From a virus, in the IMG/VR virus record IMGVR_UViG_3300001533_002237, positions 1 to 64,000 of that record: DNA of 64,000 nt. The stretch is one strand, 5' to 3'. Below the pieces are notes generated by a model. The model was not told the origin of the DNA and searched no databases. It saw only the letters and a list, made by a program, of their open reading frames with translations. Shown piece by piece: positions 1 through 64,000 of this stretch. The position numbers were made by a program, and so were the translations under genes. The number at the start of each line of letters is the position of its first letter. Positions within the stretch are counted from its first letter, which is position 1.

Positions 1-78
1 CCAAGTCCAGTAAATAATACACAAGACATTACTGATGCACTAAGAATTTATGTTGCACCAATTTATCTTATTAATTAA
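1..78 (+). CDS. 3' end of a gene truncated by the window edge
   Basis: Open frame PSPVNNTQDITDALRIYVAPIYLIN ending in TAA at 76-78. Confidence 0.55.
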   Translation, partial: PSPVNNTQDITDALRIYVAPIYLIN

Positions 79-108
79 TTGTTTATAAGATTTTTTTATT
101 TATCTTTG
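79..108 (+). promoter_or_regulatory. Bacteroidota primary-sigma-type promoter (-33 TTG / -7 TAnnTTTG)
   Basis: TTG 79-81, 19-nt spacer, TATCTTTG 101-108, 17 nt upstream of the helicase ATG. Confidence 0.7.
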
Positions 109-125
109 TACTATATTGAATTATT

Positions 126-2954
126 ATGCAAAAATTAGTGTTTGTAGTACATTGTGAACGAATAAAAAATAGACAGTGGTATTATCTTAGATTCCCAATT
201 AATGACCAATTAATTCAGAGATTAAAAAATTTACCTGAAGATACTCGTAAATGGAATGCAGGTATGATGTGTTGGGAAGTTAAGGTATCATCATTATTTG
301 CTTTAATAAAAAGATATAAAGGGTCAACTAAAATCCATTTTGATTTTGGAAATGAAGAAAGTCGTAAGATTTTTATTGAACAAGTTAAAAAAATTGAAGT
401 TAAAGAAGAAGAAAAACGGAAATTTATTATTGACCTTAATATAAAAAAAGAAGAATGGGTTAAATATAAAGAAGAACTTGAGAAAACATATGTTGAGTAT
501 AGTGATGAAATGCATGCATTATTAAAAGAAGGTGTTAAATTATATCCGCACCAAATTGTTGCAAGCATGTTTATGAATGTTACTCGTAATACGCTGATTA
601 GCCATGACATGGGTTTAGGAAAAACACTTTCTGCAATATTATATGCTGAGATGAATAATTTTGAAAAAATTTTTGTTATAACACCTAATTCATTAAAATT
701 TAATTTTTATTATGAAATAAAGAAATTTACTGATAGTACTGCACATATAATTAATTGGAATAAAAATGATTGTGGTCTTGAGGAAGCAAAATATATAATA
801 GTAAATTACGATTTCTTTAATCCCAATATTAAAAGTGGTAAATTTTTAACTAAGTGGAAAAAATTGGGTATTAATGTTATTGATGCAGTAATTTGTGATG
901 AAAGTCAAAAAATAAAAAATACTAAGACAAATATTTATAAAAACTTTAAAAGAACTTTTAGTAAATCAATATTCAGGGATGGTAAAATTAGTAAAATATT
1001 TTTATCAGGAACGCCAGCACCAAATCGTGCACATGAATTATATACAGTACTTAATCAAATTTCACCACTTGATTTTCCAACAAAAAAATATTTTCAAGAA
1101 TATTATTGTGGTATGACTCGTGATTTAGAAGGGGGTTGGGGATATCAAATTGATACAATGGCACAAAAATTTGAAGAATTATACCATAAAATAGCACCAT
1201 TTACACATAGAAAACGTAAATTTGAAGTCTTAACCGACCTTCCAGATAAGACATATCAACGTATTATATTGGAAATGACAGAAAAAGAACAAAAAATATA
1301 TAATGATATTGAAGCAGGTGTAAGCAATGAATTCATTGAACAACCTAATGGAAATCCATTAACAATAATGATTCGATTAAGACAGTATTTAGCACAACTT
1401 AAAATTAAACACGTAAATGATGTTATTGAAAATGTTTTGGAAACAGGAGAAAAGGTAATAATAATGGATTATTTTAAAGATTCACTTCGTGAATTAAAAG
1501 AAATGTTTGGTGATATTGCTGGATTACATACTGGTGACCAAAGCGTGGAAGAACGTTCCGAGTTAGTGAAGAAGTTTCAAAACCCTGATAGTAATTTAAA
1601 AGTTTTTTTAGGTAGTATTCAAACGAGTAATTATGGACTTACACTTACTGCTGCAAGTAAATTATTTATTATGACGTTACCATATAGTGTTGGGGAATAT
1701 GACCAAGCTGCTGATAGATGTATTTTAAATGGTGAATTAGTATTAACTAAAAATGGGTATATTCCAATTGAAAAAATTAAAATTAATGATTTAGTTTATA
1801 CAGTTAAAGGTAATTGGAAATTAGTATCTAATATCAGTAATAAGATTGAGAGAAACAAATCGTTTTATGATATTAAATATAAAGGATTTTATAAACCATT
1901 AAGATGTACCGAAGACCATAAAGTATATGTATATAATTATAATGACAATAAATATTATTGGATTGAAGCATCACAGATTAATATAATGAAACACGGAATG
2001 GTTTTTCCAAAAATTAACATTGGTAACTATAATGAAAAATTTCAAATTGAAGAATATAAATCAAATAGACATAATAAACAAAACATTTATTTAAATCCTA
2101 ATTTAACTAAAGAATTATTATATGCTTTTGGTAGATATGTTGGTGATGGACATGTAAACAATCATCAAGTGTCAATATGTGGACATATTAAAGAATATCA
2201 AGAAGTATTGAATTGTATTAATACAATAAAAAATGAATTTAATATATTAAATCATACTGAATATAAAAGAGATAATAAAGTGGAAATGTATATATCATCA
2301 ATCGAGTTAAGAAACAATTTTAAAATCTGGTTTGGTGAAGGCGCATATAATAAATCAATACCTGATTTTATATTTCATTTAGATAAATTTCTAATTAAAT
2401 CTTTTTTGGATGGATATTATGGTGCTGATGGTTATAAACGAAAAAACACACAACAAGCATCGACTGTTTCAAAATATTTATTTTATCAAATAATTTTTTT
2501 GGAAGGCTTATTAGGTAATACTCCTTCACTTAGATTTAATGATAATGCAAAATGTTGGTCAGTCGAATATTCCTTACAGGATAAAATAAAAAGAAAGATG
2601 TTAATTAAAAATCATAATGGTAACATTATATATCCAATTCAAGAAATTAAAAATTATAAACCAAAACGAATTGATGAAAGAGTATATGATTTGACAATTG
2701 AAGATGATGAATCATTTATTGTCGGATTATCTACTGTACATAATTGTCATCGTATTGGTCAGAAGAATGTGGTAAATATTTACCCGTTAATATTTCCAGA
2801 TACAATTGATGATTATATATTTTCAGCTATTGAAGGAAAACGTAAAGAAATTGTTAAAGTTATTGATAATGAAGATTATACTTCAAATATAAATGAATCG
2901 GTATTAAGTGAAGTAATTGAAAAAATTAAGGAAAAACATGGCAAATCAGTATAA
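126..2954 (+). CDS. SNF2-family (SF2) helicase containing an intein
   Basis: LYPHQ, DMGLGKT (Walker A), DESQ (Walker B), LSGTP, GLTLT; motif VI QAADR/CHRIGQ is split by the intein. Confidence 0.93.
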   Translation: MQKLVFVVHCERIKNRQWYYLRFPINDQLIQRLKNLPEDTRKWNAGMMCWEVKVSSLFALIKRYKGSTKIHFDFGNEESRKIFIEQVKKIEVKEEEKRKFIIDLNIKKEEWVKYKEELEKTYVEYSDEMHALLKEGVKLYPHQIVASMFMNVTRNTLISHDMGLGKTLSAILYAEMNNFEKIFVITPNSLKFNFYYEIKKFTDSTAHIINWNKNDCGLEEAKYIIVNYDFFNPNIKSGKFLTKWKKLGINVIDAVICDESQKIKNTKTNIYKNFKRTFSKSIFRDGKISKIFLSGTPAPNRAHELYTVLNQISPLDFPTKKYFQEYYCGMTRDLEGGWGYQIDTMAQKFEELYHKIAPFTHRKRKFEVLTDLPDKTYQRIILEMTEKEQKIYNDIEAGVSNEFIEQPNGNPLTIMIRLRQYLAQLKIKHVNDVIENVLETGEKVIIMDYFKDSLRELKEMFGDIAGLHTGDQSVEERSELVKKFQNPDSNLKVFLGSIQTSNYGLTLTAASKLFIMTLPYSVGEYDQAADRCILNGELVLTKNGYIPIEKIKINDLVYTVKGNWKLVSNISNKIERNKSFYDIKYKGFYKPLRCTEDHKVYVYNYNDNKYYWIEASQINIMKHGMVFPKINIGNYNEKFQIEEYKSNRHNKQNIYLNPNLTKELLYAFGRYVGDGHVNNHQVSICGHIKEYQEVLNCINTIKNEFNILNHTEYKRDNKVEMYISSIELRNNFKIWFGEGAYNKSIPDFIFHLDKFLIKSFLDGYYGADGYKRKNTQQASTVSKYLFYQIIFLEGLLGNTPSLRFNDNAKCWSVEYSLQDKIKRKMLIKNHNGNIIYPIQEIKNYKPKRIDERVYDLTIEDDESFIVGLSTVHNCHRIGQKNVVNIYPLIFPDTIDDYIFSAIEGKRKEIVKVIDNEDYTSNINESVLSEVIEKIKEKHGKSV
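1719..2744 (+). mobile_element. Intein with LAGLIDADG homing endonuclease (342 aa)
   Basis: Starts CILNGELVLT, block B TEDH, LAGLIDADG-like motifs FGRYVGDG and FLDGYYGADG, ends VYDLTIEDDESFIVGLSTVHN followed by a Cys +1 residue. Confidence 0.93.
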
Positions 2955-3299
2955 ATGGAATATTAATCCTTTTCAAGATTTTTTATTAGCATCATTAATG
3001 TATGATGCAGATATATCTGATACGGATTTAGAAGTTGATATTTATATCGCATTTAATTCAATATTAGGATATTTACTTAATGATTCAAAAGAAATTGAAT
3101 TATTAGATTTTGAAATAAAAAAAATAATAATAAATTTAAAATTATTGGTAAAAATCTAATATCTGCACTTTGGTTATCAGGTATCTTTCCTAAAAACCCA
3201 ATAAAAGTAATAAATGAAAATGAATATTTTATTGACAATTTAAAATATAAGTTTAATCCAAAGACAAATAAATTAACTCATCAATTAATTAAAAAATGA
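2938..3299 (+). pseudogene. Hypothetical protein interrupted by a frameshift in an A8 run
   Basis: ATG 2938; adding one A at 3117-3124 continues the frame (NNKFKIIGKNLISALWLSGIFP...) to TGA 3297-3299, which overlaps the QueC ATG. Confidence 0.65.
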
Positions 3300-4108
3300 A
3301 AAAAGTAGGTGTTTTATTTTCTGGTGGTCTAGATTCTACATATTTAGTTTGGAAGAATCTTAAAGACGGAAATCAGGTTTTCCCAATATATGTGGAAATT
3401 GAAAATAATGATGTAAAATCTATTCTTGAAAAAAATAGAATTGAATTATTATACGATGAATTTTCAAAAGAATTTAAAGAAAAAATTCATTTTATTAGTT
3501 ATGCTACAAGTGTTGGCGTTAATGCAAATGAAGATAGTTTATATTTTAAACAAATACCAATTTGGATATTAGCTATGATGTTTTATCAGAGTATTGATAT
3601 TGATGAAATACAAATTGGTTATGTTAGTAATGATGATGCTATACCATATTTAGATGATATACAAAACATTTATAAATCATATGAAGTAATTCATAATAAA
3701 TTGAGACCATTAGTATTTCCTTTATCGAAAAAGAAAAAATATGATATGGCACATGAATTACCTAAAGAATATTTAGATTTAATAATTAGTTGTGAAAATC
3801 CTAAAATTATCGGTTCTAAAGATGATAAGATTATTCAATATGAACCATGTTGTAAATGTGTACCTTGTAGAACGATAATTAGTAGTAATTATTATGAAAC
3901 AAATAATTTTCCTGAAATATATAAGAAAAATTTAATTAAAATGCATTTACATGAATTACAAAAATTAAATTATAAATTATTTGATGAAAATGGAAAAGAA
4001 TTTAATCATTGGAATTATTATTCTGATGATGAAATAACAAATGAACCATATCAACTTAAAATTAATTTTTTTAAATCTCCGAAAATTAATTATATTGAAC
4101 GTGGTTAA
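3296..4108 (+). CDS. queC: QueC-like PP-loop ATPase (7-cyano-7-deazaguanine synthase family)
   Basis: N-terminal LFSGGLDST and C-terminal zinc motif SC...PCCKCVPC. Confidence 0.75.
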   Translation: MKKVGVLFSGGLDSTYLVWKNLKDGNQVFPIYVEIENNDVKSILEKNRIELLYDEFSKEFKEKIHFISYATSVGVNANEDSLYFKQIPIWILAMMFYQSIDIDEIQIGYVSNDDAIPYLDDIQNIYKSYEVIHNKLRPLVFPLSKKKKYDMAHELPKEYLDLIISCENPKIIGSKDDKIIQYEPCCKCVPCRTIISSNYYETNNFPEIYKKNLIKMHLHELQKLNYKLFDENGKEFNHWNYYSDDEITNEPYQLKINFFKSPKINYIERG

Positions 4109-4140
4109 TTAAATTATGAATTAAAAAATAATATTATAAT

Positions 4141-7100
4141 ATGAATAAACATCAAGTTTTAGGTGAAATTAAAGGATTCCTTGAAGGATATAATGAAGAT
4201 ATTAAATATTTAGTTAATGTCGAAACCGACCCAAGAACAAATTATGCTGAATGTATAATTCATGAACCAAATCATGAACCAAGAATTGAAAAGATAAGAT
4301 ATGAACCTTTTATGTATATGAAGGATTTATCTAGAATTGGTCGAATATTATATGCTAATTATGACGAATCATATATTGAAAGCAAGAAAATTAAATATGG
4401 TATAACAATAACTAAATTAAATACTGGAAATCAACAAAGATTATTAGATGGTTATTATTATAAAATAACTAGTCATAGGTCATATAATGATATAATTAAT
4501 TATATTCGTGATGGCGGTATTGATATTTTCGAAAAATTAACTGATGAACTTGGAAATTTTGTTAGAGATAATAAAGGTAAATTTGTTTATAGAAATCGTG
4601 ATTTATTTCATTCAGTTAAAACAACTGAACAATTTTTTATTTCAACACAATCAAGACTTTATAAAGGGTATGAACAATATAAGGAAGTTCATAGATTAAC
4701 ATATGATATTGAGACAACTGGTTTACGTTATCAAATTGCTAGAATGTTTGCTATTGGTGTTAGAGATAATCGTGGTTTTGAACAAGTTTTAGAAATAGAA
4801 AAAAATGATGATGAATCTGAAATAAGATTAATCCAAGATTTTTTTAATTTAATTGATTTAAAAAAACCTGCTGTTATTGTTGGTCATAACTCTGAAGATT
4901 TTGACTTCGAATTTATTTTAGGGAGAGCTAAAATACTTAAAATGGACTTAACTCAAGTCCCAAATGGATTAAAAGAAGGTGTGCTTTTAAAACGAAAAGG
5001 AAATACGAGTGTTAAGTACGGCAATACAACTGATAAATATACTTCAACTGAAATGTGGGGATATTCATTTATTGATACTCTCCATGCTGCGAAAAGAACT
5101 GCTGCAGTTAATAGCGATTTGAAAAGAACAAACCTAAAATATATTGCAAAATTTGAAAACTTTGCAAGAAAAAATAGAACATATATTAAAGGTGAAGATA
5201 ATGATATTGGTAAATTTTATAATGAAAATAATGTTTTCTTAATTAATGAAAAAAATGAATATATTGAATTACCACCTGAATTTCAAGAAGTTGGAAGAAA
5301 TCTATATAAACTTCAAGTAAATAAGGATAACATAACTGATGAACAATACAAGACATATAAAGCTAAATTTCTTAATGATGATAAGTTAATTAATAATGAA
5401 AAAACATTCGTTGATTGGTTTAAAGAAAATTGTATTGATAAAAAATTAACAACGTTTTTAGGTGGTAAGAAATTAGTACATCAATATCTTCTTGATGACC
5501 TTTGGGAAACAGAACAAGTTGATGAATTATATAATCAATCATCATTTATGCTTGCTAAAATAGTACCAACAGTTTATCAGAGAATTTGTACTATGGGTAC
5601 AGCAAGTATTTGGAATTTATTACTTACTGCATGGAGTTATGAAAATGATTTAGCAATTCCAATTCCAGATAAATTTGAAAAATTTGGTGGTGGATTAGCC
5701 AGAACATATAAAAAAGGATATTCAACTAAGATAATTAAAATTGACTACGCATCTCTTTACCCTATGATTCAGTTAACTCATGGAGTATTTCCGATGTTTG
5801 ATATTACTGGTGTTATGCAGAAAATGTTGTTATATATGACAACTACTCGTAATATCTATAAGAAAATGGGTGCTGGTGCTAAGTTAGATAATGAAGAACT
5901 TGGATTATTAAAACAAGTTGATCATGAAGCACATGATAAATATCTTAATGATAAGTTAATCAAAGAAGATATTGCGATGTTTAAGGTAAAACAATTACCT
6001 ATTAAAATTTTGAATAACTCGTTATATGGTGCATTAGGTTCACACATTAGTTTTAACTGGTCAGATAATATTTGTGCTGCATGGATTACAAGTGTTGCTC
6101 GTTTAGAATTAAGACATGCAATTCATTGGTTTAGTCAATTTGGTTGTATTGCATTATTAGCTGTAACTGATGGTGTTAACTTTAAAATACCCGATTTCAC
6201 ACATATAATAGTAAATGAAAATGGAGTTGATGATTCATCAAAAGATGAAGCACCTATTGATGAAATGTGGATTTATGGTGGTAAAACAGGTATTAATGCT
6301 TTAATTGAATATTTTAATGATACTGAAATGCCAAAACCATATATGAGTGTTGATAATGATGGTGAAAGTATTTCTTGTTTAAATCTTGCTCGTATTAATT
6401 ATGCAATGCTTTCAGAAACTAAAGATAAGAAAACTGGTGAAGTTAAAGAAAAAATTAAATTAACAGGTAATACATTGAAATCGAAAGTAATGCCTGAATA
6501 TATTCAAGAATTTATTGATAAAGGTTTGGATTTAATTCTTCATGGTAAAGGAAAAGAATTTGTTGAATATTATTATAGTTATGCTGAAGATATTCGATAT
6601 ATGCAAATACCTTTAAAGAAAATTGCTAGTAAAAGTAAAGTAAAACAAACACTTAAAGCATATAAAAACAGAGGTACTGACAAGAATGGTAAAGCTAAAG
6701 CAAGTCAGGCACACATGGAATTATTAATTCAAGAAAGAGAGAAAATTGCGTTAGAACTTTTTGAAAAACATAAAATAGAGTTAGGTTTTGATAGTCCAGA
6801 AAAAGAACCGAAGAAAATTGATGATATTATGAAAGTTGTCATTAATTACATGCTACCTGAACCTGAATTAGATAGTACTGTTTATTATGTTAATACTGGT
6901 GAACGTAAATCACATGGTGATGTGAAAAAGGATAAAGATACTGGTGAAATAGAATTACGTTGCAAATTGATTAGTGCTAAAGACCTTGAAGAAAATCCTG
7001 ATATGACTGGTGAATATAATTATGAAAGATATCTTGATGCATTTAATAAAAGAGTTTGTTATAGTGATAAAAAAATAGGTGCTTTGCTTTCGGCATTTGA

Positions 7101-7848
7101 ACCAGAAGTTGCTGAGAAAATTCCTATAGAATTAGTGAAGAAAGGTGAAAATGCTGGTGATTTAATCAAAGGTGATTTTAATCCATTAAAAAATGAATTA
7201 GAACTTAAATCATTCGACCTCGATGATTTTGATGAATCAATGCATTTAAGCGAAAAAGAAGTTGATTTCTGGAATAAGACAGGATATGACCCAAGACTTG
7301 TATGGGATGGTTTTAAAATGCGTGATGATTATAAAGTCCATTATGAAATTTATGAAAACGCATTAAATTTCTTAAATTCAAAATTAGAAGAAAAAGGTGA
7401 TAAACTCAGAATTAAATCAGTAAATGATGATTATCAAAAAGATGATTTAGTTCTAATTAAAAATAATAGTAATTATAGTCTTGGTGTATATAATGGTATT
7501 TATATGAAAATTATCAGAGATAATATCGAAATACCAAAAAGTGAAATAGAAATAGAACTCGATAGAATTAATGAAGAAAATCAGAAAAAAAATGAAGAAT
7601 TAAAATCGAGTGAATTAATTACTAAATCAGATAGAGAAATTTTCTTAGAAGCACAAGCTAAAAAAAGACAAGAATATTTTAAGGAATTTAAACAAGTCTT
7701 TTGTCTTGATTTAACATATACAATGGAAAAATTATTTACTGAAATTCCTGAAGCCAAAGGTGCTTTTGATATGTATATTCAAAATATTGAAAATGAAATT
7801 AATAAAAGTGTAGAAGAATATTTAGGTGTTGATGAAGAAACATATTGA
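4141..7848 (+). CDS. Family B DNA polymerase
   Basis: Exonuclease motifs DIETTG and HNSEDFD; motif A DYASLYP; motif B KILNNSLYG; motif C variant AVTDG. Confidence 0.93.
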   Translation: MNKHQVLGEIKGFLEGYNEDIKYLVNVETDPRTNYAECIIHEPNHEPRIEKIRYEPFMYMKDLSRIGRILYANYDESYIESKKIKYGITITKLNTGNQQRLLDGYYYKITSHRSYNDIINYIRDGGIDIFEKLTDELGNFVRDNKGKFVYRNRDLFHSVKTTEQFFISTQSRLYKGYEQYKEVHRLTYDIETTGLRYQIARMFAIGVRDNRGFEQVLEIEKNDDESEIRLIQDFFNLIDLKKPAVIVGHNSEDFDFEFILGRAKILKMDLTQVPNGLKEGVLLKRKGNTSVKYGNTTDKYTSTEMWGYSFIDTLHAAKRTAAVNSDLKRTNLKYIAKFENFARKNRTYIKGEDNDIGKFYNENNVFLINEKNEYIELPPEFQEVGRNLYKLQVNKDNITDEQYKTYKAKFLNDDKLINNEKTFVDWFKENCIDKKLTTFLGGKKLVHQYLLDDLWETEQVDELYNQSSFMLAKIVPTVYQRICTMGTASIWNLLLTAWSYENDLAIPIPDKFEKFGGGLARTYKKGYSTKIIKIDYASLYPMIQLTHGVFPMFDITGVMQKMLLYMTTTRNIYKKMGAGAKLDNEELGLLKQVDHEAHDKYLNDKLIKEDIAMFKVKQLPIKILNNSLYGALGSHISFNWSDNICAAWITSVARLELRHAIHWFSQFGCIALLAVTDGVNFKIPDFTHIIVNENGVDDSSKDEAPIDEMWIYGGKTGINALIEYFNDTEMPKPYMSVDNDGESISCLNLARINYAMLSETKDKKTGEVKEKIKLTGNTLKSKVMPEYIQEFIDKGLDLILHGKGKEFVEYYYSYAEDIRYMQIPLKKIASKSKVKQTLKAYKNRGTDKNGKAKASQAHMELLIQEREKIALELFEKHKIELGFDSPEKEPKKIDDIMKVVINYMLPEPELDSTVYYVNTGERKSHGDVKKDKDTGEIELRCKLISAKDLEENPDMTGEYNYERYLDAFNKRVCYSDKKIGALLSAFEPEVAEKIPIELVKKGENAGDLIKGDFNPLKNELELKSFDLDDFDESMHLSEKEVDFWNKTGYDPRLVWDGFKMRDDYKVHYEIYENALNFLNSKLEEKGDKLRIKSVNDDYQKDDLVLIKNNSNYSLGVYNGIYMKIIRDNIEIPKSEIEIELDRINEENQKKNEELKSSELITKSDREIFLEAQAKKRQEYFKEFKQVFCLDLTYTMEKLFTEIPEAKGAFDMYIQNIENEINKSVEEYLGVDEETY

Positions 7849-7857
7849 TATTATTAA

Positions 7858-7866
7858 GTATTTATA
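7858..7866 (+). promoter_or_regulatory. Putative late promoter GTATTTATA (first of about 17 copies)
   Basis: Same motif also at 9305, 10588, 11369, 13901, 18364, 21960, 24346, 31619, 36161, 38274, 44615, 50136, 51941, 53356, 57682 and on the minus strand at 62723-62731, each about 10-35 nt before a start codon. Confidence 0.75.
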
Positions 7867-7881
7867 TGAAAATATTCTAAC

Positions 7882-8544
7882 ATGAAATATAAAAAGAAAG
7901 AATTAGCTGAAATAATTGATGGAAATGGTGAATTAATTGGTAAAAATGATATACCTGATGTTGATAAAGATGCTGATACTCAAGCAAAAAACACAAGTGA
8001 TTATAATGCGAAAGTAGGAACACAACCATTTAGATACGATATGTTGGGTCGTTTCGGATTCACATTAATGCCTTTTATGGAAGGTGAAGAAAAAAATCAA
8101 GGTCAAACTGAATTAGTTAATGATGTTTCAGATGAATTATTTGACTTATATCTTGAGATTCTTGAAAATTTTTATAGAAATCCTAATAAAATTAAATCAG
8201 AATTTAGAGTAATAGCTAAAGAAAAAGCTGATGGTTCAGATAAAAATGCTCTTAAAGATAATATTAAATTTAATTTTAATAAATATAGTGAAAAATTAAT
8301 CAAAATTTTTGAAAAACATTTAGATGAGTCATTAAAAAATCTTGATGAACAATTTCAAGAAAATATTGTAGAAGGTAAAGTTCTTGAAGTAATTGTTGAT
8401 AAAAAAGAAGATGAAATGACAACTAAAACTGATGATAAAGAAGTACGTGAAAAGAAAATTGAAAAAATCGCTGGTCTAATTAATAAATTAGAAAAGAAAG
8501 ATATTGATAAGTTAGTAAATTTATTGGAGAAAAAGAATGGCTAA
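7882..8544 (+). CDS. Hypothetical acidic protein, probable head-associated protein
   Basis: 220-aa ORF after a late motif; clustered LDE/IVE/VLE motifs. Confidence 0.6.
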   Translation: MKYKKKELAEIIDGNGELIGKNDIPDVDKDADTQAKNTSDYNAKVGTQPFRYDMLGRFGFTLMPFMEGEEKNQGQTELVNDVSDELFDLYLEILENFYRNPNKIKSEFRVIAKEKADGSDKNALKDNIKFNFNKYSEKLIKIFEKHLDESLKNLDEQFQENIVEGKVLEVIVDKKEDEMTTKTDDKEVREKKIEKIAGLINKLEKKDIDKLVNLLEKKNG

Positions 8545-9301
8545 TCAAGAATTATATAATAAGACGTATAAAATACCAACAGAAGTACTAAAAGACATTC
8601 AAATAGCCTTGGTATCCAATCCTAATGGTGAAGGTGTTAAACGAGCTAAATTCATGCTTAAAAACGGTTATCTAACTTATCAAGCAATGAAAAGAATATT
8701 ACATGATTTTGATAAAATGGATAATACTCAACAAGCTCTTGCTGGTGGTCAACAAATGAAAGCATTTATTGAAACAACATTAAATGCTGATAGAAATGCC
8801 GAAAAAACAGGTAAAAAGGTTAGACGAGATATGAGAAATAATATCCAATCTGATTTAAAATCACATCAGGCAAGACCAGACCTTAACGAGAGTAAAAAAA
8901 AAGATAAAGCAAAAAATGCTGTTGCTGTTATTGTGAATAATGATAATAAAATTTTATTATTAAAACGTTCTGATTACGAAAAACAATGGATGCCGAATAA
9001 ATGGTCATTAGTCGGTGGTGCAATTGAAAAAGGTGAAACACCTCAAAAAGCTGTTGAAAGAGAAATAATGGAAGAAACTGGATTAGAAATAAAAAAATTC
9101 AGTAAATCATTTACAATTGAAACACATCAAGATAGTATTGAACATGTATTCGCCTGTAGATATGATGGTGAACCAACAGATATTAAACTTAATGATGAAA
9201 ATAGTAATTATGGTTGGTATGATATTAGTGAAATGGAATATCTTGATATTGTTCCACATTTAATTGAATTTATTACATTAGTATTTAAAAAATATAATTA
9301 A
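8537..9301 (+). CDS. Nudix hydrolase with N-terminal extension
   Basis: Nudix box GGAIEKGETPQKAVEREIMEETGL. Confidence 0.9.
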   Translation: MANQELYNKTYKIPTEVLKDIQIALVSNPNGEGVKRAKFMLKNGYLTYQAMKRILHDFDKMDNTQQALAGGQQMKAFIETTLNADRNAEKTGKKVRRDMRNNIQSDLKSHQARPDLNESKKKDKAKNAVAVIVNNDNKILLLKRSDYEKQWMPNKWSLVGGAIEKGETPQKAVEREIMEETGLEIKKFSKSFTIETHQDSIEHVFACRYDGEPTDIKLNDENSNYGWYDISEMEYLDIVPHLIEFITLVFKKYN

Positions 9302-9345
9302 ATTGTATTTATAATAAATAACAGAAAAGATTAAAAACTAAAAAA

Positions 9346-9627
9346 ATGGCAGATGGTGAAAACACTAGTAGATTATTAACAAGTAGTGAAGAAATAAGAG
9401 AAGCAATGCTTGCAAAAAATGGTAAATTATATACTGAAGGTAAAGAATATAAAACAGGTCACCCAAATTCAATTTCAGATGGTGATGAAAAAGGAAGAGA
9501 CCCCGAAGATGAAGGTGGTTCAATAGGAACATCAGTTGATATTGAGAATAGAGAAGCAATGCTTGCAAAAAATGGTAATTTATATACTTGCGGTAATGAA
9601 TATACTGCTGGTAGTGATAATGTATAA
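9346..9627 (+). CDS. Small hypothetical protein with an internal repeat
   Basis: REAMLAKNG(K/N)LYT occurs twice; late motif at 9305. Confidence 0.7.
   Translation: MADGENTSRLLTSSEEIREAMLAKNGKLYTEGKEYKTGHPNSISDGDEKGRDPEDEGGSIGTSVDIENREAMLAKNGNLYTCGNEYTAGSDNV
9397..9588 (+). repeat. 39-nt direct repeat (9397-9435 and 9550-9588)
   Basis: agagaagcaatgcttgcaaaaaatggtaaWttatatact, one mismatch. Confidence 0.85.
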
Positions 9628-10583
9628 TGAAAAACGAAGAAAAAATATTATTTGAGAATATCAAAAATTTTCGTCAATTACTTACTGAAGGAATTGGTCA
9701 GAATGATATTATAGATGCTATTCAAAATCATGAATGGGTTTATCTTTATTATAATGCTGATAACGAAGAAGGTAAAAATGCAACTGGTTATCGAACTGTA
9801 AGACCATATGTTCTTGGTACTAATGCTAAAGGAAATACTGTATTAAGAGCATGGCAAGACAATCCAAAAAATAGTTGGCATTTTGATAATAAATCAACTA
9901 GACATGATAGTCAACAACATGATTTTTGGAGTGACCAAGAGGGTGTTAAACCCGGTTGGAGAATGTTCGATTTATCAAAAATAACAAAAATGTACCCAAC
10001 AGGTAAAAAATTTAATGATTCAAATGGTTTACCAATGATACCTGCTGGTTATCATGAAGGCGGTGATGATGACATGACAAGTATTATTGCTTATGTATCA
10101 ACAAAAAATGAACCTCAATTTGATTATAAATATGATAAAGAAAAACAAATTGATATGATTCCTAAAAAAGACAGAAATAAAGAAAAATGGGATAGTATTA
10201 GAAGAGGGAATAAAAATTCTAGAGAAATAACTGCTAATGATATAATTAAATTACGTGATATTGCAAGTCGTGTTCATAAAAAAGCACATGGAAATTATTT
10301 AGTTGTTATTGATGATAAAAATAATTTTCAGTTAATTCAAAGTAAAGATAAAGAAAAACAAAATATACCTGATATTGCAGTTGTTGGTTCATTACCATAT
10401 TTATATGATAATATTGTTAAGAAAAATGCTCCTCCTGATGATAAATTTTTTAACGATATAAAAAATAAAACACAAAGTGATTTAAGATTAAAAGCACAAG
10501 ACACTGTAAATGAACCAGAATCAGATATTAATGAAAAGAAAAGTCCTACAATTCCATACAAAAAAATGACTTTTTTCAAATAA
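9627..10583 (+). CDS. WYL-domain protein
   Basis: IIDAIQNHEWVYLYY...RTVRPYVLG...VLRAWQ...GWRMFDLSKI follows the WYL pattern. Confidence 0.7.
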   Translation: MKNEEKILFENIKNFRQLLTEGIGQNDIIDAIQNHEWVYLYYNADNEEGKNATGYRTVRPYVLGTNAKGNTVLRAWQDNPKNSWHFDNKSTRHDSQQHDFWSDQEGVKPGWRMFDLSKITKMYPTGKKFNDSNGLPMIPAGYHEGGDDDMTSIIAYVSTKNEPQFDYKYDKEKQIDMIPKKDRNKEKWDSIRRGNKNSREITANDIIKLRDIASRVHKKAHGNYLVVIDDKNNFQLIQSKDKEKQNIPDIAVVGSLPYLYDNIVKKNAPPDDKFFNDIKNKTQSDLRLKAQDTVNEPESDINEKKSPTIPYKKMTFFK

Positions 10584-10619
10584 TGTAGTATTTATAAAAA
10601 AATATAAAAATTTATAATA

Positions 10620-11342
10620 ATGACGAATAATAAACTAGACTTAAATAAAATAAGAGACGAAATTGATAAGGAAAAGAAAAGTCGAAATATGACTCCATCA
10701 CAATTGGGTGAAAACGTTGGAAGTGGTGTTGCACCACGTGATGAATTTTTAAATGGCTTAATAACAACACTTAATTCGGGGAAAGAAACTCCTTCAAGTA
10801 ATTTAATTAAAGTTGTTGAAAATAAAGTAGCTGCGAAAAATAATAAAACAGCTAGATATAAGGTTAATGAAACACAATCGCCAACAACTATACCTTCAAA
10901 ACCATCACAAGTTGACATGTCACCTGAAAGAGAAGAACAACTATATGCTGATATGGAAGCTAAACGTAAACAAACACTTGCTGAAAGTATTGCAAGTTAT
11001 ACTGGAAGTCAAAAAGGTAATCAATCTGGGTCTGTTGATTTTAATGGAATAAAATATTTAACTACACCACCAAAAGCACCAGAACCAAATCAATCAGTAT
11101 CTCAACCAATGCAAATTAATGAAGCTGCATTAACCGAAAACGTAAAAAATGTTGTTAATGGTTATTTAAGTGAAAATCTTGGTTCTGTTTTTGAAGAAGC
11201 AATTAAAGGTACTATTATTGAAATGTATGCTGTTGAACGAATAAAAGAAGTTTTAAATGAGAATCGAGATTTAATAAAATCTGTTGTTGTCGAAACCATT
11301 CGAGAGATACAAGCAAAAAATAAGAAAAAAGTGCAATCCTAG
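10620..11342 (+). CDS. Hypothetical protein, probable head/scaffold-associated
   Basis: 240-aa ORF; late motif at 10588; many VNE/INE/LTE/LSE/LNE motifs. Confidence 0.6.
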   Translation: MTNNKLDLNKIRDEIDKEKKSRNMTPSQLGENVGSGVAPRDEFLNGLITTLNSGKETPSSNLIKVVENKVAAKNNKTARYKVNETQSPTTIPSKPSQVDMSPEREEQLYADMEAKRKQTLAESIASYTGSQKGNQSGSVDFNGIKYLTTPPKAPEPNQSVSQPMQINEAALTENVKNVVNGYLSENLGSVFEEAIKGTIIEMYAVERIKEVLNENRDLIKSVVVETIREIQAKNKKKVQS

Positions 11343-11356
11343 TTGCACTTTTTTTT
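11325..11356 (+). terminator. Rho-independent terminator
   Basis: aaaaaagtgcaa-tcctag-ttgcactttttt stem-loop with T tail. Confidence 0.8.
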
Positions 11357-11396
11357 GTTATTCCTTTCGTATTTATGAATATAAAATATTCGTAAT

Positions 11397-13619
11397 ATGA
11401 CGTATGATGAATTCAAACAAAATTTCTTACCAGAATTTCTAAAAATTAATTCTTATGCTGGTAGAATAAGATATGCCAACCAAAATCTTGAAAGAATTGG
11501 TGGTGGTACTGGTAGAATTGTATATAATATCGATGATGAAAAGGTTTTAAAATTAGCCAAAAACGCCAGAGGTGTTGCTCAAAATGAAGCTGAAGAAAAC
11601 TCATCTGATTATTATTCAAATTCAATTGTTGCTGAAGTATTTGATTATGATGAAAATTATATATGGTTGATTTCAGAACAAGCAAAAAAAGTAACTGAAA
11701 AAAGAATTAAAGAAGTTACAGGAATCCCAAGTCTTCACGATTTATTTATTTTTTTATCAAATACTAAAGATAAAAATAATGGAAAAGAAGAGTCATTGAA
11801 CCAATCCAAAGAAATGGAAGAATTTTTTTGGGAAAATGAATTTGTTGTTGATTTATTTAATTTTATCGCTGGTTATAACCAATCTGTTGGTGATATGGGT
11901 AAACCAAGTAGTTATGGTGAAGTTGTTCGTAATGGTGAACATTTAATTGTTTTGACTGATTATGGATTAAATGATGAAGTATATAATAAGTATTATAACC
12001 CAAAAAGAAAACAAAAATATCAGATGTATGAACTTTATAATTTTGCTGATGGTAATGACGATATACTTAATGATACTGGTGACCAAACTGTTATTAGACG
12101 TGGTATGTGGGCACAAATGCCTTATAGTGTAAGTGATGGTCAAGGTGTTATAAATGAAAAATTTGTTAATTTTGTTAAAAACAGAAATAAATATCCAAAT
12201 GAATCTGTTTCAGGTATTGGTTTACTTGCTGATGGTTTTCATGAATGTGTTAATAATATAAAAGAAACACTTAAAACTGTTGATGATAAAGAAAAGTTTT
12301 ATAATAACTTATTGGAACTTCAAAATTATTTAAGTAATCAAGGATATTATGATAGAGATAAATTATTAAGTGAAGAATATTTTATTAATGAAGAAACACC
12401 TGATGTTGAACAATATTCTTTAGATGATAGAACCTATGCCGATGAATTAGCAAGAGCAGTTGCAATTAAATTAAATTTATCTTCACCAAGATATCTTGGT
12501 GGTGGTGGAAATGGATTTGCATATGAAATTAATAATAATTTAGTATTGAAATTAACATCAGATGTTAGTGAAGCAGATGCTGCATCAAAACTATTAAGAG
12601 GAAAACCAGAATATATTGCAACTATTTTTAATCTATATAAAGTTCATGATACTGAAACAGATAAATCATTTTTTGCAATACTACAAGAAAATATTAATGA
12701 TAAACCAATTGAAAAATTTAAGAAAATACAAAACGATATTGACAAAATTAGTCCGAATGGTATGGGTTATGTCGATATTATGTTTTCAATAAAAAAACCA
12801 AAAAGATTTGATTATGAACAAATGCTTGAATTTGCAAAACAATTATTAACAACTAATCCAGAAGCAAATGTTTCACAACAAGAAAGACAAGAAGCATATG
12901 AATTTTTAGTTGGAATGATTAATATACGTAAGGAATTACTTGATTTTGACATTAAATCTGTTGATTATATTGAAAATGCTAATTTAGGATATAAAGACGG
13001 TGTATTAAAATTTTTTGATACTGGTGGTTATCGTGGCGTTCAAGAACCAAATCTTAATAATGACAAATTAATTACATTACCTGAAGATGCTACAGCTAAA
13101 TTTACTACTGATGACGCAATAAATCAAGATGGTTTTCCATCATATAACACTAATGATACTTCTCCGAGTATTAATAATGATTTAGATGCTAATATTGCAA
13201 TGTATAATGAAGATTTAGAATATAATCATGTTAAAGGCGATGCTAGTAATGATGAATATGTTCTGGGTGAATCTGATATTAATTTAAGTAAAAAAGAATA
13301 TCAAAACATTACTGATGACAAAATATTGGAATATATTAAATCAATTAACAATCTTATTAACCAAATTAAAAGTAAAAAATATTTAAGTCGTGAAGATTTA
13401 ACTGATTTAAAATTTCTAACATTTTCAATGAATTATAATAAAAATAAATATTTAGAACACATGGGGTTTAATTATTTTAATGATGTATTTAAATTATTTA
13501 TTAAAATTTTGAAAAAAAATAATATTATTAAAGACGATGATTCAAATAAGAAATTAACTGAAAATATTCCAATGTATGAAGATTTAATCTATAACTATAT
13601 TAAAGAAATGATGAGTTAA
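11397..13619 (+). CDS. Protein with two protein-kinase-like domains
   Basis: IGGGTGRIVY..VLKLA..NEAE..TDYG and LGGGGNGFAY..VLKLT..SEA..DYIENAN..FFDTG. Confidence 0.75.
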   Translation: MTYDEFKQNFLPEFLKINSYAGRIRYANQNLERIGGGTGRIVYNIDDEKVLKLAKNARGVAQNEAEENSSDYYSNSIVAEVFDYDENYIWLISEQAKKVTEKRIKEVTGIPSLHDLFIFLSNTKDKNNGKEESLNQSKEMEEFFWENEFVVDLFNFIAGYNQSVGDMGKPSSYGEVVRNGEHLIVLTDYGLNDEVYNKYYNPKRKQKYQMYELYNFADGNDDILNDTGDQTVIRRGMWAQMPYSVSDGQGVINEKFVNFVKNRNKYPNESVSGIGLLADGFHECVNNIKETLKTVDDKEKFYNNLLELQNYLSNQGYYDRDKLLSEEYFINEETPDVEQYSLDDRTYADELARAVAIKLNLSSPRYLGGGGNGFAYEINNNLVLKLTSDVSEADAASKLLRGKPEYIATIFNLYKVHDTETDKSFFAILQENINDKPIEKFKKIQNDIDKISPNGMGYVDIMFSIKKPKRFDYEQMLEFAKQLLTTNPEANVSQQERQEAYEFLVGMINIRKELLDFDIKSVDYIENANLGYKDGVLKFFDTGGYRGVQEPNLNNDKLITLPEDATAKFTTDDAINQDGFPSYNTNDTSPSINNDLDANIAMYNEDLEYNHVKGDASNDEYVLGESDINLSKKEYQNITDDKILEYIKSINNLINQIKSKKYLSREDLTDLKFLTFSMNYNKNKYLEHMGFNYFNDVFKLFIKILKKNNIIKDDDSNKKLTENIPMYEDLIYNYIKEMMS

Positions 13620-13621
13620 TT

Positions 13622-13876
13622 ATGGACGAAGAAAGAAATAAATCATTTGGAAGTGGTTCAAAAACTGTTGAAGTAAAAAAGAAATGTCGTCTTGGTGGTA
13701 AAGGAAATACTAGTGTCGCATGTAATCAAGGTGATATTAATAACTTGATTTTGAAATCAATTAAAGAAGAAATCGAAAATAATTTGGAACTTCAAGAATA
13801 TTTTAGTAGTCTTGTACCTAATATTGATGAAGGAGAAATTATGAAAAATATTAGTGAAGCAAGAAATTTAATGTAA
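13622..13876 (+). CDS. Hypothetical peptide, probably the frameshifted continuation of the kinase protein
   Basis: One extra A at about 13607 joins it in frame to 11397-13619 (KE-NDELIMDEERNK). Confidence 0.55.
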   Translation: MDEERNKSFGSGSKTVEVKKKCRLGGKGNTSVACNQGDINNLILKSIKEEIENNLELQEYFSSLVPNIDEGEIMKNISEARNLM

Positions 13877-13922
13877 ACGATGCTTTTCGTAGACATATTA
13901 GTATTTATTATTAAATATTAAT

Positions 13923-14737
13923 ATGGGAAGACCAAGGAAATATAGTTTAAATGAAAATTATTTTGAAAAAATTGATTCGGATGATAAAGCATATATATTA
14001 GGGTTTATATATGCTGATGGTAGTGTTTATAAAAATTATTTGAGTATCTGGTTAGCAATAAAAGATGTTGAAATACTTGATTTTATTAAAGAAAAATTAG
14101 ATTATGGGGGCATAATTTATAATTCTTATAATAAGAAAAAAAATAAAAAATATGTTGGTTTAACAATTTCATCAAATAAAATTGTTTCTGATTTAAATAA
14201 ATTTGGTATTATTAATAATAAAACATATCAGTCAAAAACATTACCAATATATAATAAAAAATATGAAAAAGCATTTTTAAGAGGATTTTTTGATGGTGAT
14301 GGGTCAATATATTCAAATAATAGTAGGAAATATATAGAATATACCGTCAATTTTTCGGGAAATAAAAGCGTTTTAACACAATTAAAGAAAATATTATATA
14401 AATATAGTATTACAAGCAGTAAAATTAGATATAGACATAATAATGAAGAATCGTGTATGTTAGATATTAGAGGTAATAAAAATATTGAAAAATTAATAAT
14501 TTATTTTATAATGATGGTACATTTTCTTTAAAAAGAAAAAAAAATAGATTTGATGAGTTTATCAAAATGTTAAATATGTTAACGAAACGAAATTTATCTG
14601 ATGAAATTATTAACAAAATTAAATTATTATACCTTTCAGGTATTAAACAAACAGATATAGCAGATAAAATAAACATACCAAAGAGTTCTGTGCGAACAGT
14701 GGTACAAAGACTTAGAAAATATGGGGAAGTTAAATAA
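13923..14737 (+). mobile_element. Free-standing LAGLIDADG homing endonuclease with C-terminal HTH, frameshifted near 14497
   Basis: AYILGFIYADG and AFLRGFFDGDG; the shifted frame continues FYNDGTFSLKRKK...LYLSGIKQTDIADKINIPKSSVRTVV to TAA 14735-14737. Confidence 0.85.
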
Positions 14738-16592
14738 AATTACACAATATTATCGAGAAAAAAATTTTATTAAAGAATTAATTAATAGTGGTTTTGAAGT
14801 TTATCTTGTGGGTGGAATTGTAAGAGACCTCATATTAAATAATCAAAATAAAGATGTTGATTTGGTTGTTAGAAAAGCATCTATAGATTCTTTAATTCAA
14901 AAATTACGAAAATTTGGTGATGTAAATTTAGTTGGGAAATCATTTGGTGTATTAAAATTTGTTGACAACGATGGAATTGATTATGATATCGCATTACCTC
15001 GAAAGGATATACCTACTGGTGAAGGAGGTCATAGGGGATTTGAAATTCAAAGTGATGAAAATTTATCGATTGAAGATGAATTAATCAGAAGAGATGCTAA
15101 AATGAATGCAATGGCATTAAATTTAAACACAGGTAAATTTATTGACCCTTTAGGTGGTCTTGATGATATTGAAAACAAACAAATTTCAGCAGCTAATCCA
15201 GAAGCATTTAGTGATGATGCACTCAGAATGCTTAGAGCAATACAATTTGCAAGTTGTTTTGGTTTTACAATTGAACCTAAAACAATGCAAATGATTATTG
15301 ATAATGCAGATAAGATTACAGAAATTGCACCTGAAAGAATATTAATTGAATTAGATAAAATAGTAAATAAAGGTAATCCACGTATTGGTATTCAATTATT
15401 AGTAAATACTGGTTTATTTAAACAGATTTTTGGTAATGAAATTAAACAATCACAAATTGATGATAGAGATTTCAATAATGTAAAAACAATGGGTGAATTT
15501 CTATTTTTAATGATGAATGATGTTGTACAGAATCCACCTGAATTTTATTTAAGTCGATTTAGTACTACTGATGCTAAAAGAGATAAAATTTATAAAGAAT
15601 TACGAGCATTAGACCTAGCATTTAATTCTGATTTAGCTAATGAACAAACAGATAGTGTAAAAGCAAGGTCATTAGCAAGTAATATGTATAATATTGCTCC
15701 ACAAACACTTGAAAATCAAATATTACCTGAAACAATCAGAAATGCTGGACAGGAATTATTACAGGGTAAATACCCTAAAACAGTAAATGAATTAGCAGTT
15801 AATGGTAATGATTTAATGCAACAAGGACTTAGCGGAAAAGCTGTTGGTGATATGCAAAAATCGATGTTAATTTGGATTTATGCTGACAAAATTAGGAATA
15901 ATAAGGAAGAATTACTATCTTTGGTTAATAAAACAAATGATATGGAAGAAGGTTATGGTAATTATAGTAAACCTCCTGATACTTGGGATATTAATGGTGA
16001 ACAAGTTACTATAGATTTCTTTGTTAAGGAATATGATAAATGGAATAATCAGCATGGAAAACCAGTATATGAAAATGCATCAAAGGCAAGTGTTTTAGAA
16101 TTCCTTCAAAATAATTATGAAGATGAATCAGCAGATGAAAATTTGAAAAGACAACTATATTGGGAATTAACTGATAGAGATTTATTAAAAGAAGATAATG
16201 ATGTAAAAAAAATATCATATAGTGCAGTAGTTCTTGATGATAAATCAAGAAAACAATTAATTAAAGTATTTAGTCAAATGATTCCTGAAGATTGGGAGAT
16301 TATTGCTGACCATATGACAATAAAAATGGGTGGTCTTGAAGATGGAAGTCAAGAAAAACAAGACATGGAAGATGGAAAAGAAATTCATTTAAATGTGGTA
16401 GATTATGTTATGGATGATAAAGTAATGGCTATTGGTGTTAAAGGATATCCATTAACAAATGTTAAACCACATATAATTATTGTAGTTAATCGTACTGAAG
16501 GTGGTAAACCGTTTATGTCAAATAAATTAACTGATTGGAGAAAAATAGGATTTTCATTTGAATTAACTGGAAAAATTGAAGAAGTGTCATAA
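14721..16592 (+). CDS. cca: Class II tRNA nucleotidyltransferase (CCA-adding type) fused to a C-terminal 2H phosphoesterase (Trl1 CPDase-like)
   Basis: VGGIVRD..KDVD, RRD, DDALRMLR, ERILIEL; no HD domain; C-terminal YSAVVL..HMT..PHII..SNKL. Confidence 0.85.
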   Translation: MGKLNKITQYYREKNFIKELINSGFEVYLVGGIVRDLILNNQNKDVDLVVRKASIDSLIQKLRKFGDVNLVGKSFGVLKFVDNDGIDYDIALPRKDIPTGEGGHRGFEIQSDENLSIEDELIRRDAKMNAMALNLNTGKFIDPLGGLDDIENKQISAANPEAFSDDALRMLRAIQFASCFGFTIEPKTMQMIIDNADKITEIAPERILIELDKIVNKGNPRIGIQLLVNTGLFKQIFGNEIKQSQIDDRDFNNVKTMGEFLFLMMNDVVQNPPEFYLSRFSTTDAKRDKIYKELRALDLAFNSDLANEQTDSVKARSLASNMYNIAPQTLENQILPETIRNAGQELLQGKYPKTVNELAVNGNDLMQQGLSGKAVGDMQKSMLIWIYADKIRNNKEELLSLVNKTNDMEEGYGNYSKPPDTWDINGEQVTIDFFVKEYDKWNNQHGKPVYENASKASVLEFLQNNYEDESADENLKRQLYWELTDRDLLKEDNDVKKISYSAVVLDDKSRKQLIKVFSQMIPEDWEIIADHMTIKMGGLEDGSQEKQDMEDGKEIHLNVVDYVMDDKVMAIGVKGYPLTNVKPHIIIVVNRTEGGKPFMSNKLTDWRKIGFSFELTGKIEEVS

Positions 16593-17240
16593 ATGAGAAA
16601 AGAACAACTTTTAAAAGAAGTACAACGTAATAAATTGCTTGAAAATTCAGGCGTGAATTCAGTTAGTGGTGTTGACTTAATATCAATAGATATTCAACCA
16701 ACATATGAACAAGCATTTGATTTTAATTTAAATAGTTTTATTGAATTTATAAATAATAATTATGATTCAATGAATTCGTTAACATTTCTGTTTAACGGTC
16801 TTGATTTAGGATTTCCCGATGAAAATGAATATAAATATTGGTTATTTGAGAATGGATTGGAAGAAAATATAATAGAATTAGCGAATTTTTATGATAAAGG
16901 ATATGCATTTTTTCGTTTTTGTATGGATGAAGGTATTGATGATGATAAAATTGTTGATTTAATTAAATATATGGTTCGTCATAATATAAATAATAGTAGA
17001 GAAATTGATGAAAATATGTGGAATGAATTCATGAACGAGTATGGTCATTCTGATGTTCGTGAATTATTAGAGCTTGCTGATGATATGATAAATATTCCTG
17101 ATTTAATGGAATATTTACAAAGATTTCGTGGAAGAATTGTATTATGTGGTGGTGGAATTAATGAATGTTTAAAAGAAGTTGAAATTGCATTAATGGCACT
17201 TGATAAAGATTACAATATATTAACAAAATATACGTATTAA
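16593..17240 (+). CDS. Cysteine hydrolase (isochorismatase/nicotinamidase-fold) protein
   Basis: Putative Asp-Lys-Cys triad: ISIDIQP, YDKGY, VLCGGGINEC. Confidence 0.6.
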   Translation: MRKEQLLKEVQRNKLLENSGVNSVSGVDLISIDIQPTYEQAFDFNLNSFIEFINNNYDSMNSLTFLFNGLDLGFPDENEYKYWLFENGLEENIIELANFYDKGYAFFRFCMDEGIDDDKIVDLIKYMVRHNINNSREIDENMWNEFMNEYGHSDVRELLELADDMINIPDLMEYLQRFRGRIVLCGGGINECLKEVEIALMALDKDYNILTKYTY

Positions 17241-17263
17241 AAATAATATAAAATTTAATTATT

Positions 17264-17770
17264 ATGAATAATCATATTAATGAATTACAGAAAAAAATGT
17301 ATGAAGATGGTTTGAAGGTTGAAGATTATTTCATTGAATTAGCAGAACGTGACGGTTATAAATGTCTTAAATCAAACAATTTTCAAGATAAATATGAACA
17401 TTGGGATATCAAAATAATAAAGGATAAAAAATCTGCACGTGTTGATGTTAAAGGATATAAAGAAAGTCATAAAACTGGATTTACTTGGGTTGAATTTCAA
17501 AATATTAATGGTGATAAAGGATGGATTAATGGGAAAGCACATGTAATTGCATTTGAAAGAGAAGACCGTTTCGATTTAATTGATAGAGTTAAATTAAAAA
17601 AATTTATTAAAAGTAAAATCGTTAATCCAACAGGTTATGTATATATTAAACCTGATGATTTATTAGAAATTGCTTATCATAGATATCGAAGAATGGGTCG
17701 TAGGGACATTATTATTTTAGTACCTTTTGATGATATTGAACAATTTATAATGACAACAATATATAAATAA
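17264..17770 (+). CDS. PD-(D/E)XK-fold nuclease-like protein
   Basis: E...WD...VDVK...VEFQN...GW pattern. Confidence 0.55.
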   Translation: MNNHINELQKKMYEDGLKVEDYFIELAERDGYKCLKSNNFQDKYEHWDIKIIKDKKSARVDVKGYKESHKTGFTWVEFQNINGDKGWINGKAHVIAFEREDRFDLIDRVKLKKFIKSKIVNPTGYVYIKPDDLLEIAYHRYRRMGRRDIIILVPFDDIEQFIMTTIYK

Positions 17771-17776
17771 TATGAA

Positions 17777-18361
17777 ATGAAAAGATTAACTGTATTTGAT
17801 TTTGATGCTACCTTAATAAACACATTTTCTCCTGAAGAAGGTAAACCTATGTGGGAAAAATTTTATGGAAAACCTTATCCTCATAAAGGATGGTGGGGTC
17901 GTAAAGAAAGTTTAGATACTAATGTGTTTGACATCAAACCATTTCCAAATATATTATCTATTCTTAGAAAAGACATGGCTGACCCCGATACAACGACAAT
18001 AATATTAACTTCTCGTTTGGAAAAATTACGTCCAGAACTTGAAAATATTTTAAAGTTAAATAATATTAATGTTGATGAATTAATCACAAAAAAAGGTCGA
18101 GAAGATAAAGGTGATATTATATTAAAAATTTAAAAATATAATGATGATTTAGAAGAAATTGTTGTTTATGATGATTTCGCTGATAAACAACCAAATAAAA
18201 TTGTTGAATATACTAAAATTAAAGATTTATTACCTGATAATATTCAATATAATATTTTTTATGTTAAAAATGATAAAATTAGTTTATTAGAAAGAGTTTC
18301 ATTTGACTCAACAAATAAATTATTGGAGATAATTCAAGAAGAAATCATAAATTTTAAATAA
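17777..18361 (+). pseudogene. HAD phosphatase (Swiss-Army-Knife RNA-repair type) with an in-frame TAA at 18131-18133
   Basis: FDFDATL, WW, LTSR, K; the same frame continues past the stop with motif IV (IVVYDD) to TAA 18359-18361. Confidence 0.75.
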
Positions 18362-18385
18362 GAGTATTTATAATAAATTTTAATA

Positions 18386-19126
18386 ATGCCAAAAAAACTA
18401 ACAAAAGAAGAATTTATTGTAAAAGCCAAGAAAGTTCATGGTAATAAATTTAATTATGATTTAGTTGAATATCTTAATAATAAAACTAAAGTAAAAATTG
18501 TTTGTCCATTACACGGTGAATTTTTACAAAAACCGAATGACCATTTAAGTGGATATGGTTGTAGGAAATGTCAATATGAAAAAACATCTAAAATAAATAA
18601 ATTTACTACTGAAGATTTTATTAATAACGCAATTAAAATACATGGTAATAGATATATTTATTCAATTGTTGAATATAATGGGTATGAAAATAAAGTGAAT
18701 ATTATTTGTAATAAACATGGTAAGTTTAAACAATCATCACACTCTCATTTAAGTGGTGCTGGTTGTCCGTCATGTAAAGAATCTCGTGGTGAGAAACGAA
18801 TTACAGAATTTTTATTAAAAAATAATATTAATTATCAAAAACAAGTATCATTTGATGGATTAATTGGTGATAAATCTTCATTATTTTTTGATTTTTACCT
18901 TCCAGAGTATGAAATGATGATTGAGTTCGATGGAATACAACATACTAAACCAATTAAATTTTTTGGTGGAATGAAAAAACTATTAAAACAAAAAGAATAT
19001 GATAGAAAAAAAATTGATTTTGTTGTTAGAAATGGATATAAATTATTAAAACTAACATATAATATGTTTTCATATCTTGAAGAAGCATTAGAGTGTGAAT
19101 TAAAAAATAATAAAATATTATGTTAA
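18386..19126 (+). mobile_element. Homing-endonuclease-like protein (zinc-binding repeats + PD-(D/E)XK/Vsr-like domain)
   Basis: Two FI..A..VHG..Y...C..HG.F.Q...HLSG.GC..C repeats, then SRGE...FDFYL...IEFDGIQH. Confidence 0.8.
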
Positions 19127-19947
19127 AAAATGGAAGACCATATCATTTACCTCAATTAAATATGGATTACTCTATTGTATTAGAGAAACTAGGTAATGAA
19201 AATATTAATTATAATATAATTGAATTATCACCAAGTGAAAATGATGAAATCAAACCATCACAAGTAATAGTGTATTCAGATGAGATTTCTGGGGTTATTC
19301 TTGATGATAATAAACCTATTTGGATTAGTTCTGATAATCATATTTGTGATGGTCATCATCGATATTTTAAATCAATGTTTGATAAAATATCAATTAAATG
19401 TGTTAAAATTAATTTGAATCATAAAGATGCTTGTAGAATATTAAATAAAATACAAGATATTTATGATTATGAACAATCACAAGGTTTAGAAGAAGTTCAG
19501 GTTCAAGATACAATTAATTTTTATGGTGATGATGAAAATCAATTTCTAAATTCATTAGAAGAAGATAATATTGCAATTCAATCGGAAAGCGAAACACCAA
19601 TAAAAAATCAAAAAACTTTAATTGGTTATAGACAATCGCCAATTAAAGAAAATTCAGTTATTGGTAATTTTTTTACATTAAAACCAGTTGAAGGTTATGA
19701 TAAATATGAAATTGAATTTAATAACTTAATGGATACTAATAGTCTGGGTGTTACATATAAAGATGGTCAAGACCCAATTGATATTTTAGCAAAAAGTTGG
19801 TTTCCAAATATTAATTTTGAAAAATTAAGTACTAAACATAATACAACACCAATTAATTTAAAAACTAAAGCAGTTGCTGAAAAAGCAATGAAGATGGGGT
19901 ATGATGGAATTAAATATGGTGATACAATAATTCAAGGATTAAAATAA
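19120..19947 (+). CDS. ParB/Srx-like N-terminal domain protein
   Basis: KPSQ...PIWISSDNHICDGHHR; the C-terminal domain ends GYDGIKY. Confidence 0.6.
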   Translation: MLKNGRPYHLPQLNMDYSIVLEKLGNENINYNIIELSPSENDEIKPSQVIVYSDEISGVILDDNKPIWISSDNHICDGHHRYFKSMFDKISIKCVKINLNHKDACRILNKIQDIYDYEQSQGLEEVQVQDTINFYGDDENQFLNSLEEDNIAIQSESETPIKNQKTLIGYRQSPIKENSVIGNFFTLKPVEGYDKYEIEFNNLMDTNSLGVTYKDGQDPIDILAKSWFPNINFEKLSTKHNTTPINLKTKAVAEKAMKMGYDGIKYGDTIIQGLK

Positions 19948-19953
19948 TAATTT

Positions 19954-20424
19954 ATGAAAACATATAAAATAACAAATACAACAAATCTTGTTGGTAGACG
20001 TGATTCTAAATATAATACAATTGTAAATATTGAATATATTGATAATCGAATTAAGAAAAATACTAAATTAAAAGCAGGTGATACAGTATTTTTAACAGTA
20101 GAATCACTACCGTTATCAATACATAGGTTAAGAATTAAAAATTTAATTACAGTTACTGAAATAAGTGCTACTGAACTTGCCGAAAAAATGGAAAAAACAA
20201 ACCCAAAAGCAAGTAAAAACAAACTAAAAACAACAAAAAAACCTAAAGCAGTAAAGAAACCAGTTATTATTGATAAAAATAATGAATATGATGAAGTCGA
20301 TACAAAAAAATCAAATACAAAATCAACAAGTAAATCAAGTACTAAATCAGGTACTAAGTCAAGTACTAAGTTAAGTAGTAAATCGACTACTAAATCAAGT
20401 AGTAGTGAAAAAGATGATGAATAA
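19954..20424 (+). CDS. Hypothetical protein with a Lys/Ser/Thr-rich repeat tail
   Basis: KSNT-KSTS-KSST-KSGT-KSST 4-aa periodicity (about 20308-20400). Confidence 0.65.
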   Translation: MKTYKITNTTNLVGRRDSKYNTIVNIEYIDNRIKKNTKLKAGDTVFLTVESLPLSIHRLRIKNLITVTEISATELAEKMEKTNPKASKNKLKTTKKPKAVKKPVIIDKNNEYDEVDTKKSNTKSTSKSSTKSGTKSSTKLSSKSTTKSSSSEKDDE

Positions 20425-20449
20425 TAAATAAAACAAATATATAAATTTT

Positions 20450-20476
20450 AAAGTCAACATTTTTGTTGACTTTTTT
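20450..20476 (+). terminator. Rho-independent terminator
   Basis: aaagtcaaca-tttt-tgttgacttt followed by T run. Confidence 0.8.
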
Positions 20477-20565
20477 ATTTATTAATTCAAGATTTCTTAT
20501 TAAATTTCGTATTAACTTATAAACAATAATAAATTACATTATTTTATAAAAATTTATAATCAAAT

Positions 20566-21945
20566 ATGGATGGAAAAATAAGAATCTTATTCTATAATTT
20601 AGATGGCGCAGGAGTAAACTATTTTAGAACACAAACACCAGCACAAGAACTGGAAAGAAATCATTCGGATGAATTTTATATTGAAATCAATCCACAATTA
20701 GATTTTAATGACCCTAACATAATTGATTATCTTAAATCATTTCATATAATTCATTATCATCGTCAATTTTTAAGTGATACGGCACAAATGTTGGGATTAG
20801 CTGATGAATTGAGAAAATCAGGAACAATATTAATTGTCGATATTGATGATTATTGGAAATTACATAAATTACATCCATATTATAGTCTTAGTCAAGAAAA
20901 ACAATTATTTATACCGATAATTGAGAATTTAAAAATTGCTGATTATGTGACAACAACAACTGATTTATTTGCATCTGAAATAAAGAAAATAACTGGTAAA
21001 GATAACATTGGTGTTTTTTATAATAGTGTTGACCCTACATGGATGAAACAATTTCAAAATAATTGGAAACCAGACCCAGATGGATTAGTTAGAATTACTT
21101 ATATGGCAGGTAGTTCTCATATGGTTGATGTTCAACAACTAGAAACAGTAATGAATGTTTTAGATGCTGACCCACAAACCAAAGGTAAATTTAAAATAAT
21201 TATTGCTGGTTGGGATACACAAGGAAGTACAACAGATATAACTTTTAATCAAGAATTTGCTGAAGAATTACAAAAAATAGGATTATGGACACAGGATGTA
21301 GTTAAGTCAATTAATAAAACCAGAGGTGATGTTGACCAAATACCACATATATCTCAAGAATTAAAAGATAAATATAGGGATAAAGTATTTAAATCAGAAC
21401 AACGTGATATTAAATCAGAAGAAAGTGTTTATTTAGTTTATGAAAAAATATTAACTGATAATCATAAAATAATTGATAATCCAGATTATCTTCAATGGTT
21501 AATGAATTTTGAAAGAGATGTTACTTATGAAAATGAAGGTAATTTTGGTAGACGTTGGACACAAAAAGCCAATACATATGCACAAGTATTAAATGAAACT
21601 GATATAGTTCTTGCTCCACTTGCTGATAATCAATTTAACAGAATGAAATCGAACTTAAAACAAGTTGAATGTTGGACACGTAAACTTCCAATTGTATGTT
21701 CAGATATTCCACCATATAATGTTCATGGTAGGCATATGGAAAACTGTGTATTAATTCCAGCAGAAAAAAATGCACATAAGTACTGGAAAAAATATTTAAA
21801 AAAATTAATACTTGATGCTGATTTAAGAAAACGACTTGGTGAGCAATTATATGAAGATTTTAAAATCGAATATAACTTAGCTGAAGTTACAAAAAAACGT
21901 ACTGAATTTTATGAATCAGTGGTATTAAATAACTTAAAAACATAA
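20566..21945 (+). CDS. GT-B glycosyltransferase
   Basis: GVNYFR..P, VDIDDYW, ADYVTTTT, DIVLAPL..N.FNRMKSNLK, PIVCSDIPPY. Confidence 0.8.
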   Translation: MDGKIRILFYNLDGAGVNYFRTQTPAQELERNHSDEFYIEINPQLDFNDPNIIDYLKSFHIIHYHRQFLSDTAQMLGLADELRKSGTILIVDIDDYWKLHKLHPYYSLSQEKQLFIPIIENLKIADYVTTTTDLFASEIKKITGKDNIGVFYNSVDPTWMKQFQNNWKPDPDGLVRITYMAGSSHMVDVQQLETVMNVLDADPQTKGKFKIIIAGWDTQGSTTDITFNQEFAEELQKIGLWTQDVVKSINKTRGDVDQIPHISQELKDKYRDKVFKSEQRDIKSEESVYLVYEKILTDNHKIIDNPDYLQWLMNFERDVTYENEGNFGRRWTQKANTYAQVLNETDIVLAPLADNQFNRMKSNLKQVECWTRKLPIVCSDIPPYNVHGRHMENCVLIPAEKNAHKYWKKYLKKLILDADLRKRLGEQLYEDFKIEYNLAEVTKKRTEFYESVVLNNLKT

Positions 21946-21970
21946 TAATTTTATTTATAGTATTTATTAT

Positions 21971-22042
21971 AAATAATTTTAATAAAAACATTGATTATGA
22001 AAAAAATAATTTTAATAAAAACATTGATTATGAAAAAAATAA
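21971..22042 (+). repeat. 33-bp tandem duplication covering a translation start
   Basis: aaataattttaataaaaacattgattatgaaaa x2.2; ATGs at 21997 and 22030. Confidence 0.9.
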
Positions 22043-22398
22043 ATGAAATTAGATAGTTTATCATAGATTTTTTAAAAAAGAGATTTATTCGTAAAGAATT
22101 AAAATTAAAGTTTGAAAATACAGAAATAATATTAAATAAAAAAAATACTGAAAGACTTAATTCATTAACTGATTCACTATTTCGTGCATCAAAAACAGCT
22201 AAAGTTGAAGCCTTTGAAGTTAAAAGGAAACGACTTGAAAAAGAAAATGAGATGTTATTTAATGACATAAAAAATGTTATTGATAAACATTATAAAAAGA
22301 GAGAAGAAAAGTTAAAAAAAGAAAATGAAAAACTTAAAAAAAAGATTGTTGAAAAAGATAAAACAATTAATGAAATCAATGAAAAATATCAAGAGTAA
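21997..22398 (+). pseudogene. Coiled-coil hypothetical protein with an in-frame TAG at 22054
   Basis: MKKINEIR*FIIDFLKKRF...EKYQE; late motif at 21960; absent from the ORF track. Confidence 0.65.
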
Positions 22399-22413
22399 TA
22401 TAAATAAAATATA

Positions 22414-23310
22414 ATGAAAAAATTATTTCAAAATATAATTCTTTGGTTTTATCTTAAATTACATTCAGTTTTGTTTGCAATCAGTATTGCATTATTTAAT
22501 ACTGAACAAGAGATTCTTAAAGCAAATCCTAATGATTTGGATGAAAAATCAAAAAAGAATCAAAGGATGCGTCATAGAAATCAATTACTTGAAAAGTTTT
22601 ATGCTGGTCAAACTGATAGAAAATATGTACGAGACTATTATGATGTTTTAAAAAAAGCAGATAAGTTTATTAGAACAGCAACTCCACACCAAATGGCAGT
22701 TGCTGCCGATAAGTATGGAACAAGTTATGGTATGAAAGATAAGTGGGGTAGAAGATATGAACACTATGGTTTTTTTGATGGTAAACATAAGCATGTTGGA
22801 AAAACACTTGGTGATGTATTGGTTTTAGAATTTGAAGAAAGACGTACTAAAGATGATGATTTAGAAATATTATATATTTTTAACAATAAACCAATTGAAG
22901 TTGGATTAGTTAAAGTTATGGATGTTGTTGAAGAAAATGAAAATGGTGAGTTAACAGTTCTTGATATGGAAAAAAAATCGAAACAATTCCAATTTCCAAT
23001 TAAAATTGTGCGAGAAAATGAAGCTATAAACAAGATTGAAGAACTTTCTGAATTTTTACATGTTAAAAAAATCGGTTTTGAGTACAGGCAATTAGAATTT
23101 TTTGTACCTTTGAAATTCAAAACATCTGAAATTGATGAAGAATCAGATATATTTAAAGACATAATCAATATTAAAGAAGTTCATTTATATGATGAATATG
23201 GTGAATTAATGAGTTTTGGTATTAATAATTTTAAGAAAAGAATAATTTATAACGACACACATGAAGTATTGAAATTCGAAGGAATTGAAATGCAAAGATT
23301 TGGGTCATAA
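22414..23310 (+). CDS. Hypothetical protein with hydrophobic N-terminus
   Basis: 298-aa ORF with normal codon usage. Confidence 0.7.
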   Translation: MKKLFQNIILWFYLKLHSVLFAISIALFNTEQEILKANPNDLDEKSKKNQRMRHRNQLLEKFYAGQTDRKYVRDYYDVLKKADKFIRTATPHQMAVAADKYGTSYGMKDKWGRRYEHYGFFDGKHKHVGKTLGDVLVLEFEERRTKDDDLEILYIFNNKPIEVGLVKVMDVVEENENGELTVLDMEKKSKQFQFPIKIVRENEAINKIEELSEFLHVKKIGFEYRQLEFFVPLKFKTSEIDEESDIFKDIINIKEVHLYDEYGELMSFGINNFKKRIIYNDTHEVLKFEGIEMQRFGS

Positions 23311-23321
23311 TATTTAAAAAT

Positions 23322-23804
23322 ATGAGTGAATTTTTAAAAAATTTAAAAAAAGCTGCTGATGGCGGAGAATTTAATTCTGAAGCAGCAAGAAAAATTAATG
23401 AAATTTCAGAATTAGCTGAAATTAAAGCAGGTTCAATTAAATCTGAAGAAGATTTTAATAATTTAAAAGAAAAGATTGAAAATGTTTCAGATAAATCAGT
23501 CGTAACTGAAGAAGAAGCATTAGAACTTAATTCAGAATATGAAAAGAAAATGAGTAAAATTAAAGAAAATGATTTAGTTAATGCACAAATTGTAACACTA
23601 ATTGAAATTGAAGATATGGTTAAACTAAGTATATCTGATATGTTTGAATTTGTTACAAATCTAAATGATAAATTTAAAGATAAATTAGGTGAAGCACGTG
23701 GCAAATATTCTGACGATTTTGCTAAAGAAAATGAAGCATATATTGAATTATCTAGAAAAATTGAAGCAATCGAAATGAAATATAGTAAATTAATTAATGA
23801 GTAA
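23322..23804 (+). CDS. Hypothetical coiled-coil protein
   Basis: 160-aa acidic helical ORF. Confidence 0.7.
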   Translation: MSEFLKNLKKAADGGEFNSEAARKINEISELAEIKAGSIKSEEDFNNLKEKIENVSDKSVVTEEEALELNSEYEKKMSKIKENDLVNAQIVTLIEIEDMVKLSISDMFEFVTNLNDKFKDKLGEARGKYSDDFAKENEAYIELSRKIEAIEMKYSKLINE

Positions 23805-23824
23805 AAACAATTAAAAATAAATTT

Positions 23825-24280
23825 ATGGCAAAAATTGAAAAAGCGTCTGAAGACATTGTAAAATTATTTGATGGAATTAGAGATAAAACAGCAATCCCGC
23901 ATTGGATTCAGTTTGAATTATTTTCTAATAAAAAACAAAAAGAACTTTATAAAATTAATAAAACAAATGATGTTACTGAAGTTCTTAGTGATGGTATTAA
24001 CTTTACCGTAGTCGTTAATGAAGAAATATTTGATGGTTTACCTGATGATATGCAAGAAATTGCATTTGTTGAATGTCTTGCTGGTGTTAATGTGAGTGAA
24101 AGTGATGCTGTTTCTCTTGAAAAACCTGATTTTGTTACACATAGTGGTGTAATGAATAAATATGGTGATGATTCAGTAATTCGATTTAAAGAATCTGTTA
24201 AAAGTCTTTTTCATGAGAAAAAACAGAGAGAAGATGAAGAAAAAGCAATGACAAAAAATAAAAGAAAAGTCATGAAGTAA
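23825..24280 (+). CDS. Hypothetical protein resembling phage putative metallopeptidases but lacking HExxH
   Basis: FTVVVNEEIFDGLPDDMQEIAFVECLAGV...LEKPDF...V..KYG layout. Confidence 0.4.
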   Translation: MAKIEKASEDIVKLFDGIRDKTAIPHWIQFELFSNKKQKELYKINKTNDVTEVLSDGINFTVVVNEEIFDGLPDDMQEIAFVECLAGVNVSESDAVSLEKPDFVTHSGVMNKYGDDSVIRFKESVKSLFHEKKQREDEEKAMTKNKRKVMK

Positions 24281-24301
24281 TATAGTTAGTTTTAATATTG
24301 T

Positions 24302-24337
24302 AAAAAACCTTGGAAATTTATTTTTCGGGGTTTTTTT
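24302..24337 (+). terminator. Rho-independent terminator (three G-U pairs)
   Basis: aaaaaaccttggaaa...ttttcggggttttttt. Confidence 0.6.
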
Positions 24338-24368
24338 GTTTATAAGTATTTATAGGAAATAAATTATA

Positions 24369-24755
24369 ATGAATTCATACAATATAACATTTCCATTTAG
24401 AGACGATAATGAAACTAATAGATTTATTCAAACTAACAAAGTTACTGAAGACGCTTATAGTTCTAATTTATTATTACTTTTATTAACAGAAAAAGGTGAA
24501 AGATATTATGAACCAGACTATGGTACTAATTTATTGAAATATATTTTTGAACCAAATGATACGTTAACATCTGGTCAGGTAGAAGAAGAAATTCGTGATA
24601 CTGTTGCATTATATATACCTCAAATAAATATTAGTTCAGTATCGTTTAATGAAGATCCAAATAAAGTATCTGATTCACAATTAAATGTTAATATTAAATT
24701 TACGTATACAGAAGGTTCATTAACAGAAGAAGGTAATATTGATTTAAATTTTTAA
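24369..24755 (+). CDS. Baseplate wedge protein, T4 gp25/GpW-like
   Basis: LLLLLTEKGERYYEPDYGTNL..YIFEP..I...YIPQI. Confidence 0.88.
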   Translation: MNSYNITFPFRDDNETNRFIQTNKVTEDAYSSNLLLLLLTEKGERYYEPDYGTNLLKYIFEPNDTLTSGQVEEEIRDTVALYIPQINISSVSFNEDPNKVSDSQLNVNIKFTYTEGSLTEEGNIDLNF

Positions 24756-24766
24756 AAAAATAGAAT

Positions 24767-26605
24767 ATGGCAGAAACAAGAAATGTTGTTCAATACGGAA
24801 GTAGAACATTTGGAGAAATTAGAACAGATTTAATTTCATTAATAAGACAAATGTATCCTGAAATTCTTTCAGATTTTACAGATTCAAGTGTCGGTGCAAT
24901 GATGATTGATTTAAATGCTGGTGTTGGTAATAATCTTAGCGTTAATACCGATAGAGCATTTCAAGAAACTCAATTACAATATGCTCAACAAAGAGCAAGT
25001 ATATTAAATATTGCAAAAAATATGGGATTTAATATACCTGCTAGAAGACCATCAGTTACTCTTGTTGATTTTAGTGTTACAGTTCCAGTGCTTGGAAATG
25101 CTCCTAATCCAACATATTATCCAGTATTACGTAGTGGAGCACAAGTATTAGGTGGTGGAAAAGTATTTGAAACTCAAACAACAATTGATTGGAATTCAAG
25201 TGTTAGTAGTCTTGGCGACCCTAATCGTAGTATTATTCCAAATTTAGATAATAATGGAATTCCAGTAAGTTATACTGTTAAAAAAAGAGAAGTTGTTATA
25301 AATGGTGGAACTAGTATTTTTAAAAAAGCAATTACAATAGAAAATGTAATTCCTTTTTACTCATTTATTCTTCCCGATCCTGATGTTATTGAAATCGAAA
25401 GTGTAATATTATTAGAAGGCACAAATTATAGAAATAATCCAAGTAATGATGAGTTTAATAACCCTGAAAATAGATATTATGAAGTTGATTATCTAGCACA
25501 ACAACGAGTTTTTGTTGATGATTTAAATTCATCAGGAAATACAATAGATAATATTAAAGCAGCGAGATGGATTGATGTTACTAAAAAGTTTATTAAAGAA
25601 TATACTACAAGAGGTTTTTGTAGATTAACTTTTGGTTCTGGCGATTCAGATGTTGATGCTTTTAAAGATGGATTTCTTAAAGAAGGTGTTAGTAATCGTT
25701 ATTTTCTTGAGAATTTTTTAAATAACATGGCTTTGGGTGAAAAATTGAAAGCTAATCATACATTATTTGTTAAATATAGAACAGGTGGAGGAAGTTCATC
25801 AAACATTGGTTCAAATGTATTAACTAATCTTGGTTCATATGATTTAAGAGTCGAAGGAAGCCTTCAAGAATTCAATCAAGAAGTTAGAAGAAGTTTAACA
25901 ACAACAAATCCTATTCCTGCAATCGGGGGTAATGATGGATTAAGTACAGAACAAATCAGACAACTAATTAAATATAATTTTTCTTCACAACAACGAAATG
26001 TGACGTTAACTGATTATTTATTAGAGATATATAAAATGCCCGGTAGATATGGTTCACCATATAGAGCGAATGCATTTAAATTAAATAATAAAGTAGTGAT
26101 TTCAATACTTGGAATAGGTTCTGATGGTAAATTATCAAACAGTAGTAATTCTTTATTAAAAACAAATATTACAGAATATTTAACACAATATAGAACAATC
26201 AATGATTATGTTGAAGTTAAAGACGGTAAAATTATTAATTTAGGTTTTGAAATTGATGCATATGTTGATAATGTAGCTGATAATCAAATTGCAAATAGTA
26301 TTATTACTATTGTAAGTGATTTTTTTGATATAAATAATCATGAAATGAATGAAGACATATTTCTTGGTAAACTTCAAAAAGAAATTTTAAATGTTAACAA
26401 TGTTATTAATGTTATTAATATTAGAGTTTTTAATAAAGTTGGTGAGCAATATTCGAATAATTCTATTTCACAATCAATATTAAATAAAAATACAGGTGAA
26501 ATAAAAATTGAAAATAATACAATTTATTCATCACGAGATTCGATGTTTGAAATAAAATATCCTGAAAAAGATATTAAAGTATTATTAAGAAAAAATGTTA
26601 CTTAA
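24767..26605 (+). CDS. Baseplate wedge protein, T4 gp6/baseplate J-like
   Basis: DFTDSSVG, AQQRASILNIAKNMG, LTFGSG, VKYRTGGG..SN, GGND, QQRNVTLTDY. Confidence 0.85.
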   Translation: MAETRNVVQYGSRTFGEIRTDLISLIRQMYPEILSDFTDSSVGAMMIDLNAGVGNNLSVNTDRAFQETQLQYAQQRASILNIAKNMGFNIPARRPSVTLVDFSVTVPVLGNAPNPTYYPVLRSGAQVLGGGKVFETQTTIDWNSSVSSLGDPNRSIIPNLDNNGIPVSYTVKKREVVINGGTSIFKKAITIENVIPFYSFILPDPDVIEIESVILLEGTNYRNNPSNDEFNNPENRYYEVDYLAQQRVFVDDLNSSGNTIDNIKAARWIDVTKKFIKEYTTRGFCRLTFGSGDSDVDAFKDGFLKEGVSNRYFLENFLNNMALGEKLKANHTLFVKYRTGGGSSSNIGSNVLTNLGSYDLRVEGSLQEFNQEVRRSLTTTNPIPAIGGNDGLSTEQIRQLIKYNFSSQQRNVTLTDYLLEIYKMPGRYGSPYRANAFKLNNKVVISILGIGSDGKLSNSSNSLLKTNITEYLTQYRTINDYVEVKDGKIINLGFEIDAYVDNVADNQIANSIITIVSDFFDINNHEMNEDIFLGKLQKEILNVNNVINVINIRVFNKVGEQYSNNSISQSILNKNTGEIKIENNTIYSSRDSMFEIKYPEKDIKVLLRKNVT

Positions 26606-26853
26606 TGGAAGTTTTAAAAAAAACAATATTACAAGCTGTGACAACTGGAATTACAGCATGTACTGGTACAACAGGTACTTGTTATGTAATTATTCCTGAT
26701 TTAAGTGTTACTTATCATTTAAAAATCGGATTAGTTCAGGAAACAATTGATTTAGGATTTTTTGATGTATTTGGCGATGGTTATTATTATGGGGAAATAG
26801 ATAATGGTTTTGAAGTTACGTATCCACCAATTGGTTTAAATAATTTATTATGA
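26605..26853 (+). CDS. Small virion-region hypothetical protein
   Basis: 82-aa Thr/Gly-rich ORF coupled to the gp6-like gene. Confidence 0.6.
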   Translation: MEVLKKTILQAVTTGITACTGTTGTCYVIIPDLSVTYHLKIGLVQETIDLGFFDVFGDGYYYGEIDNGFEVTYPPIGLNNLL

Positions 26854-27782
26854 AGATAATACAGTCATTTTTTCAAATAGATAAAAAAATCTGTTTTAAT
26901 AGTGATGATGATAATGATAATTATTTAATTAATTTTTATTCATCATTACTTAGCTATATTACATTAAAAAAATTATATGGACATGTCACAATATATTGTA
27001 ATTCATTTGCACATGAAAATATGTTAAAGTTTATTCCTTATGATGAAGTTATTATTGAAGAATTAAAACATGTTAATGGTGTTAATTATGGTAATGAATG
27101 GGGACTGTTAAAATTTCATGTTTTTGAACAGCAAAAAGAACCATTCATTCATATTGATAGTGATGTTTTTTTATTTAATGATTTATTAACTGAATACATA
27201 AATAGTGATGATTATGATGGAATAGTACAATCTATTGATGTTTCAGATGGAGTATATGGTCATTTTTATCGAAATAATATTGATGTTTTAACTAAGTATA
27301 ATTTCGTTAATAAAATACCTGATGATTTAACAATAAAACTCAATGGTAGCATTGGATATAATAATGGTGTTATTGGTTTTAAAAATTTGAGTTTTATGAA
27401 TTATTATATAAAAGTAGCTGAAAAATTAAATGATTTAATGAATAGTGGATTATTTAAATCAATTAATCATCAAACAATGATTTTTGAACAATTTAATTTA
27501 TATCATTTAGGAATAATAAAAAAAATGAAATTTTATAAAGTTTTATCTGATGAATTAATAAGAGAGTTTGGATTAAATGAAGCAGGTAATAAGATAGGTT
27601 ATACTCATCTTTTAAGTGGCAATAAATTTGTTGATTATTTTGTGATGTTAGTTAGAAACAAAGTAATTAATGATTATCCTGAATTTGAAGAAAATATTAA
27701 ACGATTTGAAGAAACAATCACCAATGCAAAAATTAAATATTTGAAACATAAAAACATTGAAAATTTAGTTAAAACACTATGA
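26850..27782 (+). CDS. GT-A fold glycosyltransferase-like protein (DUF6734-like)
   Basis: W.LLK.....QKEPFIHIDSDVF (DxD), YNNGVIG, IFEQF, GYTHL. Confidence 0.7.
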   Translation: MKIIQSFFQIDKKICFNSDDDNDNYLINFYSSLLSYITLKKLYGHVTIYCNSFAHENMLKFIPYDEVIIEELKHVNGVNYGNEWGLLKFHVFEQQKEPFIHIDSDVFLFNDLLTEYINSDDYDGIVQSIDVSDGVYGHFYRNNIDVLTKYNFVNKIPDDLTIKLNGSIGYNNGVIGFKNLSFMNYYIKVAEKLNDLMNSGLFKSINHQTMIFEQFNLYHLGIIKKMKFYKVLSDELIREFGLNEAGNKIGYTHLLSGNKFVDYFVMLVRNKVINDYPEFEENIKRFEETITNAKIKYLKHKNIENLVKTL

Positions 27783-28300
27783 AAAAAATCAAATATAATG
27801 TAAATGAAGTATTAAATAATATTATTAAGAATATTAAAACAGATTTTATTGTTTGTGGTAGTATATCTGATTATTTTCATTTTATTAAACAAGATATTGA
27901 TATTAGTGTAAATATTGGTGATATTGATATTATAACATATGATATAAATTTTATATATGCATTAGAAAAAATATTTAATTCTAAGGTTAAATTACTTGAT
28001 TTGCCTTGTGAAGAATTAATTACTATAACAAATAAATCAAATGTTAGTCATTATTTTTTACCAATAAATAAAACACATATTGATATATTTTTTACATCAA
28101 AAGAAACATATGATTTAATTCAAACTGTGTCTGAAAAATATAATGGACAAAATATTACAATTGTCGATGATTTTGATAGATACATGCAATTAAATTCAAC
28201 AATTAGTTTTTGGTATGGTAATGCTCCTAAGACAAAAAGATTATTAAAATATTTAAGAAAAAAAATGATTTATTATAAAATATTGAATGATGGAACATAA
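27779..28300 (+). CDS. Pol-beta-superfamily nucleotidyltransferase-like protein
   Basis: IVCGS...GDIDII...IDIF. Confidence 0.6.
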   Translation: MKKIKYNVNEVLNNIIKNIKTDFIVCGSISDYFHFIKQDIDISVNIGDIDIITYDINFIYALEKIFNSKVKLLDLPCEELITITNKSNVSHYFLPINKTHIDIFFTSKETYDLIQTVSEKYNGQNITIVDDFDRYMQLNSTISFWYGNAPKTKRLLKYLRKKMIYYKILNDGT

Positions 28301-28745
28301 GATAATATATTATTTACCATTAGAAATTTATTTAATGGAAAAAAAACTCGATGATGTCAAGAATATTTTAATTAAAATGTTCTATAGTATATTAACAGTT
28401 AATGCTAATTTAAATAATGATATAATAGTTTTTACTGATTTCACAGGAATGTCAATTTTTTCAATTTTACCTTTAAATTTTAAAATAGTTCATTCAGATA
28501 CGGTGGGTAATTTTTATAATAAAATGATAATGGAATTAAAAAACGAAAAATATGTTATTATGCATGAAAATCAAATATTAAAAATGTGTACCGAATATAA
28601 GGGAGATTATATTAATAATTTTAAAATAAATGATAATGCTATTAATAATGAAATTGAAATTCATGATATGATAAAAGATATTAAAGAAATTTCAATTATA
28701 GTATATGAAAAGTTTTTTGAAAATATTAAAAAATATGTTAAATAA
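28287..28745 (+). CDS. Hypothetical protein, possible degenerate paralog of the 26850 glycosyltransferase
   Basis: MFYSILTV...IIVFTD..G....LP...K......EKYVIMH parallels the N-terminal half of 26850. Confidence 0.45.
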   Translation: MMEHKIIYYLPLEIYLMEKKLDDVKNILIKMFYSILTVNANLNNDIIVFTDFTGMSIFSILPLNFKIVHSDTVGNFYNKMIMELKNEKYVIMHENQILKMCTEYKGDYINNFKINDNAINNEIEIHDMIKDIKEISIIVYEKFFENIKKYVK

Positions 28746-29272
28746 TGTTTATCTCAAAAAAAATAAGAAAGTTCTTAATAAAGTTAGGTGAAAATTTTAA
28801 TACTGATGAATATATTATTACAGCAGGTGTTGCAGATTTATTTAATTTTAATCGTCTAAGTATTAATACTGATTTATATGTTGGAGATATTGATATTAAT
28901 ATATCTGATATGAATGTATTGAAAAAAATTGAAGATGTTTTTAATGTTAAATTGGAATTGTTACAAGAATTTAATGAAAAACCAATAACCTTTTCAAATG
29001 GTTTTTTTGGTCAATCACCAGTTAAACAATATTTCTCACACTTAACACCATTAGATATTTATTATTTGGAAAATAAAAATAGATTTAAAAGTATAGAAAC
29101 AGGAATTGTTGATTTTTATGGGATTAAATTAAGATATAGTTATCCATCAAACACATATTTACAATCAGTAAATGCATTAAATTATAATTATAAAATGGAT
29201 AGAAAAAATATGATATTAAAGTATTTAAAAAAAATAATGATATATAATAGTTTGGATTATAAATTATGTTAA
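28745..29272 (+). CDS. Nucleotidyltransferase-like protein, paralog of 27779
   Basis: IITAG...GDIDIN...LDIY; shared C-terminal LKYL.K.MIY. Confidence 0.6.
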   Translation: MFISKKIRKFLIKLGENFNTDEYIITAGVADLFNFNRLSINTDLYVGDIDINISDMNVLKKIEDVFNVKLELLQEFNEKPITFSNGFFGQSPVKQYFSHLTPLDIYYLENKNRFKSIETGIVDFYGIKLRYSYPSNTYLQSVNALNYNYKMDRKNMILKYLKKIMIYNSLDYKLC

Positions 29273-29703
29273 CAGGAAGTACAGAAAATAGTAGATTAGC
29301 TGAATTACGTAAATATACAATTACTACTGATTTTACTAAACAATATGTTAGTAATGGTAGTTGGACAAATAATGGTGTTGATTATAATAATTCGACTTCA
29401 GGTGTGAGTGTTGTTTATTATATTAATGGAATTAAATACGTTGATGAAACAACTGATGATACAACAATCACAAAATTTAGTTTTATTCCAAAAAATGAAG
29501 CAAATTTCATATCAAAAGAATTAGTAAAAAATCCAAATAAAGATAAAATAATTTCTAATCCTAAAATAATTGATGATGTATTTATAACTAGAAATGATTT
29601 ATCAGCATTTGATAGAAATTATAGATTAGAATTTATTAGAAATTTATTTGAACTTACTACATATGCTGGTGGAAAATATTTTAAAATAATAAATAATACA
29701 TAA
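29266..29703 (+). CDS. Virion-region hypothetical protein
   Basis: 145-aa Thr/Asn-rich ORF within the structural operon. Confidence 0.65.
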   Translation: MLTGSTENSRLAELRKYTITTDFTKQYVSNGSWTNNGVDYNNSTSGVSVVYYINGIKYVDETTDDTTITKFSFIPKNEANFISKELVKNPNKDKIISNPKIIDDVFITRNDLSAFDRNYRLEFIRNLFELTTYAGGKYFKIINNT

Positions 29704-29704
29704 T

Positions 29705-30652
29705 ATGGCAAATCAACATACAGTAATTAATTATTCTAAAGATGAGATAAATGAAATTGTTTCTTTATATATTAATGGTATGTCTTTTACAAAAATTAGT
29801 TTAAGATTAGGTCGTAAAAAAAATAATATAAAAAAAATATTAATTCGAGAGGGTGTTTTTGTTAAAGATAGAGATAATGTTAAAAAGAAATTTTCTGATA
29901 ACGATATTAATGAAATTATTTATTTATATGTGAAGAAGAATTGGGGGTTACGTAAAATTAGTGAAAAATTTAATGTTAGTATTTCACCAATAAAAAGAAT
30001 AATTAAAGAACATAATGTATTAATAAAAGGGTATAGTGATGGGAAGAAAATTAATATAAGTGAAAGAGAAAAAAAAATAATATATAATTTATATTTAAAT
30101 GAGAAAAAAAATTGTAAAGAAATTGAAGATATTTTAGGATATTCATGTAATTTTATTAGCAGTTTTTTATCTAAAAACAATAAATTAAGGAGTAGAAGTG
30201 AAGCAACTACATTATATAAAACAGGAAAAAGTCCTTCAAAAGAAGCTATTGAAAATATGAAAGAAGGACAGAGAAAATTAGTTCTTAGTGGTAAAAGAAA
30301 ACAAACTGGTGGGGTATGTAAAAAATATCTTGTTAATGAAATTTCATGTCATGGTATATCAGAAAAAAAATATATCGAACATTTAATTAATGAAAATAAA
30401 AATCTTCCCGAAAATTGTTCTTATGTATTAACCCCCTTTGGAACGTATTATCCTGATTTTAAATATGACGATAAATATATTGAAATTAAATCGACATATA
30501 CTTATGATGTATTATATGGTTTAAAAAAAAGTAGATGGACAAAAAAATATGACACAACTCAATTAAAAAAAATAAAATGGGTTAATGAAAATATAATGCC
30601 TATTGAATTAATTGTTGTTGATAAAAATAATTTTATTTCAAATAAAATATAA
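29705..30652 (+). mobile_element. Homing-endonuclease-like protein (HTH repeats, NUMOD3-like motif, PD-(D/E)XK domain)
   Basis: Three I..LY....S...I HTH repeats, GKSPSKEAIENMKE, E...YYPDF...IEIKS. Confidence 0.75.
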
Positions 30653-30656
30653 TAAA

Positions 30657-31562
30657 GTGAGCATTGGAACCTATGGTATAACAAGACCTTCGGATGTAAG
30701 CATTAATGATATTGATGTTTATTATAGCTATACGCCTAATAGAGAAACAATTAATGATAATATAATTAAATTAGATTCAAACGAGATTTTATCTGAAAAT
30801 TATTTACCTGAAGACGAACAGATTGTAGGTAATGAAAATCTTTTAGAAGGTCTTTATAACCTAAGACTTCCTGCTTCAGTTTTTGGACAATTAGGTATAT
30901 ATACAATTTATCTTAAACCAAAAACAATTACATTAACTATTCAAAATTGTAGTGTGTTATCATCATTACCTAGTGTTAAAGGAATTGTTATTGATAGTAA
31001 TGATTTACCTTCAGCATTAAGAGAGAATAATTCATTACAGGGTTATAGAATTGAATATATCGATACTATAACAAATAATAAAATAAGAAATCGTGCTCGT
31101 TATATAGTAACATCAAACAAGGTTGTTCCTGTTAATGAAAATGTTGGAAATACAAATCAATTAGCAACAAGATATAGATTTGATGATAGTGGTTCTTTAA
31201 TATTTTTACAAGTCACACCAAGTAGTTCTAGTGATGTTAAACCAAATTCATCACCACCAATTGGAACATCTGACCAAACAATAATTATATCAAATACATT
31301 TTTTTCACCATTAGTTATTGAAGTTGAAATGGTTAAAAATACAATTGATACACTTACTAATTATGTTGCTGGTGAAATGGTTAAAGATGTTGATAATGGT
31401 ATTTTAACATATTATGATGAAAACAGGATTATAACCAGACAATTTAATATTTATGAAATTAAAGACGATGTTGGTGATGTTCCATTATATGAAGTTAAAG
31501 AAAAAAGAACTAATATTGATGAAAATCAAAATTTTGATTCGGTTATCAGTGATGTTCAATAA
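30657..31562 (+). CDS. Virion structural protein (probable GTG start)
   Basis: GTG AGC ATT GGA ACC TAT follows the endonuclease stop; the ORF-track start at 30612 overlaps the endonuclease. Confidence 0.65.
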   Translation: MSIGTYGITRPSDVSINDIDVYYSYTPNRETINDNIIKLDSNEILSENYLPEDEQIVGNENLLEGLYNLRLPASVFGQLGIYTIYLKPKTITLTIQNCSVLSSLPSVKGIVIDSNDLPSALRENNSLQGYRIEYIDTITNNKIRNRARYIVTSNKVVPVNENVGNTNQLATRYRFDDSGSLIFLQVTPSSSSDVKPNSSPPIGTSDQTIIISNTFFSPLVIEVEMVKNTIDTLTNYVAGEMVKDVDNGILTYYDENRIITRQFNIYEIKDDVGDVPLYEVKEKRTNIDENQNFDSVISDVQ

Positions 31563-31581
31563 TAATTTAATAATTACAATG

Positions 31582-31609
31582 AAAACCCAATTTAATAATT
31601 GGGTTTTTT
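31582..31609 (+). terminator. Rho-independent terminator
   Basis: aaaacccaatt-taat-aattgggtttt. Confidence 0.8.
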
Positions 31610-31641
31610 CTTTTTATCGTATTTATAGTAAATCGTAAATT

Positions 31642-34600
31642 GTGGCTAAAGTAAAAGTAGTAAAAACAGGTCTTAATTATAATCTAAATGGTCAGTCTTT
31701 TAATGACACACCATCGAACACAATATTTTCTTTTGGGAAATTTTTTGTTACAACAAATTTTGATAATAAAGTTAATATTGATTATAGTAATACTTTAAGT
31801 TCATTTGTTCGTCCAGTTACATTAAATAGTATGGGTGTTTCAGAAAAACAATCTGAAATAATTCAAAAATATGATACTAATGTTGTTTTAAATCTTGATA
31901 AATCAGATTTAAATACATTTGTTAGATATGGTTCAGCATATGAATTTATTAGAAAATCAATACAAAATATAATTTTAGCCTATCCCGGTTCATTATTCAT
32001 TAATTCACAATTAGAAGATGTTGATACATTTAACAATCTTACATATGATAATATATCAGATACATCAATATTCTATATTCCAACATCAAATATATCAAAT
32101 ACTTTTGGTTTAGTTTATAATTTAGGTAATACCAGTACACCTGATGATAATAAATTGAAAAATTTAAATGATTCATATAATGAATATGTAATTTGGTCTA
32201 GTCTTGAATCAACAACATTTAAAATTATTGGTTTTACTGGAAATACTGATAAAAGTACTGCAAATTATAATATAGGATTACCTAAATCAAATTATTTAAG
32301 ATTAGAAGTTGAAGGAAATCCATTTAAATTATTAACATCTGGTAGTAGTGGTATTGTTGATTATCATATTAGACCAAATAATGTTAATTTTGAAGAATTT
32401 CGTGCTGAACTCAGTTCATATGAACAAAATATTGTTTCTAATAGAAATAATAAAGGTTTTCAATTCAAATTAAAAGACCCTACATTACTTGAAGACGGAA
32501 AAATTATTTATAGTGATTCTGATATTGTTTGGGCAACCAGTGATGGATATAATATTGATGTTAATACACCATCATATCAGAGATTTTTAGATGTTGTATT
32601 AACTATTGGTGCTAAATATGATAAAATAAAAACAGATTTAATTGCAAGATTTTTAACACCTTCTTCACTTAAAACATATGATATTACTGAAGAAGGTAAA
32701 ATAAGTAAATTATTAAGAATATATGGTGCTGAATTCGACCAATTAAGACAATTTATCGATTCATTAGTTAATATCAATAAAGTAACATATGATAAATTAA
32801 ATAATGCTCCTGACCAAATTATAAAAAATATGGCAAATACTTTCGGTTGGGAATATTTTTCATTAGTGAATGAAAGTGAATTAATTGATGGATTTCTAAC
32901 CATTGATGATATTGAAAGAAATTTAAATGATAATATTTTACCAGCAGAAATCGATGTTGAGTTATGGAGAAGAATTTTAAATAATACAAGTTATTTTTGG
33001 AAATCTAAAGGTACTCGTCAAGCAATTAAATCAATGTTTTTATTAATCGGAATTCCAGAACCATTTATTAATATTACAGAATACGTATATACTGTTGATG
33101 GAAAAATCAACCCAAATACTGTAGAATTAAATCAAGACGATTTTCCTTCAAATTCTCTACCATATGATACTGAAGGATATCCTATTGCACCATTAGAAAC
33201 TAATGATTTTTATTTTCAATTATCTGGTGACAGTGATAGCGGTCAAGCATATCTTGATGTATTTCGTATGGCTGGATTTAATCTTAGACAAACACCAGAT
33301 AATAAAAAATTATGGATACAGACAGGTACAACAACAAGGGTTCATTATAGTACACCACAATATTATCAAGAAGATAGTAGACTTGTAATTAATACTAAAG
33401 AAGTTGATATTGCATTAGACACTGCACGTGGAATTGAATATGATGTATATAAATATATTCAAAAAGATTTTGAAGTAAATAGTAGTGGTTATACTCTGCC
33501 TTATTCATATGTTAATATATCATCAATACCGAATGTTGGAAACACATTTACATTACCATATAACATTGATGAAATCCAAGGTGATTTTGAAGTAAGATAT
33601 AATGGTATATTATTAAATGCTCCTTCAATATCAGGTACAAGTTCAAGTACAGATGCTGATTACAGTGTTTCAGGAAATCAATTTACGATTCCCGAACTTA
33701 GTGGTGGAATACGTTCTACCGATGTGATTCAAGCAACATTAATAAGTACTGGTGATACTAATGGTGTTGCTGTTAGTGGAATTACTGTTGATTATATTGT
33801 AACTAGAGTTAATGCTAAATTAAATGGAACATATGTACCACTACCAAGTTTTCCACGTGGTGATGTTCAATTAATAATAAATGGAATTGCACTTACTAAA
33901 GGCACTTCTCAATTTACTGCTGATTATATTTTAGACCCAACAAATTCAACTGGTGGAACAAATCAAATAATAATTCAAAATCCCGATGTAATTGCATATC
34001 TAAATGAAAATCCAGAAATTCAAATTTCCTATGTTGAAGTACAAGGAAGTAATGATATTAATTTAAGAAGTGAAATTATTAGAGTTGATAGTTTTAGTAC
34101 AGGTAAAATATATTTTAATAATAGTGCAAATAAATATGTTTATAAACTTAATTATAAAGTAAATAATGCTAGTGAAATAAAAATGTTAATTAATGGAATT
34201 GCTTTAGAACCTTTAAAAGATTATAATATTAATGTACAAAATAAATATGAAATATTCTTACCTAAAGGAATTAGATATGGTACTGTAATTAGTACGTATT
34301 ATCTTGTTGGGGGTGCTGGTGCATTTAATCCAGTAATAAATGATGTTTTTGGTCTTGGTGATATAAGTAAATTATCATTTCTTGAATTCCTTGAATTAGT
34401 TCAGAGAAAAATGATTAATGTAAGAAATAGAAAAACTATTACAGATTTTAAAGGTGGATGGTATCCAACAGTTTTAAAACTTTATGAAACATATCTAAAA
34501 AGAGCATTATTAGCTGATGATAATCCATTACAATCAAATGGTTATACATTTCAAAACCTATACCCGTTTTTAATTAAATATAATGCATTTTTTCAAAGAT

Positions 34601-36135
34601 TCATAGACCAATTATTGGCTGCAACAATTATCCTTAAAAAAAGTGGCTTATTAATTAGAAATAGTTTATTTACAAGACAAAAACATTGGTATAAAAGAGG
34701 CGTTAATGTCGCAAGTGGTACAACAAATTATGATATGAGAGGTAATGCATTGCTTCAATATTTTGGTGATGATGGAAGTACTTTTGAAATTCTTCAAGAT
34801 ACTTTACCACCTCCACCACCTGAACCACCACAATTATATGTTGAAACAACAACAGGTATTTTAGGTAGTATCATTACTGGTGGTAAAAATATTATTGGTT
34901 ATGATATATTAACTTCATATGGTATTGAATATAAGAAAAAATCTAGTAGTCAATGGATTAAGATTAAAAATATTGGTTCTCTTAATAATAATAGTTTTTC
35001 AATAACAATTCCTGATAGTGTGTTGGATTATGATACACAATATAATTATAGAGCATTTATTGTATTGAATGAATTTAGTTATTTTGGTAATATGAAAACT
35101 ATTACAACTGAACCAGCACCATTACCATCTCCATCAGTTAAAACAACGACAGGTACTGCTGGAATTAATTCTATTATTAATACTGGTGGTGAAAATATCA
35201 TTAGATATTCAGATATTCAATATTATGGAATGCAATATAAAAAATCAACTAATACTACTTGGATATTAAGTCCTAATCCTCCAACATCTGGAAGTTTAAG
35301 TGTTAATAATTATAGAAAAACAATTAGTGGATTAGACCCTAGCACAACATATAATTATCGTGCTCGTATTGTTGTTGATGGTGTTGCATATACTGGTAGT
35401 ATTAAACAAATAACAACAAAAAGTTTAATGACATCTGAACCAACAGTAATTACTAATTGTATTGGTATTATTAGAGTAACAAAAACAAGTATTGTTGTTC
35501 CAAATAATAAACTAATGATAACAGGTGGTGAATCAACAAGTGAATATGGTACATTATATTCACAGTGGTCAAGTTTTTCAAAAGATGATTTAAGTTCATC
35601 TTGTGTTTTTAATGCAGGTAGTATTACTGGTGGTACGACATGGAATAATACAATTAGTGGATTATCACCAAATACCACATATTATTTTAAAGCATATGCA
35701 ATAAATAGTGTTGGTGTTGGTGTTGGTTCAACTTGTAATGCTAAAACTAATGCATTAGATCATCCACCAATACCAGAAGACGAAAATTATATTCGACTTG
35801 ATTTAGAATGGGTTGATGGTACATATAATGATAGTAATGATGGTATGGGTGGTTATGTTAAATTGTATGAAGGAACAACAGAAACTTTTGTAAAGAATAT
35901 ACCTGAACCAAGTTATCAACATACAATGTGTTTTAATAATCTTGATGAAAACTCTACATATGGAGTTTGTTTAGATAGTGTTGTAGCAATAATTAACAAT
36001 GGTGCTGATCAAGTTGCAGATATTTGTTGGTATTGTTGGGATGACGAATCAAATTATAGTACTAGTTTATCAATCCCAAATATTGATGGTGGTAGTATTA
36101 GTAAATTTTGTGTGGAAGTGAAACTTAGTGGTTAA
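31642..36135 (+). CDS. Large baseplate/tail protein with C-terminal fibronectin type III repeats
   Basis: YFWKSKGTRQAI (tail-protein-like), repeated ING.L...DY beta domains, FN3 signatures GLDPSTTYNYRA and GLSPNTTYYFKAYAINSVG. Confidence 0.75.
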   Translation: MAKVKVVKTGLNYNLNGQSFNDTPSNTIFSFGKFFVTTNFDNKVNIDYSNTLSSFVRPVTLNSMGVSEKQSEIIQKYDTNVVLNLDKSDLNTFVRYGSAYEFIRKSIQNIILAYPGSLFINSQLEDVDTFNNLTYDNISDTSIFYIPTSNISNTFGLVYNLGNTSTPDDNKLKNLNDSYNEYVIWSSLESTTFKIIGFTGNTDKSTANYNIGLPKSNYLRLEVEGNPFKLLTSGSSGIVDYHIRPNNVNFEEFRAELSSYEQNIVSNRNNKGFQFKLKDPTLLEDGKIIYSDSDIVWATSDGYNIDVNTPSYQRFLDVVLTIGAKYDKIKTDLIARFLTPSSLKTYDITEEGKISKLLRIYGAEFDQLRQFIDSLVNINKVTYDKLNNAPDQIIKNMANTFGWEYFSLVNESELIDGFLTIDDIERNLNDNILPAEIDVELWRRILNNTSYFWKSKGTRQAIKSMFLLIGIPEPFINITEYVYTVDGKINPNTVELNQDDFPSNSLPYDTEGYPIAPLETNDFYFQLSGDSDSGQAYLDVFRMAGFNLRQTPDNKKLWIQTGTTTRVHYSTPQYYQEDSRLVINTKEVDIALDTARGIEYDVYKYIQKDFEVNSSGYTLPYSYVNISSIPNVGNTFTLPYNIDEIQGDFEVRYNGILLNAPSISGTSSSTDADYSVSGNQFTIPELSGGIRSTDVIQATLISTGDTNGVAVSGITVDYIVTRVNAKLNGTYVPLPSFPRGDVQLIINGIALTKGTSQFTADYILDPTNSTGGTNQIIIQNPDVIAYLNENPEIQISYVEVQGSNDINLRSEIIRVDSFSTGKIYFNNSANKYVYKLNYKVNNASEIKMLINGIALEPLKDYNINVQNKYEIFLPKGIRYGTVISTYYLVGGAGAFNPVINDVFGLGDISKLSFLEFLELVQRKMINVRNRKTITDFKGGWYPTVLKLYETYLKRALLADDNPLQSNGYTFQNLYPFLIKYNAFFQRFIDQLLAATIILKKSGLLIRNSLFTRQKHWYKRGVNVASGTTNYDMRGNALLQYFGDDGSTFEILQDTLPPPPPEPPQLYVETTTGILGSIITGGKNIIGYDILTSYGIEYKKKSSSQWIKIKNIGSLNNNSFSITIPDSVLDYDTQYNYRAFIVLNEFSYFGNMKTITTEPAPLPSPSVKTTTGTAGINSIINTGGENIIRYSDIQYYGMQYKKSTNTTWILSPNPPTSGSLSVNNYRKTISGLDPSTTYNYRARIVVDGVAYTGSIKQITTKSLMTSEPTVITNCIGIIRVTKTSIVVPNNKLMITGGESTSEYGTLYSQWSSFSKDDLSSSCVFNAGSITGGTTWNNTISGLSPNTTYYFKAYAINSVGVGVGSTCNAKTNALDHPPIPEDENYIRLDLEWVDGTYNDSNDGMGGYVKLYEGTTETFVKNIPEPSYQHTMCFNNLDENSTYGVCLDSVVAIINNGADQVADICWYCWDDESNYSTSLSIPNIDGGSISKFCVEVKLSG

Positions 36136-36184
36136 CAATAATATTAAAATAAAATTAATTGTATTTATATAAAAAGAAAATTAA

Positions 36185-37453
36185 ATGGCATTTATTGAGA
36201 AAAAAAATCCGATTGTAATGAATATTAAATTAACTTCTAAAGGTAGAGAATTATTATCTGGGGGTAATTTAGATTTCAAATATTTTGCTATTGGTGATAG
36301 TGAAGTTGATTATGAATTTAATGCTAAAGTTAATGCTATTGATGAAGAATATAGTGCATTTGATTCAAGTATATTAAGAGCAGCAGATAAAAATCCTAGT
36401 TTAATATCGTTTATACCTAGAAATATAAGTGGTGACTCATATAATGAATTAACATCAGTACCAGTAGCAAAATATGTTGTTGAAAATCAAGTAGAGTCCT
36501 TGGGATTTTTTAGTGATAACAATACTAAATTTATTGTTGATAGTAATCATGTAAAACAACCAGATTGTATAATTGATATTAAAATTCCTGATGGTGGTAA
36601 TGTTATTTATCTAAAAAAGGGAAGTTTGTATGGTAGAAGTAGAGAAGAACCTGCTGTTGGTGACATATTATTTGTAAAGTGGTCGTATAATAAAAATACA
36701 ACAGAATTTACAGTTAATAAAAATGAACCAAGACCACATTTATTTTATAAAATAACTAAAATAATATCTGGTATATTAGCAAATAATAATGTTGCTGTTG
36801 AAGTTGATAGAGACATACCTGATTTTGATGGATATTCATCAGGTAAATATGCTGGTGCAATGATATTATATAATGAACTCACATTTAGTGGTGATACAAT
36901 ATTAAATATGTCATCTACTGATTATCTTGATGAAAGTGTTATTAATTTTCTTGAAAATAGTCAGTGTCCAACAATTGTTTTTCCATATTGGAATATGTCA
37001 ATTATTTATACTGAAGAAATTGCTGGTGTACAGGCAGGAAATTTAAAATATACACAATTTAAAAATAGAAAATTTGGTGGATTTATATCTTATATCCAAA
37101 ATCAAGCACCTATACTAAAAAAATTAGGTATTATACACTATACAAATAATAGTTCTGCTAATGTTTATGGTGAAGGATTTTTACATAATACACCAACGCT
37201 TGATATTCCAACAATAATGTGGCATAAATCAAGTACAAAAACATTAGGTACAACATTATCTGCAAATGGTGGTCAGCAATTATTAACTGGTCTTAATATT
37301 TATTATTATGATTTAGCTGATGATAATGGTTTTGTTGTTGGAAAAATATTTCCAGATTTAAAAATATTTGTGATTGAAGACCAAGAATTATTATTTGCAA
37401 TGTCATATAAATCAAATAGGTCTTGGACTATTCCAAATTATAATATAGTATAA
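36185..37453 (+). CDS. Virion structural protein (tail/baseplate)
   Basis: LTSKGRELL...YFAIGDSE N-terminus; late motif at 36161. Confidence 0.6.
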   Translation: MAFIEKKNPIVMNIKLTSKGRELLSGGNLDFKYFAIGDSEVDYEFNAKVNAIDEEYSAFDSSILRAADKNPSLISFIPRNISGDSYNELTSVPVAKYVVENQVESLGFFSDNNTKFIVDSNHVKQPDCIIDIKIPDGGNVIYLKKGSLYGRSREEPAVGDILFVKWSYNKNTTEFTVNKNEPRPHLFYKITKIISGILANNNVAVEVDRDIPDFDGYSSGKYAGAMILYNELTFSGDTILNMSSTDYLDESVINFLENSQCPTIVFPYWNMSIIYTEEIAGVQAGNLKYTQFKNRKFGGFISYIQNQAPILKKLGIIHYTNNSSANVYGEGFLHNTPTLDIPTIMWHKSSTKTLGTTLSANGGQQLLTGLNIYYYDLADDNGFVVGKIFPDLKIFVIEDQELLFAMSYKSNRSWTIPNYNIV

Positions 37454-37465
37454 AAAATTAAAATA

Positions 37466-38218
37466 ATGAGTGGAAATACAGCATTTATAACATACGTCTT
37501 AATACCTAATGGTTTACAAACAACAGGTAATTATAGTCAAGCAATTCATTGTAATTATATAAAAAAAATTGATTTAGGTTCAGCAGACCCTTATGTTCAA
37601 GAAATTAGATTTAATTTTCCGAATAAAAATGATTTTAAGTTTCTTGCTAAAGATACGATTGTAACAAATACTCTTGGAACAGGTTTTACTGCAAACAAAA
37701 TACATGCAATTGTACAAATTGTCGATAACGCACCATTTACAAGTTATGATGATGTAAAACCAGACCCAATAAAATGGAAACAATTTGATGTTACTAACCA
37801 AGTAAGTGGTTATACAACAGGTAATACATTCTTTTTAACACCTGATAATATCACAAGTACTGTATTTAAAGTATCATTATTATCATATACTAATTCATCA
37901 ATATTTATTCCATATAATCTTGATTATTTAGATTATAGTAATAATGAATTACCTTTTGGTGAAGAAACATATTTTTTTGGTAATGTTTCTTCAGGCATTA
38001 AAGCCGATGTTTATACTACAGATATTAATATTAATTTACCATTAAATGAATTTAATTCCAGTACAAATAAAACTTGGGATGGGGATGAAACTGTCTATAT
38101 TAGTGAAATTGGAATTTATGATAGTAACAAAAACCTTGTTGCAATAGGTAAATTAAATGACCCTGTTGCTAAAGATGGAACTATTGCTAGAACAATAGTA
38201 TTTGCATTAGACTTCTAA
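37466..38218 (+). CDS. Virion structural protein (tail-collar/fibre-like C-terminus)
   Basis: ISEIGIYDSNKNLVAIGKLNDPVAK. Confidence 0.6.
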   Translation: MSGNTAFITYVLIPNGLQTTGNYSQAIHCNYIKKIDLGSADPYVQEIRFNFPNKNDFKFLAKDTIVTNTLGTGFTANKIHAIVQIVDNAPFTSYDDVKPDPIKWKQFDVTNQVSGYTTGNTFFLTPDNITSTVFKVSLLSYTNSSIFIPYNLDYLDYSNNELPFGEETYFFGNVSSGIKADVYTTDININLPLNEFNSSTNKTWDGDETVYISEIGIYDSNKNLVAIGKLNDPVAKDGTIARTIVFALDF

Positions 38219-38312
38219 ATTTAATTTATTTTTAATAAAAACATAAAAATATATAATTTTTTATAAAATCTTAGTATTTATTATAAATTATGAAATAAAA
38301 ATTTAAATAAAT

Positions 38313-38516
38313 ATGAAAGAAATATTTACGCTCGATAAAATAAAACCAAAATCGGTTATTATTGATGGTAATTTACATAATAAATTTAAGATATTATGTA
38401 AAGGAAAAAGTTTGAAAATTGGTGGTGTTATTGAAGATTTAATTAATCTATATATTAACAATCCAAGAAGAATTCAAGAATTAATTGAAGAATTTAAAGA
38501 AAATAAATATAAATAA
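38313..38516 (+). CDS. Small ribbon-helix-helix-like DNA-binding protein
   Basis: KSVIIDGNLHNKFKILC...IGGVIEDLINLY. Confidence 0.5.
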   Translation: MKEIFTLDKIKPKSVIIDGNLHNKFKILCKGKSLKIGGVIEDLINLYINNPRRIQELIEEFKENKYK

Positions 38517-38519
38517 ATT

Positions 38520-39146
38520 ATGGAAAATTATATTTGGTCGTTAGATATCAGCACAACAAATATTGGAATGGCATTATGGGATAGTAATGGTAAACTAATT
38601 GAACTTAAACATCTTGAATTAAAAACAGATAAAAATACACCTGTTGAAAACAGAGACATTTATAAAGCTGAAGTTTTTAGAAAATATGTTTATGAGTATC
38701 AGAAAAGAGTGTTAGATGAATTAAATGGTGTTATTATTGAAACTATTGTTGAAGAACCTTTAGGTGGTAGTAATAATCAAAACACAGTATCATTATTATT
38801 TGGATTTAATGGTATGTGTAGATATATATTATATACGATATTTAACACATATCCAATAAAAATTAGTGTTTATGAATCACGTAAAATATTTTGTGATGAA
38901 TTAGTTAAGATTTCTAATACTAGAAACAGAAAAACAGGTGAAATTGAAAGAAAAGAAACATTATCATTTCCACCAGAATATCGGAAAGAAAAAAAATTGT
39001 ATATCTGGAAAAAAGTTTGTAAATTAGAACCCCAAATTGAATGGTTTTATAAAAAAGATGGTAAACCTAAAGATATGTGCTATGACTTAAGTGACAGCTA
39101 TTGTGTAGGTTATGCTGGTCTAAAAAGTATGGGTATAATAAAATAA
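38520..39146 (+). CDS. ruvC: RuvC-like Holliday junction resolvase
   Basis: SLDISTTNIG, IVEEP, K, DLSDS acidic tetrad. Confidence 0.8.
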   Translation: MENYIWSLDISTTNIGMALWDSNGKLIELKHLELKTDKNTPVENRDIYKAEVFRKYVYEYQKRVLDELNGVIIETIVEEPLGGSNNQNTVSLLFGFNGMCRYILYTIFNTYPIKISVYESRKIFCDELVKISNTRNRKTGEIERKETLSFPPEYRKEKKLYIWKKVCKLEPQIEWFYKKDGKPKDMCYDLSDSYCVGYAGLKSMGIIK

Positions 39147-39147
39147 T

Positions 39148-39555
39148 ATGGGAAAAAGAATTTATAATTTAGAATACTTCAAAAATTGGGCAATTTCTAA
39201 AGGTGAAAGAATAGTTACATATATTTTAACTACAAATTGTATTCAATTTGAAAGACAGAAAAAATTTAATGATTGTCTTGGGAAAAAACAAAAACTATTA
39301 TTTGATTTTTATTTGCCAGAACATAACATTTTAATTGAATATGATGGTGAACAACATTTTAAACCTAAATCATTTTATCGTTGTTCAATTGAAACAGCAA
39401 AAAAATCGTTTAATGAATTAAAAAGAAACGACATAATAAAAAATGAGTATTGTAAGAAAAATAATATTACTTTAATTAGAATTCCATATACAATAAAAAA
39501 TATTAACAAGTATTTGTTGAATAAATTAAATGGTATAATGGAATTAGTTTATTAG
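39148..39555 (+). CDS. Truncated PD-(D/E)XK/Vsr-like endonuclease related to 18386
   Basis: SKGE...FDFYLPEHNILIEYDGEQH...D..KNEYC..NNITLIRIPY, lacking the zinc repeats. Confidence 0.75.
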   Translation: MGKRIYNLEYFKNWAISKGERIVTYILTTNCIQFERQKKFNDCLGKKQKLLFDFYLPEHNILIEYDGEQHFKPKSFYRCSIETAKKSFNELKRNDIIKNEYCKKNNITLIRIPYTIKNINKYLLNKLNGIMELVY

Positions 39556-39556
39556 A

Positions 39557-39865
39557 ATGAAATACGTATATTTAATTCAATCATTAGAAAATAGTTACTA
39601 TAAAATTGGTGTATCTAAACATCCAAAGAAGAGGATTAAAGAACTTCAAACAGGAAATTCATCAGAATTAAAATTAGTTGAATCATATGAATTTGAACAT
39701 GCACACATGATAGAGAAGACATTTCATAATAAACTTATTTATTTAAAAAAAGAAGGTGAATGGTTTAATTTATCATTAATTAATGAACTAAATTTTATTG
39801 ATGAGTGTAAGAAAATTGAAAATAATATCATTTTATTGAAAGAAAATGGCAATGTATTTATGTAA
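39557..39865 (+). CDS. GIY-YIG (T5orf172-like) nuclease
   Basis: YVYLIQ...YYKIGVS..P.KR..ELQTGN...E..FH...GEWF. Confidence 0.85.
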   Translation: MKYVYLIQSLENSYYKIGVSKHPKKRIKELQTGNSSELKLVESYEFEHAHMIEKTFHNKLIYLKKEGEWFNLSLINELNFIDECKKIENNIILLKENGNVFM

Positions 39866-39869
39866 ACTC

Positions 39870-39900
39870 TTGTATATTTGATATATTTACCATATTTTTG
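39870..39900 (+). promoter_or_regulatory. Bacteroidota primary-sigma-type promoter
   Basis: TTG 39870-39872, 20-nt spacer, TATTTTTG 39893-39900. Confidence 0.65.
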
Positions 39901-39938
39901 ATAAATATATTAAAATTATTTTATTTAAAGATAAAAAT

Positions 39939-41459
39939 ATGACAAAAAAACGAAGTAATAATATGCAAAAAAGAATTGATAAAGCCATTGAGATTATCAA
40001 TTATGGTATTGAAAATAAATTATCGGCAAGAGAAGCAAGTGTTAAGTGTGGATATTCCAATACATATGTTAAGAACATAAAAGCAATGGTTTATCAGAAA
40101 TTTAATGAAGGTGAATTAGAAATTAATCTTTATAATAAATTTGTTAATGCATATACTAAATATTCTCAGAATAAAACGTTTACAAATCAATATCAAAAAA
40201 CTGAAGAAAAAAAGGATAATTACTCACAACCAAATAAAGAAAAAAATATTAATTATTCTGAACCAAATAAACCCAAAGATTTACCAAAAGTTGGTGATCG
40301 TGAAAGTTTTAAAGAAAAAGGTAATGAAGCAGAATATGAGTGGGTTGGTGGTAACAGTTATCCAGATGACCATGTAAAAACATTAGACGAATTACTTGCA
40401 GCATGTAAGGTTAATTCTGATGTATGGAAAGTAAAGGATTTTTTAATTAATAAATGGGATGTTACGAGTTGGAAACGTCATTATCCTGAAACAATTCAAA
40501 ACTGGCAAGTTAAAGCACGTCTTGAACGTGATATTAAATTAGTTAAAGAAAAAATTGCTGGTGAAGTATTTCAAGAAATGACAAAAAATTATATTCCACC
40601 AACATTATATATGGATTGGGAAAGAAATAATATTGGCGGTGATGAAAAAAATTTACTTGAAATTTCAATATTTGATTTACATATTGGTAAATTGGCGTGG
40701 GGTGGTGAAACTTTTGAAAATTATGACGTTAAAATCGCACGTAAAAGATTTTTAACTTCAATACAAAAACTTCTTAAAGGTGCTAATGGTTTTAATTTTG
40801 ATAGAATATTATTTCCTGTTGGAAATGATTTTTTCAATAGTGATACTATGGAAAATACAACAACTAAAGGAATTCCACAAGATGAAGACCTTAGATGGCA
40901 AAAAACATTTGATGTCGGTGTACGATTACTAATTGATGCAATAAATTTATTAAAACAAACAGGTGTTCCTGTAGATGTGGTTGTTATACCGGGTAATCAT
41001 GATTTTGAACGTAGTTATTACATGGGTAAGTATTTAGAGGCTTGGTTTAATACTGATAGGTTGGTTTCAATTAATAACGGAGCATCACCAAGAAAATATT
41101 ATCGTTATGGGAATTTATTACTTGGACTTACACATGGAAGTGAAGAAAAAGAAGCATCATTACCATTAATAATGGCAACTGATATAGAATCTAAGCCAAT
41201 GTGGAGTGAAACAAAATTCCATGAATGGCATTTAGGACATATTCATAGAAAAAGGACTGTGCAATATGATATAAATAAATCAAGACTTTTAAATGAAGAC
41301 TTAGGTGTTACAATTAGGTACTTATCAAGTTTAACAGGTACTGAAGAATGGCATCACAAAAAAGGATTTATTGGTTCAACAAAAGCAGCAGATGGGTTTT
41401 TGTGGAACTATGAATTTGGTTTAGTCGCCACATTAAATAGTAATATTATTTTGGATTAG
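39939..41459 (+). CDS. Calcineurin-like metallophosphoesterase with N-terminal HTH
   Basis: DLHIG, GNDFF, PGNHD, THG, GHIH. Confidence 0.85.
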   Translation: MTKKRSNNMQKRIDKAIEIINYGIENKLSAREASVKCGYSNTYVKNIKAMVYQKFNEGELEINLYNKFVNAYTKYSQNKTFTNQYQKTEEKKDNYSQPNKEKNINYSEPNKPKDLPKVGDRESFKEKGNEAEYEWVGGNSYPDDHVKTLDELLAACKVNSDVWKVKDFLINKWDVTSWKRHYPETIQNWQVKARLERDIKLVKEKIAGEVFQEMTKNYIPPTLYMDWERNNIGGDEKNLLEISIFDLHIGKLAWGGETFENYDVKIARKRFLTSIQKLLKGANGFNFDRILFPVGNDFFNSDTMENTTTKGIPQDEDLRWQKTFDVGVRLLIDAINLLKQTGVPVDVVVIPGNHDFERSYYMGKYLEAWFNTDRLVSINNGASPRKYYRYGNLLLGLTHGSEEKEASLPLIMATDIESKPMWSETKFHEWHLGHIHRKRTVQYDINKSRLLNEDLGVTIRYLSSLTGTEEWHHKKGFIGSTKAADGFLWNYEFGLVATLNSNIILD

Positions 41460-41555
41460 ATGTGATTTTTAATACAAATAAATTAATTTATGGTTAGACT
41501 GTGGATGAAATTATAAATAATAATAGAAAAATAAAAAATTTAATATTAGAATAAT

Positions 41556-42071
41556 ATGGCAAAAAAAGACATTATTAATTTAGCGAAAGGTAAGAAACCC
41601 GCTACAAAAAGGAAACTTACTGCAAAAAATAAAACTACAGCAGAGAAAAAAGTTGAAACTACTTTAACTCCTGAACAAGAAAGAGATTTAAAAGCGAAGG
41701 CAAAAGTTCAAGAATTACTTGAAGATTCATCAATCAATAAACTTACAAAAAAAGATGATTTAATTGAAATAGCTGAAACACCTGAAGAATCTGATAAACC
41801 AAAAGGTATTGAATGGCTTGAAGAACAAGTAATATTATTAAGAGATAAAAATGAAAAACTTCAATTAGAATTAATTGAAGAAAAAGAGAAAAATAATGAT
41901 GATGTTGTAAAAAAGAGTGTTATTGAATTATTTAATGAATTACAAGAAAATCATATTAAATTAGGTGTAGATAGTCAAGGAATTGGTAATTTTAGAATTT
42001 ATTGTCCCGGATTTCTTAATCGCATGATAAAATTCTTTCCGTTTTTAAAAGAAATTAAAAGATATAATTAA
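41556..42071 (+). CDS. Hypothetical protein
   Basis: 171-aa ORF with basic N-terminus and coiled coil. Confidence 0.7.
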   Translation: MAKKDIINLAKGKKPATKRKLTAKNKTTAEKKVETTLTPEQERDLKAKAKVQELLEDSSINKLTKKDDLIEIAETPEESDKPKGIEWLEEQVILLRDKNEKLQLELIEEKEKNNDDVVKKSVIELFNELQENHIKLGVDSQGIGNFRIYCPGFLNRMIKFFPFLKEIKRYN

Positions 42072-42081
42072 TTTAAAATAA

Positions 42082-42402
42082 TATTGGACTAAAGAAAAAT
42101 GTAATATAGAAGCATTAAAATATAATTCAAGAAGCGAATTTTATTATAAAAATAATAAAATATATGCAGCAGCACAAAGATATGGATGGTTAGATGAGAT
42201 ATGCCAACATATGATACCGAAAATTCATTATTGGACTATCAATGAAATAAAAATAATTGCATTTAAATATAAATCAAGAAATGAATTTCAATTAAAAAAT
42301 AAGGCTGCATATGTTTGGGCAATAAGACATAATATTTTAGATGAAGTATGTTCACACATGCCCTCTATGTTAAGGAATAACCAATATAATAAATTTATAT
42401 GA
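42082..42402 (+). pseudogene. Remnant of a homing endonuclease: two YWT..(C)...A.KY.SR.EF repeats, no nuclease domain
   Basis: Same ~45-aa unit as in 50158; the frame opens after TAA 42079 without a start codon for the first repeat. Confidence 0.7.
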
Positions 42403-43484
42403 AAAATGTTATAGGTCAAGAATTTCATTCAATAATTGAAAATATTTTTAAAGATGTTAAGGGATTAAACGTATCGGAACAACTTCAAGTAAATTGTCCT
42501 CGTTGTCAAGAACGTGAGGGACTTTTATACCCAGATGGTAAATATAATCTTGAAATTAATACTAAACGCAAAATATTTTCATGTTGGAAATGTGATGAAC
42601 CTAAATTTAGTGGTTCATTAGGTAGACTTATTCGAACATTTGGTACTAGTATTGATTATGAACTATATAAATCATATGCTGGAATTTTTCATGATTATGA
42701 TTTTAATGAAGATGAAAAAGAATTTCTTCAAGTAAAATTACCTGAAGAAATGATTTATTTTTCACAAATGGACATTAATAATCCAGACCATTTTAAAGCC
42801 TATAATTATTTAGTTAATGAAAGAAAAATAAACCGAGATATTATTTTAAGATATCGACTTGGTTTTTGTACTACTGGAAAATATGCCAATAGAATAATAA
42901 TTCCATCATTTGATAAAAGTGGTGAAGTTAATTATTTTGTTGGTAGATATTATGGCGATGACCAAAAAACTAAGAAAAAATTACCTTATCTCAACCCTAA
43001 AGCCGATAAAAATACAATTATTTTTAATGAAGGTTTAATTAATTGGGATTCAACAGTTTATCTTGTTGAAGGTGTATTTGATATGCTTTCTTTTCCAGTA
43101 AATACAACACCTATGTTAGGGAAAACATTATCAACAATATTATTCATGAAATTGAAAGAATTAAAACCTAATGTTGTTATTTTATTAGACCCAGATGCTT
43201 ATAAAAATAGTGTTGAGTTATATTATATGTTAGAAACTATTTACATAGGATGTGAAGAAAGGGTTAAGTTAGTTAAACTTCCAACTAATGAAGATTTAGA
43301 TGAACTTAGAAAAAATCAAGGGATTGATGTTGTTATTAAGATTCTATATGGTGCAAGAGATTTAATTATAGATGATTACTTTATTCAAAAATTACAAAAA
43401 CCATATGAAAAAGGTGCAGGAAGATACGGAAATTATTCAAAATATTTTGAAGGGAAATCCAAAAGCACAAGAAATATTATATAA
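42399..43484 (+). CDS. DnaG-type DNA primase
   Basis: Zinc finger CPRC...CWKC, RIIIP, YFVGR, YLNP, TOPRIM LVEGVFD...LDPD. Confidence 0.88.
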   Translation: MKNVIGQEFHSIIENIFKDVKGLNVSEQLQVNCPRCQEREGLLYPDGKYNLEINTKRKIFSCWKCDEPKFSGSLGRLIRTFGTSIDYELYKSYAGIFHDYDFNEDEKEFLQVKLPEEMIYFSQMDINNPDHFKAYNYLVNERKINRDIILRYRLGFCTTGKYANRIIIPSFDKSGEVNYFVGRYYGDDQKTKKKLPYLNPKADKNTIIFNEGLINWDSTVYLVEGVFDMLSFPVNTTPMLGKTLSTILFMKLKELKPNVVILLDPDAYKNSVELYYMLETIYIGCEERVKLVKLPTNEDLDELRKNQGIDVVIKILYGARDLIIDDYFIQKLQKPYEKGAGRYGNYSKYFEGKSKSTRNII

Positions 43485-44031
43485 TAAATATAAAATTATT
43501 GTTAAAAACTTTATAAAAAGTAAATATTCTAATATTAATGATATTGATGATGATGTTTCAGAAATCATGATTAAAGTAATTATGAATTTAGAGTCATTTG
43601 ATGTTAATAAATCAAAATTTAAATCATGGGTTTTTAGTATAGCTAAAAATTATATGATTGATAAATGGAGAAATAATTCAATTACTTTAACTGGTAATAA
43701 TACTAATTGTGTAATTTCATATACTACTGGTGATTCGTATTATGATAATATTTCAACAAGTTACATAAATGCAACTAGTGATATGTTTACTAATTCAACA
43801 TCAATAAATAATACTGCTGATTATGATTTTGAAAATTGTAGTTCAATAAGTTATATTACTAATCAATTAACACCACAAGACTATACATTACTTAATATGA
43901 AATATATTCAAGGTTATAATTATAATGAAATTGGTTGTGAATTTAATCTTACAAGTTCTACTATTAGCAATAGAATAAATTATATTAAAACTAAATTAAA
44001 AAAAGATAATCCTGAAATAATATATGAATAA
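43405..44031 (+). CDS. ECF-type sigma-70 factor
   Basis: Region 2 DDVSEIMIKV...FD..KSKFKSWVFSIAKNYMIDKWR; region 4 GYNYNEIG...SSTISNRI; probable ATG at 43405. Confidence 0.85.
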   Translation: MKKVQEDTEIIQNILKGNPKAQEILYNKYKIIVKNFIKSKYSNINDIDDDVSEIMIKVIMNLESFDVNKSKFKSWVFSIAKNYMIDKWRNNSITLTGNNTNCVISYTTGDSYYDNISTSYINATSDMFTNSTSINNTADYDFENCSSISYITNQLTPQDYTLLNMKYIQGYNYNEIGCEFNLTSSTISNRINYIKTKLKKDNPEIIYE

Positions 44032-44059
44032 AAAAGGTGTCGATATAGACACCTTTTTT
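44030..44059. terminator. Bidirectional terminator between the sigma and hsp20 genes
   Basis: aaaaaaggtgtc-gatata-gacacctttttt. Confidence 0.85.
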
Positions 44060-44076
44060 GTTAAGAAAAATAAAAA

Positions 44077-44496
44077 TTAGTTAATTTTAATTGTCTTACT
44101 TAACTTCGTTTTTTCATTTTTTGGAATTTTTATTGAAAGAATTCCATCGCTGAACGAAGCATCTATTTTATCAGCGATTACGTTCTGTGGTAACGTAAAT
44201 GATTTCTTAAAATGACCATAAAAACTACCTTTACGATTGTATTTTATTTCTTCATCAGCAGTACGTTCACCTTCGATTGTTAATATATTATTATCAACAT
44301 CTAATTTAATGTTTTCTTTTTTAAATCCAGCTAAAGCATAATCAACAATATACTCATTATCTTTTTCAACAATATCATAGTCAGGAATAATTGTGTTAAC
44401 AGGAATATCAAGATTAAACATACTATCATCGAAGAAACTGTCAAAAAGATTTAATATTCCATTTTGAGGTTTTGAGTATTTCATTAATGTTGTCAT
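44077..44496 (-). CDS. Small heat-shock protein (Hsp20/alpha-crystallin)
   Basis: DIVE....Y.V...LAGFKKENI...LTIEGER...F.KSFTLP......I.ASF.DGILSIKIPK. Confidence 0.92.
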   Translation of the reverse strand: MTTLMKYSKPQNGILNLFDSFFDDSMFNLDIPVNTIIPDYDIVEKDNEYIVDYALAGFKKENIKLDVDNNILTIEGERTADEEIKYNRKGSFYGHFKKSFTLPQNVIADKIDASFSDGILSIKIPKNEKTKLSKTIKIN

Positions 44497-44565
44497 AATT
44501 TAAATTTTTTTAATTAATATTATTATTATTTTCTAAAAACCTTACCAATAATATGCCAAAAGAAA

Positions 44566-44604
44566 TTTTTATGACATATTTTCATTTTGTCAATGTCATA
44601 AAAA
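44566..44604. promoter_or_regulatory. 12-bp perfect inverted repeat (putative operator) in the divergent hsp20 intergenic region
   Basis: tttttatgacat-N15-atgtcataaaaa, with additional TGTCA/TGACA pentamers nearby. Confidence 0.6.
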
Positions 44605-44632
44605 AAATGTGACAGTATTTATCTTAAAAACT

Positions 44633-45373
44633 ATGAAAAAAATATCTATTACGTTATCAAATAAATTATATAATAAAATTAATGAAATTAGACATGATTT
44701 ATCTAAAATAGAAAATTATAATATTAGTTTTGATGAAATTATTGAAGAAAGTATAATGAATCATTTCAATATAAAATTAATTGATATAAATGATGATGTT
44801 GAAATTATTGATAATAAATTAGTTAATGCAATCAATCAATCAAATAATCATAACAATTATTATATCTATGTTTATTTTAATGAAAGAAAAAAATGTAATA
44901 TTAAAGTAGGTGATTATATTTTTACTTCTGAACCAATATATATTGGAAAAGGGTTAAATAATAGGATGTTTGAATTAAGTAATCGAGATAATAATCTAAT
45001 TGATTTTATTGATGAATTAAAAAGTACAAATGAATTTTCATCAGTTAAATTAATTAATGATTTAACTAAAGAAAATGCATTTTATTATGAACAAATGTTT
45101 ATTAGTTCAATTGGTAGATTAAATAATGGTACAGGAACATTATATAATAAAAATGGTGGAAATTTAAATATTTTAAAAAAAGAAATTGATTCAAACAATT
45201 ATGAATTAAATATTGAGTATAATTTAGGAAAAATGATATTAGATTCTTTAAATAAAACAAAAAATATGTCAAAAACAGCAAAAGAACTGAATATTAATCT
45301 TAGAACACTTTATAGAAAATTAGATAAATATTCAATAAAAAAATATGGTGATAATTGGGTTATTTTAAAATAG
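44633..45373 (+). CDS. Fusion of RHH-like, GIY-YIG and Fis-type HTH domains
   Basis: MKKISITLSNKLY; YYIYVY...IYIGKG...R...E..FI..IGR...G.L.N; NMSKTAKELNINLRTLYRKLDKY; ATG 44633 follows the late motif at 44615. Confidence 0.7.
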   Translation: MKKISITLSNKLYNKINEIRHDLSKIENYNISFDEIIEESIMNHFNIKLIDINDDVEIIDNKLVNAINQSNNHNNYYIYVYFNERKKCNIKVGDYIFTSEPIYIGKGLNNRMFELSNRDNNLIDFIDELKSTNEFSSVKLINDLTKENAFYYEQMFISSIGRLNNGTGTLYNKNGGNLNILKKEIDSNNYELNIEYNLGKMILDSLNKTKNMSKTAKELNINLRTLYRKLDKYSIKKYGDNWVILK

Positions 45374-45405
45374 TTTGTATATTATCGTTCTTTTAGATAT
45401 ATTTG
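45374..45405 (+). promoter_or_regulatory. Bacteroidota primary-sigma-type promoter
   Basis: TTTG 45374-45377, 20-nt spacer, TATATTTG 45398-45405. Confidence 0.75.
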
Positions 45406-45421
45406 TAAAAAAAATAAAATA

Positions 45422-48400
45422 ATGAATATAAGAACAATATGTCATATGGCTGACATTCACATTCGTAAAACACCTACAAGAAATGATGAATATCAGGAAG
45501 TTTTTGATAGAACTATTGATTCAATTAGTAATAATAAACCAGACAGAATTGTAATTGTTGGTGACCTCGTTCACGACTACCTTGACCTTCAGGGTGAACA
45601 ATTAATAATGGCAAATGACTTTCTAAAGAAATTAGCTAAGATTGCTCCTGTTAGAATAACAAGGGGAAATCATGATTGTAGAAAGAAAAATTTAAAGCGT
45701 GTTGATAGCATTAAAGCAATAGTTAAAACTCTTGGTGATTATGATGTAATTTATTATGAAAAAACAGGGTTTTATACTGATGATAATATTATTTGGGTTA
45801 TCTGGCATCATGGTGAATCAAAAAATAATCCTTGGAAAACTAAAGAAGGTAAAAAGATTAATGCATATAAAACCGAAAGTGGCTTAACTACAGTTGATTT
45901 ATTTCATGACCCAATAACAGGTTGTATTTCTACAACAGATTTTGAAATGAAAAGTAAGTCTTATTATAAGATTAGTGATTTCAAAGGTGATATTTCGATG
46001 TTTGGTGATATTCATAGAATGCAATTTTTAGATAAGAAAAAAACTAAGGCATATTGTGGTTCATTAATAGCACAAAATATTAGTGAAGGTGATGATGCTT
46101 TTCATGGTTATTTATTATGGGATATTGAAAAACTAGAAGCAATACAAGTTCCGATTCATAATGACTATTCATATCATAATATTAAGATAACACCATATAC
46201 TGATTTTGAAGATTTAGATTTTGAAATTGATAACTCAACTAAATTTATGAGAATTAGATTTGTTTGGGCAACACTACCGCAAACAAGAACAAAGGAAAAT
46301 GAAAGAAAGGTTATTGAATATATTAAATCTAAATATAAAAATATAACTATTTCACATAAAAATGAATTTATTGAAAACGATAATGTTGATATTAATGAAA
46401 CGATTACATTAGAAAATGTAACTGATAAGGCTGTTCAACAAGAAATATTTAAAGAGTATTTGGAGAAGATTGGAACTGACGAACAACTAATTAAAGATAT
46501 CCTTGCTCTTGATGAAGAAATTCTTAAAGAAATTGATGTTTTTGATGAACAAAGTATTGAGTGGGACATTATAAAATTTGGTGGTAATAATTTTATGTCT
46601 TATGAAAAACTAGATATTGACTGGCGAGAATTAGATGGTTTATTTCAGATTACTGGTGAAAATACTGCTGGTAAGACTACTATAATGAAAATAATTACTT
46701 ATATATTATTTGGTAAAACACTTGAAACTGAAAATAGAGTTAAGTTCGGTGATAAACGTTTTGTAAATAATAGAAATAATGCCAGTTTTACTGATGCATA
46801 TTTGGTGCTTGAAGCCAATGGTGAATATTTTGGTATAAAAAAGAAAACTGAAATCAATAAAAATAAAAGTGGTGATATTATTGGTACACCAACAAGTCTT
46901 AGTTATTATATACTTGCAAGTCCTGATGATGAAATGAACGATGATTCTGCATTAGAAAAACTTGATGAAGACCATAGAATAAAAACTCAAAAGAAAATTA
47001 ATTCGATTATTGGTACGTATGATAATTTCATGCGAATTGTAATGACGACTTCCGATACACTTAATAAAATATTATCCAATGATATGGCAGATTTTATTGA
47101 TTCGTTATTATATGATAGTGGTCTCGATATTTTTGATAAAAAACTTGAAGGTCTTAAAACTTATCAAAAAAGAATTAATGAAAAACCAAAAATAGTATGT
47201 AATGTTGAAACAACAACAAATCAAAATACAATATTAAATCAAGAAATCAAAGTACTTCAAAATGAAATTATTGAAATTGAAGAAAACCGACTTCCTGATA
47301 TTAAAAAAAGAATTAGTACTGGTCGTGATTATATTGAAACACTAACAAAAAAATTATATCAAATAGACCCTGAAATATACAATTTAGACGTAGATATTGC
47401 ACGAGAAGATATAAGTGACAATCAAAAGAATATCGTTGAAATAAAGGCACGTAAAATGGTTTTACATCAAAGTATTAATAATTTAAAAGAAACTTATGAT
47501 GAAAATAGATTGAATGAGTTAATTGAAAAACGTGATAATCATAAACAACTAGTATATGATAAAAAATTAGAAATTAAATCACTAGAACGTCAAAAATCTG
47601 AATATGAACATAAAATTGAAGTAATTAATGGAAGTATTTTTATATTAAAAAAAGATGGTGGAAAATTAAAAGATGAAATAGTTGTTTTAAAAAACAGCAA
47701 AGTTTGTAGTCAGTGTGGACAAGTTATTGATAAAAAAGAACATCAAGACCATATAATTAAAATGGTTGGGTTAAAAGAAACTGAAATGTTTAATATCGTA
47801 AAAGAAATTAAAGAACATGAAAACGATATAAATGTTAATTGGAAGCCATTAATTAATAAATGTAACAAAGACATTACCAAAATTGATGAAGAAATTATTC
47901 AATTAGGACTTGATATGGAAGACATTTTAACTGAGATAGGTACTCTAACTAATGACCAAAATGATGTTAATAAATGCAAACAATTTCAATCTGAATTGGA
48001 TTTAATACCGACACGTATTCAAAATGAAGAACTAAAAATTAATATTTTAAAACAAAAGATTAATCAACATGAAAATAGTTTAAAACAAATTGAAGAAAAT
48101 AAGCGAATTGAAAAAGGAATTGTTGCAGCTAAAGAAAGAGTTGAAAGTCTTGTAATTGATGAAAATGATTATAAAGAAGATATTTTCATAAAAAAAACAA
48201 GTATTGGTGAAAAACAAATAAAAATAAAGGATAATGAAAAATTAGTTTCTGAATATAAAGTACAAGAATATCAAAATAATGTTATGAGTCTTTATAAAAA
48301 ATGTGTTCATCGTGATGGAATTCCGAGACAAATGTTAACAAATTATATTATACCAAAAATTAATGTTACATTAGAAAATATTTTAAGTGTTGCACAATTT

Positions 48401-48754
48401 AAAGTATGGCTTGATGTTGATGACCTTAGACCTAAATTAATATATAATGACAGACCAAATTCGATTATTGATTGTATTAGTGCAAGTGGTAAAGAAAGAA
48501 CATTTTCAAGTGTTGTTTTAAAATTTGCTTTAAATAAAGTTAATGTAAAAGCAAAACCGAATATTTTTTTATTAGATGAAGTAATGGGTAAATTAGATGA
48601 AAATAGTGTTGAAGAATTTATTGAAATATTATTATTAATTAAACAAAAAATGAAAAAAGTATTAGTAATTGAACACAGAACTAATATCGAACCAGATTAC
48701 TTAATTGATGTTAATGTTAATAATGAAGGAATATCAAGTTTAAGTATTGAATAA
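45422..48754 (+). CDS. Single-chain SbcD-SbcC (Mre11-Rad50, T4 gp47-gp46-like) nuclease/ATPase
   Basis: DIH, GDL, GNHD, GDIH; GENTAGKTT, zinc hook CSQC, ASGKE, LLDE, IEH. Confidence 0.9.
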   Translation: MNIRTICHMADIHIRKTPTRNDEYQEVFDRTIDSISNNKPDRIVIVGDLVHDYLDLQGEQLIMANDFLKKLAKIAPVRITRGNHDCRKKNLKRVDSIKAIVKTLGDYDVIYYEKTGFYTDDNIIWVIWHHGESKNNPWKTKEGKKINAYKTESGLTTVDLFHDPITGCISTTDFEMKSKSYYKISDFKGDISMFGDIHRMQFLDKKKTKAYCGSLIAQNISEGDDAFHGYLLWDIEKLEAIQVPIHNDYSYHNIKITPYTDFEDLDFEIDNSTKFMRIRFVWATLPQTRTKENERKVIEYIKSKYKNITISHKNEFIENDNVDINETITLENVTDKAVQQEIFKEYLEKIGTDEQLIKDILALDEEILKEIDVFDEQSIEWDIIKFGGNNFMSYEKLDIDWRELDGLFQITGENTAGKTTIMKIITYILFGKTLETENRVKFGDKRFVNNRNNASFTDAYLVLEANGEYFGIKKKTEINKNKSGDIIGTPTSLSYYILASPDDEMNDDSALEKLDEDHRIKTQKKINSIIGTYDNFMRIVMTTSDTLNKILSNDMADFIDSLLYDSGLDIFDKKLEGLKTYQKRINEKPKIVCNVETTTNQNTILNQEIKVLQNEIIEIEENRLPDIKKRISTGRDYIETLTKKLYQIDPEIYNLDVDIAREDISDNQKNIVEIKARKMVLHQSINNLKETYDENRLNELIEKRDNHKQLVYDKKLEIKSLERQKSEYEHKIEVINGSIFILKKDGGKLKDEIVVLKNSKVCSQCGQVIDKKEHQDHIIKMVGLKETEMFNIVKEIKEHENDINVNWKPLINKCNKDITKIDEEIIQLGLDMEDILTEIGTLTNDQNDVNKCKQFQSELDLIPTRIQNEELKINILKQKINQHENSLKQIEENKRIEKGIVAAKERVESLVIDENDYKEDIFIKKTSIGEKQIKIKDNEKLVSEYKVQEYQNNVMSLYKKCVHRDGIPRQMLTNYIIPKINVTLENILSVAQFKVWLDVDDLRPKLIYNDRPNSIIDCISASGKERTFSSVVLKFALNKVNVKAKPNIFLLDEVMGKLDENSVEEFIEILLLIKQKMKKVLVIEHRTNIEPDYLIDVNVNNEGISSLSIE

Positions 48755-48789
48755 AACATAATTATTACTATTTATTGTAAACGAAAAAA

Positions 48790-49941
48790 ATGGATTTAAA
48801 GAAATATGATAAATTAAGAAAAAAGATAGACACTAAAGATTTTGAAGGTGCTAATAAAGAATTGGATAAATGGTTATTTAATTTTTCATTTGTTGGAAAT
48901 GTAAGTTCAATATTTTTTGCATATTTTTTAGTTTTTCCTTCACTATTAAAAGCAATTTCTGCAAATTTTATTACTGGTGATTGGGGAATGATTATTGCTT
49001 TTATATTAACATTAGTTTTCTTATCAATTTTTGAAATAATAAAAAGGTATTTTGTTCGAAATTTCAGTAATGACTTTGTAAAAAATCAAAGAAAACTTGG
49101 ATTTAAAATGTTAGGTTGGTTAATTATATCAATGGTAACGATTATCTTGAGTTTTTATTTATCAATAAATGGTTCTAAAAATTTAGCAATAACAAATTTA
49201 TCAAAATATAATGTAGCTAAAACCGAGATATCATCATTAAAAGATAGTCTTAATTTAATATATGATGAAAAAATATCAGTATATGTTAATGATAACAAAT
49301 CATTAAGGGCAATTAATATTGAATTACGTGAAAAATTAAAAGAAACACCTTTAAATTATATTACAGCAAGAAAAGAATATCAAAATAGTATTGATAAAAA
49401 CACTAATTTAATTAAAGATAATAATAATGAAATAAAATTAATTAAAATAGAACTTCAATCAAAGATTGAAGAATTACAAACAGAATTATCTACAACTAAA
49501 TCTAGTAATGAAGATGCTGATACGAAAAATAAAATATTATTCATAATAATTGTTTGTTTTAATGAATTGATTATAATTGGTGGTCTTTATTTTCGAGAAT
49601 ATTTTGAATATAATTTATATGTTATTAATCAAGATAAATTTGAAAATATTTATAAGAAAAAAGATAGATATCGTGCATTAATTACATTCATTTATCGTGA
49701 TGGTAAATTGAATATTGGTGATAGAGTAATGAGTGGATTAGAATTAAAGGCTGCTGTTGCTGAAAAAGCAAAAATTAATAATTCAAATAAATTTGTTGAT
49801 GAATTTTTACGTGATATGGATAGATTAAATATTTTTACTACCGTTGGTAAAAGAAGAAATATTGCAACAAGTTTTATTGAAGCATTAGATATCATTGAGA
49901 ATTTTGATGATACTTATAGAATACTTGAAAATATGAAATAA
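48790..49941 (+). CDS. Membrane protein with coiled coil
   Basis: Three N-terminal hydrophobic helices, a coiled coil, a fourth TM helix and a soluble C-terminal domain. Confidence 0.7.
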   Translation: MDLKKYDKLRKKIDTKDFEGANKELDKWLFNFSFVGNVSSIFFAYFLVFPSLLKAISANFITGDWGMIIAFILTLVFLSIFEIIKRYFVRNFSNDFVKNQRKLGFKMLGWLIISMVTIILSFYLSINGSKNLAITNLSKYNVAKTEISSLKDSLNLIYDEKISVYVNDNKSLRAINIELREKLKETPLNYITARKEYQNSIDKNTNLIKDNNNEIKLIKIELQSKIEELQTELSTTKSSNEDADTKNKILFIIIVCFNELIIIGGLYFREYFEYNLYVINQDKFENIYKKKDRYRALITFIYRDGKLNIGDRVMSGLELKAAVAEKAKINNSNKFVDEFLRDMDRLNIFTTVGKRRNIATSFIEALDIIENFDDTYRILENMK

Positions 49942-49944
49942 ATT

Positions 49945-50115
49945 ATGGGTGAAGAAAGAGATAAAGCAAGACTAATTAAAGACGCATTAAAAATTGTTGA
50001 TAAGTTAACTAAATTTGATGTTGATGATTTGAGTGGTTATGATAAAGATATTTTAGAAGAATTAGTCGATAAAGCAAAAAAATTAAAGAAAAATAGATTA
50101 TTTGTATTGAAATAG
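49945..50115 (+). CDS. Small hypothetical protein (56 aa, below the ORF-track cutoff)
   Basis: MGEERDKARLIKDALKIVDKL...NRLFVLK fills the gap between genes. Confidence 0.6.
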   Translation: MGEERDKARLIKDALKIVDKLTKFDVDDLSGYDKDILEELVDKAKKLKKNRLFVLK

Positions 50116-50157
50116 CAACTAATTTAATAATTATAGTATTTATATTAAATAGATATT

Positions 50158-51240
50158 ATGAGAAAAAGAAGAAATTTTTGGAATAAAGAAAATTGTCATA
50201 AAGCAGCATTAAAATATTTAACAAGAAGTGAATTTAAATTAAATTATCCTTCAGCATATCATAGCGCAAGGAAAAATAAGTTTCTTAATGAAATTTGTTC
50301 ACACATGATTAAATTGGGTAATATAAAAAAAAGATGTATATATTCTTTTGAATTTTCAGATAATCATGTTTATGTGGGATTAACAGGTAATCCAAAAAAA
50401 AGAATGATGTGGAGAAAAAATAATAAAAAAGATTCAGTAACTAAACATATTTTAAAAACTGGACTTGAACCTAATTATAAACAATTGACAGATTTTATAG
50501 ATATCAATGAAGCATCTAAAATGGAAGGTATTTTACTTAATAAATATATTAATGATGGTTGGAAAACATTAAATATATCAAAAACAGGTGGAATTGGTAG
50601 CGACAATTTTTTTTGGAATAAAGAAAATTGTCACAAAGAAGCATTGAAATATCAAAGTAGAAATGATTTTAGAATTAACTCTGGAAGTGCATATAACTCA
50701 TCACGTAGAAACGGATGGTTGAATGAAATTTGTGAACATATGGAAAAGCCTAAACGTGTAATATTTTGGACTTTTGATGTATGTAAAAAAGAAGCATTGA
50801 AATATCAAACTAAGAAAGAATTTAGTGAAAAATCATCTTCTGCATATAGCACATCTGTGCAAAATAAATGGATTGATGGGATTTGTGGTCATATGCATAA
50901 ATTACCATATAATACTATTTATTGGACTAAAGAAAATTGTGAGAGTGCTGCAAGTAAATGTAAAACGAAAACAGAATTTGCTAAAAAATATGGTGGTGCA
51001 TATTATAGGTCACGTAAGAATAATTGGTTAAATGAATTTTTTTTAATATTAATTATTGGGATGTTAAGTTCATGTGCTACAATACAAGTTAATCAATATT
51101 CAAATATTGGAATATCGCCTGAAGTCAGAAAAGAACAGATTAATGCTCAAAAAAGAATTAACAAACAACAAAGAATTGTTAATAGAGAACATAGGAAAAG
51201 AACTAGATATATTAATAACCTTCAAAATAAAAAAATATGA
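50158..51240 (+). mobile_element. GIY-YIG homing endonuclease with four ~45-aa repeats, apparently fused to a lipoprotein
   Basis: CIYSFEF...VYVGLT; FW.KE.C..A.KY repeats; C-terminal LILIIGMLSSC lipobox. Confidence 0.75.
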
Positions 51241-51329
51241 TTGGGATGATGTTAAATGGGGTGAAGGATTTAAAAGAGCAATACAAAAATTAATTGAAGG
51301 TGACGTAGATGTCGTTTATTTAAATTATA

Positions 51330-51938
51330 ATGCACATAGACAAGGAAACATATAAAATATCAACTTATAATCATTATAAGACTAAAACAGTTAAAACTCA
51401 AATTGTAATTGGTTCTAGTTTGAGAAAAGATAATAATCATATTAAAAGACTACAACATAAAGAATTTGGTAAAACAAAAAAATGGAATACATTTACAATT
51501 AATCGAGAAGGAAATATTTATCAACATTATGATGATAAATATCATAGTGATTTTCTTGGTGTTAAAGAAGGCGATAAGCGCAGTATATCAATTGTATTAG
51601 AAAACATGGGTTGTTTATTTGAAACAACATCTGGAGAGTTTATAAATTGGTTAAATGAGTTTTGTATTAAAGATCGAGTTGTTGAAAAAGAATGGTTAGA
51701 TTATGATTTTTGGGAAAAATATTCTGATGAACAATTAGATAGTCTTATTAATTTAATTAATTTTTTGTGTGAAAAACATAATATACCTAAAACATTTATT
51801 GAATTTTACACATATCATAAAAATACTCATAAATTTAAAGGAATTGTATTTAGAGGGAATTATATTGAAGACAGTAGTGATATGAATCCTTTGTTAAATA
51901 TTGACCAATTAACTGAGATGTTATCTAATGATAATTAA
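51330..51938 (+). CDS. N-acetylmuramoyl-L-alanine amidase-like protein with degenerate zinc ligands
   Basis: KTQIVIGSS (no HHT), F.INREG.IYQ, SISIVLEN, YSDEQLDSL..L. Confidence 0.65.
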   Translation: MHIDKETYKISTYNHYKTKTVKTQIVIGSSLRKDNNHIKRLQHKEFGKTKKWNTFTINREGNIYQHYDDKYHSDFLGVKEGDKRSISIVLENMGCLFETTSGEFINWLNEFCIKDRVVEKEWLDYDFWEKYSDEQLDSLINLINFLCEKHNIPKTFIEFYTYHKNTHKFKGIVFRGNYIEDSSDMNPLLNIDQLTEMLSNDN

Positions 51939-51961
51939 TAGTATTTATATAAAAAGAAAGC

Positions 51962-52468
51962 ATGGAAAATAGCATAAATCAAAAAACAAGTCCAAACCAA
52001 ATGAGAGAACTAATGAAAAGAGTTCGTGAAGGTAAATTTATTGTAAATGAATCTGAAGCACTAAAGAAAGATTTAAGTGTTAATGATATGTTAAAAATAA
52101 CTCGTAGACTAAATGAAGATGTTAAAAATAAAGAAACGATTTATGACCAAAGTATTGAAGAAGAAAAAATTAGAAGATTTTTTGATGATATGGAAGTTAG
52201 TCTTAAACTAATTGATTTAGAAGTATATGATGACCTTGTTTTCTGGGGAGGAACTGTTGATGGTGTTATTCAGTTTGTATATAAAGTAACTCCTGAAGAA
52301 AGTACTTCTGGTGTTGAGTTTAATTATCTTGAAGATTTTTCTCCAGATAATCTTGAGAACGAAGAAATTATTGGTAGACTTGAATCTTATTTTGATACGT
52401 TTTATAAATATTGGAGAGATAATGTTATAAGTAATAATAGTGCAAATGAACCTGAAAAACAATCATAA
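51962..52468 (+). CDS. Hypothetical protein, probable head-associated
   Basis: Late motif at 51941; VNE and LNE motifs in the N-terminal leader. Confidence 0.6.
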   Translation: MENSINQKTSPNQMRELMKRVREGKFIVNESEALKKDLSVNDMLKITRRLNEDVKNKETIYDQSIEEEKIRRFFDDMEVSLKLIDLEVYDDLVFWGGTVDGVIQFVYKVTPEESTSGVEFNYLEDFSPDNLENEEIIGRLESYFDTFYKYWRDNVISNNSANEPEKQS

Positions 52469-52470
52469 AT

Positions 52471-53262
52471 ATGAAAACAATATTTAAAATTTTAATGAAA
52501 AATAACCGATGGGCAATAATGTTAATAATATTATTAATTATTGTTGGTGGTAGTATATATCAAATTCAACATAAAAAAATATTGAATCTTAAAGACAAAT
52601 ATGATTCAGAAGTTAAACTAAAGAATGCTTTAATTGATACTGTTGAAATATTTAAAAACAAAGAAGGTGAATGGGTTGCTGAAAAACTTACAATTCAAGC
52701 CGAACTCAATTATTTGGATGAAATGAATACTCAATTAACTGAAAGTCAAAAAAATTTAATAAAGAAAATTAAAGAAGTTAATAAAGAAAATTCAGTTATA
52801 ACAGCAGCACTTATTCATGCTAATTTTGTAATTGATTCTTTAAAACATAGTGGTGTTGTTCTTATAGATACAACAAATAAAACAGTTAATTTTATTGAAA
52901 CTGATAACCCAAACATTAACTATAATTTTTTAGCAACAGGTGTATTACCTTTTCCAATAAATACAAAACCAAATTTATTTATAAATAAATTAACATTACC
53001 TAATGAACAATTCATTGAATTTCATTGGGAAGATAATAAAAGGAAGGGTTATCCTATTTCATTTAGTGTAACTAATTCAAATAAATATGTAAAAGTATAT
53101 GATGTTAATGGTTATGCAATTCCTGCTTTAAAAAAAGAAATCATCGACCCAACTGGCTGGCAAAAAATTGGTCTTTGGTTTAATAAAAACGGTAAGATTG
53201 TTGGGTATGTCTTTGGTGGTGTAGTTGTTGGTGCTGGTGGTACATATTTTTTAATGAAATAA
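52471..53262 (+). CDS. Membrane-anchored coiled-coil protein (spanin-like candidate)
   Basis: N-terminal TM helix, coiled coil, C-terminal Gly-rich hydrophobic segment. Confidence 0.5.
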   Translation: MKTIFKILMKNNRWAIMLIILLIIVGGSIYQIQHKKILNLKDKYDSEVKLKNALIDTVEIFKNKEGEWVAEKLTIQAELNYLDEMNTQLTESQKNLIKKIKEVNKENSVITAALIHANFVIDSLKHSGVVLIDTTNKTVNFIETDNPNINYNFLATGVLPFPINTKPNLFINKLTLPNEQFIEFHWEDNKRKGYPISFSVTNSNKYVKVYDVNGYAIPALKKEIIDPTGWQKIGLWFNKNGKIVGYVFGGVVVGAGGTYFLMK

Positions 53263-53299
53263 TATAGATATATTAAGAAGCATATTGTCTAATATAATT

Positions 53300-53329
53300 A
53301 AAAGCACATAAATAATATGTGCTTTTTTT
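53300..53329 (+). terminator. Rho-independent terminator
   Basis: aaaagcacata-aataa-tatgtgctttt. Confidence 0.8.
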
Positions 53330-53383
53330 ATTAAAGCATTTTTTGTATTAACTAAGTATTTATAAACAACTGATAAACACAAT

Positions 53384-53590
53384 ATGGATAAACAAGAAGT
53401 TAAAGGAATTGTAAATGATGAAATTAATAAATTTGTTAAAGATTCATTAGATAAAGAAATTAAAAATGTCTTAAATAAATCTAATTCATTAACAAGGGGA
53501 GAAACTATTTCTATAATAAAAAATGCAATGGAAGCAGTTTATAAAGTATTGTGGCAAAAAAGAGACTTCTGGAAGACAGGAATTATGTAA
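53384..53590 (+). CDS. Small hypothetical protein
   Basis: 68-aa ORF after the late motif at 53356. Confidence 0.65.
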   Translation: MDKQEVKGIVNDEINKFVKDSLDKEIKNVLNKSNSLTRGETISIIKNAMEAVYKVLWQKRDFWKTGIM

Positions 53591-53600
53591 TTAATTAGTT

Positions 53601-54233
53601 ATGGAAAATAATGTTGAAAAGAAAAGGGAATACAATAAGCAATATTATTTAAATAATATTGAGAAAAAGAAAAAACGTGAACGAGAGCGTTATTTAAATA
53701 ATAAGAAAAAAATTCTTGAAAGTAGAAAGGATTATTATTTAAATAATGTTGAGAAAATTAAAGAGAAAAATGTCAAATATTATGAAATTAATAAAGAAAA
53801 AATATTAAAAAATAAAAAAGAGTATTATGTTAATAATAAGGAAGATATTATTAATTATGGAATAAAATATAAACGAAATAGATATACTAATGATAAATTT
53901 TATCGATTAACAAAAAATATAAGAAATTTAATATCAAATTCAATAAAAAAGAACGGACATAAAAAAACATCTAAAATACAAAATATTCTTGGTTGTACTT
54001 TTGAAGAATTTAAAATATATCTGGAAAATAAATTTGAAAGTTGGATGAGTTGGGATAATTACGGTAATTGGAATGGTCAACCCAAAGAATCAAATATTTC
54101 ATGGGATATTGACCATATAATACCAGTTTCAACAGCGTGTTCAGAAGAAGATATTATTAAATTAAACCATTATATGAATTTACAACCATTATGTTCATAC
54201 GAAAATAGATTTGTAAAAAGTAATAAAATATAA
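53601..54233 (+). mobile_element. HNH endonuclease with basic YY..N.EK repeats
   Basis: LGC..E..K..LE..F...M.WDNYG..WDIDHIIP...LNHY.NLQPL...EN. Confidence 0.85.
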
Positions 54234-54246
54234 TAAAATATAATTC

Positions 54247-57246
54247 ATGGCAAACATAAAACCAACACACAAAGAACCGATAAGTCCTCAATCAAAAAAA
54301 TTTGAAAAGGATTTTAAAAAAAGTATGGTAACAAACAATCTTAATATACGTGAATCTCAAGAAAAATTAAATGAAATTGATGAAATGTTAAGTGAAGCAG
54401 AACAATCATTAAAGAAAAAGATTTTTAGTTTACCTAAAATGGAAGCACTTGTATTTAGTGACCCTAAATTATCGGCAGTTTATGATAAAATGGCTGAAGA
54501 TGGTGAAGAAAAATATGGTTATCATCATAATGAAACTATTATGAATATGATTTTTAATGATTATGTATTAAATAGTTCACAATATCTACAAAAATATAAA
54601 AATGCTATACCTAAAGAAAAAAAGAGAAGGGATAAAAGTGGAATTAATCAATTAAAAAAAGCAGGTAAGAAAAAAATGGATGCCACTGGAACAAAATTGG
54701 ATAAAAGTGATGTTGATGAAACAACCAGTGCTGGTAGTGCTGGTGGTGCTGCTGGATATGTTGGATATGCTGGTCCTGCTGCATTTAGTTCGAAAGGTGA
54801 TTTAATGGGTGATAATAAGGAAAAAGGTCAAAAAATAAGAAAACCTATTTGGAAAGGCGGTACAATTATTCAAGAAAGTAATTATTTAATAGACCCATCA
54901 GGTTTTGAAAAATATGTCGATATGCTTAATGAATCTTCGGTTTCTTCTAGTGCTAGTGCTTTTGTAACAAAAATGGGTGATAAAAACAATTATCAAGCCA
55001 ATCAAATTAATACTGATAAAGAATGGAAAGAATTAAATAATCCCAAAGTCTCGGAAATTGCAAGTGAAAAAAAGATGAAGGATAAAGGAAAAGGTAATTC
55101 ATCTGTTATTGATGATAGTAATTTAGTTGGTGGTAGTAATGCAAAACCAACTTACAAGGGTGGTAAAATCGTAAAAAACCCAAACAATACAATAAAGGAA
55201 AATAAAGAAATAAACAAGACTAATCTTAACGAAGGAGCATATAATGATTTTGAACAAGCAAAAAATGATGCATTTAATATAAGTAAAGAAGAAGGTGTAG
55301 TACAACATGTTAATCAAATTTCTGATAATACATATGAAATATCTGATTGGTATGATGCCGATAGTACAGTTGCTAGTTTTGAAAATGGTAAAGAATTAAA
55401 TGAAATGAATCTCGATGAAAAATCAAAATCTAAAGCACAACAGAAATTTATGGGAATGGTACATGCATATCAAAAAGGTGAATTAAGTGATTCTGAAGTT
55501 AGTGATAGTGTTAAAAAAGCAGCGAAATCAATGACGGATAAAGAAGCTGAAGATTTTGCAAGCACAAAACATAAAGGACTACCTGAAAAAGTTAATGAAG
55601 AAATATATGATAAAATAGTTGATATTCAATATTTTAATAAAAATAACCAATTAAAACATAGTGTTGATAATAAAATTAATCCTAATGACCTAAGTAATTT
55701 ACTTGATAAACCAATTAAAATAATATTTACTGATGGTAGTGAAGAAAGAGTTAATTTCGATGAATTTATGCAAGTATATTCACATAATGATGATAGTAAA
55801 TTAAATATTAATGAATATTTAAGTTTACATGATATAGTTGAATACTTATCTGATAGACAAGATGAAAAACCATTCATGATGGGTGATACTAAATGGCAAT
55901 TTGTAAATGCTAGATATCCTGACGGTAAAATCGATATTGGTGTTTATAAATTTGGTGATGATTTAGTTTATGATTATTCAAGATGGATGGAAGAATATAA
56001 CATTAATGAAAATTCAGAGTATTTACAAAAGAAAGATAGTTTACCACAAAGAAATGATAAAAATATTAAAGAAGACACACAAACTATGATACAAAATAAC
56101 GGAAATTCAATGTCAAATAAAGCACAACCAACTGGCGACCAAGGTAATGGATTGCCTGTAGGAACTCAACAAACTAGTGGGTTAAATGAAGCAGAAAAAT
56201 TGCTTGAAGAAATAAATAAAGAATTGGAAGCATTTTCAATTCATCATGATAAATTAAAAATAATGAGTGAAGATAGAAAATCAAATTCTCAAATACTTAA
56301 TGCTCGTGTTGGAGATGAAAATAAGAAAAATTTTAAAAAAGATTTTAAAAATAGTGATACTAAAGATGTCATTAATGTCGAAAAAGAATTACAACATAAA
56401 GACCAACAAACTGATGTACCTAAAGACCCTCAGAAATTAGGTCAGGACATTGAAAAACAAGTAATAAAAAATGCCGATATGAAAAGTGATGAATCACTTA
56501 AAAATGTTGGAAATAGTACAAATAATGATGGTGATGAAATACCTAAACGTAATTTAACAACTAAAGAACAAGAAGAAGTTGATTTATATCGTAATGGACA
56601 ACATAGTTTAAATTATGATAATGAACCTTCTGAACGTTTTGTTGAAAGAATGAAAGCTGACCAAGGAGAATTCTTTGAAATGGGTGAGAAACAAAAGAAA
56701 TTTAAAGGTGATGCACCAATGTATGGTAAAGATAGTCAACCAGTTGATGATGGAATTGAAAAAGTTCAGTTTGATAAGAACGTAAAGAAAAAAAATGATG
56801 ATGTTGCTTGGAATGAAAGAATGGGACTTAATAGTAATATTAAACTTTCTGAATCAATGATTACTGGTAGATATATTGATGTTTTAGGTAAGAGACGTTT
56901 AATGGAGTTTAGACTAAATGAAGTTAAAGAAATTGAAAAACTTGATGAAAATATATTAATGGAATTAAGTTTTGATGGTCTTGGAAACATATATTTAAGT
57001 AAGACAATTGATAAAAAAGTTGTTGTTAATGAAGCTGTTGTTAATGCAATGAATACACATAAATTCTATACGGATGGTAAATCAGTGGTAGCAATAAAAA
57101 ACCCAACACAACAATTGACTGAAGGCAGTGTAAAAGATGATAAACTTGTTGTTAATGAACAAATAGATAAAATAAAACACTTACTTGGATATAAACCAGA
57201 TTCATTTGTTAATACTAGAAATGTAAAGAAAAACAGAGGTTTTTAA
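54247..57246 (+). CDS. 999-aa modular head-associated protein containing a DUF3008-like module
   Basis: KSKAQQKFMG...AAKSM...AEDFASTKHKGLPEKV at 55420-55599; about 18 [ILV]xE motifs. Confidence 0.65.
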   Translation: MANIKPTHKEPISPQSKKFEKDFKKSMVTNNLNIRESQEKLNEIDEMLSEAEQSLKKKIFSLPKMEALVFSDPKLSAVYDKMAEDGEEKYGYHHNETIMNMIFNDYVLNSSQYLQKYKNAIPKEKKRRDKSGINQLKKAGKKKMDATGTKLDKSDVDETTSAGSAGGAAGYVGYAGPAAFSSKGDLMGDNKEKGQKIRKPIWKGGTIIQESNYLIDPSGFEKYVDMLNESSVSSSASAFVTKMGDKNNYQANQINTDKEWKELNNPKVSEIASEKKMKDKGKGNSSVIDDSNLVGGSNAKPTYKGGKIVKNPNNTIKENKEINKTNLNEGAYNDFEQAKNDAFNISKEEGVVQHVNQISDNTYEISDWYDADSTVASFENGKELNEMNLDEKSKSKAQQKFMGMVHAYQKGELSDSEVSDSVKKAAKSMTDKEAEDFASTKHKGLPEKVNEEIYDKIVDIQYFNKNNQLKHSVDNKINPNDLSNLLDKPIKIIFTDGSEERVNFDEFMQVYSHNDDSKLNINEYLSLHDIVEYLSDRQDEKPFMMGDTKWQFVNARYPDGKIDIGVYKFGDDLVYDYSRWMEEYNINENSEYLQKKDSLPQRNDKNIKEDTQTMIQNNGNSMSNKAQPTGDQGNGLPVGTQQTSGLNEAEKLLEEINKELEAFSIHHDKLKIMSEDRKSNSQILNARVGDENKKNFKKDFKNSDTKDVINVEKELQHKDQQTDVPKDPQKLGQDIEKQVIKNADMKSDESLKNVGNSTNNDGDEIPKRNLTTKEQEEVDLYRNGQHSLNYDNEPSERFVERMKADQGEFFEMGEKQKKFKGDAPMYGKDSQPVDDGIEKVQFDKNVKKKNDDVAWNERMGLNSNIKLSESMITGRYIDVLGKRRLMEFRLNEVKEIEKLDENILMELSFDGLGNIYLSKTIDKKVVVNEAVVNAMNTHKFYTDGKSVVAIKNPTQQLTEGSVKDDKLVVNEQIDKIKHLLGYKPDSFVNTRNVKKNRGF

Positions 57247-57247
57247 G

Positions 57248-57619
57248 ATGAGTGATTGGAAAAAAATAACTAAAAAAGAATTTGATAATGCAACCAAAAG
57301 GCATTTACCAAATTCTTGGATTAAATTTGGTTTTAAATATTTTTCAAAAGAAACAACAAAAACTAATTTAAAATTAAATAATAGAATTGGATTATTATTA
57401 ATAATATTATTTGTTTTAGGTTTTTTTAGTACAGTATTAAAATTATCATCAACAATAATCGGAATATTTACAATATTATATTCAATATTATTAGTTGGTT
57501 TAGTACTATATCTTTTTAGCGTAGCTATTTTAAATAATATTAGAATTAATAAAATAAGAAAAATACTTGGTGTTAGTAAATTAGAATATAATGCTTTAAT
57601 AAGAAAATTTAATAAATAA
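57248..57619 (+). CDS. Two-TM membrane protein (holin candidate)
   Basis: Two hydrophobic helices and basic termini, adjacent to the amidase gene. Confidence 0.5.
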   Translation: MSDWKKITKKEFDNATKRHLPNSWIKFGFKYFSKETTKTNLKLNNRIGLLLIILFVLGFFSTVLKLSSTIIGIFTILYSILLVGLVLYLFSVAILNNIRINKIRKILGVSKLEYNALIRKFNK

Positions 57620-57642
57620 ACATAATTTAATAAACATAATTT

Positions 57643-57673
57643 AAAGGATATTGCTAAAGTAATATCCTTTTTT
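57643..57673 (+). terminator. Rho-independent terminator
   Basis: aaaggatatt-gctaaagt-aatatccttt plus T tail. Confidence 0.75.
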
Positions 57674-57706
57674 CTTTTAGAGTATTTATAATAAAATACT
57701 TAAAAT

Positions 57707-58450
57707 ATGATTAGTCGAAATAGAATATCAATGGGATTCTTTTGTGATAGTCTTCCATATGCAAATCTAGAAAAAGATACTGAAAAAGTAATATTAAATA
57801 AATTAAATTTAAGTGATATAATTCAAGTTGATTTTCCGAGTAATCAATATATTAGAAAACAAACTAATAAAAAACAATTGGTTTTACATCACACAGTATC
57901 TGGACAAGGAGTTGATGGTGATATTGCATGGTGGAGAAAAACGACTCAAAGAATTGGAACAGCAATTATTATTGATTGGAAAGGTAAAATATATCAATGT
58001 TTTAGTAGTAAATATTGGGCATATCATCTTGGTGCAGGTGATGCAAACTTAGATAAAGGTTCAATTGGAATCGAAATAGATTCATGGGGCGGTTTGGTTA
58101 AACACAATAGATTGTGGTATCCAGCAAAATGGGATAAAAAATTAAAAAAGAATATTGCAAATATTTCATTATCACCTGTAAAAAATATTCAAAAATACCC
58201 AAAAGGTTTTAGAGGTTTTTATGCTTTTGAAAAATATACTGATGAACAAATTGAAGCATTACGAAAACTTTTAGTTTTTTTTAGTAAAAAATATAAAATA
58301 CCTCTTGATTATAATGAAGATATGTGGGATGTTTCAGATAAAGCAATGAGGGGTAAAGAAGGAATCTGGACACATGTCAGTTATAGAAAAGATAAATCGG
58401 ATTGTCATCCTCAAACAGAATTAATTGAAATGTTAAAATCATTAAAATAA
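57707..58450 (+). CDS. N-acetylmuramoyl-L-alanine amidase (endolysin candidate)
   Basis: LVLHHT, WAYH.G, SIGIEI, YTDEQI..L, THVSYRKDKSDC. Confidence 0.85.
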   Translation: MISRNRISMGFFCDSLPYANLEKDTEKVILNKLNLSDIIQVDFPSNQYIRKQTNKKQLVLHHTVSGQGVDGDIAWWRKTTQRIGTAIIIDWKGKIYQCFSSKYWAYHLGAGDANLDKGSIGIEIDSWGGLVKHNRLWYPAKWDKKLKKNIANISLSPVKNIQKYPKGFRGFYAFEKYTDEQIEALRKLLVFFSKKYKIPLDYNEDMWDVSDKAMRGKEGIWTHVSYRKDKSDCHPQTELIEMLKSLK

Positions 58451-58870
58451 ATGAGTACGACACAAAAATTTATAATAGTTAAGGACAGAGTTGAAATTTA
58501 TCGTGATTTTGCTTTAAATTTACTACATTATATTTATCATTATTATATTGATAGAGAAAGTTTAAGCGAAGACCAAGATATAAAAAATCATTTTAATTGG
58601 TGTTTTAAAAAAGTTTGCGATGAATTTATGGAAGAAGGTATAGATTTTAGAAATAATAAAGAATTAAATCAATATTTTTTTTCATATTACTATCATCAAT
58701 TTTATACTATTAATCAAGACGTGTCAATAAAATATTTCGAAAAATTTTGGAATGAAATTTTTGAAATTGATAGGTTAAAAAATAAAAATATAATAAATAT
58801 TCTTATTGAAATCTACAATATTTACGACAAATCAATTAATAATGAAAAAAATATATTAGAAATTGTTTAA
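58451..58870 (+). CDS. Hypothetical protein
   Basis: 139-aa ORF. Confidence 0.7.
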   Translation: MSTTQKFIIVKDRVEIYRDFALNLLHYIYHYYIDRESLSEDQDIKNHFNWCFKKVCDEFMEEGIDFRNNKELNQYFFSYYYHQFYTINQDVSIKYFEKFWNEIFEIDRLKNKNIINILIEIYNIYDKSINNEKNILEIV

Positions 58871-58949
58871 AAATACTTGCAATTAGTATTTATATTGACT
58901 ATTTTTACAAAAATTATAATAAATAATAATAAAAAAACAAAAACAAATT

Positions 58950-59222
58950 ATGGCAAATTTAAAACTTGACCTCGTTAACAAATTAAATAACGAGAAGTAT
59001 TTTAGTGAAATCGAACTTATTCGTTTAGCACAAGACCCAAACACAAATTATAAAGAGAAAATTGAAGAAATGAGCGAGCTTCTTGAAACAATTGTAATTA
59101 CCAATGCACAACTTGGTTTAGTTGAACAATATTTTAAAGAACCAGCACAAGAAAATGCACCTGCACCACAAAATGCACCTGCACAACCTAAAGTTAATCC
59201 GGGTCAAAGTCACTCAGAATAA
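58950..59222 (+). CDS. Hypothetical protein
   Basis: 90-aa ORF with a NAPA(P/Q) repeat tail. Confidence 0.7.
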   Translation: MANLKLDLVNKLNNEKYFSEIELIRLAQDPNTNYKEKIEEMSELLETIVITNAQLGLVEQYFKEPAQENAPAPQNAPAQPKVNPGQSHSE

Positions 59223-59224
59223 TT

Positions 59225-59425
59225 ATGACAGATTTAATTACTGAAATATATCAGTTTTTATTTATTTCTTCCATTGTTTTTATTATTAATATTTTAATCG
59301 ATTTAATTGTAAAAACATATGGAAGATTTAAATTAAAAAAGGAAACAAGAATTTTATTAACAAAAACCGAAAAAATTATTTTATGGATTTCCATAGCAAT
59401 ATTTTTTTCATATATAATTAATTAA
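59225..59425 (+). CDS. Small two-TM membrane protein
   Basis: Two hydrophobic helices. Confidence 0.6.
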   Translation: MTDLITEIYQFLFISSIVFIINILIDLIVKTYGRFKLKKETRILLTKTEKIILWISIAIFFSYIIN

Positions 59426-59953
59426 ATGAAGCAAATTGAATTAGCATTAGAATCAACAAATGGTTATATTAAATCTTTCAATAGAAATACTGAAAAAGGT
59501 TGGTGGGAAATTGAAGTAGGATTACCAATTAGTTGGGTTTATGATGAAAACTCTAAGATTGGTTGTGAGATAATTAATGAGAATGAAATCGGTAAATTAA
59601 TTAAAGTATTTCCAAAATTAAATGGTGTGGTAATTGATGATTTAATTAATTTTATTGAAATAATTATTGTAACAAATCAAAAAATTGCTGAAAAAGAAAA
59701 GCAATTTACTGATAAAATGCAAGAAATGAAAAATCATTTAGAAGATGAAGCAAATAAATTTTATAAAGAACTTGAAGAATTAAAAGAAAATTCTTTTAAA
59801 AAGAACAACAATGATTTTATTCAAAATTTAAAAAATAAAAAAGTTGCTTCAAATAACACTAAATCTACAGATAAACTCAAATCAACCACAAAAAGAAAGC
59901 CAAGAACACTGAAAAAAGTAAATACTGTTACCGAAGAATCATCAAAAAAATAA
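59426..59953 (+). CDS. Hypothetical protein
   Basis: 175-aa ORF with coiled coil and basic tail. Confidence 0.7.
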   Translation: MKQIELALESTNGYIKSFNRNTEKGWWEIEVGLPISWVYDENSKIGCEIINENEIGKLIKVFPKLNGVVIDDLINFIEIIIVTNQKIAEKEKQFTDKMQEMKNHLEDEANKFYKELEELKENSFKKNNNDFIQNLKNKKVASNNTKSTDKLKSTTKRKPRTLKKVNTVTEESSKK

Positions 59954-59959
59954 TTATTC

Positions 59960-60307
59960 ATGGATGATGAAAAAGAAATATTACCTCTTGATAATGATTT
60001 ATCTGATTATATTTCATTAAGTAATCATCTTAAAGATGATACTGAAAGGAAGAAAAAATTAATTTCTAACGAAATTGAAGAACTTGGTGAAACATATATT
60101 TTCGAAATAGAACGAAAAAGAAAAAATAAAGAATTAAAACAAAAAAAATTAATTCCTTATATATTGAAATATTGTAATGAAAAATATAGTAAAAAAGAGT
60201 TAACTTCATATAGTTTAGAAGATATACAAGAAATTTATAATCAAATCAAAACTGAAAGAAAATCCCCGATAATTAAATTTATTGAATTTATTTTTAATCT
60301 TGAATAA
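59960..60307 (+). CDS. Hypothetical protein
   Basis: 115-aa ORF. Confidence 0.65.
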   Translation: MDDEKEILPLDNDLSDYISLSNHLKDDTERKKKLISNEIEELGETYIFEIERKRKNKELKQKKLIPYILKYCNEKYSKKELTSYSLEDIQEIYNQIKTERKSPIIKFIEFIFNLE

Positions 60308-60351
60308 TTTGATTATATTTGTTAATTATAAACTTTAAATAATATAATATA

Positions 60352-61146
60352 ATGGTACAAAAACAATTATTTGATGATATTTTTTATCCTCAACGTATTC
60401 ATGAAATACTTTTTTTAAATGTTAAATCAATCTTAACATACCCAACACTTATATTACTTGAGTCAAACAATAAAGTAATGTTTGAGCGTTGGAAATACTT
60501 ATCGCAAAGTAAGTATGATACTCTTGATACTGACCAATATGAAGATTTACAAAAAGTCTATGAAAAAAACGCACCATATTATCCTGAATATAGTAAAATT
60601 GTTGCAATAACATATGGAACTGTTTATATTGAAGATGGGAAATTAAAGCGTTACATGAAAAAGATTGTAAATAATGATGAATTTATTGTTTTGGCTACTT
60701 TCATGGATGAATTATTCAAAGTATCAAGCGATGGTATTAAGTCAACACCTAATTTTTTTCCAATTCTTTGTGGACATAATATTATTGGTTATGATATTCC
60801 TTTATTAATGAAAAAATTTATTCAGTATAATGATAGGTTTGAAACAAATAAAACAATTCCTTTAATTCTTAAAAAAAGTTTAACAATTAAACCTTGGGAA
60901 TCAGGAATTATTGATACCCTTAATGTTTGGAAATTTAATGGTTATGATAATATGCCGTTAATGTTAATATCTGATTATCTTGGTCTAAAAAAGACTGTAG
61001 ATTTACTTCCACTTGACGAAATGTCAAAAAAATATTGGGAATTATATGATGAAGATATTGAAAAGGCAATGGAATTCGTTTCACTACAATCTGCAACACA
61101 AACAAATTTAGTAATTCAGTTAATTAATACTTTACGAGTATTGTGA
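60352..61146 (+). CDS. PolB-type 3'-5' exonuclease-like protein with degenerate active site
   Basis: PEYSKIVAIT, LCGHNIIGYDIP, IDT..VWKF; ExoI reads LFLNVKS; TATATTTG -7 element at 60314. Confidence 0.7.
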   Translation: MVQKQLFDDIFYPQRIHEILFLNVKSILTYPTLILLESNNKVMFERWKYLSQSKYDTLDTDQYEDLQKVYEKNAPYYPEYSKIVAITYGTVYIEDGKLKRYMKKIVNNDEFIVLATFMDELFKVSSDGIKSTPNFFPILCGHNIIGYDIPLLMKKFIQYNDRFETNKTIPLILKKSLTIKPWESGIIDTLNVWKFNGYDNMPLMLISDYLGLKKTVDLLPLDEMSKKYWELYDEDIEKAMEFVSLQSATQTNLVIQLINTLRVL

Positions 61147-61165
61147 CATTTTTTTTAGTTTAACA

Positions 61166-61197
61166 AAAAAAGGTGAAATATTAATTTCACCTTTTTT
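61166..61197. terminator. Bidirectional terminator at the strand switch
   Basis: aaaaaaggtgaaat-atta-atttcacctttttt. Confidence 0.85.
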
Positions 61198-61298
61198 ATT
61201 TTAAGCCGTTTTAATGAATTATATAATTAAAGCATATACATCTATCAATTAGAATAGAAATTGATTTAAAGTTCATCTAAAATAGATTTTAGATGGTA

Positions 61299-61586
61299 TT
61301 ATGACCAATCAAGCATATCACTAAATTTACCATCAATATATTGTGCATCATAAATTCTATCAAAATCTTCTTCAGTAATATAAGCTCTACCCATTTTAGT
61401 ATCACCGTAAAGTATATAATCATTCATTGCGATAATCGTATTAAAAAAAATATACATTCCTTTACGATAAATATATATTAAACTATCAATACGTTCAGAA
61501 TTTTCATTAATATTAAGCAGAACACCTAGTGTCCTGCTGTTATCTGAATATTCTTCTTCATGTGCTGTAAGGATAAATGTTTTCAT
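61299..61586 (-). CDS. Hypothetical protein
   Basis: 95-aa ORF; TATATTTG on the minus strand at 61591-61598, only 4 nt from the ATG. Confidence 0.65.
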   Translation of the reverse strand: MKTFILTAHEEEYSDNSRTLGVLLNINENSERIDSLIYIYRKGMYIFFNTIIAMNDYILYGDTKMGRAYITEEDFDRIYDAQYIDGKFSDMLDWS

Positions 61587-61606
61587 ATTACAAATATAAT
61601 TAAAAA

Positions 61607-62491
61607 TTATTTATTAGCATATAGTTTTTCAGTAATATTTGAATAAAAATATCCTAATGGGTCACGAGGTTCATTATTTTTACGAATCTCATAGTGTAAA
61701 TGTGGACCTGTACTTAAACCAGTATTACCAACAGTACCAATCAATTGATTTTTATTAACCCACTGACCTTTTTTTACATTAATTTGATCTAGATGTGCAT
61801 ATAATGTTTCAAAACCATATGCGTGTTTAATAATAATTCTATTTCCGTATCCGTATTTGGAATACATTATTTTCACAACATAACCTTGTGCTGTTGAATA
61901 TATGGGTGTTCCAACTCTCGCTGAAATATCGACTCCTTCATGAAAAAGAACTTTCTTTTCAATAGGATGATTTCTCCAACCAAAAGGTGATGTTAAACTA
62001 ACAAAATCTTTTGTTTTTATTGGAGAAATTGTAGGATAATAAAGAATTGCATTTTTATTTGATTTAAAAAATTTTGATGTTTCTTGTAATTTAATCAATT
62101 GTGTTGCAAGCATTTCTGCTGCATATGCTGCTCTTTTACTAACATTTTTAAATATAGTGTCATTATTAATGATATCTCTAGCATTATCATTTCTATACTG
62201 AGCAAAACCAGTGGTATCAAAATCAACACCAAGATATTGAGAGTATATGATATTATCATATTTATGGATTTCATCAACTATTTCTTCCATTTCTAATACT
62301 TTATTAGAAAGTTCAGATAGTTGTTGTTTTAATTTCATGTTTTCATGTTTTAATTTCGAGTTATTTGCTCGAAGAGTAACATCATTTTCTCCACTTATTC
62401 CAGAAGATAAATTATTATTTAATCCTAAAATAATAAAAATTACCATCATAATAAGTAAAAATTTTAAGAAATTAATTTTTGTTTTTTTCAT
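61607..62491 (-). CDS. M23 family peptidase with N-terminal TM helix and coiled coil
   Basis: FGWRNHP, HEGVD, YGN.III.H..G..TLYAHL, STGPHLHYE. Confidence 0.92.
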   Translation of the reverse strand: MKKTKINFLKFLLIMMVIFIILGLNNNLSSGISGENDVTLRANNSKLKHENMKLKQQLSELSNKVLEMEEIVDEIHKYDNIIYSQYLGVDFDTTGFAQYRNDNARDIINNDTIFKNVSKRAAYAAEMLATQLIKLQETSKFFKSNKNAILYYPTISPIKTKDFVSLTSPFGWRNHPIEKKVLFHEGVDISARVGTPIYSTAQGYVVKIMYSKYGYGNRIIIKHAYGFETLYAHLDQINVKKGQWVNKNQLIGTVGNTGLSTGPHLHYEIRKNNEPRDPLGYFYSNITEKLYANK

Positions 62492-62753
62492 AAATAAAAT
62501 TTAAATAAAATTATTTTTTTATTGATTATCAGTTACTTGTGTTTAGTAACATCAGCCCACAATAGAGGAAGTTAGTGGTTTTTAAATGAAAATGCCCAGA
62601 ATATTTAATATTTCTGGATATGATGAAATTCAAGGGGTTATGTTTAATTGAATTTCGTTGTCGATGAATTCCACTTCGACATTTTTTTATTATTTTTGAA
62701 TTTACATTCATAATTTCGTTAATATAAATACTAAAGATATCGAAAAGACCAAA

Positions 62754-63494
62754 TTATTCATTATCAGTTTGTTGTAACCAATTTTGTTTTTTCGATATTC
62801 GGTTTTCTATTTTTTTAGGTTTAAAAATAAATAAATATGAGTCATTTATTCTTTGAAAACCACACCTATTAGCCACATTAAATAATTTATATTCATTTAA
62901 TTCAACATCATTTTTTTCAAGTAATTCATTAAGTGAATAATATTCAAAAGCAGATATATTTATATTGTTTTCATTACTTAAACTATCTTTAATAATAATT
63001 CTTTTATGATTGAGATAAAAATCGGCATCAATTGAATTGTCTTGAAAAGGTTTAACTAACATAATTATAGCAACATCTTTAGCATAAAAATTTCTGTACA
63101 TCATTTCAATAAATTCTTCAGTAATTCCTTGTTTACGATAGTCTTTATTTAAAATTAAAGTATGAATTAAAACAATTTTATTATATTTATTTATATTAAT
63201 TTCATTCTTTTTAATTATATTAATTAATTCATGATAAGTATCTTCAAATGCATGGTCTTTAATTAATAAATTAAAATCTACAGCAAATTTTTCACCCAAT
63301 CCAATATTCCAAATAGAAAAACCATATTCACCAACTGGACGAGGAGGTTTACGTTTATTTAATCTAACTTCTGAAATTGTTCCATCATATTCTGTAATAA
63401 AATTTTCATTCACATTAATTAAATCAAAATTTCTATGATAATTTTGTGTCTTAAATGTTATATTACTTAATAAATTCCAATTATTTTTATTCAT
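62754..63494 (-). CDS. Hypothetical protein with a GNAT-like motif
   Basis: LILNKDYRKQGITEEFI...CGF; probable ATG at 63494, because the TTG at 63506 lies inside the -7 promoter element. Confidence 0.55.
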   Translation of the reverse strand: MNKNNWNLLSNITFKTQNYHRNFDLINVNENFITEYDGTISEVRLNKRKPPRPVGEYGFSIWNIGLGEKFAVDFNLLIKDHAFEDTYHELINIIKKNEININKYNKIVLIHTLILNKDYRKQGITEEFIEMMYRNFYAKDVAIIMLVKPFQDNSIDADFYLNHKRIIIKDSLSNENNINISAFEYYSLNELLEKNDVELNEYKLFNVANRCGFQRINDSYLFIFKPKKIENRISKKQNWLQQTDNE

Positions 63495-63503
63495 AATTAA
63501 GTG

Positions 63504-63534
63504 CAAATATATGTAAAAGTAAATTAAGTTCCAA
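63504..63534 (-). promoter_or_regulatory. Bacteroidota primary-sigma-type promoter
   Basis: Minus strand TTG (63532-63534), 20-nt spacer, TATATTTG (63504-63511). Confidence 0.7.
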
Positions 63535-63537
63535 GAA

Positions 63538-63972
63538 TTATAACAATTCTTCAGATTTACCCATTTTTGTTAGTAAAATAGTAAAATATTCTTTTATTTC
63601 ATTAGCATGTAAATATTCCTTTGGCTCGAAGTTCTGGTTAATCCAATTTGTCCAGTATAGTTGAACACCAAATCTATCCATATCATTAATAAAATCATCA
63701 ATTGTTTCGGGTATTGACATCATATATTTTATGCTGTCTTCGGGTTTATTTTTTTTTATAGTATAATATGTTGGATAGAATTCCAGTGTATATTCGTCAT
63801 TAGTAAACCTATACCAATTAATCATATCTTTTCCTCGCCAATCTTCAAAAAGTGTTTCAGTAGATTGCTCGTTAAATACTGGATATAACATGTCTATTTT
63901 GAAAGGAGTAGCGAGAAACTCCTTGAACTTCTCGCTATCCATAGTTCTGTTAAATGGAATAACTTTTATCAT
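63538..63972 (-). CDS. Hypothetical protein
   Basis: 144-aa ORF. Confidence 0.7.
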   Translation of the reverse strand: MIKVIPFNRTMDSEKFKEFLATPFKIDMLYPVFNEQSTETLFEDWRGKDMINWYRFTNDEYTLEFYPTYYTIKKNKPEDSIKYMMSIPETIDDFINDMDRFGVQLYWTNWINQNFEPKEYLHANEIKEYFTILLTKMGKSEELL

Positions 63973-64000
63973 CTTTTTTCTACTAAATTTAATTTCCCAG

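Follow-up and report, generated by a model that had tools for sequence, protein, structure and literature searches.

The window analysed here, the whole 64-kb stretch of DNA, belongs to a 94-kb fragment (25% GC, approximately 31% complete) of a T4-like jumbo (giant) phage of Bacteroidota. The fragment has five complete relatives of 325 to 349 kb each, one of which (G001) is syntenic with it, and its polB was 25% identical to the best match in the phage collection. Positions 7882 to 19947 hold a conserved 12-kb block of auxiliary enzymes that is driven by a late-type promoter and broken by two homing endonuclease genes. The block adjoins the DNA polymerase gene, away from the head genes, and encodes a Nudix hydrolase, a putative WYL-family protein, a twin protein-kinase-like protein, a CCA-adding enzyme fused to a putative 2H domain, a HAD phosphatase and several uncharacterized proteins. 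Its features are:

7858..7866, +, late-type box GTATTTATA upstream of the first gene of the cluster; the same box is found at virion genes of G001
7882..8544, +, u220, charged helical protein with the N-terminus MKYKKKELAE; LAE at 7903-7911
8537..9301, +, Nudix protein: N-terminal domain (6-93), disordered linker (94-121) with LNE at 8882-8890, Nudix hydrolase domain (122-250)
9346..9627, +, u93, small protein with an internal repeat, conserved in relatives
9627..10583, +, u318, putative WYL-family protein, called from orthologs that match Pfam WYL and from an atlas lead; LTE at 9681-9689
10620..11342, +, u240, 13 aliphatic-x-Glu sites, including VNE (10863) at the start of a variable Pro/Gln linker and INE (11115), nearly invariant in the alignment
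11397..13619, +, twin protein-kinase-like protein; joint motifs INE (12384-12392), LPE (13077-13085) and LGE (13263-13271)
13622..13876, +, u84, small KKKCRLGG...ACNQGDI domain (A1 consensus); IKE (13760) and IDE (13823) match joints of relatives
13923..14531, +, LAGLIDADG homing endonuclease preceded by a late box (Pfam 8.1e-16, PHROG 3.3e-45)
14721..16592, +, fusion of CCA-adding tRNA nucleotidyltransferase and 2H phosphoesterase; LKE (16185-16193) at the joint
16593..17240, +, u215; an isochorismatase-like reading is a lead only
17264..17770, +, u168, weakly conserved among relatives
17777..18352, +, HAD_SAK_1-type phosphatase gene with one in-frame TAA (18134-18136)
18386..19126, +, HNH homing endonuclease preceded by a late box (PHROG 559, 3.8e-61)
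19120..19947, +, u275, conserved (orthologs 48-75% identical); a DGHHR motif was read directly from the sequence
9305, 10588, 11369, 13901 and 18364 (starts), +, further intergenic copies of the late box in the region
24346, late box upstream of a gp25-like baseplate gene

The Nudix and twin-kinase assignments made in the initial annotation were supported, as was, more tentatively, its 2H assignment; a CCA-adding enzyme was identified in addition. The Nudix domain matched Pfam NUDIX (4.5e-21), and an AlphaFold2 model placed the interdomain linker of this protein at pLDDT <50. The CCA enzyme matched PF01743 (PolyA_pol, 1.8e-21), PF12627 (2.3e-17) and NCBIfam PRK13299 (2e-49; 168.7 bits, under the equivalog cut-off of 290), and its PolyA_pol head domain and RNA-binding domain mark it as a predicted class II CCA-adding enzyme. 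The 2H domain of the window matched tRNA_lig_CPD (PF08302) at 6e-4 and 19.8 bits, under the cut-off of 23; its ortholog in G001 scored 24.2 bits, its homologs carry PF13563 or PF02834, and it forms its own ORF in G001 and L003. No sequence-level Pfam or PDB match was found for the twin kinase. However, GxGxxG...K motifs are present twice, 21 homologs all retain the Gly-rich loop, catalytic Lys, DxxxxN and DxG, and Foldseek matched solely kinases and aminoglycoside phosphotransferases, with modest E values of 4e-4 to 5e-3; these motifs and matches support a predicted protein-kinase-like fold. The N-terminus of this protein is a confidently predicted helix, and its homologs are fused to CCA enzyme, 2H, GNAT and ART-PolyVal domains.

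Other assignments held in part. The HAD gene carries its TAA after codon 118, with motif IV behind the stop, so motifs I-IV do not lie within one intact reading frame in the window; the call stands through the intact G001 ortholog (188 aa, 32.1 bits, over the cut-off). The WYL call applies to 19 of 25 u318 orthologs (best 5.5e-6), but not to the window's own copy, which had no match to PF13280. The proposed cysteine hydrolase, u215, had no match in Pfam (PF00857 tested), NCBIfam or PDB, and this reading was left with an atlas (language-model) lead, a score of 0.85 to a cluster carrying isochorismatase in 17% of its members. No match to u220 was found in Pfam, PHROG or NCBIfam; this protein is single-copy per genome, and its LAE8 was present in 36 of 36 orthologs.

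Two promoter classes were distinguished. A late-type box with the consensus [G/C]TATTTAT(A) was found upstream of genes of the cluster and of virion genes. The sequence GTATTTAT occurred 22 times in the window compared with 12.1 expected, a count reached in 0 of 100 shuffles, and 17 copies were intergenic, 10-33 nt upstream of a start codon. In G001, the same box or its C variant stands upstream of the portal, terminase, sheath, tube, gp15-like, gp25-like and protease genes. The replication-type genes for SNF2, SbcC, SbcD, primase and exonuclease carry a Bacteroidota-type TAnnTTTG box in place of the late box. These findings confirm the proposal that the enzyme genes share the baseplate-type box while replication genes use host-type promoters. 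The late box was also found upstream of three homing endonuclease genes. The LAGLIDADG gene is missing from the corresponding place in L003 and is a mobile insert rather than cargo.

The initial annotation had further proposed that [ILV]xE tripeptides resembling prohead-protease sites fall at the edges of catalytic domains. Every tripeptide it listed was found where it had been placed, although the LLE/IQE "tail" after the HAD domain lies behind the TAA inside that gene. Within this one sequence, [ILV]xE near domain edges did not exceed chance: the motif occurs approximately once per 45 residues, its density of 0.024 in the region compared with 0.020 outside it and with 0.0206 in replication controls (Fisher p = 0.097), and a random 20-residue stretch contains it with a probability of 0.34. 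There was likewise no significant enrichment of [IL][ANT]E in the window (OR 1.4, p = 0.21). The 13 sites of u240 compared with 5.0 in composition shuffles, and 0 of 500 shuffles reached 13.

Part of the claim about domain edges was rescued by comparative data, in which sites were retained despite variable flanks. Conservation was scored across 34-38 orthologs per protein. LNE116 of the Nudix protein (8882) was retained in 95% of 37 orthologs with flanks 28% identical, and across 25 orthologs E118 was invariant and L116 present in at least 90%. LTE19 of the WYL protein (9681) was found in 100% of orthologs, with E21 invariant; the kinase sites INE330 (12384) and LPE561 were found in 72% and 78%, and LKE489 of the CCA/2H protein (16185) in 74%. 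Flanks around conserved sites were only 12-33% identical. LNE, LTE, INE and LKE are conserved in disordered, indel-rich linkers or at module borders, whereas LSE324 (39% only) and several other listed sites were not conserved. The kinase joint sites lie in or beside low-pLDDT linkers of the predicted structure. Conserved sites directly before variable stretches were 6-fold over-represented (p = 5e-4), and cluster versus control edges alone gave 7/43 versus 0/20.

The kinase and CCA proteins of the relatives are long polyproteins of 1,000-1,350 residues (largest, 1,348) built from many modules, the same ones plus ART and GNAT, with [ILM]xE at nearly all joints. The ART cassette bears the motif on its flanks in three different contexts, and u84, a stand-alone ORF in the window, is part of the kinase polyprotein in relatives (the G001 fusion). 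The CCA module of orthologs ends in ..DRDLL.E, and some ORFs terminate exactly there.

Across the relatives, the odds ratios for [IL][NT]E in the cluster versus the rest were 2.19, 1.95, 1.55, 1.84 and 2.29 in five genomes that are related, non-independent samples, and the enrichment tests were framed after inspection of the data. Pooled [IL][ANT]E was 2.2x in the cluster. Replacement of Glu at P1 by D, Q, K or N gave 0.8-1.3x, aromatic, basic or S/T residues at P3 gave 0.5-0.7x, and composition accounted for a ratio of only approximately 1.0-1.2. By family, [IL][ANT]E reached 5.75x background in u240 (p = 4e-10), 2.36x in the kinase and 1.87x in the CCA protein, compared with 0.36-0.99x in the control families polB, primase, SbcD, gp6 and Dda. 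A predicted head-core positive set gave 3.0x, with the same P2 preferences as the cluster. A genome-wide test with five sequences per family detected no effect. In these counts, the enrichment was specific to P1 Glu and P3 aliphatic residues and mirrored that of head-core proteins.

A gp21-like protease and a capsid gene had been expected elsewhere in the genome. No capsid, portal or protease gene was found within the 94-kb fragment (31% complete), but all five complete relatives, including the syntenic G001, encode a Peptidase_S77 (T4 gp21-type) protease and a gp23-type capsid protein. The capsid maturation site in these relatives is likely M-I-N-E. A leader ending in L-[NT]-E is common to 27 otherwise unrelated head-region ORFs of the relatives, with leader profile A2 matching 3-11 ORFs per complete relative. 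This profile had no match in the fragment, on any cluster protein of six genomes, or within 10 kb of the cluster, and no N-terminal or targeting domain shared among the cluster proteins was found. Pfam detected no MuF, portal or zincin peptidase domain in the listed homologs or the G001 polyproteins. Bare HExxH motifs occur in the C-terminal part of the G001 kinase polyprotein and in one leader protein.

We favor a model, to which we assign a probability of approximately 0.4, in which the block is a late enzyme system of the polyvalent type. Enzyme modules would be strung into polyproteins through disordered aliphatic-x-Glu linkers, at least some of the cluster proteins would enter the prohead, the gp21-type prohead protease of the lineage would cut the joints to yield single enzymes, and the released enzymes would leave the capsid together with the DNA. 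The head maturation protease would thereby double as the release mechanism for polyvalent effectors. The conserved joint motifs fit cutting by a head protease and possible delivery by the capsid; that the joints are cleaved, that the prohead protease does so and that the products are packaged and injected are our inferences. The packaged, protease-released effectors of the initial annotation find partial support in the protease and capsid protein of the lineage, its L-[NT]-E leader and the joint fingerprint, but not in a leader on the cluster proteins or in a motif excess in the window alone. Taken by themselves, packaging and protease release of the cluster enzymes are plausible, with the odds slightly against them. 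With similar caution, a clade of approximately 330-kb T4-like Bacteroidota jumbo phages may shuffle a cassette kit (kinase-like, ART, GNAT, CCA-adding, 2H, Nudix and WYL) with aliphatic-x-Glu linkers that would be loaded into the prohead, cut by the gp21-type protease and injected with the DNA.

The entry of polyvalent proteins into the capsid and their cutting apart form a largely untested field. Should the joints prove to be cut by the prohead protease, packaged effectors would be recognizable by a simple rule at the sequence level across a large clade of uncultured phages, the free swapping of enzyme cassettes between polyproteins would be explained, and tRNA-end repair and kinase activities would join the known kinds of injected phage proteins. 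Should the model fail, what is left is a well-conserved late block of enzymes, together with a clean two-class promoter map of a Bacteroidota jumbo phage.

The closest precedents are the T4 internal proteins and Alt. T4 gp21 cleaves after L/I-X-E and no longer processes its substrate when P1 is Asp (PMC9026906). Similarly, relatives of the fragment have a gp21-type (S77) protease and a gp23-type capsid protein, Glu of the aliphatic-x-Glu motif is not exchangeable for Asp in the statistics, the promoter is of the late type and the putative cargo consists of enzymes, as is Alt. Unlike the T4 proteins, the cluster proteins lack a shared short capsid targeting sequence, while the lineage has a leader on other proteins; their sites lie between modules and not just near the N-terminus; and the cluster enzymes are kinases, CCA, 2H, Nudix and HAD proteins rather than an ADP-ribosyltransferase, although ART modules occur in relatives. 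The cluster, in contrast to the T4 proteins, is known from sequence alone.

Polyvalent proteins are predicted to be injected, and self-processing by a zincin peptidase has been proposed for them (Iyer et al. 2017, PMC5512222). The cluster proteins appear to belong to this type, as disparate modules are joined in one polypeptide both in the window (CCA with 2H, the twin kinase, the N-domain with Nudix) and in relatives (kinase with CCA, 2H, GNAT or ART). The kinase of the cluster is of the reduced protein-kinase type, which has been reported in Bacteroidetes (pro)phages, including stand-alone forms (PMC5512222), homologs carry fused ART-PolyVal, GNAT and 2H domains, and the genes lie beside late genes. 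Unlike typical polyvalent proteins, most window modules are encoded by their own ORFs, MuF, portal and zincin (MPTase) domains were not detected here, and cutting is ascribed in the model to the prohead protease. The nucleotidyltransferases described by Iyer et al. 2017 (PMC5512222) do not include the CCA-adding enzyme. Numerous head proteins of the giant phages phiKZ, 201phi2-1 and SPN3US are cleaved after x-x-Glu by diverged gp21 homologs. In SPN3US the N-terminal propeptides span 20-254 residues (PMC10052503), and the 111-254-residue propeptides of giant-phage ejection and inner-body proteins are comparable to the 118-residue N-terminal part of the Nudix protein. However, the P3 preference of those proteases is for Ala, Ser or Gly, the gene content is unrelated, and their substrates were found by mass spectrometry.

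A strong rival, possible although somewhat doubtful, is that the cluster encodes ordinary cytoplasmic late enzymes that are never packaged or cut, with motifs that are module ends running into acidic Lys/Glu/Asn-rich linkers. CCA, 2H and HAD would repair tRNA 3' ends, Nudix and 2H would remove nucleotide signals, and the kinases would modify host or phage targets. In jumbo phages, CCA, 2H, HAD and Nudix proteins typically act in the cytoplasm, in repair and in the removal of signals (PMC7824862). This role, the homing endonucleases under the same late promoter and the position of the cluster beside the DNA polymerase gene rather than the head genes count against packaging, as do the lack of a leader, targeting or virion-associated domain on the cluster proteins and the window's own lack of enrichment. 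A hydrophobic residue running into an acidic linker could generate part of the joint pattern without any protease, and since the CCA module ends at ..LL.E in some orthologs, the motif there can belong to the fold. Such linkers would not readily account for a Glu- and aliphatic-specific enrichment that mirrors the head-core set and exceeds composition, for the invariant L-N-E in a disordered, indel-rich linker, or for the flanks of the ART cassette.

Joints that are truly cut, but in the cytoplasm by a zincin-like module or a host Glu-specific peptidase, would make the polyproteins a co-expression device without encapsidation. The HExxH motifs and the zincin-like processing predicted by Iyer et al. 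(PMC5512222) are consistent with such cutting; it is nevertheless unlikely, as no Pfam peptidase domain was found in these proteins, the window's own proteins are without the HExxH part, and the P3/P1 pattern is gp21-type and present in the leader proteins too. Very unlikely is an origin of the signal in chance and shared ancestry, with conservation due to kinship and enrichment to post hoc choice of the sub-motif. The sub-motif and windows were indeed picked after inspection, the five genomes are mutually related, and the null genome-wide test and the small edge counts agree with such an origin. In contrast, the conserved sites stand within poorly conserved flanks, the ART cassettes were inserted independently of one another, the contrasts with D, Q, K and N were drawn from the same data, and polB and other control proteins behave differently.

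The cluster also resembles phage tRNA repair sets (T4 Pnkp and RNA ligases; jumbo-phage CCA/Thg1, PMC7824862) in its CCA-adding enzyme, putative 2H domain and HAD phosphatase of the RNA-repair "Swiss Army Knife" type, and an RNA ligase and a Thg1-like gene elsewhere on the contig extend the likeness and are consistent with a cytoplasmic role. Both of these genes stand behind host-type promoters, unlike the cluster behind its late box, and the kinases of the cluster are of the protein-kinase fold rather than the polynucleotide-kinase P-loop fold.

The window forms the opening 64 kb of a viral record of 94,308 bp, which has ~25% G+C and an estimated completeness of ~31% (CheckV). No close relative was found among cultured phages, and a megablast search against a phage collection gave no match. 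With a profile of the twin kinase-like protein, 51 related viral contigs were found, of which seven measure ~300-349 kb; whole sequences were obtained for five complete relatives (G001-G005, 325-349 kb). Synteny between G001 and the fragment spans ~88 kb, with proteins 40-80% identical. Genes for a T4 gp23-type major capsid protein (E ~1e-64) and a Peptidase_S77 (T4 gp21-type) prohead protease are present in all five complete relatives; an intein interrupts the protease in four of them (in G001 at L078:14152-16080), and G004 has an uninterrupted form of 243 residues. The SNF2-type helicase of the window (126-2954) is also intein-interrupted (Pfam Intein_splicing, 6e-9). A host among the Bacteroidota is probable: TAnnTTTG '-7' boxes stand upstream of the replication genes, and one homolog bears the label Bacteroidales.

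The cluster under study (7882-19947) lies directly 3' of the DNA polymerase B gene (4141-7848), and every one of its genes is on the + strand:

+, u220, no family assigned
+, N-domain, linker and Nudix domain (Pfam NUDIX, 4.5e-21)
+, u93, no family assigned
+, u318, Pfam WYL match in 19 of 25 orthologs, not in the window's copy
+, u240, no family assigned
+, twin kinase-like protein of 740 residues, kinase motifs invariant, Foldseek matches to kinase-like structures only
+, u84, joined to the kinase in relatives
+, LAGLIDADG homing endonuclease, mobile insert
+, CCA-adding enzyme and 2H phosphoesterase, matches to both domains
+, u215 and u168, no family assigned
17777-18352, +, HAD_SAK_1-type phosphatase, single in-frame TAA at 18134-18136
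+, HNH homing endonuclease, mobile insert
+, u275, no family assigned

PDB sequence searches with the kinase, u215, u318 and u240 returned nothing useful, and Foldseek with the Nudix protein model gave Nudix matches only and none for the N-domain. Motif IV of the HAD_SAK_1-type gene lies downstream of the TAA, and the G001 ortholog is intact (188 aa); the stop would mean a pseudogene, readthrough or a fault in the assembly. Rfam and tRNA scans gave no matches and thus no indication of introns around the homing endonucleases. Between the LAGLIDADG and CCA genes, a 56-codon ORF (14567-14737) with a helix-turn-helix-like sequence is possibly a remnant or else encodes a C-terminal portion of that endonuclease. 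The 2H domain is an ORF of its own in relatives (L003:15301-16355; G001 90366-90749), separated from the CCA gene in L003 by a GIY-YIG homing endonuclease; the CCA-2H fusion of the window is therefore one arrangement among several.

The initial annotation had assigned the cluster to the promoter class of the baseplate genes and not to that of replication genes, and both the box counts and G001 agree. The GTATTTAT box is over-represented in the window (22 copies versus 12.1 expected); 17 copies lie 10-33 nt upstream of start codons, six of them for genes of the 12-kb cluster. In G001 the box is found at most 60 nt upstream of 78 of 465 ORFs, including the portal, terminase, gp15-like and gp25-like genes, and 65-70 nt upstream of the sheath and tube genes, while the protease gene carries a C variant. 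It also precedes three homing endonuclease genes. From the classes of genes behind it, the box would mark a 'late' class. The SNF2, SbcC, SbcD, primase, exonuclease and RNA ligase genes have TAnnTTTG in its place. This Bacteroidota-type -7 box stands upstream of replication and repair genes at 126, 39939, 42399, 45422 and 60352 and at contig position 80181, often with a TTG 17-23 nt further upstream, and points to a class read early in infection by the host polymerase. A late box also precedes a gene between those for primase and SbcC (44633-45373), whose 246-aa product has a C-terminal Fis-type HTH_8 domain (1.3e-9) and may regulate transcription. Two separate cell-wall amidase genes occur at 51330-51938 and 57707-58450 (Amidase_2, 4e-9; PHROG amidase, 4.6e-11), the second preceded by a late box.

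Every [ILV]xE site listed in the initial annotation is present in the sequence. As evidence from the window alone the motif failed, since it is not significantly enriched: a density of 0.024 in the region compares with 0.020 in the remaining contig and 0.0206 in nine replication and repair proteins. polB by itself has 27 sites, and a random 20-residue stretch holds at least one with P = 0.34. For [IL][ANT]E in the window, the odds ratio was 1.4 (p = 0.21). An excess of N-terminal sites with Glu at residues 6-14 (6 of 14 region proteins versus 9 of 84 others, p = 0.007) was post hoc and was set aside; the proteins counted include a homing endonuclease, and a site of this kind occurs in polB as well. 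The kinase N-terminus is predicted to be a confident helix.

Conservation was assessed in alignments of 34-38 orthologs by comparing conserved [ILVM]xE with other conserved positions. A variable stretch directly followed 7 of 39 conserved motifs versus 36 of 1,064 other positions (odds ratio 6.2, p = 5e-4), and in control proteins no conserved site stood directly before a variable stretch. In the Nudix protein, Glu118 is invariant and Leu116 nearly so within a predicted disordered linker (94-121) whose remaining residues are variable, with indels. The kinase family carries the motif at almost every module border, one of which is both entry and exit of an optional third kinase module; in the window, INE 12384, LPE 13077 and LGE 13263 fall in or beside low-confidence linkers of the predicted model. 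An ART-like cassette has L-x-E ahead and [ILM]-N-E at its end in each of three polyprotein contexts. The ..LL.E of the CCA module can be a natural fold end, because some ORFs stop there, and some of the joint pattern could arise, with no protease needed, where the final hydrophobic residue runs into an acidic linker. Thus, promoter class and sites stood, several sites proved conserved and joint-located in the family, and the motif did not stand out within the window.

Across the five complete genomes, the odds ratios of [IL][NT]E in the cluster versus the rest were 2.19, 1.95, 1.55, 1.84 and 2.29, for sub-motifs and windows picked after inspection of the data. In three complete relatives no window of the genome is richer in [IL][NT]E than the cluster; in a fourth, the head module and a block of leader genes rank highest. 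The head-core set and the cluster share a P2 preference for N, T, A and D. By family, the signal is carried by u240 (5.75x), the kinase (2.36x) and the CCA enzyme (1.87x), and is lacking in the polB, primase, SbcD, gp6, glycosyltransferase-like and Dda families. Pooled p-values are too small, because the five genomes share ancestry.

Pooled ratios, cluster or head-core set versus the rest of the genomes
Motif: cluster; head-core set
[IL][ANT]E: 2.2x; 3.0x
Asp at P1: 1.1x; 1.66x
Gln at P1: 0.8x; 0.85x
Lys at P1: 1.3x; 1.18x
Asn at P1: 1.0x; 0.93x
Aromatic residue at P3: 0.48x; 0.91x
Basic residue at P3: 0.74x; 0.89x
Ser/Thr at P3: 0.60x; 0.94x

An N-terminal leader, K.RLFE.M...L[NT]E, recurs on five G001 proteins that are otherwise unrelated and are encoded within or close to the head region (carriers at L075:5932-8777, L078:3377-4102 and L079:13628-14705), which gives the lineage a positive control. 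A leader profile found 3-11 ORFs in each of G002-G005, 27 in all; one carrier (150 aa) contains an HExxH motif. In this phage clade the leader may serve for capsid targeting. The capsid protein reads M-I-N-E at the position matching the T4 maturation site, where the T4 record reads ..FLTE|AEIGG, and the T4 cleavage motif is L/I-X-E (PMC9026906). Because of the leader with L[NT]E and the capsid M-I-N-E, T4-like cleavage after aliphatic-x-Glu very probably occurs in this lineage. The u318 N-terminus was rejected as a leader copy, being undetected by the profile and lacking the Glu in the G001 ortholog. The kinase N-terminus, MTYDEF.., resembles the T4 targeting sequence (MKTYQEF..); this likeness is taken as coincidence because no other protein of the fragment or G001 has it. 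A common targeting domain was sought with profiles of u220, u240, the Nudix N-domain and the N-terminus of u318, each of which retrieved its own orthologs only.

Kinase homologs carry fused CCA enzyme, 2H, GNAT and ART-PolyVal domains, which assigns the family to the 'polyvalent proteins' treated by Iyer et al., who describe a reduced protein-kinase domain, including stand-alone forms, in Bacteroidetes (pro)phages and predict delivery of polyvalent proteins together with DNA (PMC5512222). The proposal overlaps two known themes, T4/giant-phage head processing and polyvalent proteins. In the G001 kinase polyprotein (95666-99157, L072:15666-19157; 1,163 residues), an HExxH near residues 1090-1100, in a C-terminal region with no Pfam match, may mark a divergent zincin peptidase module.

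The initial annotation had interpreted the cluster as enzymes packaged, released by the prohead protease and injected. This interpretation is partly supported, in that the right protease is present in the lineage and the fingerprint matches. On this basis the cluster proteins may be cleaved, packaged and injected, and we give packaging with prohead-protease release a tentative probability of about 0.4. That the enzymes act in the cytoplasm and are never cut is a strong, somewhat less probable alternative: jumbo phages use enzymes of such kinds for cytoplasmic tRNA repair and nucleotide-signal removal (PMC7824862). Further points against packaging are that the leader occurs on no cluster protein across six genomes and on no ORF within 10 kb of the cluster, that profile searches found no N-terminal domain common to the cluster proteins, and that the Pfam domains of kinase homologs and the G001 polyproteins include none of the MuF, portal or zincin type. 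The XacN1 homolog (ORF170) is not mentioned in the proteome of the XacN1 paper. A missing short leader is not decisive either way, because ~80% of SPN3US head proteins are uncut and its propeptides measure 20-254 residues (PMC10052503).

The conserved joints could also be cut by another protease, which we regard as improbable. A pure artefact is very unlikely. It would draw on the post hoc motifs and windows, the shared ancestry and a genome-wide edge test that, with five sequences per family and no power, showed no effect; the pure-chance reading of the sites, initially adopted, was abandoned once the comparative tests were in.

Two families outside the cluster are likewise rich in [IL][ANT]E across six genomes, one at 54247-57246 (+; 2.8x, p = 1e-8), which contains DUF3008, and one at 62754-63494 (-; 5.6x, p = 1e-8). 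Both are candidates for further protease substrates.
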